Source: Dimorphilus gyrociliatus (taxonomy: Eukaryota > Animalia > Annelida). Taken from it: a stretch of 64,000 bases of DNA. This document shows, in pieces, positions 1 through 64,000 of this stretch (positions within the stretch are counted from its first letter, which is position 1; every line of letters starts with the position of its first letter). The translations under genes were made by a program, and so were the position numbers. The stretch spans positions 868,001-932,000 of the forward strand of contig CAJFCJ010000021.1 of NCBI GenBank assembly GCA_904063045.1, given 5' to 3'. Under the pieces are notes generated by a model. That model was not told where the DNA came from. It made no database searches and saw nothing but the letters and a program-made list of their open reading frames with translations.

Positions 1-2077
1 TAATATTCCTTAATATTCTTTATCATAAAATCTTCCTCTTCCTCTTCCTCTCCTTCTTTCCTTTCTCATACTTTCTCCTCCATCATTATATACACAAAAC
101 AAGAAATAATATACAATATTTATATAATTCCTCTCCTAATAACAGTAATTGCATTGAATTTATTATTCGAGTAAACATCTTAAGAGCACTCAATAGTTTA
201 TTAAGAGTTAGAATGCTAATTGTTTATGATATTATTGAAGCTGAAACGGTCGCTAGATGGAGTAGTTCGACAAATAAACTTTTTTTAATAGATTGCCAAG
301 AAAAATGAAAAGTAAACGATACTCAAAGTTTTCTACAATTTCACCTTTTGTTCTTTTATATATAGCCGTTAAATTTGAATAACTACGTTATTTATTCAAC
401 AATGTCTGTTGGAGACCGTTTTTACTGCGTACATGGTTACAGTTGTCTTGTTTTAACACTAAAATTATTCCAGATCGGGAGACAATCTTACGGAGAAGTA
501 GGGGAGGGGAAGAGAAAATAAAAAGGCAGCAAAAATGACAGAATATAAAGGGATATTAAAAACAAGGCACAATTGATAGGAGAGAACTAAATACGCAATA
601 TAAAGTTTATATACAAGTCTACCCCTTAAAGGAAATTATGTCAAAATAGACGGCTTAGAAGATCTGACGTTGATATGATAGGTTTGAAAAAATTACAGTT
701 CTCTAGGCCTAGCTATTATAAGGAATTAATCCTTCTAAGAAAACGTCAACCGACGCACAATAGCGTAGTTTATTTTTTAGATTATAGAAGAAAAATTGTT
801 AATATTCTTGTGAACGAAGAAGAAAGGATTCGTTTGTGATTTGATTTATGTTCTTAACCCTACAAACAATCTGTAAAGACTGCGAGAAAATGTTTTTCAA
901 CTATCAATCGTAGAACCACTTGATACGAATGAAAAATTTCCTAAATGGGACGTCGTAGGGAGATGTGAAGTATAGTAAAAAAGACGAATGCTTCTAAAAA
1001 TAGAAAAGAGACGCTCGAGAAGATTATCTTTGTATCACATTAGACCTACAACGAACGAATTTCCCAACATCTGGATGAAAGTTAGCCTTTATTATGTTTT
1101 TTCTTTCGTATCACTGGCTAAAGGTTAGCAGTCTTTTCTGTAGCGAATAAGAAAATTATCTCACTATGATAAACACTTGTATAATTAAATTGGATAAGAG
1201 AATTTTTGTAAGGCTTAACATTTGTGGACATTTTTTTCCCTCTATACTATCGTTATATGTAGTATAATAAGCTTTTTCCTTTTGTTTTCTTCGTGTTCTC
1301 TCTCTCTCCCTCTCTTTCCCTCTCTCCTTCTCTCTCCTTTTCAGCCTTACCTCCTCTTCTCTCCTCTCCTCCTCTCCTCTCCTCTCCTCTTCTCTCTTCT
1401 CTAGATATCTACCTCTCTCCACGCATCCAAGTATCTATCTATCTATCCGTCTCTCTATCATTAATACTCTCATCATCACTACAGAGTCATTAGCGTTATC
1501 GTTATTGTCATTATCGTAAACTTTTTTGTTATCCTTTTCGCTTTTTCAACATTCTTCGATATTAATTTGACAATTAATTAGTTAGATTAAAATATTTCAA
1601 AAATAAGTGAAATTTGTTAAATAGAAAATTAAATAAGCCTTAATAGATATATTGTTAGAAACACATCTGCCAATTACTGTAGACATTTCTCTTTTTAATT
1701 AAGACAATTAGTATGATTCTCACTCACTCACCCTCATTCTCTCTCCCTCTCTCTCTCTCTCTCCCTCCCTCCCTCCCTCCCTTCTTCCCTCCCTCTTTGT
1801 CTCGTCTTTAGATTTTCGTAAAATCCTATAAACGCGAATGACAGAAAGAGATAAGAAACATGCTAAAAGGACTAAAACGAAGCATTAGACACCCCACACT
1901 CCATTTAAAAAATACGATTACATTTATCATCGGAAATTCTGTATATAAAAAAGCAGGTGAACAATTCCTATAACCAATTCTATATAGTTGATTTTTTTTT
2001 CTTTCAGAGTTTCTCTCATCCCTCTCTCTCTCTCTCTCCCCTCCCCCCTCTCACTATCTCTCACTTTCTCTCTGTCC

Positions 2078-2126
<49 letters not shown>

Positions 2127-4433
2127 AATTCGTATTCCAATATGTATGTGTATATATATACAGTGAAGTGAAAGAATGAATAGAAATTTTTTTATTAATA
2201 GAGGAAGCCCGGATTAAAATGAAATTAGACAGGTCAACCATAGACATTCACCGAACCTTATAACCTAATAAATTGAAGCTACAAGGAGATCTGCCGAAAA
2301 GAAGCGGTAACCAAAATTGGGTTGTCATTACTTCTGTTGGACGATCCTAATGCCGAATGACATTCGACGAAGGAGATTTACGGAGGATGAGTAAGGTGTT
2401 TTAATCGCATAATATTAAAAAACGAAAAAAAAAACAAAAAAAAAAGAGAAAATAGAAAGAAAGAAAGAAAAGGAGGAGAGTAAAAGGACATGTAATCCCA
2501 TTAGAGTTTTACTAATGATTAATGATATTATAAATAATAATAACAATTAAAAAATCTCAGCTGCAATCCAGCACGTTCCGTAGCGGTAAAAAAAATAATA
2601 ATAAGAAAAAGAAGTCGTTGTCGTAAGATATAGGTCGGCTATACTTGGGATAAAATTGGTTAAAGGCGAATATACTCATCCATCATGCATAAACTCCATC
2701 AAACATTCGCCTTACTACAAAGCCGGGCGAAGCTTTCAATTACACGTTTTATCGGCCGTCCCCTACTCATTTTTTTTGCTCCATTTCTCTGTTTTGCCTG
2801 AGTACACGCACCACCGTGAAAAAACTCGTAATGAATAAAAGATATTTGACTCTTCTCAATAATTACTTTATGACTTTCCCTACTTGATTTTTCAGGGTTG
2901 ACACTAAACACGTACAATATATTTCGATACTTAAAGATCTTGCATCGTGCATAGAGAGAATGAAAGGCTTTATAGTATGGACAGTGTACTTTCAATGAAA
3001 TAGTCTTGCATAAAAATTACGAACTTTCATATACAAACAAAATCTGTTTGTCTGCCTGTCTGTCTCTGCTCTCTCCCTCTCTCTGCCCCTATCTCTAACT
3101 CTCGCCTCTTTCTCTCTTTCTCTCTTACACACACATCACCTTCTCGCGCTATTTCTCTCTTCCTTTTTCTCCCTTTTTCACTTAGATTTATTCTCTTCAC
3201 CTTTCAACCCCTTTCAGATTGGACGGTCTACGATTTCTAATTTGTTTTTTGTCCTCATAGTGTCCAATTTAGTTTTTTTCTCGATCTTTTACCAGTTTTC
3301 GATTAATTATTAATATTTTTACTATAACTCGACAAAAGTATATTTTTAAACTATTTAAAGGCAAATGGTGAGACCATAAAGGTTTTTTTTGTTCCTCTTT
3401 CGCCATTAAAATCTCTTATTCGGTTACGTTTTTCAACACTTGTTTATTTATATTTAATCAAATAGATGTGTAATTAATTAATTTTGTTAAAAACACATTA
3501 CGTCTAATTGTCTCTCTCTCTCTCTCTCCTTCTCTCTCAATCTTTCTCTTCTTCCTTCTTTTCTTATCCTGTCTATCTAGATATCAATTTTACTAGATAT
3601 CCTTTACAGAAAAATTACATTTATATACCAGTATAAATATAGCATTTATTAGTATGAATAATTAAAGAATTCAGTTTCTTCTCTTTTTTAAATAGAACCG
3701 CCAACTTATTTTCTCTCATAACTTGGCTAATACTTCTGTTGAAGCTAAGAACTTATTAAATACAGGCCTATTAGCTAGGAATAAACTTTACGAATAGGAG
3801 ATTAAAGCTAACGGTAAAAGAAAATAAAGAGAACATTCCAAAATGAACTAGTTGGGAGGAATAAAGTTATTTTAGTTTCTGTAGTCCTACAATTATTTCT
3901 TACATTATTGATGTTGTGGCATAATGATATGGATTATCTAATCGTAATGTAAATGGAAAAAAACTATGCCTATAGCTTTCTATATCATAAATATACAACT
4001 CTTAATTCCAACGAAATTGATAGGCGCATAAATATTTATTTATAATTTTTATATTAATCCATTATATGATACCTTAATGAACGATATTAATATAATGAAA
4101 GTAAGGCAATGTCTAAATGCTTACAGATCAAAAAGAAATTTTATTTAAACAAGTAATTGGGATGCTTCTTTAAATAGTATCCAGTACGAAAATGAAGAAA
4201 AGTATGCCTATAGGGGGAGGGGAGGGCAGGGAGGAGACGCAACAATTAAAAACTATATGCCCATAGGAGGAAGAGAGGAAGAGGTGTGAACAAATGAGTA
4301 GGAGAACGAAGAGAAGATGAAAAGTATGAGAGGAGGGAGCGAGAGAGATAGTGTGTATGTGTATGTGTGTGTGAAAGTATATAAATATAGTAAAAGAGTA
4401 AATAAGTAAACTTTAAAGCCATATGGCTATTTA

Positions 4434-4468
<35 letters not shown>

Positions 4469-4746
4469 TAATAATGGCCTAACGTACACAGTTTATAAAA
4501 TGATAATGTAAATTCTTATACTTGTTTAGAAATTTTTTATTTAGTAAATTAAACAAATATTTTAATGTTGTAATAATAGGAAGTCTCTAAAACTAAATGA
4601 ATTATTTATCTTTTTTTATACAATATCACTTACAAACTACCTGTATATACATTATATTTAAGTCATGTGAAAGAAAGGTAAGTAAGTAGTTGTTTTGACT
4701 CTTGTTTAATAACTACTTTATTATTCAAAAGAGGTAGAGAAGCGAT

Positions 4747-4799
<53 letters not shown>

Positions 4800-5268
4800 G
4801 AGACAGAGAGGAGACGCACACACGGACAAACAGAAAAGAAAGATCCAAATAAATAAATAAAAGTCAAAACTTTGGCCTTTCTCCCAATTAGGATTCGTAG
4901 CGCATATTCGCTTAATTTCGCCTTAAATTTGCCCGCTTAAATTTTCCACACGAGTATTGCATATTAAGTTTACTCCAGACTCTTCGCCGTCTCCTTCTCT
5001 TCTTCTTCTTCTTCTCCTCCTCATTCTTTCCCTCTCTTCTCTTTTCCCTTCTATTTTTATACTTTACATTTAAATGATTAAAGTAAGAATAAAACTACTA
5101 TCCATTAAAACTTTTCCTCTATCTTTAATTTATTTAAAATATAAAGAAAAACAGAATTTAGTAGAACAATTTGATTAAATAATGAAATATTTTGTTATTT
5201 TCCCTTTCATTAACAAAGTCTTTTACATATATTAAGTAGTCTTCTCCTTTTTTCTTTCAACTATGAAA

Positions 5269-5784
5269 CTAAGTGGTGCCATCTACTTCAAATTCTTTGT
5301 AAAATTGGATAGCATCTATGTAACGGCCATCGTTCAACTTTACTGCCTTTGGTATACGACCTGCTTGTTGGAAACCAAGATTCTGGGCTATTCTAATCAT
5401 GGCGTTGTTAATCTCAAAGACGAGATTAAAAAAGCTGGCTTTGTAACCAAGATCTGCAGCTATTCTTAAATAGTTTTTTACCATCCATTTCCCTATTCCT
5501 TCGCCTGTTGAAAAATTTATTCTTTATTCTTTTATAAACCAATTATGTAATAATTAGCTAGTTTATCTTGGACTTAATCTAATATAGGAATATTTTTAAT
5601 GGTTGCACAAGGAAGAGAGAGAGAGTATATAGAGTAAAAACAACGTGCTCTTTTTCTTTTCTTTCAAATTACTTTTGAAGAGATAAATATGAAAAGTTAG
5701 AAATGATCTTCCGGGAATCTTATCATTATTACAAAATATATATATACTGTATTATACAGATATTATTTACTATACATCTACTGA

Positions 5785-5819
<35 letters not shown>

Positions 5820-7928
5820 AGGAAGGAGACGAATTTGAATAATTTAACTGTTTAGCTTATTAAGTAATTTAGGGGTTTGTACATTTTCTGTTTGCGTACA
5901 CTTCTAAAAATCTTTTGTCTTCAATTGTTTTTAATATTCAATAATTGAAAAGTTTATTAATAGCCTATTTTCTTGTATATACAATATCATATTTTAAACA
6001 AGAGGTACATTCGTTAAAATATTCATAGATTATTGAAATTCAATGAAATTTTGCCTTAAACCAATGACATTTTATAAACACGATGTTTGAATAAATTGAA
6101 TGTTTTATAGGTAAAAGTTTGATTGATTATTATTCTCCTGAGAGAGAGAGAGAGAGAGAAGAAGAAGAAGACGAACGGCAAAGAGATAATTTAGACTTTA
6201 TTACTTTATTATCAAGTCAATTTGCATGTAGAAAACTGTAAACGAACGACTCTTAACAAAAGAAGGGCAAACGTCTAATGTACAATAAATAATATAAAGA
6301 ATGAACAATTGTGTAAAAAGAAATTAAATACGAAAATAAGTTTGAAAAATAATATCTAAACAAATCGTTCATGTAACGAGCTTACCGTATTTTCGGTATA
6401 TTGTTTAAGCTTTCCGATTGTTTCTATGATATATTATACATATATGTTGTATTAAATGTTTGATAATTATCTATATGTAGGGGTGATAAAACCCTTCGAA
6501 ATGCCAATATAATTCATATTTAATAATGTTTCTTTTGATACGATTTTTCTGTTTGTTTGTGTTTTTATTATTATTTCAATAGAAAACAAAGTTTACCCCT
6601 CTCTCTACACGAAGGAACAGAGAGAAAATGATAGTTTCATAAGTAGTATAGTAACTTTAACGAATAAATAGCATTTACTTGTGCTTTCTTATGCATTCTT
6701 CGTTGAACTAACGCTTCCTGTTGGCCCTCTCGGGATAGCCTTTAAAGTCCTAAGGAACGGACATGACGTTTGGAAAAGAATGTGCTAAAACGTTACGTGA
6801 CTTCGTAATATAAAAAATGTATGATTTTTATATAGTTAAAATAGCTAGTAGCTTCTTCTTTGTATTCTTCTTCTTCTCCTTCTCCTCCTCCCCCTCCCCT
6901 TCCCCCTCCTCCTCCTCCTCTACCATTTACGTCTCTCTTTTCCATTTTGTTCTATATATATAAATCTATAAATCTGTCAAACAGGCCTATAAACACACTA
7001 CACTATACTACATATTGGATGACAATTGTCCAAGTTCAGTGATCTCTTTAATGTCTTTGACAAGATTTAAATACTTGTATAATAATAATAATAACAATAA
7101 TAATATACAATAAAAACAGTAGTTTTCCTATTGCTATAGTAGATTGTGAAATTATACTTAGGCGTTTCGATTCTCTGTAATCTTTTTAATTGCTAATAAT
7201 CATTATAAGGTTTCCTTTTAGGTTCTTCCTCTTTCTCAACGTTTTTACTTAGTAATAGGTGATTGGGAATGTTATTCTCTCCGAAAGTTTCTAAGCAGCT
7301 TTTATATTAGATACATAGGATTTAACGCCAAGAACACGACCCATCGTATAGACTTTCAAGAGGATTGTAAAAGTTAACTCTCTACAATAACCGAAATATT
7401 TTGATACGTTAGGATAATAAATAATCAATTCATTTGTTTAAGATGATCATTATATACTAAATATTTCGCAAATTACTTATCGTATTGAGCAATATTGATA
7501 ACAAGAGTTGTTTTGTCCTAATATGAAATATTGAATAGTATAAACTCGTATATTATATACAAAACTACTATTGTTTCGTTACCTTTACAAATAGCATCAA
7601 CCAGAAAACCGGAATTACATATGTGCGATGAACGACCGGGAAAGTTTGGTTTCACATAGAACGCTCCTAATATATTTCCTTCTTTAGAATCCTTTACAAC
7701 GAATACTTGATGAGTTAGGTAATAACTGCGAAACTCCTCTAACGTAGCTGAATCTTGAGGGTAACTTTCGCCAACATTTACGGTATCTTGGAACAATGCG
7801 TGTAAGGATGGTTCATCCTTTACGTCGTACTCGTCCAAAACAACTTTTCGACCTTTTTTCGTTGTCCAATCTATTGGTAGATAATCTAGTTTTATACCAT
7901 CTTTTTTCTTTGGAAGATTGTAAGCCAT
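5269..7928 (-). CDS. GNAT N-acetyltransferase, Mpr1-like (L-azetidine-2-carboxylate acetyltransferase family); 2 exons, 193 aa
   Basis: Exons 7928-7583 and 5504-5269 join in frame across a 2078-nt GT-AG intron. The motifs GAFYVKPNFPGRSSHICNSGFLV, KGEGIG (acetyl-CoA loop) and LGYKASFFNLVFEIN match the Mpr1 signature as recalled. Confidence 0.88.
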
Positions 7929-8453
7929 TTTGAAATATGTTCTAGTTGTTTATAAGTAGGAGTAGAATAGTATTGTAAATGCTGTTTCATATTTTTCAGA
8001 CATATATATAGTATATGCTGATTCATGCATTGCAACACATTATACTTGAGGCTAAGATTGATAGAGCTGATAAGATTTCAAAGTTATATACATATCTTCT
8101 TCAACTCTGAGAAGAGGTCTAATATACAAATATGTACAAACAATAAGAGAAACCTAGTTTATTCTATATTTTAGTAAAGAATAGCATCTATTTGAACATT
8201 CGATACTGAAATTGAATGGATAAATAGCTATAAAAAGTATATATATATATACTGTATATATAGATAAATAGATAGATTTACAGATAGATGGAAATTTCTA
8301 GAAGTAAAACAATTCGAATAACATAGAATTTTCGAGTAATTAAATAACGTTGGAATGGAGAATGTCGTGCAGTTTATACGATTAGCATTTCGTAAGGAGA
8401 TGTATACATCATACGAATGGTATAAATACATATATATATATACAGTATATATG

Positions 8454-8492
<39 letters not shown>

Positions 8493-10058
8493 CGCGCGAA
8501 AGAAAATGATATATAAATAGAAAAATCATATTTATTTGCATTAATTATTACTAAGAAATTATATTAATTATAATTAGGGTTGGGTTAGAACTTAATTGAT
8601 TCAATTTACTTTATTACTTTTCACACCCAAAACTTCTAAAACAAACAACAAACAAAACAAAAACTATAAGAAACAAGTTTTATAGTAAACTTATAATAAT
8701 CTATTATTATCATCATTATTATCATCATCGTCTTCGTTATCATTGTAAATCTTGTCTATATTTATCTTGAAAAACTGTTTAATTCTACTTTTTATACTTT
8801 ATAACTGGGTGTAATTTAATTAATTAATGTTGCTATTAAAGTTTAATAGGATCCTTTTAGCATTGTAGAAAAGTAAAGTGGATAAATGAATGAAGAGATG
8901 ATAAGGAGGAAATGGAAGAAGCGAAGAGAGGAGGAACGGTATTAGTGTTGGTGTTAGTATGTATGGGCGTCAGGGAGGGAGAGAGAGAGAGAGAGAGAGA
9001 TAGGATATATAAGATAGATAAAGAAATAGTTAATGAAAAGAACAAGTAGAAAACGATAGTAACGTCGAAACGTTGTCATCTCTATTTTCAATCGTAGAAA
9101 ATGACCATCTGAAAAAGAATTATTTGAGAGAATGGAATATATTACAAACACAACAAAATACTGCTAAAGAATGGAATAAATGAAAGATCAAAAAATATAT
9201 ATACACAACCATACTGATATTATAGCTGTATAAATATGAAAAAAATGACTGATTTCTTAAGAAATAGTAAGAAAAGTAGCAGTTAATTTCTCGTTCTGAT
9301 TCTTTCCGCCCACTTTCGTATTTTTCTATGATGATTAGACGAAGCAGAGAATAGACGCCAATTAATCGCCTCAAGAAATGAACACAGACTACCCAATTTT
9401 CATCTACGTACATTTGTTAGAAAGAAACGTCTAGTAGGACGATTAGCCGCACTCGTTCCTCCAATTCCTCGTAGCTCTTAATCGATTCGAACACTCCACC
9501 CTGAGAAATTATAGGCTTACGTCTATCCTTTAATAATCTTACTATTTAGAGAAACTACGGACGAATAGAGCGTTTTTTTCTCACTCCTCTCTTTCACTTT
9601 CTCTCTCTCTCTCTCTTTCAGAAAGTTCTATTATTAACTCTTAATATAAATCGACCACTACGCAAAGAGATCCATTTAGTTTCTTTTATTTACATTTTTA
9701 GAATTTATTATGTGTCTCTTTTGCTTTATCTATTCAGCATCTTTTATCTCTTTTCCTACTATTTCAATTGGTTAAAATCACTAAAATTGATAATAATAAT
9801 AGTAATAATAATAACAATAACAAAACAAATAAAAAATCTTATGACCTTACGGTCATTGACATTGTCTAATTTCTTAAACGCTGTTGACCTCACGACTCGA
9901 TAGCCTATGTCATGTTTATAGCGCCATCTGCATTGCTGAGTATTAACCGTAAGAGATAAGGTTAATTGAGTGAAAAATTCCTTGAAAAATATATTTGTCT
10001 ATATTGTTTTATGTAAATTGAAAAAGAGAAATGTGGTTAGGAGAAGTTTCTCTACCTC

Positions 10059-10063
<5 letters not shown>

Positions 10064-10107
<44 letters not shown>
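10064..10107 (+). repeat. (CT)n microsatellite
   Basis: Perfect CT dinucleotide run, one of many GA/CT tracts in the window. Confidence 0.9.
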
Positions 10108-10116
<9 letters not shown>

Positions 10117-11199
10117 ACTCTCTCTCGCTCTCTATACTTTACATATATACTGTATATACTGTATATATATATAAATCTTTTTTTAGTTGGATGGAGCAAA
10201 TTAGGAAAGAGACAAAAAGAAGAGAGAGAGAGAGAGGAAGAGGAAAAGAGTATTATAGATAGAGGATGTGAACAGAGTGGACTTCTTTCTGCATAACCAG
10301 GTTTCCTAGCCGAAGAGGGAATTACGTCCGGAACAAATTCATTTTACGCCCTACTTCTTATCCTACACTCTTAATTTATTTTAGTTGGTCTACGGACATT
10401 ATCTATGTACTAAAAAAGTAATAGATTATCAGATGAATATGTAAATTAGCCGTCTTAAAAACAGTATAATTAATGCTTTAAGGACTTGTAAAGATAATTA
10501 GAGACGCCCGTGTCGTCTATTGATTAGACTGTAATGTCGTTTAAATCTTCACCAAGTTTGGTTCTCTTAGCAAACTTCTAAAGTAGCAGGAAAGAAGCAT
10601 TAAGAAAGTAATTTGTTAAATTTATTCGTTTTCTCGACGAATTTAGCATGCTAATTTAAATTAGCATAATATAATGTATATTTTAATTTATTCTAATAGC
10701 TATACCATATATTTTATATCTGTAATCAGCTAGACGTTTAAACGATTAATGAATATTTATAAAGACTATAACCTTTCTATCAAAATATATATAGTATGTT
10801 ATGTATCTACTGTATGTTCCACTCTATCAATCCTATATATTTCGTTTAACACTATATTCTTTATAGAATACTTCAAACTCACATACAGTCCCTACTATTA
10901 GATTTTTACCCGTTATTATAATTATTGTTTAATTACAAATAATTACCTATATAACGACAGAAAGGGTAAGTAACCTTTCTTAATTAGTCAATTAAACATT
11001 GAAAATGTTATACTAACTACACTATATCGTGTATCAAGCTGCAGAGAACCTTGGAAGAGGGGAGAGAGGACAGAAAAGTGAAAAGAGCAAGGAAGATATA
11101 CATACGTACATATATATCAATAAATACTCTATACCGTGTATATAGTTTATATGGTACATATATAAATATGTATAGTAATATATACAGAATATAAGAGCG

Positions 11200-11243
<44 letters not shown>

Positions 11244-13369
11244 TGAGAGTGAGAGACAGAGGCAGACAGACAGACAGAGAAAGAAAAAAAGGGAGAAAGA
11301 TATAAGTAAAAATATGTATGTAATGGAATGTTATAGGATGAACATGAATTAGTTGTTTATAAAGTAAACAAGCTGATTTAATTAATTAATTAAAATACAT
11401 CTTGAATATCTGATATTCTAAACTCTTTAAATATCCTTCATGCTATTATTATTATTATTATTATTATTAATTAAAACTATTAGCTGTAGTTGTTCTTCTA
11501 TCTTCTTCTTATCTCAAAAATCGTTTATTCTTCCTTTTCTTTTTCATAGCCGTCTTCTTCTTTTTTTATTTCTTATTCTCAACTCTTTAAGTGCATTCTA
11601 TATTTTTTCTTCTATAATTTTCCCTCCTTTGTTCCATCTATCTCCCTAATAAAGATCTTAAAATAGACTATATTTTTTACATAGCTATCGCTATCCTATT
11701 AGAAACGCCATCTATTGACTGCTTTTAGATATTGCGGTAGAAAGAAGCGTTTCTTCTCTTCACTCTATACAGAACACTTTATTAAGCGCCCGACACGCGC
11801 ATAAAATGTAAAGTTTTATTCTTCCGTAATAATGTAGCACATTATATAGAATGCCACAAATGGTGGGACATAAAAAATGGAGAAAAGAGACGAGAAACGT
11901 ACGCTATGGCAACCTTTAAATGATTAATAGAATGTATTAGAAATATTTGAATAAATACAAACTACACATTGCTTATATTTTTGTATTTTATTTTTAGTTG
12001 TTTGTCCCTAATTTTTTATTAAACAAGTTATCTTCTAATCCTGCTAGAGGTTAAAACGGAAATATGTAATTAACTTTTACTGATAAGCTACTCTCCTATG
12101 CTCTAATTCCGAGAATAAGGAACAGTGGGCGTAGAAAATCCGTAATCTGAGAAAGACATTCTCGAAAAAACAAACGATGTTCTCTCAATCATTCTCAACC
12201 TTTTCACCTAGTTACTAAGAGGATGATTCGGAGTTTAAAAGAGTCCGAGTGATGGATAACGTAGACAATAATTAATAATAATAGAAATGTTTAATCATAC
12301 TTTTTGCTAATTTATTATCTATCTATAAAGTTATTGCCATATATATGTACTTGATATAGTACGAATATAAATACAAGTGTATATGTACAGTATACAAGAA
12401 GGAATATAGTAGGAGAGAGAGAGAGAGACAGTGAAATAGAAAGAGTAAAAAGATATTAGAATCAACTAATAATCATCTGTATTCATCTTCGTTCCACCTA
12501 CAGCAAATGATAGATAATACGATAAAAACATAGAATTATGCACAATAAAGGATATTTGACAATTTAACATTCTCTATTAAAAAGTATAACTCCTATTACA
12601 ACGAAGAAACTAATAAGAAAATAGATAGACCATTACCTCGTTTATAAGTTTCTCCATCTTCTTTCTTTTCTAGTTGAATTTTTAAGGTCTGAGAAACGAG
12701 GGATTAGCCGAATAGATGATTAATAATCCCTGGAATGTTTTTTTTTTTATTCATAAAAAATTTATGAGAGAAATTCGCAAAATAGACATTTCTCATAAGA
12801 ATTTCAAGATAGGAAAAAAGTAATAAATGAGCAATCCATTCCTATAATTTATAGATTAAATTTCTTAAATATTCTCACTTGTTTTATTTTTTCAGATGTC
12901 AAACTAGAATAATTCCTTAATTATTAACAAATTCGTCATCCACTCTTATTATCTCCGATCTTCTACGCATAGAAAATGGACAGTTCGATTACTTTGACGG
13001 ATGAATCGGTTTTTTTTCCCTTTTCGATAATAGGCCTAAAATCGCTAAGCAGCCAGCCAAAGGCTATCTTTTTGGATAATTCATCAATTTAGACTTATCT
13101 ACCCTATTCAGAGTAGCATATTGGCACTTTTTTTCCTTTTATTCCGATAGAGAAAGTTATCGTTATATCACTAATGACGATAACACTCATGATGATATTT
13201 CACTTCATGAATTATATATAGTGTACAACAACTACAGTCTATAAAGTTTTATCTATACTTTATAAAGTAGATATACACATTTAGATATGGATTTTACATA
13301 ATAAATATTTTAGAAACCTTTCGAACGACATTTAAACCTATTCAATATAAAATTCACTTTCTAGGTAAA

Positions 13370-13621
13370 ATGAACGCTCTAGAGAAACGTATTTTGAACA
13401 GGAAAAGGGACCGCTTTCAAAGCGTCTTTTTTAATGTCAATAATCAACGCCTATTAAAAGATCTCGTTGGACAAGGAATAGTTTTAAAGGGTACTTTAGA
13501 GAAAGTTCAGGTTTCAAATAAAATTTTTTTTTACATTGATATTATAACTTTTATTTTATTTACTTTTCATCTCTCTCTCCCCTTTATCTCTCTTTTTTCA
13601 TTCTTTCTTTCCTTCTTTCTA

Positions 13622-13699
<78 letters not shown>

Positions 13700-14726
13700 C
13701 CTCTCTCCCTCTCCCCCTCTCTTTCCCTCTCCCCTCTTCTTTATTTATATATTCTTCTTCCCCAAATAGAAAAATAAAGACGTCAATGAAAAATTCTCCC
13801 TACTATTGAAAGATTTCGAAAAGGAACCGCTCTCTTTTCAGAAGATTTGTTACAGTTTGGAAAATAGAGGGTATGTCAATTTGCTTGACGAACTCAAAGC
13901 TGAACTAATTGTAGAAGAAGGGAAATATAGACCGAATAATTGGATGATTTCCGAAGCTGAGCAATTCAGCTCTGTTAATGTTACGTACGAAATTGCTAAA
14001 AGATTTGCGGTTGCTGAACTTCTATGTAAATTTTCCGTAAAAAGACGCACTAAAGATTTAATAACCGAAAGACATCTAATACAATCAAAAGTAAAGGAAT
14101 TACTTGGAAATATCAATAAGTTAATCAAGCATACAAATCAAGAAGGAAGTAGGGATGATGGAAAAAATTTCGATAGACAAAAATTAATCGATTTAGATTT
14201 GGAGACTAATAAGAAGAAAGCTTTTCAATTAGCATCAGAGAAAATCGAACAACTGTTCAAAGTTTATCAAAGTCTTGAAAGGGAAAATTCTATATTTAGA
14301 ATTGAAAGGGAAAGCTGCTTGAAACTGCTAAATTGTAATAATAAGTATTCGAGAATAGATGAAATATTAAAAGAAACTTTAAAGGACGCTTCTACAGAGG
14401 TCGACAAGGTCAAAACCTCGGCTTTGAAAGAAAGGAGCAATTGTTCTACCCTAGATTCAAGAGTAAGACAAATAAAACTCGATACGCAAAGGAGTTTATT
14501 AGTGAAGCAAGACGAAATTGAAAATTTGAAATATTGTCTGGTGGAGAAAGATAAGAGGATACGACATCTAGCGGAAGAGAACGCAAAGAATAGACAAAGA
14601 TTTGAATTTTACGAAAGAGAATTACAAATAGCCAAGACAAGAAATTTAGTTCTTGAAAGGTCAAGAGGATTATGCTACTCTTGGAAAGACGTTGTTGGAA
14701 ATTTTAAAAGAGCAGATCTCAAATAG
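13370..14726 (+). CDS. Protein with N-terminal CARD-like death fold and C-terminal coiled coil; 2 coding exons, 365 aa
   Basis: Exons 13370-13510 and 13770-14726 join in phase 0 (CAG|gtttc ... aatag|AAA). The N-terminal 90 aa have CARD-like helical spacing (LLKDLVGQGIV...FSLLLKDF...FQKICYSLENRGYVNLLDEL). The C-terminal half is heptad-rich in E/K/L/R. Confidence 0.75.
13627..13695 (+). repeat. Long intronic (CT)n microsatellite
   Basis: About 35 CT units inside intron 13511-13769. Confidence 0.9.
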
Positions 14727-15026
14727 TTGGTTTATAAAACCGTTTCTTTTCTCCCCCTTCCTTCTCTAGCCCTCACCCTTCTCTCTCGCTCTCTCTCTCT
14801 CTCTCTCCCTCTCTTCTCCCGGAAGAGCCTTAAATACCTTTTATTATTCATTAGGTGACAGATATCACAAAAAAATCAATGTATTTCCGGTAACGTCCTA
14901 AATATTATGTTGATAAGACGTTTCTCCTTCTTTATTATTTACATGAAATAAATAAATTTTTACTTTTTTTTTTCAACGAGACAGTCATTTAATAAACTTT
15001 TTTTTATTATGATTTAAAACTTCTTA

Positions 15027-17079
15027 TTAGACGCCCAACATAAACGCTTGTTTACTAGGTGGAATGCTACCGCTCTGCGAAGTATTCGCCAAAGGATTGC
15101 TCAACGTTGCGTTGAATGTTCCCTTTAATACTGTATCTTGTATGAGTGGATTAAATTCGTACGTTCCCGGTCCTGGTACATTCTCTTTTGATAGGTTCTT
15201 AAATCTTTTATCCTTTGCGGTCAATGGATTATTTGCTCTGCCGGTTATTTTTGGAGCGTACATATTCGGAGCTAAATTAAATAAACACAACAACAAAAAA
15301 AAGGCGATAAGATAAAATTTTATCAAGTTTTTTGAATACTTAAATTGGATGCAATTAATTTGTGTTTTATACCTGGATTACTTGGATCCGTTTCATCTAC
15401 AATTATATCGTGGGGCGGAACGAAACGCCCACTTGAAACTTGGAAGGCATTGTGTCGTTTCTTAGCTTCCGTTGTCCTAGGCGGTGCCAGTTCTCTCTTT
15501 ATTAATTTCGTATGAGCCTTATGAACATCGTAGGATCCAGGAGCAGGTGTATCCTAAATTAAGGAAAATTGCGGTGTAATAAACTCTATTAATTATTTAT
15601 AAATCGTATTAATACCTTAATGATTGCTTCAGCTTCAAATCTATTTGTGAGCGATTGGAAATTGGCTGATGCATTATCGTACTTAGGTTTAAATGGCACT
15701 TCTTTGGGTTGATAGTGAGATGGGCCAGGGTTAGCAGTTTCAGTTTTTGTCGCTAAACCGTGCGACCTTGGTGCGGTTGTTCCAAATACTCCCCGTCTTG
15801 TCGATTCCATGTAAGCTTTTCTCATACTTTCAGAACCCATACCGCCGGCATTGTACGCCCCTGGGCCTGGACCGCCTCGATTCTCAGAAATGAATCTGAC
15901 ACTAGTTTGACCAAAAGGAGATTTCTTAAGGCCACTAACTTTTCTTAGAGCGTCTAAAGCTTGTCTAGGATCGTTATAAGCACCTGGTGCTGGTGTACTT
16001 TCTTTCATCCTACCGAATCTCTGAAAGTTAATAGAAATCTTTTAAAGTATTTGTCGTTAATCCTCGCTTTTACCATTTCATATTATTTTTTTTGCGGTAT
16101 ATGTTTCTCGTTACAACTGTAAAACAACATAAACTGACAAAACTGACATACAAACAAAACAAAACAAACAAACAAAACAGTATCTACAATAACAACTTAC
16201 CATACTTTGAGAACCGAATGGCGGATGTTCCGGAGAAAACTCAACATTATCCACATTATTCTTTTGCAGTTTATCGAATTGACTTGGTATTTCATATTTT
16301 CCCGGTCCGGGAATTCCTTCTTTCTTCGCTTTAATTTCAACTATTTCATTATATCTAGGTATAATTGGATCGGGTTTGCCTTTTTCCGAAACGGCGATAT
16401 TTAAGTTCAAAGCTCTTGTTGACCTCTTTAAATCAACTTCGTATTCTCCGGGTCCGGGCCCCTCTCTACCCCCAAAAGTAAATCTTTGACTCGTTCTCTT
16501 ACACCACTGTGTTCCTTTAAAGTCCGATTCGACTTTATCTGTAGATACTCTATAATAGGCTGGTCCTAATGAGACGTCTCGTTTGGGCGGTTTTTGCTTT
16601 TGTAGCAGCCCATCTTCGGTTTCTTCGTAACCGTAGGCCTGCTGAGGAACTGGTATGGATGGGGCTTGAGCAACTTTAACTGGTTTTGTTCTCGCCATAA
16701 TTAAAACATTTTTTGCGTGGGGAGCCTCAATTTTAACTGGTGAAGCTTTTTTCTCTTCAAGATTATATTGGCCTGGTCCCGGAGTAACTTCTGATTTGTG
16801 TTTAAATCGACCCTCCTTATTCGAGAGGGAACTACCACCTTTAACTGTTAATTGAATAGTACCCGGGTCGTATTGCCCCGGTCCAGGTAAAGCCGCTGTA
16901 GTTTCAATTTGCGATGGAAACGTTTCACGGCTTGTCATGGATAAGAATGGAGCATATCCATCTATTTGAATTTTCTTTGGATTAGGCGAATCCATATTGT
17001 AGGAGCCGGGACCGATATTTTTCCCAGTACTTCCTATTAGATTGACGAGACTTCTCTCTGCTCTATCGTAGACTGACAT
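15027..17079 (-). CDS. STPG2: Sperm-tail PG-rich repeat-containing protein 2 (SHIPPO repeats); 4 coding exons, 569 aa
   Basis: Exons 17079-16201, 16020-15616, 15553-15373 and 15271-15027 are all GT-AG and in frame. There are many PGPGxY repeats, an N-terminal YDRAER...GPGSY...APFLSMTSRE and a C-terminal KGTFNATLSNP typical of STPG2. Confidence 0.9.
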
Positions 17080-18108
17080 CTGTTTATATCAAAATTAATT
17101 AAGTTTTCTGTTTATTTAAATTTAGGAAATCATTGAAAAAATTACCCTGATTTGTTCGGTGAAAGATCGCAAATTAAGTAGAATATTACTTTTAATAAAT
17201 GTAATTATAATAAACGATAAATATTGAGAAAAAAATTATCCTTAATTGTAGTCTAGCAACATCATCCCCATATTGTTTCGCCGTTTCCAAGCATGTCTTC
17301 TCTAGGATGGTATATTATTCCGAAAATACTTTTAATGTTATTTTTTAACGGTAGAGGCAAGCCAGGCTTTTGGTCTAGACGCGCACTTAAAGTCTCGTGG
17401 AACAACGTTAAGTACGACCTTCACCCACGCCATTTTCAAGAGGCGCCAAGCACGCTTTACCTTCTCTCTTACGATATATATCCTTAGTAAGTAGACAGTT
17501 TGGCTATTTATAATTCTTCTATTTAATTTTCAATAATTCTTCATCATTACCACAACTAATTGTTGGTAGAAATGTGTTTTTGTTAGCTAGTTCGGAGGCA
17601 AACCGGTTAGATCCGGTTGGGGAAAATTCCTCTCATGCTTTCGCTGGAATATCCGTTAAAAATTCAAAAAAAAATCCCTATTTTGCGTAAAAAGGTACAA
17701 AATTTAATAGAAAAATGGTAATAACCATTCGAATATTGGCACATGGACTCTTTGAGATTGTAGGCCATTTTCACTAGGCCAATATTCGGCTTGATATGAA
17801 ATTATAATTAACTACCTACCGAAAAGTGTTTAACGAATTTTAACGATTTAAGACGAACGATTACTACTTAGTGTATCAAATATGGAAAATACATATTATA
17901 AGAAATCAATAAGCCCTTTTTTTAAATAATTACGCATTTATTTAAACCGGCTATAACCAGAAAATGGCGGTTTCGTAAGAAAAACGTTAAGCTAACGTTT
18001 TCATGAGTATATATAGTGCAGTTTATCCGTCTATTTTTCATTAATGGTTTATACCTTGAATGGTCTAGCTAACTGTTTTTAAATATGCTTATACCAGGTA
18101 TACAAAAT
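17080..18108. promoter_or_regulatory. Divergent (bidirectional) promoter and 5'UTR region of STPG2 and Ran
   Basis: The two ATGs are about 1 kb apart head-to-head. It contains a probable STPG2 5'UTR intron (17080-17145), an X-box-like GTAGTCTAGCAAC (17248-17260) and YY1-like motifs CGCCATTTT (17428) and AAAATGGCGG (17961). Confidence 0.6.
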
Positions 18109-19315
18109 ATGGCCAAGCCAGAAGAAAATATGCCGACGTTCAAGTTGGTTCTCTGCGGAGATGGAGGTGTTGGAAAAACAACTTTTGTCAAGCGCCACAT
18201 GACCGGAGAGTTTGAAAAGAAATATGTTGGTAAGTAGAATATAATTTGGAACATTAAAAAAAGTATTTTAGAATGGACTTGTACTTGAATATTTCTCTTT
18301 TCATAGCTACATTGGGAGTTGAAGTACATCCTCTCGTGTTCCATACAAAGAGAGGACCTGTTCGCTTCAATGTCTGGGATACGGCCGGTCAAGAAAAGTT
18401 TGGAGGTTTAAGGGACGGCTATTATATCCAAGGTATGGTATTTAACCACCGAAATAAGGCTTATTCAAAAACCAATAGGATTCGTTGATAAAAGCAATGT
18501 TTTGTCAGTTTTTTTCGAAAGAAAAGGAAAGCTTTATGATTGAATGATAATTTTCAAAGTGGCGTCCTATAAGAATGAATGATTGAATATTATTAAAAGT
18601 TTTTTGTTTCTAGTCAATTCTGTCTTAAGCTATGTAAACATGTGAAATTCGGTAGCTGAGCAGACTGAAAGAAAAAATTTTAACTTGAATAGTTTAATTT
18701 ACATATAATGCAGAATGTGCTCTTTTATACTTTTTTGAACTATACATACTCAAACAAAATTTGTTTTGTTGTATTATCGACCTGAATAATAAGACAGTTT
18801 TTTTACTCTATTTTTTTAACAGGGCAATGCGCAATCATCATGTTTGACGTAACAGCAAGATCAACCTACAAGAACGTTCCCAACTGGCATCGTGATTTGG
18901 TCCGTGTTTGCGACAATATCCCAATTGTGCTCTGCGGAAATAAAGTTGACGTGAAGGATAGAAAAGTAAAGGCTAAAACAATCGTATTTCATAGAAAGAA
19001 GAACTTGCAGGTAAGCTTAAAATGAAGAGCAATTAAGAGATAAGGAAAATAAACACTTCCGGCTAAACTAAATTGAAATTATTATTTTCCAATATACAGT
19101 ACTACGATATCAGTGCAAAGTCGAACTACAATTTTGAAAAACCATTTCTATGGATAGTTCGTAAATTGGTTGGAGATTCTAATTTAGAATTCGTTGAAAC
19201 ACCAGCTCTTGAACCACCAGAAGTTCACATGGATCCAAATCTGGCTGCCAAGTGGGATCAGGAATTAGAACAAGCAAAATCCGTGGCTTTGCCTGATGAC
19301 GATGATGATCTGTAG
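18109..19315 (+). CDS. RAN: GTP-binding nuclear protein Ran; 4 exons, 216 aa
   Basis: Exons 18109-18229, 18307-18432, 18823-19010 and 19100-19315. Motifs [32 protein letters not shown] and the acidic tail PDDDDDL; canonical length. Confidence 0.98.
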
Positions 19316-21290
19316 AGATTTATAACGAAAAGTTTAAGCGGATATTAATAAAAATTATTTAAAAAACTTTTTATTTCGTATACGTAAAAGTTGCTGAAAA
19401 AAATCAGTCTGATTAGGTCATTTTTTGCGCTGTAACCCACTGGGCATGATGATAAACTATAAATTATATCGCTTCAAACTTTCCTTGAAGTTTTTTTTAG
19501 TACAATACAGATTTACTACATAAGATGGATCTTAAAATTTTACTTTTCAATAATGATTTTACTTAAACAATTAATTATATTTTTTAAGTAGATGATCTAC
19601 CCGATTCAAATATTAGCAAGGAAACTAGAAGGAAATACTCCATATATATACATACAGTATATCTTTGCAGTTCAAACACTTGAAAGGAGATTCTCCCCCT
19701 AATAAGTCTCTCTATATGGGAATATACAGCAAATACTATCAAGTTGACTAATTCGTAGACTGTTATTCTTCCGATATAAGCTTGTTTTGTTTATTTATAT
19801 TCTTTCAAGAGGCCTATCGTAATTTGAATTATACTTGATGCGCAATTAAAACTAAAGAGTGTATATTGGCTGCATATTCTTTATCGTAGTCTAAAGACTA
19901 ACCTAACCCAACCATGTTAGATAATAAATAATACTAAACGTCTTGGATGCTTCTGTAGACGTTTTCGAAAATTAGCATTCTAAAAGGGAATATAAAGCGT
20001 GTAAAGTTGTATTTATAACTCTGTTCAATATTGAAAGAAGAGAAAAGTAGAAGAATTTAACTTACACAACACAATACAACCATAATACTTTATTTGTTTA
20101 TATTTCAAGTAAATCGTGAAAAGAGAGTCTATCTTCACTATTTATATTTATCGTTCAAAACGATTTTTCCCTTCCCTTTGCTTTAACTTTGTAATATGGA
20201 ATTTATTGTAACCTGAAAGGCTAGCGGTACAGCGACCTGTACCGTTCTAATCTAACTGATTTGTAAAGTGTAATGAAAGCATATTCTACTATCTATATGC
20301 TTTAATTGTCAAGTTTGATAGAATTGTATATCGGTACCTTACCATAATTAGTTAACTAAAGAGAGCGTTTAAAAAACGTCACTTATTTATAGCTAGATCA
20401 TTACTGCGGGAAAAATGTCAATTTGAAAAAAGGCTCCTTTTAGCATTTTCGTTAGTTTCTTACAAGAAAGAAGGTTAACTTAATCATTAACGCTTTTACA
20501 AGCCCGTCTACCCTAGCTCTTTACCTAGCGGAAGTTCAAATTTCAACGGTTTTGACAGAAAATATTTCGGAAAGAGGGCGCAACTGCTAGGGATTGAGAA
20601 ATATTTCCATCTGTGCAGTTTTCTCATACTTCTCTATCAACTACGCCCCCTACAATTTACACTCGTGACCTTAGTATCTGGTAATTGATAAAGGTACATC
20701 TAGATAATAGGTTAAAGTCACTTCCTTTTATTCCGGCCAAGTAGAATACAATACTTGGCTTTCGACTGACACCTTTCCTCTCCGAGACTGATGTCCAAAG
20801 GTGTAATTACTAGTTGGCGAAACGCAATAATTGATAAGTAGGCTTAAACATAGAAGAGAGTAGAGTTCCATTCAATTCGATAGATACGAATGTCCTAGAA
20901 AATGGCAATAATAAGAAGAGTCCTTGTACTTAAAGTTCCTTATAGTTTTCTAATTTTTAACTAATAGTTAGTATACTGTTTAGTTAAAGAATAGGTTAAA
21001 AGGGAGATAAGAGTCTAAGTAATAAGTACAACATAGTCTATTAAATTTAATAAATAGACAAGTATATATTGACTGATGTATATAGATGTGAAATCTAAAT
21101 ATTTAATACTACTTTTCATTCCGACGTCCTTTTTCTGTTGATTGACTGCTTTCTTTTTGCAATTGTTGCTGTTTGTTTGTTGTGGTACAAGTCATCCATC
21201 GTTCCTTCTTAGACTCACTTCTATCCTTGTCTCTTTTGCGGAAACAACAGATAGTTCCAACAAATAGAAATAAACCTGTGAAAAGAGACA

Positions 21291-22696
21291 ATGAATATCG
21301 TCATTAGATTCTTTATTCTTCTATTAAAATTTATTATTGATGCCTTCGGCGATATTCTCGTCAAGTTTGGATTGAGATTAGAACCTTTAACTTTTGAAAC
21401 CGTTTGCAAAGGATTATCTAAACAAGCTAAATCTGATTTGCTACAAACTGAATATGCTAAGAATAACTTTATGGTGCTTATTGAACATATTACCTCATGC
21501 GATGAATTACCACTCACTGGTCATTATTTTACAAGAGTCTGGATGATTAAACTATTAGAGTTAAGAGTCAGAGTTCAAAGATGCTTGAAAGAGGATCCTT
21601 CTATTTATAAGGTTCCTCTAACACGTCCAGTATTTTTTGTTACCCTCATGAGAACTGGTAGTACTTTTCTTCATCATCTTCTATCGCAAGATAAAAATTG
21701 GAGATGCCCCGAACTGTGGGAATTGGAGGATTGCGCACCACCGCCCGGTGGACAGGACGACTCTAGGAGAATTGCAGAGAGTAGATTGAAATGGAGTAAG
21801 TAGAGAAGATTGGGATAGGAAAGCCTAATGTAAAATATAATAACATAAATTTCTATTCCATCAGATATATCGAGTTGTCTAATGGGATGGAAAGACGTAC
21901 AAAAGACGCACACATTCGACCCTCGCAATCCGGAAGATTTGGCTTTTATCGGTTACCTCGACGGTCATTTTGTCGGTTCTTCACTTCTCCATCGCGGAAT
22001 GGAAGGAGAATTTACCGACTACTTTAGAAATCAGTCGGAGAAAATTCAAGATATTTACGAAGAGAATAATCGAGTTCGAATGCAAATGATTTGTAAAAAT
22101 TCAGGTAAATAATATAAAAGACATTTTCCTCTTTTAACTATAAGATCCATAATTCTTTCTTTAAAGATATGACAAAGAGACGATTATTGGCTATGCATCA
22201 TACATCTCCTGTTCATTTAAGAGCTCTTCTAAAAGCCTTTCCCGATGCGCAAATCATCACAATTCACCGAGATTTCGTAGGACAAATGAAATCGTCTTGC
22301 GAATTAATTAGAACAATTTCTAGACCTACTAGAAGACTATTCATAAAAGATAACGAAGGCTACGGTAGAAGAGTTTTGAATTCGGTCTATCACGACGCTG
22401 AAAAGTTGGTTAAATGGAGGAGGGATTGCAACTTTGAAAGTAAAGATTTTCAGAGATTCGTCGACGTTCACTTTAAAGATTTAATAAAGAATCCAATTGA
22501 AACCGTACAACAAATATATAATCAACTGGATCAAGAATTAACAACAGAGGCCAAAGAGAATATGACTAAATTTTTGTCAAATCATAAAAAATCCAATGCC
22601 AAAGCTAAATATAACATTGAAGAGTTTGGATTAACAGAAAATCAGATAAGACAAAAATTCAAGTTCTATACAGACTATTTTAAAGTAAAAACGTGA
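21291..22696 (+). CDS. Sulfotransferase family protein (Sulfotransfer_3 / Stf-like), paralog A; 3 exons, 424 aa
   Basis: Exons 21291-21795, 21865-22104 and 22167-22696. It has the 5'-PSB loop RPVFFVTLMRTGSTFLHHLL, the 3'-PB motif FPDAQIITIHRD...S, DVHFKDLIKNP and a C-terminal KYNIEEFGL. Confidence 0.88.
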
Positions 22697-23600
22697 AGGT
22701 AGAAGAAGATTGAAGATTGAAGATTAAGGATCATTGAAAAGAAAACTATATTAAAGTGATAATTATAATGATTAAACTTTATTTATTTATCTTCTTCCTC
22801 TGTTGAATATATCCCTCTCCCCCTATCATCTGTACTCCTCCCTCCCTCCCTTATTAGTAGATTTCTAGTCTTTTTTACCTGTAAAAAAAGAAACAAATAA
22901 ACGAATTGACAAACATACAAACCTGAATAAACAAAGGAAAGATACAAACTGTACTTTCACTTCTGTATCAATCATATTCTAGATTAAAAAGATCTAGGCA
23001 TAGTGTGTGTGTGTGTGTGTATGTATGTGTGCGCTTGTTTGTGTCCAAGTCTCTTTACGTAAGCATATATATATATATATATATATATATCTATTTTCAT
23101 TATATATGCCACTACAATAATCGTTTATTGGAATGTAGAACAACGCGATAATGCGAATTTGGTTTAAGAGAACACTCCGTCCCCTTTAGAGCACATCAAA
23201 AGAAATAAAAAAAATAGTAATATTACTTTTTCTTGATAAATAACAATTTGTACTAATAAATAACTTATTAGGCTTACTACACTCAATTGACGGACCTTCA
23301 GGCAATTAGTCAAATTTATTTATATATTTAAATTAATATGCATATTTATGCAATAATTAGGATTGTAAAATATGCAAATGTGGTTCCTGGTTTTGGATTT
23401 TGAACACAATATTATACACTGAAAACGGTTCGTTTGTACCGCGCTACGAATACGATAACTTATCAATTTATCTAGGCCGACAATATGGGAATAGATCAAT
23501 ATTTTTTTTATTTACGTTTGATATAAAAACGCGATCTTATTCATTTCATCTTAAAATGTTACCAAGTATTTATTCTCTATAAAAAAAAGATAAAGAAAAG

Positions 23601-25049
23601 ATGCATATAATTCTAAGATTTATTATTCTGACTATTAAATTCATTGTCGATTGGATTGGAGACTTTCTTCTTAACTTTGGTGTTGTTTTATGGCCCCTCT
23701 CCGAAGATTCTTTAACTTCCGTCATATCTAAGGAAGCGAAAATGGAGTATGAAAGCCACAAATATCTTAGAGATTCCTTCCAAATGTTTTCTAATAATCT
23801 ACCACTTAGAACTACTTTTCCCGCTACTGGTAGACTCTTTTCGAGAATATGGATTAAAAGACTTTTAGAATTGAGAGTCAGAATCAATAGAAGCCTAAAA
23901 GAAGATCCCTCAATCTACGACGTTCCACTCCGAAGACCAGTGTTTATAATTACATTAGCTAGAACCGGTAGTACTTTTATGCACTGTCTTATGGCTCAGG
24001 ATCATAGATGGAGATGTCCAGAATTATGGGAATTGGAAGATTGCTCACCGCCACCCGGTGAAAAAGACGATAAGAAGAGAATTTCTGAAAGTAAATTAAA
24101 ATGGGGTAAGGATAATTCAAGTTTTCAAGAAATTCATAATGATAATATCCCTCTCTCTCTCTTTCTTTCTTTCCTTTTCAATAGATCTAACTTCGGTATT
24201 CATGGGTTGGAATGACGTGAAGAATACTCATAATTTCAACGTTCGTACTCCCGAAGATTTACTTTTCCTCTATCATTGCGATTTTCGTTTTGTTCAATCT
24301 GCATTGGTGTTCAGTAGTTTGGAAAAAGACTTTACAAATTATATAAGAAATCCAAAATGGAATGAACAAGTTGAATTTGACGAAAATTTAAGAACTAGAC
24401 TAAAAATGATTTGTAAAAATAGCGGTAAGCTTTACTTTCATTCATTCATTCTTCTTTCCCTCCTTCCTTCCTTTCTCCCTCTTTTCCATTATTAAATTAT
24501 TAATCATTCTATTGTTCAGATATGGAAAATAGAAGGTTATTAACCATGATCCACGCCAGTTCAGTTAACGTTCCATCACTTCTAAAGGCTTTTCCCGATG
24601 CTCAAATTATAACAATACACAGGGATTCTGTTAGTACAATGAAATCGGCTTGCGCCCTAATTCATTGTAATATTAAAGCCTGTCATAGAGTATTCGATTC
24701 GGATAAGATTGGAGTTGGTAGACGCTTGCTTAATTACATGAAATTAGATACGCAAAAGCTAATTAGTATGAGAAAAGATGATAATTTAAAAGCAGAAGGA
24801 TTTCAACGCTTCATCGATGTTCATTTTAAAGATTTGGTTAAAGAACCAATAAAAACAATGGAGAGCGTCTATAAGCAGTTGGATATAAAATTTGACGAAG
24901 ATGTTAAAAGGACCATGTCGGCTTATTTGGCGAGACATAGGAATTCAACAGCAAAAGCAAAGTATACATTGGAAGAATACGGCCTCAGTGACAATGTTGT
25001 AAAGAATGCATTTAATGACTATAATAATTTCTTCAGTGTAAAAGCATAA
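23601..25049 (+). CDS. Sulfotransferase family protein (Sulfotransfer_3 / Stf-like), paralog B; 3 exons, 424 aa
   Basis: Exons 23601-24105, 24185-24424 and 24520-25049 have the same lengths (505/240/530 nt) as paralog A. Motifs RPVFIITLARTGSTFMH, FPDAQIITIHRDS and KYTLEEYGL. Confidence 0.88.
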
Positions 25050-26339
25050 AATGACATTTAAAGTATGATAATTTACGAATGATTTAATAATTGTTATATT
25101 TAAAATATGAGAAAAACAACTTTCTGCATTCTAAAAGCGAATTCAAGATTCAAGATTATTGAACATCATTTTTTTTCCTCATCCACTTCTCATGTCCCTC
25201 ATTCCCTTTTCGTGTATATTTATGTGTTTGTCATCTTAATCATTGATTAAATGAATGAATAAACTCACAAACAAGTGAATAGTCAGTTAAAAACAAACGC
25301 TTTGTTTTTATTTTCACTCAAATAGAATGTAACTAGCACAAATATCTTTACAGGTGTTTTACGTTCGTAGAAAGAGACTTACTGACGATTGAAATAATGT
25401 TGAGAATAGTGTTGAAAAAGCAAATAGAAACAATTTACTAATTAATGACATTCTCATTAAAATTAACTAAACATGATTGAATTTAATGTAACATTGCAAG
25501 TCATCATGGCGAAATATGCACATGTTATATATATATACTGTAATTATATATAGAAAGTATACTAAATATAGAAAACACGCCACTCTCGGGCAATACACCT
25601 TTGATCGTGGTGAATTTTTCGAATTCACTTTTCTTCAATTTGAATTTATTCATAAAGTATTTAAATTATACTTGATTGTAATATTCATTGCGAACAAATT
25701 GTATCTTATGTTATATAACAGTAAAGCTTATAGTATAAATTTTAATATAATTAATTATTATTTTGAATATTTTAATTGGTTAATTATCACTCTGCTGATA
25801 GTTTACTTGTTACCTCTTAAAAGTCTTAGAAGGACTATCTATTCTCATACTCTGTACCTTATCTCGACCTATATCAACAAAACAAAAGGCCTGTCTGGGA
25901 CATTTAGGCTTAAACGGCATACTTTAACTTTTTTTTTCTCTCTAATTTTAGTGAAAAATTTCAATGTTTTCACGATTGTTAAGTAATTAAACGGATTAAA
26001 CTATTTTTGAATAACCTTCATTTACCCTTCAGTATCTTATTACAACTTGTATATCTTTACTTTCACTTGGAAAGACGTTTAAACTGGAAAATGATCTTTT
26101 TCAAATCCGCTTATTTCCCCCAAACTAGTCTGCTGTTGGATTTAATCAAAAAAATGAATAAAAATTGAATGCAGACTATAGGCCCAATTGCCCCTGTTCA
26201 AACGGTAAAGGTTAATGGGAAAAGGTTTTTGGTAAGAAATAGCTGAGCCTTTTAGCACAGATTTTTCACTCAATACATTCTTCTGCCTTTGAATTTTTGC
26301 AGTTAAAGAAGCAAATAAGAAACGACAAAATAAATTGAA

Positions 26340-27369
26340 AAATTTACAAAATAGCTTTTTGTCTCCGCCCCTCTCTTCTTTTCTGAATATTCATTTCGTC
26401 GCTTTTGTTATGAACTTTTCGCTTTTGGAATTTGAAGGAGTCGCGTGTCTGAAAATAACTCTCCTCAATAATTCAGATACTGATAAGATGTAAATGAATG
26501 ATAAGAAAGCTTCTGTTCAATATAAAGACAAGTGTATGCTTGCTTTTCAGAAATTCATTCCCTTTTAGCTCAAATCTCCAGTTTTATAATTCAATACATT
26601 TTCGTATATTTATTGAACAGAGTAACGTTAAATTATTCTTGTTAGACGCTTTAAAACAGTTTCTTTCAATATTCTTAAGGCTTTCCTTCTCTATCCTTGT
26701 GTAATTTTTCATTAGTAGAACATTCGATAATTCAACAATGAAATCCGCTTGTTCAATAATTCATTCATGAAAAATTGAATTGGACGACGATTATTGAACA
26801 CTTGGAAATTGGAAAATTTCTCTATTTAAATGATAGGATATTCTAATTTGTAATTTTAATATTTAAATTATGTAGCTATTACATGAATAAATTACCATTA
26901 ATTAATTAGGTAATATTATTTGTGAAAAATAATCCAGTAAATCAATTAAATAGATATTTTTCAATTTTTTCTTTGTCATCCTGTCCACCTGGCGGCGGTG
27001 CGCATTCTTTCAATTCTCATAATTTCGGATCCATTTTCATTTATGATTCAGTAAAAATGTACAACCAGTCGTTTTCATTAATGAGGTTAAGCGTCTGATT
27101 TAGCTTGTCGCGAATCATGACATTAAAAACCATTCTCGTAGTAGCCGAAGAGTGGCCATTGTTTAAAAAACACTTAACCCATTCAATAAAATTTCACCTA
27201 ACGCCAGGCTTATTCTACAAGTCTTGTTGAGCATCTTCCGTTTGCGGATTTATTAATTCTTCAGCGTTTAAAGGCCATAAAACTATTATTAAACCTGGTT
27301 CAATAAATCACCCAATAAGGTTAAAGATAATCTTTATAGATACAAGTAAAATCTCATTATTATATTCAC
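26340..27369 (-). pseudogene. Inverted, decayed third copy of the sulfotransferase
   Basis: Minus-strand fragments VNIIMRF, IVLWPLNAEEL, TTGCTFL, PKL*ELKECAPPPGGQDDKEKI (26972-27027) and TRDSFKFQK are colinear with paralogs A/B. The start is ATG>GTG, and there are several stops, frameshifts and deletions. The 3' limit is approximate. Confidence 0.8.
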
Positions 27370-28873
27370 ACTCTTTCTCTCTTCCCACTCGAAGGTGTTG
27401 AGTGTTGAATCGAAGTCTCTACATTCAATCAAGATCAAGGACTATATAATAATAATATTCAACTATAGAATGGCTGTTGTAGACAGTTTCATAAGAGGAA
27501 AGTAAAATCTTTGGAGGTTTGAATATTTTTCACTTTCATTTGTTGTTATAAAACGATTGAACAAAATTTTTTTGTTCGCATGAATAGACAGTCAACAGAT
27601 GTTTGAAATAAACATAAACATTCATAATTAAATCTACTACTCCCATTTTAGTTGTCTCTCTTTTTCATACAGAATACAAACATGTGTCACTTGAATATTT
27701 TTATTATTATGCACTCTGAACGATAGAATCAAAATTGTACAGTCAAATGTTTCATTGAAGAGGAAGAGAGAGAGAAAAAAAAGAGAGAGTTTGCGTGTAT
27801 GTGTGTGAATGCCAGAAAACTAAAATGCTCACTATCAAGAGTAGATTCTATTTGGATTTTCAGATTTATAGAAAAACAATTCTCATACAAAGATGTCTAT
27901 TCTCCGAATTTGAAGAGTTAACTTTGCAAATTATCTAGAGTAATGAAATGAATTAATCAGACGAAACGGATTTAGAAAAATGGCTAAAGGAAACAAAATA
28001 TTTATGAAAATAAAAAAAACAAGATGGCTGAAGGGGAAAAGGATGCATAAACTGTAATACATTGTATTTTGACTATATGAAGAAGGTGGTATTTTATTCG
28101 ATGGTTTACGATATATATTGATATATTTATGGGACTTTTTGGTGATATGACAACAAAAGCAATTAATAAACTAAATTTGTAGAGGATATTTATAACTGAA
28201 TAGAATAATTTATATGGAATATAAAAGTTTTAATAGTCGGTGTAAGGTTTAAACGTGTTTTTGCTTTTCTGAACTAAATGATAAGATTTCTCTGAATAAT
28301 CTATGTTGAGAGGCTTATCTGGTAAATCTATTGAAAATAATCTTTAATTACTTCAAATGAAAACAAATACGTGTACTTTCTAATATATTCGATTAGAGGA
28401 AAAAAGAGAAGAGACACCAACAAACAACAGCTTTTATTATTCCATTTAAATAATATGTGATGAAGAAGAAATGATGAATAGATAGAATAATTTCACTTAA
28501 TTTATTTATTGTCCTTTTTCTTTGTTATTCATGTTTTTACTTTTGAATTATAACAAACTTTTTCATTTTGTAATTAACGATAGTTGCTTATCGAATAAAT
28601 TACTTTTTTCCCCTCGTTCTTCTTCTTCTTCTTCTTCTTTTTCTTCTTCTTAAACAACAAGAACAACAACAACAGTTCCCTCTCTAAAATCTCCATTTAG
28701 TCTACTATTTTCAAATTTTTCTACATTTCTACTATATCTCCCTACTTCTCCTATCTAATTATCCTAAACACTATATACTTGTTACACTTACCATCGTTAG
28801 AAAATAGAAAAAAAGAGCCGCTATTCAAGAAGCAGGTAACGTAACAAAAAGATTATTAAACGACAAATAGTCT

Positions 28874-29489
28874 TCATCTTCTTGAACAAGAGCATGACGT
28901 ACATGTTGAACAGTCGTCGTCCTGCTTTCGTGGAGGACTAGCTATGACTAAGACTTGAGATACTTTAGGTCCGTGATTATTGTGATTTTGAGGAGGTAGG
29001 TAAATCATTGGCGCGGATGGAGCCGTTATTTGACTTGGCGGTCTAAAAGCCCTCGGTCCATAGTCATTGTAATTAATAATGGGTTGATTAGGGCGGGGGA
29101 AAGGAGGTCTAAATGGAGTACAGAAAATTGATCCAGATTTATCGTAACCGCCTGGATTATGATAAAGAGGAGTTTTGTTCATAAGATCTAATCTTCTTCT
29201 ACTGTAGATTTCTTGGTTTTCTTCTAAATCCTTTAAAGGTTTAGTTAATTTCTTCTCCCTTTTCTTTTTAAGTTCTCTAATAGCTTCAGGATCCATTTCG
29301 TTCATTTGAGATTTCAAATCTCTTATCTGATTGAGCATGACTTTCATTAAATTCTTTTTAGTCGAGTCCTTAGAAGGAGCAGGAATACGAGTTTTCGTCT
29401 TTTCTTCCTCTTGAAGACCATTTTTCCTTGGCTTGTACTCCTAAATGAGAACACAAAAAAGCGAAGATGATAGAGAAACAGAGATAGAC

Positions 29490-29542
<53 letters not shown>

Positions 29543-30288
29543 AATAAAGAAAGATAATTAGTATTAGGAATGTATATACTGTATAGTTGTATAATTTGAA
29601 GGGAGAATGGAACTTTAAAATTGTACTCAATATAAATGAACTAAAGCTTTTGAATAAGGGTAACAGCTAGAGAAAACAACAAGAAAATACAAACCTTAAC
29701 TAGGGCGAATTCGGCCGTTTGCGTTTGAACATTAGAATGATTGACTGTTTGCAACTGGCCAAATGTTTGAGTGGAAAAATCTCTATGTTTTAAAACATCG
29801 ATTCCATCTTCGAAAACGACACTCGAATCAACTTTGACCCTAAGTGGAGTTTGAGTAGAGTGATTTTCATATCGTCTAGGAATATCATCGAGATCTATAT
29901 CCTTCCATTTCGGTTTTGAATGCTTAATACTTTCGTACGTTGCGTTTAGAGGCGATTCCGGATATTTTAGACTACTTCGCCATGGAACTTCGTGATCGAA
30001 CAGAGGCGAATTGGGTGTAGACTTTCTATGATTGAAATCTATAGGAGAAATTGACACAGATACGGGAGATACAGATTTTCTTCGTATATGTATCTGTTTA
30101 GTGGTAGTAACATCCTTTTTGACTAGTTCTACTCTTTGATGTTTAGAAGGGTCAAAAGACTCGTCAAGATTAATTAAAGGCACTTCTTCAGGCTCAATCT
30201 GTACTGGTATGCTTTCCGGTGCCTTATTGAGCCAGGATTCTAAATTGTTGTCGCCTCCTTCCAAATCGCAATCAATTAATGTCGACAT
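28874..30288 (-). CDS. Uncharacterised, largely disordered protein with three TQT motifs, a short coiled coil, Pro-rich region and Cys-rich end; about 386 aa
   Basis: Exons 30288-29695 and 29440-28874 join in phase 0 (AAG|gtttg ... tttag|GAG). An acceptor at 30306-30307 implies an upstream exon, so the start is uncertain. Confidence 0.72.
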
Positions 30289-33200
30289 AAATACCAGTTG
30301 ACAGTCTGTAAGGAGAAGAGCATTAGATAATTTAAACAATCTTTTTGCCAGAAGGACGGAGAGAAAGCGAAAGAGAGGTATGGAGGAAGAGGGAAAGACT
30401 AAGCGAGAAAGTTGACTGACTGACTGACTTAGTGAGTGGGAGGGAAGAAAGATAGGAAGGAAGGAAGGAAGGAAGGAAAGAAAGGAAAAAAGATATCGAA
30501 CAAGTTGTATACAGTATATAGAGCATTGTCTGAAAAAAAAGAGTAACTAATTAAAGAGATCAATTGTTCAATATTTTTTATGTTATAGCGTATAAAAGTT
30601 GTTTATATTACGTCACAAAAGATGGAAATACATAAAGATGTATTACTACAGCAAAACAACTAAAAAGGTCTATTATAATGCTATAATTATGTTTAAGGCA
30701 AATACAACACAACGTATATTTTATATAGTAATTTATTTATACCATTTTTTAAGACTTGAACAAAATGTCCATACAATTCAAAGACATATATCTTTTCTTT
30801 TCTCTTCTAAGAGAATATAGGCTATAATAAACTATTTCCTGGATTAACGGTCCCTTTTTATTAGTCTATTCAAATTTTTTCTTTTTTCTCGCTTATTGTC
30901 TTATTTTGACATGAAATACCATTCAGATATTTTTAATAAATATCCAGAGGGAGCAGCTATAGAGGATAAGCGTTAAGCTTATACTTGTATATATATTTAT
31001 ATATATATTAGTGTATATAAAACATACAAAATTCAACACCAAATACCAAAAGAGCTCAAATATTATTAACTTTGAGAGAAGGCTAAGATTTTAAATAAAT
31101 AAAGATTTGTTCAATTTCTAAGCCTATTTTATTTAAATTGACTACGATCTCTGTTCAATAATTCGGATTTGGAGGAGTAGAATAGAAGAAAAACTAAATA
31201 AAAAATTAGGATATTAATCCTCTGTGATAAGAGTAGTAGGCTGCCTGACAAGAGAAAGAGAGAGAGACAGAAGTAACGGAAAGCTATAGAAATTTCTAAA
31301 ACTATAAATATATAGATTCTATTACTCTCCTTTTGAACGTTTAGATAAAGCCAAGTAAAATATCTATTTATCAAGTATGGCGAAAAAAAATGACAATTCC
31401 ACGCAAAGTTAATCAAACAAGTGAGAAAAAGGTATATACAAACAGAATAAGACCCTATAACAACTGAATATACGCTTTAACTAATCCAATTCAATTATTT
31501 ATTAAGTCTCATTTTGGACCAACAATAAAAAAACGTTTTGTGTCAAGATAAAAGGTGCGAAGAGAGAGAGAGAGAGAGTCATTGCTTTCTTCTTATTCGA
31601 AAATAAATATGCTATGTATATAAACATAACAGTTCATTGCAAAATACGGTATAAATCTACTAAGCTAGAAGAAGTATTTGTCTCCTACTTGATCATCCTA
31701 ACATAAATTCTTTCTCTCTCTCTCTCTCTCTCTCTCCCTCTCATAAAAGAAAATGAACCGTCAATGCATTCTAGGAAACTAAAATCAGTGAAATCTATTG
31801 CTTATCAACAATCTATTCTATTGCTCAATTGGTAAAAATTGAAAGAAATGTAATAACTTACTTTATGGTGTGTATGAATATACCGGTACGTAGGCAATGT
31901 GTATAATCAATGCAGCGCAAATGAACGTGCTGCCTATTGATTGGAACTAACAGAGCAGCAAACTTGTTTGAGCAAGCATTTCTGCCAATATTCATAATTC
32001 TCCTAGGCCCAACAATTCATATATCTTTCCTTAGATATAAAATACAAATACAACAAATAATAATTAAATTTTTTATTGCCTTATTTTAGTTTCTTTCAAC
32101 TTTTTCTTTCCGTTTTCAAGTAAAGAAAAGAGAAAGGAACGAGATAAGAAGTTGTTGAATAAATAGAAGAAACTCTCTCTCTCTCTCTCTTGCTTGAATA
32201 AAGATAAATTCTCTCTCTTTTAGCTTTTTGTTATATTTATTTGATATCTATTATAATATTTATAATAACCCCGACAAATTGTTGTTTTCTCTATCAATAA
32301 AAAATGGGAAAAATTTGAACATTTCTTCATTAAATCTCTTTATTTAGACCCTGTTCTTTTCTCTCATTCAAAAAATATTAATTAATATTTATTCTCCTTC
32401 ACAAAGCAGTCTACTAAACTTTAATTCGATCAACTTACCATTACTATTGCCTATACATTTATAGAATGCAGAGGGCGTCACCCTACATCTATTCGTAGTA
32501 TTCTGAAGGATCATATTATAATAAGATTGATAAGAATGCACGAATGATAACAGCTATCTGCAATAGTAATTGATTTTTTGTTTATGGATAAAAGGCAAAA
32601 TTGGAAATTACCAATTGGTTTCAGCAAGAGACAAGACGTAAATCGTATGAAACTTTCACTAATCAGATTAGGGCCTATACAGTTAACTAATAATTCCTTC
32701 ACATTGATAAATAACAATCTTTCGATTGGCGAGATGAAAGTTATAAATAAGTGCATTGTAAGTTTAAAATTGTTTTTACTCTACAAGTAAATCAATAGAA
32801 GAAGATGATAAGAAGATCATGCCTATTCGTCTATTTATACATATATATTAGTATATATTCTTTGTACTTGTCGTCGTCGACAAATAGTTGACATTTTATT
32901 TCGTTTTTGTTGTTTTATTGTGGTCTTTTTTCTTATAGGCCTATAATGATTCATAGAGAAAGGTACTTTTCATCTTGTCGTTGTCTTGTTCAAGTAGACT
33001 TTTATTGAAAATAGACAGGTGCAGTAGAAAAGTGTGTCTTGTTTATTATACATTATATATACTTTTGAATACAAAAGAAGGAGGATGTTTGTTTGATGCG
33101 CACAGACGATATAAAAATATTGAGACAGAAAGGAAAAAAGACGCAGATTTATACAACCATCGAATTAGACGCTTCTTCTCTTTCTTCCAGCTATTCGTTT

Positions 33201-33306
33201 GCTTATTATTTATTTCTTCTTCCCTTCTTTCTTTCCTTTTTTTTAGAGATAGTATAAAATAATATCATGCTGTCTTTTAATCGCGGTAGTGTTTTAGTCA
33301 TTTTAA

Positions 33307-34556
33307 CTAGGCCTCCGTTGATGCTTGCGTATTAATAACATTCTTAGGTTGTCTAGTTCTTTGTTGATTAGAACGAAACGAGGCGTAAGCGGGTGGAGCA
33401 GTACCCGGTAGAGGTTTTTCTTCGGGCATATAATCAAGAAAAGTAGGTGGTTGGTCGCAGATCGTGTCGTACGAAGGCGGACTAATAACTGATATAGATG
33501 GACCTGGATTTTGGATTAAATATAATAAATAATTGACTTAAATAGCAATAACCCATAAAAAAATAAAGAAAGGGAGAAAGAGAGAAAGAATGAAAGAATG
33601 ACAGGTTGATAGATACATAGATAGATAGATAGATAGATGGATAGAAAGAAGGAATAGGAACAAATAAAAAATTATCTAGATTAAGAATCATTGTCCTTGA
33701 TTTTAAAGAGTGAAAATAATCAATAAACGATTTACATTTATTATTTAAAACTACTCGAAAAATAGGTAAAAATAAAGACCTAATAAACTTTGATAGTCCT
33801 ATTACTCTCAATCTTAATACTTGTCTTTTAATTTTATTTATTAATAACTTACCGTTTGACTGCTCGGCTGAATTTCTATTCGTTGTAGAATTATTAGCCC
33901 TTTGCTGCCTTTGCCTAGCCAATCTCTATTCATTTCAGTTTTCAAACAAAAATAAATAAACAAACATTATTTCGATTGTGGAAGATAATATAGGATAATG
34001 TAGGCTTACTTACATTTTGTCTAAATTTAATTATAACCAGTATGGCGACAGTTAGAAAGACAATAAATAGGAATATACAAACGCACGCCATAACGATTAA
34101 TAGTTTATCAACAGTTTTCAAGTTCTTACTCGAGTTGGCTGAAAGAAGGTAACGTTTATTTACTTGAGCATTTTTCAACTGCAAATACTCAACTAGTCAT
34201 TCCTATAAATTTTATACTAAGTGTCGTATCCTTATTGTAATTTCCACTTTGACAATTTAGCGAAACTTGAATGGAGGAACCGTACAACTTTTTGGAATTT
34301 GTTATATTCCATGGACAAAAACGAAACTCTTGCCCGAAGTGTACATCGTAGATTTCAATCAAATCTTTTGGGCAATTCTTTATTGGACCAGAGCCAGTAA
34401 TGTTCATTAGAATAGATAATTTACTCTCATTGGATGACGTCTCAACCCTCCACGACGATACGGGATTCTTAAGGGGATTATACGAAATAATTTCCTCCTC
34501 ACCAGGTTGTAATAATAATTTTTCTAAATGAAAGAATGAAAGAATGAATGAATGAA

Positions 34557-34587
<31 letters not shown>

Positions 34588-34857
34588 GTCTAGTGAAAAA
34601 GCCAATGTCAACTATTTACCTGTGGGTACGGCTTTAGGAGTTTCCGTCGTACGGTATGGTGTACCAAACTCGTTATGCTTGTCTGAAAGATCAGTCTCTC
34701 CTATTTCACAATTACGGCAAGCATGCGTACCATTTTTATATCTGACACATTCGCAATATACACTACAGTGTAAAGGACACTGGTTATCGTTTGATGAATT
34801 TAACTGGAAAATCGTTGTTAGTATGAAAATCACTTGGTATTTTAAACAAAAACGCAT
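33307..34857 (-). CDS. Type I membrane protein: signal peptide, Cys-rich/EGF-like module, divergent CUB, TM, PPxY tail
   Basis: Exons 34857-34620, 34523-about 34194 (donor ambiguous), 34138-34014, 33925-33853 and 33503-33307. The CUB-like part reads SWRVET...CPKDLIEIYD...RFC. TM is LLIVMACVCIFLFIVFLTVAILVII, and the tail carries PPSY and PPAY. Confidence 0.75.
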
Positions 34858-35610
34858 TTTCTCCTTCTACTTTTACGGCCAACTTATAAAACCAACCGAC
34901 GTGAGCATTTACTTTATTCCAAACAATCTGCTAATATGATAAGATAAGGCACAAAATCATAAAAAAAAGTAAAAAAAGAGACCTTTCACTCTATATATCA
35001 GATAGGTGGCGTTCGTTTTTATCTGAATTATTCATAAGTCAACACGTAGTTTAAACACAGTTTTATATACAGTATTTATTTAATTGTTGATAATACTTTA
35101 TAAAAAGCTGATTCTCTTTTATTTCACTTGGAAATTTAGTTAATTAATGAATAATTTACTTATTTACTTCTTTTTAACGGCAAATCAATCAATTGTATTT
35201 TTTTTTCAAAATTCTTTCAAAACAATACCAAATGTTTGATTAAGGCTAGAAAAAGTTGCATAATCATAGAGAAGAGAAGAGAGGAGAAGAGAAGAGAGGC
35301 CAGCGATGTAAACAAAACAGTCCGTCATAATTAATAAACGATGAATAGATAAACAATGCGACACAGTTAAGATTATGTAATCTATAAACAAAACAACAGA
35401 TACAGTACACTGTTTACAGTATATACCAATTATAGTGTAAATATATTTTTTTAAAATATACTTCCGGTATTTTTCGTTGTTTATCTTTCGCATCTCTGCC
35501 GAGATATTCAAACACTCCTTTAATAGTTATTAGTAATATCGCATAATTAAAATATATTTAGCCAATTATACTGATACAACAGCATAATGAAGGTTTTACG
35601 ATATAGACCG

Positions 35611-37635
35611 TCAATTTTTTGTTAAATTATAAACGACTAATGAAAATTCACTCTTCAAACATTTTAGAATGTTTAACGAATATTTAGATTGCGTACAAAG
35701 ATTCCATAATTTATGTAAACTGGGAAAATTCTCCATTGTCACATGAGGAAAGAATTTCTCTTCTATTTTACAATTAAACTCTCTTGAACAAAAATTCATA
35801 TCAATTGTAGATGGAGCTACCAATCTTATGGGATGCTTTCCTAAAGTTAATCTATTGATTTGTTCGTGAACCAACTGTTGACTTGATCCCATCAAATCTA
35901 TTACCTTCAATTGTGGATTACTGGCATTCTGAAAGAGTAGATGTCTTGGCGGCATATAGGTTTTCCAGAAAAGTAACGCTCCTGAAGAATTAGACATTTT
36001 TACATATTCCAAGGCTTGTACAACGCCTCCCTGATGGCACTGACTAAAAAATACTGTCCCTAAAATGTTGAATATAATCCATATATAACGAGATAGTGAA
36101 CTCTCTCCGAATAACTTGTGACCTAATAAGGGTACGAAAAAAAAAACAGATATTACATATCTATATAATAATAATAAAGCTATTCTAAACTAATCGTTTT
36201 ACCGTAGAGAAAGCATAAAAGTGGTAAAAGAGGAATGAGAAATCTCGCTTCCTGATGAGGGAATACGGATAACAATAAAATTGGGATATAGTATATCAGC
36301 AACAGTTTCTCTCCGACTGTTGGCATTTCGTATCGTTTCGATGAATTCGTTCGTTTTGTAAATATTCTATAAGAGTGTAAAAGCGGATAAAAGGCTAATA
36401 CATTGTAGAGTAGGGTTGTATTTCCGAAAAAGTGCGTTAGTCGAGGATGAATTCCGTGCTCTGCCAGATTTGTTGGTTGAACGTTATAAGTAATAAAATT
36501 CAACGGAACATTAACCATATCCCCAATTATTACTTGATAAAATCCGTTAGCAATTAATCTAGCAATCAAATCCAGCGGAGTTAATCCTTTGTAGTAATAA
36601 GTGTCTAATAAGGATATACATAAACTGGTTAAAACTCCAGAGAAAATTGTAGATAATAATTTCGGGGCACTCTTCTCCCAAAGCTCTTTCATATTATGAA
36701 AATCATCGGAAGTAAGCCATATAACGAAAGGCATAAGTGCAAAAATGATAAATGTTGCCCTATTATAAAATCCCAAAGCCATTATTACGCCAAGTAAAAG
36801 ACCAGTGCTGACAATTGTCGAAGGAGTTTTCCGTTCATTTCTAAATCTGGATAGATTCTTTTTTGAAAATGATCTTGTTAAGACTGGCGAAAATTCCCTT
36901 TAATGAGAAAAGAAGATATTAAGCACTCGTCGTCGCCGGTATATTGATTTTCTTTGTCTTTTTTCTTTCTAATTTAGCCTTACCTTGATAGAACACTGCC
37001 GAATACCAAGTACAAAAGAGCTTCAAACGTGTTCGTAAATGTTCTTGTATAGAAGACAATCGTTACGTAAGAAGTGGCATACGTTATAACGCAAGCTGAA
37101 GCGTTTAGTCTAAACTTTTTTCCAATATAATAAATTATGGCATCACCGAAGAAACTAAATACTAATAGAGTTAGACGTGGCAATAGAACCAACAGATAAG
37201 TCGATGGATTGTTGAAACCTAGAAATTTCAACAAGTAGAAACCTGTACAAAACAAAATCATGTGGTGTGTATATATATATTGCATATATAGTTACGTAAT
37301 GAAAGGATATTTTAGAGATAAAACGTGATATAAATAGTTAACTCAGGTCACAAGAAACGCTGAGTGAGGTTGGTGTTTCTCTTCTCTCTCTCTCTCTCTC
37401 TCTCTGCCTATGTTGCTCTTATTATGAATGCTTTCTTCTTTTAAAAGAAATAACAAACAACAGATTTTTTTGTTTATATAAAAAATACAAGAAAGGTTAA
37501 AAAGTAAAAAAGGACATTTTTGAAGGAGAAAGAAGAGCTAAAGACCCTAACCATTGACTTTTTTAGTCTATTTGTTATTGTACTCTTGAACAACGAATAG
37601 TATAACAAGTTGAATAAGATTTGAATATACTTATC

Positions 37636-37670
<35 letters not shown>

Positions 37671-38116
37671 TAAATATAAGAGTTTATGTAAACTGATATT
37701 ATATCTATAACATTCTTTTTTTAAAGAGAGAAAAGAGAAGAATTCTCTTTTGTTTTCCTCTCTCTTTCTCTTTCTCTCGCCTTAACAAATTGATATTCTA
37801 GATCATACAACCTAGACGGAAACTTATACTAAAAATACTAAACCTGGTGCGCATATTGCGTAAGGCACAGTTATTGTCCTCAATGGAAAAGTTGAATTAA
37901 ATTCCCATGCCGTAAACGTTTCAATGTTGAAAATCGATCCTACAATAGAAATTATTACGTAATTGATTGATTTATTGAAATATTTCTGTAGAACTTTAAC
38001 AAACCAGCAACAATTTCAGATGTTTGAAAGAATTCGTCAGGGTGTATATATCCATATTGGGTCTTTAATGTTAAATAAATTCGTACTATTCCAACGATTA
38101 TCCAATAAGTGAACAT
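35611..38116 (-). CDS. PIGZ: GPI alpha-1,2-mannosyltransferase 4 (PIGZ/SMP3)
   Basis: Exons 38116-38005, 37939-37844, 37242-36984, about 36897-36203 and 36122-35611. Motifs GYIHPDEFFQ, AWEF, TRTFTNTFE, GFYNRATF, NLAEHGIHPR, PHQEARFLIP, HQGGV, WKTYMPP and FPHVTME. Confidence 0.92.
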
Positions 38117-38558
38117 TTTTAATTCTTTTTAATTATTACTAATGGCTTTCTGCCACAATTACGATTTTCAATTTGTAAAATTCACCATATTTTCGTTGCC
38201 TGCGCTATAGAAATGACATGTGAGCGATAATTCCAGAAAGAGGAAAACGAAACAACTCGCCTAACGTGTTTCCCGCCAATTTTCAAAACATAATTCATCT
38301 TGAAGAAATATACAATGTTATAAGATTTAATAGGATATTTCCCGACATATTATCGTTTGTTTAAATTCTCTTGGAAGGAAATATCATAAAGATAGAACGA
38401 CTAAACAGTTTATTAAATATAAATTATTAACCAAAAATATAACAGACAGTAGAGACACTGTTTAACAGTTTTCATTAATATTTTACCTTTTTTCAAGTTT
38501 TTGAGTTTAATTAGTAGACGATATTCATTTAACAGAGTGAAATATTGCGCAATATTGA

Positions 38559-40310
38559 CTATTCTAAGGCGAAAATTGACAGTTCAGAAGGAGCGTGAAC
38601 CCATGTACCACATCGATTTTCTACAAATTTATCGTAGAGAAATTTTTTAGCTAAAGAATAAGAGAGGCAATTGTCCTTTGTATCTTTATAAGTTTCACCC
38701 AACACCTTTTGCCTATTCGAATCTTCGCAAACTTGACTAAAACGCTTAAATATTTGGCATTTAGATAACCTTGAAGATTGTTTATCAACTGCTAGACCAC
38801 TTTGACTGTCTATTATTTCAATACAATCAGATGTTTTATACCAGTTTACTGATATATGCGTTAAACGAGAATAATAAAATGGTACTTGTATATCCGTATG
38901 ATGAATTCTAATAGAATTGGAATTTGTAAAGTTACGACCATTTAAAGCTCTATTTAAATGTTCCGGATAGTATTTTTCGCCAACGATAATCGACTCCAAG
39001 TAAACTGGTCGAAGAAAATGAGACAACAATGAGCCTTGTAAGCCAATATTAAGCCATCTACATATTTTATCTGAACAACTCATAATTCTTAGACGTTTTC
39101 CCAATTTTAAAGACAATAGCGATTGTTGATAATTTTCTTCTATTAAAACGGCGCCTTCTCCTGCTTCAATTTTTGTTCTTAGCAGTCCGTGAACCTGTAA
39201 AGCGATCATTCAACGACGGTTAGCTATCTATGTAGAACAAACTAATACTAATAATGCCAATGCTACTTACCTTAGGATCATAACTACAACCATTCGGAAA
39301 TATTGCCGAATCGCCGCAAGGCGCGCACGAAATGTAAAGGTGAATTGAATAATTATTGTTCATCTTTAGATTTGCGCCTTCTTCAACGAAAATCGACGGT
39401 TTATTCTTGTAAAAATTATCAATTTCTTCCATGAAATATCTATTTGTACGGGAGCGTTTTTATTGCGTTTGCATTGTAATTGGTCTGCTTTATCTCTTAG
39501 GTCTACTTTACCTTTTTAATCCTCTTCTGGCTATTATTTCGGCGTGTGTATCCAATAGACACTCACCTTTTAATGTAAGATATTGCGACGAAATGCATTT
39601 ATTACCCGTACCAATACTTATGACTGATCCTTCGCTATTCTTTCCCTTTAGATAGAAGCCGGCAACGACCTTTTTACCAAAGCTTATATTCGGATTTACA
39701 ATGCACATTTCCAAGAATTTCTTATGAATTTCGCACACAATTGCTTCTTCAAAGTTGCATTCTCTCTTCCTATCTTCTATCTGGCGTTGAAATGGATTTA
39801 CGCTATTCATTTGCAATTGATTGTAAAAACCAAAAGTCTTACCTCATCCATTAGATCTCGAATAATTCTTTTCCAAGCTAACAACGCTGCACCTTGTTTA
39901 GCGTCTTTTTTTGTTGACGCTTTAACTTTTCGATAGAATCTAGACTCTATTTTAACGCAGTAAATATAGCTATATGGAGAGGAGGAAGAGAGCGAAAGAG
40001 CGGGAGCGAGAGAGAGAGAGCAAGGAGGAAAAAATGAAATTATTTATTTTGCTATAAAAAGTTTCTACTTTAAAATATAATTAAAGAATTATTGTAAATC
40101 TAACCATGTTGATGAAAAGCTGTCCATTTCGATGTAATCAACAGGTTTATTCGTACATTGAGAATATTCCGTTAGGATGGATATTGGACTTTTATATATA
40201 GATATTTCCTTTATTTCTTCTTCTAACGTATTAAAATCGCTTAAATCTTCGCCCATAAATGATAATCCGGCTAATAGGAGATTTTGATTTCTCAAACAAT
40301 TCGATGACAT
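38559..40310 (-). CDS. dsRNA adenosine deaminase (ADAR family) with one dsRBD; 5 exons, 468 aa
   Basis: Exons 40310-40105, 39969-39843, 39780-39512, 39439-39271 and 39194-38559 join in frame. The dsRBD reads [12 protein letters not shown]...[15 protein letters not shown]. The deaminase has [37 protein letters not shown] and GLQGSLLS. Confidence 0.92.
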
Positions 40311-40698
40311 GTTCTTTCTCTTTCGCCTCTTGAGTGAGCGATATACAGTGAATAGAACCTGATTTTTGGATTTAGTTTTACTTTTACGGTGTCTCTAGAG
40401 TTGAAAAAAACTTTTTAGTTCTAATCGTATCTAACCCTTTCAAAGATAATAATACACAGTTCAAAAACGCTATTATCAAACGTATCGTTTACGAAGGAAT
40501 GGGAATGATTTGTTTGACGAATATAATACTACTTGTACAAATGCGATTCGAACGATCCTTTTCCAGATCATTCAATTCAATCTTTTCAACAAATTGAATA
40601 TAATTTGCATAGAAAATTAAATCTCTTTCTTTTAATTTCAAGTGTTTATTTATTTTTTTTTATGAAAAACTCAATCAATTACACAGTTAAATAATCAA

Positions 40699-41674
40699 TC
40701 ATGTTATAGTTGTTATTGTATTATTACGCTGTTCGGAATCCTCGTAGGAAGGAGGAGCATCGGTTGGCTGGTTAATATTATTATTATTATTGTTGTTATT
40801 AATACTATTAGAATTATTGTATAGTTCGTCGTAAGCCGGTGGAGCTATTGGAAGAACGTTAGTAACATGATCTGGGCCATTGCGTACTATTGGTCTATCG
40901 GATATAGGCATAACTTGTTGACGATTGCTACTAACAGTGCTACAGCAACCAAATATACAGCTGAATATTATAACGCATATAATGATCATTACGATGCCAA
41001 TTACGGAGCAAATAATTGCTAAAACTATAATAACAGCCGTCGTTAAGCCACCGTCATCCTGTCCCGATGACGATAATGCCACATACTCAATTTTAAAACC
41101 TTTCCTCGTGACACCATTTTCATCGGATATGAATCCAATTAAAGCAGAGTTGGAGCTAGTTTTCAATTCGAACTTTTCGTCAGACCCACACCATTTTGCT
41201 AATAATTTTGAACTGGTGGTGAAACCGTCGTAAACGACTCCAAAATCGTTCATACACTTGCTATCGTACTCTATAGAACTCTCTATAATCCGGAGAGAAA
41301 TGATATGATTAATAGACGCCGAGATTTTCCAGCAGACGAGAATATTATTTGGATAGTTTCCACTCTCAAAGAAAGGAGTTGTAAAAGTTTTTATGTTTGA
41401 TGTAGCCTTTAGAATACTCGGAACGCAAGTTGTCTGACAGTCTAAGCACACGAATATTGCTGTAGAATAATAATAATAATAATAATAATAAGAGCATTTT
41501 AGAAATATTGCATTACTGATAGTCATGTATCGTAAATCATTATCAAGTGTTTTTATCGATTAGCGTAATTAGCTTGAATAATTCACTAATTATTTAACTT
41601 TACCTTGTTAATTATAATAAATTCTTTATTAGATACTTACAATTTATACAAAAGAACCAAAAAAGTATCAACAT
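40699..41674 (-). CDS. Single-CUB type I membrane protein with PPxY tail; 264 aa
   Basis: Signal exon 41674-41641, phase-1 intron, then exon 41459-40699. CUB reads YPNNILVCWKI...CMNDFGVVYDG...KWCG...GFKIEY. A TM with juxtamembrane Cys is followed by PPAY and PPSY. Confidence 0.88.
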
Positions 41675-42941
41675 AACAATATATCTATGTAAATATACTT
41701 TCTTCCATAAGAATACTTAAACACATAGAGCGTCGGTGTACTGTACTATATATGTACTAATCTCAACCTCTCTCTCTCTCTCGCTCTCTCTCCGTATAGA
41801 TAGGTGTATAATAAGATTTTCAATATACAAGTAAATTAGGCAATGACAAAAAAATTAGGGGGGAGAGAGGGAAGAAGAGAGAGAGAAATGAAGGAGAAAA
41901 CTTATATTTTAGAGGAAGTAGAGAGAAAAAGAGATTAGGCGAGAGAACGAGAGAGAATATTTCAACAAAAACATAACTACTGTTGTCATAATAGAGTTCA
42001 TGGACTGGGGCAGCTAGCTATTGAAAAAGGATCAATATTTACAAGATATGTGCTAATAACTTATAGACTATATATATATTCATTTATATTATTATATATA
42101 TATATATTAATAAAGAAAAAGGAGAAAAGGGATTATCTTATATACAGAAAATTAAAAAACGCTTTATTAATAAAAGAAATCTCTAAGTTCAATCAAATTT
42201 CTCATTCTTTTCTTTTCTTATCTTTCTCTCTCAACGCAATCAATCTGCTAATTGTTTCATCAATATTGATTAATAAATTATATATATATAATACAAGCAA
42301 AACAAACAAACAAACAAGCAAACAAACCAATTCAGTTAACATTTAAAATATCTCACCCAACCCAATCTTTTTTGGCTTATATTGAAAATGACGGAAAAAC
42401 AAATTCAATAAAACAGTTTTATCGATAAGAATAAAAGAAAAAAGAACCAAAAGCTCAATAGAATTAAATTCTTTACACTTTGTTTTGTTTGACTTTGCAT
42501 TTTCTAAAAGTTATAAATGACTTTTAGGAAACATTTATTGCCTTTGTTACTTTAACAAAACTGTTATAGGTCAACGACTCTGTTTTCTTTAGCTTTCCAT
42601 CTTCTGCCAATTATATTCACCATCTTTTTTTCACTTTTATATCATTTCCCAAAAACCGCTCGTTTTTTAAAAGAGAAAGCTTTCGTGTTAAAATTGTTGC
42701 TTATTAACTTAAATGAATATTCAAATGAAAAACGTAATAGCAACCATCACAACATCACTGAACTTAGAAACGAAAATAGGAAATTTTCCTTTCCCGAATC
42801 GATGCTATGTTCAAAAAAGTACTGCATTTTCATTATCCCACTTTCTTTCTTCCGTGAAAGTTTCTTGGAGAAAGATTTCCTTCGGTTTTAGAAAGAATCT
42901 TTTATAAAAGTATACTAAAAGTCAGCAAAGGAAAGAAAAGA

Positions 42942-43639
42942 ATGGAAAAGCATCTTTCTGAGCGTAAGATAAGCTTTATTGAAATAACAAACAACTTTGA
43001 CTTTTATAATTTTCTTCATTATTTAGTTGTTGTTGCTGTTGTTCTTGTTCTTCTATCAATTTCATCTCTTACAACCTACGGACAATTAATTTGCAAAAAG
43101 CATAATTGACGAAAATTTTTAGCTCGATTTCACTTAAAACCGAAGGTTACGATAGAGGCTTTTATCTACGATCAACCAAAGCTTGTTGGCAGATAACCGT
43201 TCCCGATGGAGATGTAATAGAAGTGAAAGTATTGGATAGTAGACTGCAAGGAGATTCTAATTGCGAAACTGATTATGGTAGTATACACGACGGCCTAACG
43301 TCGTCTTCTACTGAATTGAAGAAATGGTGTGGTACGGAGGAGAATTTTGTCGTTAAAACATCGGGTCGTTTCGCTGTTATCTTTTTCACTTCGAATTTTG
43401 ATTTCTTGGTCTACAGAGGTTTTCACTTCGAGTGTAATATCGTAACACAGTCAAAGTCAGCATCATCAGATTCTACAATCAGTACGCGTCTTCTTGTTAT
43501 AATTGGAATTGGAGTTGTAGCAGGTTTAATATTTCTCTTAGTATGTTGGTATTGCTGCTGTAGAGCAAAGCCAGTGCAACCAATACAAGTAGTTGCCCAA
43601 CCACCTCCACAAAACCGTGTAGTGAATATAGTTAATTAA
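42942..43639 (+). pseudogene. Single-CUB type I membrane protein with a 1-nt frameshift near 43106 (pseudogene or assembly error)
   Basis: Signal exon 42942-42963 spliced to 43027 gives MEKHLSELVVAVVLVLLSISSLTTYGQLICKKHN and then TGA at 43107. The CUB-TM frame (ACWQI...CETDYGSIHDG...KWCG...GFHFEC; TM; WYCCCR) resumes one base out. Adding one T in cataattgac restores the ORF. Confidence 0.7.
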
Positions 43640-55171: not shown

Positions 55172-56141
55172 GGTTTTCTTTCTTTCCTTTTCTGTCTTGT
55201 CTTCAGTGAAGATTTAAGCGAATGATGATCTACAGACAGTCTTCAGCACTTTATATACCCTCTTCTCTTACCGCCAACATCTGCTGAATGTTGCTATTTA
55301 AATAGTGAAATATTTAATTTAGTCATTTTTTTTTATATAAAATATAAAGAAACGTTTTCTTACAAATAGAATTCTTTTACTTTTTCATCATAAAAGATTC
55401 TTTATTCGGAATAAATAAAGAAAAAATTTCTAGACTATTCTCTTTACATTTTTTTTATATATAGAAATATATGACGCAAAACGTTGAAGTGCAACAAAAT
55501 AGAAACGCAACGATGCTTAATGTAAAAATCTTTTGAGGAGATACTTTGAACAAGCCACGGCTATCAAACCATCATTTGTGTCATAAAAGCGAGTGGGAGC
55601 TAGCAATGAAAGTGCTATAAACGTCTATATCTACTGTATAAATTTATACAGTATATGTATAGTATATAGAGGTTAATTTCTTTTCACTTTAAACTACTAC
55701 TACAACATCATCAACAACAACTACTACTACTGCTTCTACTATCGGTAAACCCTATTTACAGAAGAACCCTTATCAACACGTTTCTTTCAATCTCTCTTAA
55801 TCAACGTTTAATTCATTAAAAGTTACCGACAACAAAAGAAGTCTTCAAATGGTTGATTTGAACAAGAATAACTAGTGCCCTCCTTTAACAGCCGTCTTTT
55901 TTCTATCCTATAAACTCTTGTAAAATAGGATACTTAATAGAGGAATAATATTTAATATTTAACTCTAATGAAATTATTTAGTGTCACGTAAGTAATTTAT
56001 TTGTTCAGCTTATCAATAAAACAAAATTGCATACAGCCTATCATCAAACAAATTATATACATCATTCAATGAAAAATGTAGCATATATAATTTATTAAAA
56101 GTTATAAGACGTCTTTTTTTACAACAATCGCAAGATTTTCA

Positions 56142-59100
56142 TCAAGTAAATACAGCTGTTTCCAAAGTTCTCTTAACAAAATATCCATACGCCTCAATGT
56201 CCGTAGTCGTATTTTCACCATTCAATATTCCATATTCAGCCGGAATTATAAAAAATGAACAAACGCTTTTCTTGCGCTAAAATAGAAATCAAAACGGTTG
56301 TATTGGCAATATATAATTGTGGTTGTAGTTATTGTCCTAAATTTTACGTGAATAAAGAGATAAAACCTCAAAATATATCATCGATTCGTTAATATTTCCA
56401 CTTAGTGTAAATCCATAAGAATGACAATGCTTTAATGCTACTATGCAATCTTTTAAGCAACCAACAAACGACTTTATCTCGAATTTCATCATCTCACCAC
56501 CTAAACTATGAAGAAACTTCTCTGCATGCCCAGTTGCCAAATGATTATCATAAAAGCTATTTATAAATTCTAAATCTATTTAACAAAATAAAAAGCAACC
56601 CTTGACACAAGCAATTGTTAAATCTACAGAATAAAGATGAAAAGAGGGGAAACAATTGTTTTACATACTTTCCTTTTCAACTCTGGCTATTAAATTTTCC
56701 TTTCCTTCATTTCTATATCAAAAAAAAGTCTTTGAATTAATTAATATCTCATTAGCCGATTACCGACTAATTGCTAACAAACAACATATACGGTCTCTAC
56801 TTACTCTCTAACAATCTCTTCTAAACGTTTCTTCCGTTTCAGTTTTAACATTTCACCAAAGTAGTAAAAATATGGGTTAATAATTGAATTAATCGGAGCA
56901 AACACAATCACAATCCAAGTATAGGCTTCGTTACTAAAATATAATTCAACGAATAAAGATGTTATACCTAAAATTGAAAACAATTAACAACAACCCAAAT
57001 TCAAAAAACTAACAATAAACTACAATAATTTACCCATCAGAGATATCGGAAGCCAACATAATACATTTGATAATGTTATCCAATAAATAGATTGCGAAAT
57101 AAATACTTTTTCTTTATTTATACTAATAAAACTCCTATTTCGCTGATTAATTAATTTTATGACGCAAATGTACACTATTGAGTTAATTATTGCTATCAAA
57201 AACATTAGTATTCCATAAATGGCGAATGAATACAACGTATCCTCATCTTTATTGCTCCGGACTTGAAGTTTAAAACATATTGGCGAATTGTTTAAAAAGT
57301 TCTGAAAAGTTGGTAAAACAAACACCAATCCATTGTTATAGAAAACATCTTTATCGTTAACAATTAAACAGTTGACGTTACCTCGTAGAACAAGATAGGA
57401 AAAATAGCCAGCGCTAAACTCACACACAGTAAGCTAATGGTACTTGCGCTCACAACTTTAATACCTAAACGAGGATTCAAAGGAAATTTGATGGCGTAGA
57501 ATCTTTCGAAACTTATACACAGAAGATTCAACGACGAGTATAATACAGAAAAGTTCATCATTGAACCCAAAAATTTACAAAACAATCCCGAAGTCCACGC
57601 TTGTTCGTACTCGAAAAATTTCCCTCTGAAATAGACGTCCGCCGAACCAACAATCATTAAGTACAAACAAGTAATTAGGTCGGCAAAAGACATTGAAATG
57701 TAAAAGAAATGCGTAGGTCTCCTGAAATGGAATATCCTGAACAAAAGCGATAAAGAATTACCCACAATTCCACAAATTGCGTAAAGCCATAGAATCACTT
57801 TCAGAGCATTGGACGCCAAAAGATCGGAACAAGTGTTGAATAGAGAAGTGGAAGGAAAACACGATTCGATAGATTTCAAATACTTCCACGCAAAGCAACA
57901 CAAAATGAAATATTCGCTTTTCACTATCTTTACACTTTTCAAATTTGAAATGAGAGTTTTCACGTTTTCCATTGGAAATTTCGTTTCCGACAAATCCAAC
58001 TTATGGAGGCGATTCTCCCTCAGAAACCAATTGTCCATCTGCTTTATTGCGCAACCTCTAAGCAAAAGTACAACCAACTTAGCCAAATTGGCGAATGCGT
58101 CTATCGACAGAGAATTTATCTTGGTAAAAGATAAATCAAAGTATCTGACATTCGAGAAATATTTCCCGCTCAACAATTCAGTTAGAGGATTAAACGACAA
58201 ATCCAAATGTTGCAAAAGAACATTCGGAATTTTCATAACGTTTTTCATAGATTCAAGTTTGTTTCGTTTCAAATTCAACAAAACCAAATTTGGCGCGTCA
58301 AAGTGAGCGATGAAATCTCGTATATTGCAATTTTGTATTTGAATACTCGCCAGACTGTTCGATTGGAAATTGCCGTTCAATTGTCTGTAATTTTCAATCA
58401 ATAGTTGTTTAGTTCCTCTCAGATGATTAACGAGAGATAAATGAAGAGTTTGATATTGATTGGAGGATGTGCAAGAGAGATTATAGGCGGGTGACAATGA
58501 ACAATGGGGCGGATAATCGTTAGTGCGATTAGGACAGAAGACTTCGTCATTAGCATATTTGCAATTGATAATACCGTCACACACTTTTGTCATCTTTAAA
58601 TATAACAATTGATTTTTACATTTGAAAAATCCGCTTGGTCGAAAATCATCTTTATTCGAAGAAAGAATGCAAATGAATACAACTTGGCCAATGTGTTGCC
58701 GACTACAGATTATTACCGCAATGTAGCTCGTCTTCATTATACCAACAATGATTGATACCGTCGCAAACCTGTTCGATTGAAATACAGTATTTCGCAGTTT
58801 GGCATAGAAATTCGCCTTTATCGCATGATTGTTTTTCACAGTTTGCCAAATCTGAAAGTGGATAAAGTTTTGCGTTGGAATTTCCATTGGAATTATATTT
58901 CAAATTGCATGTTTTTTGATATTTTGAACTATGATAAAAGGAATTGAAATTTTAATAACTCGGTAATGATTAAATTATTACCGTAATTGATAAGTTTGTT
59001 TCAAGATACCGTAACAACTGTCCCAGTCCTCATCTTCGAAATCAAGACAGTTGTAGACCATATTACACTTGTACGATAAATTTATACAGGTTTTGTCGCA

Positions 59101-62100
59101 ATAAAACTGATGCTGAGGATTACATTCTAACGGAACGGACGACTGTTATCTATAAATTATCGTCTAAATATGTTCACCTTCGTACTGCTTTGAATATTTG
59201 AGCCGTTTCTACGTATTTGAAAGTTAATGCATTTCTCATCGGTGAGATCGAAACAATTTCTTTCGTCGTTGCAGACATCTTTCAACTTTAGACATTGTCC
59301 ATTTGCGCAGGAACTGTTGATCGTGTTAGGTTTATTGGCCGAATAATCTTTCTACTACGAAGTTGGTTACCTTTCTGCTTGGCTACACCTTAATTTTTCT
59401 TTTTAAAGATATTTGAAATAAGGAATTTGTGAATAGATTCGAATGATAAAGATAAGATGTTTATATTACTGCAAAAACGCTCGTCTGATTTATCGGCACA
59501 GTCATGTTGAAAGTCGCAAAAGAATTGTATCGGTATTCTTTGATTAGAGGAGGGACAATGAAAGTGTTGATTAGGAGGACAATTAATTTCATCTTCTCCC
59601 GAGAAGCAATCATTTTCACCGTCGCAAACGTTAATGTAGCTTATGCATATTTCATCTCTGATGCAATGGAAACTAGATTGCGGACATTGAACCGATATAT
59701 GTGTATAAATATTCCAATTGTGGAGGGAACTCTTCGAAGAGGCTGTTGTAACGTTAAAGTGAATTTCATTAATAATCAAACCAAATTGAACAATCGCCGA
59801 CAAACCGAAAGATTTTTGACAAAGGAACGGAGCGTCACTTTTTGCAAAGCAAGAAGTGGATACTTTTTTAAAAGTTATCGAGATTATTCTTGCATCGAAA
59901 AATCTTCTCCTTACGTAAAGGCATTTACTCGTTTTATCGATAGTTATCGGTGCTCTATATAAGAAAAGTGAAAACATCCTAGATCTTATAGTCTCTTCAC
60001 TTTTGTCTTTCGTAATATTTATCTTCTGCAAAGTGAATTAATGGATTAATTACACTTATTATTGACTGTGTTTGAATAAATGCAACAAGTTTTCCATTAC
60101 AATATAGTCGATATACGACGATAACAGCTCCAATGGTTTATTTGTCTGAGTTGTTAGAACCTTCTTCCCTTCGGAGTTGGACACTTCCTTCAAAACTGAA
60201 ATTGCGAATGAACTAATACTTTTGACTCGTTAATTGTGTTTGTTGTTTACTAGCAGGATGACTTAGCAGCAGTGTCTCGCCGCCTAGAATAGTAAAATAG
60301 TTAACCACCAATTTAGAGTTTGTATTTGACGGATTGCCGTATGGCAAAGAGAACTCTAAAAAGAATAAATAACTATAAACATGGACTGGAAAATTTAACG
60401 GTTCGTCTAAAAGAGTAAGATTCTTTTCTCTGCAGAATCTATCCATATCCAGTATGGTCATCTTGTCTTTCGGTTTGATTAAGTAATAGCATGTATCTAA
60501 TATTTTGTGACTATATTCGTATTTACAATCTGCGACAGTTACTTCAAAATTTTACAGTATTCGTTAGTATGTAAGGCCCCTTACCCATCGTCTTACGCCT
60601 AACGCATCTGATTAGGAATGTATTAGTTATTCTTACTAATTCACTTTGAATATTAAAACAATGAAATGTTATGAGAGTATCTTTTCTATTAGAGATTATC
60701 TTTCTACTTACTTGTCGTAGGCACTGAAACCAGGAAATTCTCTTCTTGTTTGTTTACAATTTTCCAGTAAGGTATCATTTCTTTCGCAGTTTAACTCGAA
60801 CAATTTATAAAACGCGCCGTAATTGTCGAATGCAGCATCGAAAGGTACTAGTGTACCCGATAGAAATCCGAAATGTTGACATATTAGATCCACCTCAAAA
60901 TCTTGCATTGAATTTACAGAAAATCCAATCCAATGCTTTGAACTATAAGACTGAAGAGAGCCCTGATATTCTTTTACATGTTTATCAACTCTTTCGTACA
61001 GGTGATACTTTTGTTTATTGTATAATCTAAACTTTTTATCTAGAAAGAGAAAGTAAAAGAGACGATGAAAGAAAATTATTCTATCGGCTCAACGGCAAAA
61101 TGATAAAAAGAATACAATCGACTTTTTATAGATTCATCATCTTTCAAGCAAGGAATGTTGAAGAAGTAGGTATCGTAAGAAGGATTTTGTATTGAACAAG
61201 AAATGAAATCTTCGCCATCCTTAATACAATTTGTAAACGTCAAATTATTCGTCATATTTCTCTGTCACATACAGTATTACAGCAATTATAGTATAAACTA
61301 AACTTCATAAAAAAATGGACGCAGTAAATTTTGATAGGCCAACTTTTAATTAACAGTTAAAATTGTTTTTTCGCTGTAAATTATTGTTTTTGGTCTAAAT
61401 TTCTATAAAAAAAGGGTTATACTTACGTCATTTTCATCAATTTTTTATTTATTTGGCCGCACTTCATAATTATTGGAACGGTCACTTGACATCTGATTTG
61501 GCATTCAAATAGATGTTGCAAAAAACATTTTTTTCAACATCTTTGATTTTCTAAGTTATCTTTATCAATTAATTGTTAATTTCATTTATATTACTTTATT
61601 TTTATTGTACTTTTTTAAATATGACGTGGAGTAAAGACATTAGGGAGCTTGTATTCAAGAAATACAATGAATTACAAAAACTACAAGCCACTGCATGAGC
61701 TTTAGGAATGGCACCCTCTTCTGTTAGCAATGTTTTAAGGTATCAAACACCAGAAGAGGAGAATAGAGGTTGTCCAAAGAAACTTATGGAGAGAGATATA
61801 GGCAGGATGAAGAGGGCTATACAGCAAATGAAAATAAATAAGGAGAGGGTGACAGCAAGAAAAATTTTGAAAGAGTTAGATGTAGATGTTAGCCTATTAA
61901 CCATTCAAAGGGAGCTGAAAAAACAAAAATTTAGGTATAAGTGAGTTAGCCAAACAACAAATCTTACAAAAAATAATTGCAAGAGGAGAAAAAGTTTCTG
62001 TCTTCAGATGATCAGTGATAATCTAGACTGGTCTAAAGTAATTTTCACCAATGAGGCTAGATTCTCACTGAGTGGGCCAGATGATTTTTGTACATGGACC

Positions 62101-64000
62101 AAAGATGGTGAAAAAGATTTCAGAGTGACGAAAAATATGGGCAGAGGTGGAGTAATGGTCTGGGGACTGATAATATTTGATGGAATATTCGAGATTTGGT
62201 GGAAAAGGAAAAGGCTTAATGGTGAAAATTACAGCTGTTTTATTGTGGAAGATGTCCTTCCTGTTATCAAAGAGATTGAGGCAAAAATGGGGAGGAAATA
62301 CATCTTCCAGCAAGATAATGCTGGGTGCCACACAGCGAGGATGACTAAAGAGCCTTTCAAATGAATGATATCCATCCTCTTGATTGGCCAGCAAAGAGCC
62401 CCAACCTCAGCATAATTCAAATCCGAGGATGAATTGTGGAAAAAAATTGAAAAATGCTCGTATGAGCTTATAAAAGAGCAGCCAGGGTTGTTACCATGTC
62501 CAAATGATGGAATGGGGCATAGAATCAGGCGATGTATCGAAAAAGAGGGTAGTCATATTCAAAAATGAGAATAATAGGAACATTTTTGTTGGTTTTCCAA
62601 TTATTATGAAGTGCGGCCAAATAAGAAAAAAGAAATCAATAAAACAGTACATAATATAAACAAAAAAAAAATGATGTAAAATCTTACCTAAATCGTATTT
62701 GAAAGAAAATTAATATATAAATTTAAGCTTCATCTAACATTTTATGAAGAAAAAAATTAAAAAAAAATCTTTTTTCTTTGTGAAAAACATTTTTAATATG
62801 TTGGCCTATTCAAAATTCGACATGTTCCAATTTTTATGAAGTTTACTTTATACAGTATATATACTTGTAATCGTAGTTTTATTTCGGTTACTTTTGAACC
62901 GCAAAATCCGTATTCCTATTAATTGATGGGTATTTGATATAAGAGGATAATTATAGGCTTCGTAAAACTATACTACAACCTCATTTTCCCTGCTATTTGT
63001 TAAATTAGCAATACTCCCGTCAAGTTTCATTGATAATTTCCTACAAATCTTGTCACCAATTTTTAATTTTGACTCTTCAACATCGTCGTTCGAAAGGTTT
63101 ATTGATAAAGAATTAAATGAATTCCTATAGATAAACTGTTCGGTTGATACGATTAAAAAATTAACAAATCTCTCTTCAAAAGAAATATGAATATATAGGT
63201 AGATAATATAGGTGAAAATTAGGTCACTACTCGTTTGAACTAACCCTTAACCTCTCCTCCTGGGAAACATTCTGCAAAGTTCTCTTTATTTGTTGTCTTA
63301 TTTAATTGTTGAAAGAGAGGAATTTGAGTGAAAAATCCACCGATATGTTTAACTTCGTGAGAGATTGTTTGGCTCTGTAAACTGGTAAACAGAGCTTTAC
63401 TACATATCTCTTCATTTCTTTGCAATTGATAGGAAATACGATAATTTATCTCATTCCACCTTACCAGTGCAAGAAATTGATTTGAACGTTTGTTTTCTTG
63501 TATATAAACATCTGCATGTTTTTATATGAGAATTTCTATTATCGTTATCTTCGTTAAAAATAGCCAAAGCTTACTTACAAGGAGAATTCGCAATTGCGCA
63601 TTTTATACAAACAGATGCATATTTCGTACCTTCATCGTTTTCCACATAATTACTGAATGACAGAAATGTAAAAGGGAACATTCAATCAATCGATCAATCA
63701 ACCTCTTTTGGATTTGTAGAGGACAATACAACTTACAACTCGCAGCAACTTTTCATGTTGTACGACTTGAGAAGAAAGTAGTTGTTATCTTCCGGATCTT
63801 TGACTAACCATAAATGAGATAAACATGAATAAAATGGACACAAGTTGTCGCAAAATGTTTGCCCACTTACGTTTTGAAGAGGGACAAAGAAAAACTTGAT
63901 GATAGAGACTATCATATCCAAATTGAGAGCAAAATTTTCCGTAAAAGTGACGTCTACATTTCTCGTATTTCAGTGGATATTTCAAATTAAATTGCCCTAA
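56142..64000 (-). CDS. GRL101-like LDLa/LRR-containing GPCR (type C LGR) with SRCR-like and C-type-lectin-like N-terminal modules and a kinase-like tail; 5' end at or beyond the window edge
   Basis: Multi-exon. SRCR-like (HWIG...DLICQHFGF, 60710-61040), CTLD-like (DTCYYL...FCREKN...PFLCQK), at least six LDLa repeats (e.g. VCDGENDCFSGEDEINC), LRRs, hinge CCF...CSDLL, and 7TM with GN, ADL, WTSGLFC, ERF, CWLP and NSIINPYFY. Terminal exons are 56712-56669, 56575-56367 and 56276-56142. Exons above 63240 are tentative. Confidence 0.85.
61289..62855 (+). mobile_element. Tc1/mariner DNA transposon, IR/DR type, non-autonomous (1567 bp)
   Basis: TA flanks at 61287-61288 and 62856-62857. Imperfect terminal IRs (TAGTATAAACTAAACTTCATAA vs CTGTATAAAGTAAACTTCATAA) and inner inverted copies at 61449-61479 and 62595-62624. 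Contains a transposase remnant. Confidence 0.9.
61621..62568 (+). pseudogene. Tc1-family transposase pseudogene
   Basis: HTH and RGCPKKL, WSKVIFTNEARF (first catalytic D>N), GGVMVWG, FQQDNAGCH and DWPAKSP. In-frame TGA stops at 61696, 61942 and 62362, and a deletion across the catalytic E region. Confidence 0.9.

Follow-up and report, generated by a model that had tools for sequence, protein, structure and literature searches.

A GRL101-like receptor gene of Dimorphilus gyrociliatus with a likely minimal kinase C-lobe in its cytoplasmic tail

The closest described relatives of the receptor considered here are the type C2 LGRs, which are defined by multiple LDLa domains (PMC4079206) and are regarded as orphan receptors (PMC11863921). 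The accessible text of both papers makes no mention of a kinase-derived module behind TM7 in connection with type C2 LGRs. For the GRL101-type family, the binding of IGF-like peptides (10.1101/2021.04.15.440029) and a role in chemosensing (PMC6573481) have been proposed.

Fusions between 7TM receptors and kinases are known from other organisms. According to the accessible part of a 2025 survey (PMC12716839), such fusions are found in oomycetes, amoebozoans, choanoflagellates and sponges, none of them has been functionally characterised, and GPCR-TKs occur in no metazoan other than sponges. Neither Veenstra's GRL101 paper (10.1101/2021.04.15.440029) nor the apple-snail paper (PMC6573481) nor the Dimorphilus genome paper contains, in its accessible portion, a tail such as the one described below, and the module is undescribed in the literature searched (main texts without supplements, subscription journals being mostly outside the coverage). 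It is apparently unpublished.

The receptor part of the gene

A compact multi-exon gene occupies the minus strand from ~61,300 to 56,142 of the window, that is, of the whole 64,000-nucleotide stretch of DNA that was analysed (Table 1). By its sequence, the product is a GRL101-like receptor composed of LDLa repeats, LRRs and a 7TM domain, and the features of a type C2 LGR (multiple LDLa repeats and LRRs placed before a rhodopsin-type 7TM) are present. The Pfam family Ldl_recept_a was matched by all four ORFs tested, one of them with two repeats, and two of the four matches pass the curated cut-off, while the large exon matches both LRR_8 (E=7e-8) and 7tm_1 (E=2e-11) and the 7TM has intact class A motifs (ERF, CWLP and NPYFY). 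Among named proteins, the large exon matches a GRL101-like receptor of Biomphalaria best (E=5e-25). In a HMMER search, the best named match among those looked up is a Dimorphilus gyrociliatus protein with 30% identity; the closest database relatives (P0025-P0037) are single-exon fragments, and no entry for the full protein of this gene was found in the protein database. The 7TM is very divergent, its best identity being 29%. In a quick 7TM tree made without RXFP, LGR3 and LGR4, the receptor falls inside a 56-row GRL101-like group (SH-aLRT 99), where its branch is long and its exact placement unsure.

Transcript evidence was taken from the contigs of one public run of one study (X1; the kind of run is not on record), and these contigs skip GT-AG introns along the whole gene, as RNA would. 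Towards the 5′ end, no single intron opens the reading frame between 60101 and 60643 (minus strand); 108 two-intron solutions do, for instance one with two 55-nt introns. A cysteine-containing ORF in the same interval looks C-type-lectin-like by eye, with no such match in Pfam.

Several other features were noted around the receptor. Just upstream of it, at 61699-62361 (plus strand), lies a transposase-like remnant (Tc1/mariner by eye, with no Pfam match) to which many divergent copies from run X1 align. Directly downstream, at 55000-55186 (minus strand), there is a small spliced transcript whose product begins like a signal peptide and whose contig depth is very high (~4,000-10,000); its first exon has no Pfam match. 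Farther away, a long single ORF at 51976-53160 (plus strand) encodes a RING-finger protein whose C-terminal part is coiled-coil-like. By eye, about five small genes of the CUB-like plus transmembrane type are clustered at 40700-47400, an adenosine-deaminase gene (ADAR/ADAT-like) lies at 38560-39850 (minus strand), and two tandem sulfotransferase-like genes occupy 21280-25050 (plus strand).

Table 1. Features of the receptor gene, in the order of transcription (positions within the window; joints are those in X1 contigs)
Feature	Position	Strand	Evidence
SRCR-like extracellular domain exon (weak)	60712..61039	-	Pfam SRCR E=0.0025, below curated cut-off; flanking joints in contigs
LDLa-repeat ectodomain exons, two inner introns inferred	58717..60025	-	Pfam Ldl_recept_a; joints 60101>60025, 58982>58928, 58717>58649
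Large exon: last LDLa-like repeat, LRRs, hinge, TM1-TM4 with ERF	57382..58649	-	Pfam LRR_8, 7tm_1; one contig
TM5-TM6 exon, CWLP	57034..57301	-	7tm_1 E=0.008; joints; motif
TM7 exon (NPYFY) with helix-8 region; donor before in-frame TAA 56803-56801	56805..56967	-	contigs, motif
44-nt tail linker exon	56669..56712	-	shares contig with TM6 and TM7 exons
93-nt intron, spliced and retained forms	56576..56668	-	contig depths 8 vs 5.8; translation
Tail exon, predicted from the family profile to hold hinge/helix D, a helix E whose conserved His is codon 56423-56421, a degenerate catalytic loop and strand 7	56367..56575	-	profile
Last exon, likewise predicted to hold strand 8, a short linker replacing the activation segment and a helix F whose conserved Asp is codon 56201-56199; stop codon	56142..56276	-	profile; contig to 56192

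Splicing of the cytoplasmic tail

A preliminary description of this DNA, made from the sequence alone, had proposed that three small exons are spliced in frame after TM7 and add a degenerate kinase-like module to the receptor. The exons lie where that description had placed them on the minus strand, with GT-AG sites and introns of 92, 93 and 90 nt; the TM7 exon and the three tail exons read in frame to a TGA at 56144-56142, and both peptides that had been quoted are present. Joined in this way, the tail extends 148 aa past NPxxY, or ~128 aa past the donor of the TM7 exon.

The X1 contigs bear out this splice model, as they contain the joints 56805 to 56712, 56669 to 56575 (the short side of this middle joint having 30 letters, one under the bridging threshold) and 56367 to 56276. 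A single contig of 251 nt runs from the TM6 exon through the TM7 exon into the 44-nt exon. The TAA that follows the TM7 donor is therefore skipped in the transcript, and termination at that codon, the outcome that would have spoken against a spliced tail, is not borne out. In the last exon, the final 50 nt before the stop are without contig cover, which counts neither for nor against the model.

A second contig retains the middle intron (56668-56576), and its translation would stop 36 aa past NPxxY, before the kinase-like module. This retention may represent an isoform or unspliced pre-mRNA.

The tail module and its likeness to the kinase C-lobe

Searched directly, the 69-aa middle tail exon has no match in the protein database or in metagenome contigs, and against PDB sequences it gives only three unrelated matches (E 0.8-1.1). 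Both tail exons lack a match to any Pfam family, and hence to any kinase family. A structural model of the 69-aa exon alone, which does not include helix F, reached a pLDDT of 66.8 and matched no kinase (best VIA Z 4.0). When the ESM Atlas features of this exon were compared, 22 of 30 matches fell in Pkinase-rich clusters (0.92-0.93, with low shared-feature counts), a result that we treat as a lead only.

The tails of homologous receptors are more informative. The relatives considered were the best 150 matches to the large exon, of which 48 have a full 7TM; eight of these 48 carry a module of ~110 aa behind TM7. The eight module tails were picked by eye and are therefore in the profile by construction: the relatives so chosen come from Patella, Haliotis, Mercenaria, Mytilus, Mactra and Acanthaster, while a Dermacentor tick protein was found independently, with 29 bits. 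The resulting profile, A1, is made of eight tails of mollusc, tick and starfish GRL101-like receptors and excludes the window tail. P0082, which belonged to the first set selected by eye, was left out of A1 and obtains 0.1 bits on a later profile; P0115, left out as well, scores 47.5. Three database proteins (P0079, P0056 and P0130) have two 7TM blocks per chain and are probably fused gene models of tandem GRL101 genes. A database search with A1 returned 12 matches, nine of them new and including Rhipicephalus and Ixodes proteins, and all 12 are 7TM receptors (11 carry PF00001 and the twelfth is named a GPCR).

Against the spliced window tail, A1 scores 13.1 bits, a value that none of 5000 shuffles reached (maximum 9.7), the reversed tail scoring 1.0. 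Similarly, the true join ranks first among 254 same-sized two-exon GT-AG joins in the window, with 13.8 bits versus 7.8 for the next. Each of the two tail exons weakly matches consecutive parts of A1, in the right order (hhalign E 0.0036 and 0.00063, with probabilities of 9% and 28%). The unspliced tail ORFs are not significant against A1 in a six-frame scan, where two unrelated ORFs outrank the last exon, which takes third place among 1433. The best-kept residues of A1 are a His in helix E (8/8) and an Asp in helix F (7/8), both of which are present in the window copy; in kinases, they form a structural, non-catalytic pair that holds the C-lobe together. From the shuffles and the ranking of the joins, both significant, the window tail is probably homologous to the module family.

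Receptors of three other phyla (molluscs, ticks and a starfish) thus have the same module after TM7. The preliminary description had presented an LGR with a kinase-like tail as a departure from the textbook LGR architecture, and the module is indeed present, but it is not peculiar to this gene. No Pfam kinase family is detected in any of the eight homologue tails or in any of nine whole proteins, which may be the reason why the module lacks annotation.

The family can be related to kinases through both sequence and structure. When A1 was compared with PDB sequences, the best 60 of 352 matches (E<=10) were all protein kinases, with B-Raf at the top (E=1.3e-4). The alignment consists of two pieces, from helix D to strand 7 and then helix F, and leaves out the ~25 residues in which DFG and the activation loop lie. 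One match listing was topped by TAL-effector rows, which were discarded as an artefact of the summing of repeats, since none of their stretches passes on its own; below them, the listing continues with kinases and pseudokinases. An AlphaFold model of the family, built on A1 with the tick sequence (pLDDT 86.5, pTM 0.80), has three helices and short strands, ends at helix F and matches C-lobe ranges only. By VIA-align, all 50 listed entries are kinases or pseudokinases by title, the best being Rad53 (Z 10.7, rmsd 2.8, 100 aligned), a score to be read knowing that a Z under ~13 can be generic for helical proteins. By Foldseek, all 45 listed rows have the kinase fold; the best E is 2.5e-3, and none is at E<=0.001. 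The two lines of evidence on the family agree independently, and the order of helix E, catalytic-loop region, strands 7/8 and helix F appears in both the profile and the tick model, in keeping with the mapping to helix E, catalytic loop and helix F first suggested for this tail.

The features of an active kinase (glycine loop, VAIK lysine, HRD and DFG) are missing. No HRD, DFG or GxGxxG is found in the 7TM-plus-tail region and the profile maps only to the stretch from helix D to strand 7 and to helix F, both parts of the C-lobe; the absence of HRD, DFG and the N-lobe that had been read from the sequence is therefore upheld. As the activation segment is absent too, the module cannot be a stand-alone enzyme. 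Nor does it have the make-up of a bilobal pseudokinase, the whole tail being 148 aa long and the family model matching the C-lobe only. It is likely that the module is a minimal kinase C-lobe that has neither an N-lobe nor HRD, DFG or an activation segment. That the window copy is itself kinase-derived has good, though indirect, support: its proposed likeness to kinases holds through the family profile, but not by its own sequence or by the model of the exon alone. A tail with no structural or profile similarity to the kinase-like fold, the second outcome named as speaking against the proposal, is likewise not borne out.

Possible roles and comparison with known systems

With somewhat better than even confidence, we favour a spliced GRL101-like receptor whose tail module of ~100 residues, a C-lobe stripped of its catalytic motifs, would act as a folded docking site. 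That four phyla have retained a small folded domain at one and the same position is best explained by a docking or regulatory surface; the preliminary description had suggested a possible signalling scaffold. Judging from the motifs, a ligand would bind the LDLa/LRR ectodomain and G proteins would be activated in the ordinary way, as in other type C LGRs, and the module may recruit or screen a cytoplasmic partner. The predicted family fold comprises kinase helices D, E and F together with strands 6-8, helix F following strand 8 almost directly because ~25 residues of the activation segment are gone. Since the needed lobe and residues are missing, the module would be unable to bind ATP normally or to transfer phosphate. 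Retention of the middle intron would produce a form of the receptor without the module.

The module might instead be vestigial, that is, the decaying remnant of an ancestral receptor-pseudokinase fusion that stays folded and does no harm but has no partner of its own. Such decay would fit the absence of the module from 40 of the 48 full-length relatives, the low identity of its members to the first row of A1 (15-28%), the at least 4-5 gains or losses that its presence needs on the quick tree and the intron-retained form, which would drop it. However, molluscs, ticks, a starfish and this gene have all retained the same truncated ends and the His/Asp pair, the module is kept as open, spliced exons and the family model is compact and confident; we regard a mere remnant as rather unlikely. 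It is very unlikely, in our opinion, that the window tail is not homologous to the family at all and that an ordinary long GPCR tail resembles its helix-strand-helix arrangement by chance. Although the absolute score is low (13 bits), the tail has no direct kinase match and the receptor does not group with the module-bearing receptors in the quick tree, where it stands apart on its long, unsure branch, the score was reached by no shuffle and by none of the 253 other joins, and the exon pair follows the order of adjoining A1 segments, in a receptor of the same class and at an equivalent position after TM7.

Active kinases are subject to allosteric control by kinase C-lobes and by pseudokinases, JAK JH2 and HER3 among them. 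This precedent, together with the retained C-lobe core, is consistent with a split or allosteric kinase system in which the module would make up one half, pair with a real kinase (or with an N-lobe provided in trans) and switch it on once the receptor is occupied. Nevertheless, a domain complemented in this way would still lack the catalytic Asp, DFG and the activation segment and so could not catalyse, and the model stops at helix F, so that helices G-I, which are common kinase docking surfaces, are absent; a system of this type seems highly improbable. A wider proposal would see here an unrecognised, bilaterian-wide class of rhodopsin-type receptors with a "half-kinase", the smallest kinase-derived fold. 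Through recruitment or allosteric switching of a real kinase, this domain would provide an orphan hormone receptor with an output independent of G proteins, and alternative splicing would turn that output on or off. We consider it unlikely.

If GRL101-like receptors of molluscs, ticks, a starfish and this animal do carry a kinase-derived module, 7TM-kinase fusions would extend to bilaterian rhodopsin-class receptors, in a form missed by Pfam, and a minimal kinase C-lobe would be defined as an independent domain. It would also provide a handle on an orphan receptor family, through the module as a pull-down bait and through natural isoforms with and without it.

Several known systems resemble the one proposed here. 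Pseudokinases such as Tribbles, VRK3, RNase L, PAN3, PEAK3 and JAK JH2, which are among the sequence or structure matches, are alike in having a kinase fold without catalysis, but they retain both lobes, whereas the module lacks the N-lobe, the activation segment and anything past helix F. The GPCR-TKL/K and GPCR-TK fusions, as described in the accessible part of the survey cited above, also combine a 7TM and a C-terminal kinase-fold domain in one chain. In them, however, kinases detectable with Pfam/InterPro are placed on other 7TM types, while here a bilaterian rhodopsin-class LGR would carry a dead C-lobe core, with no Pfam-detectable kinase in the tail exons, the homologue tails or the whole proteins. 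Finally, the type C2 LGRs (Lymnaea GRL101, arthropod LGR5) share with this gene the multiple LDLa repeats, the LRRs and the rhodopsin-type 7TM, to which it adds an SRCR-like N-terminal domain, a very divergent 7TM and, behind TM7, a probably kinase-derived module.
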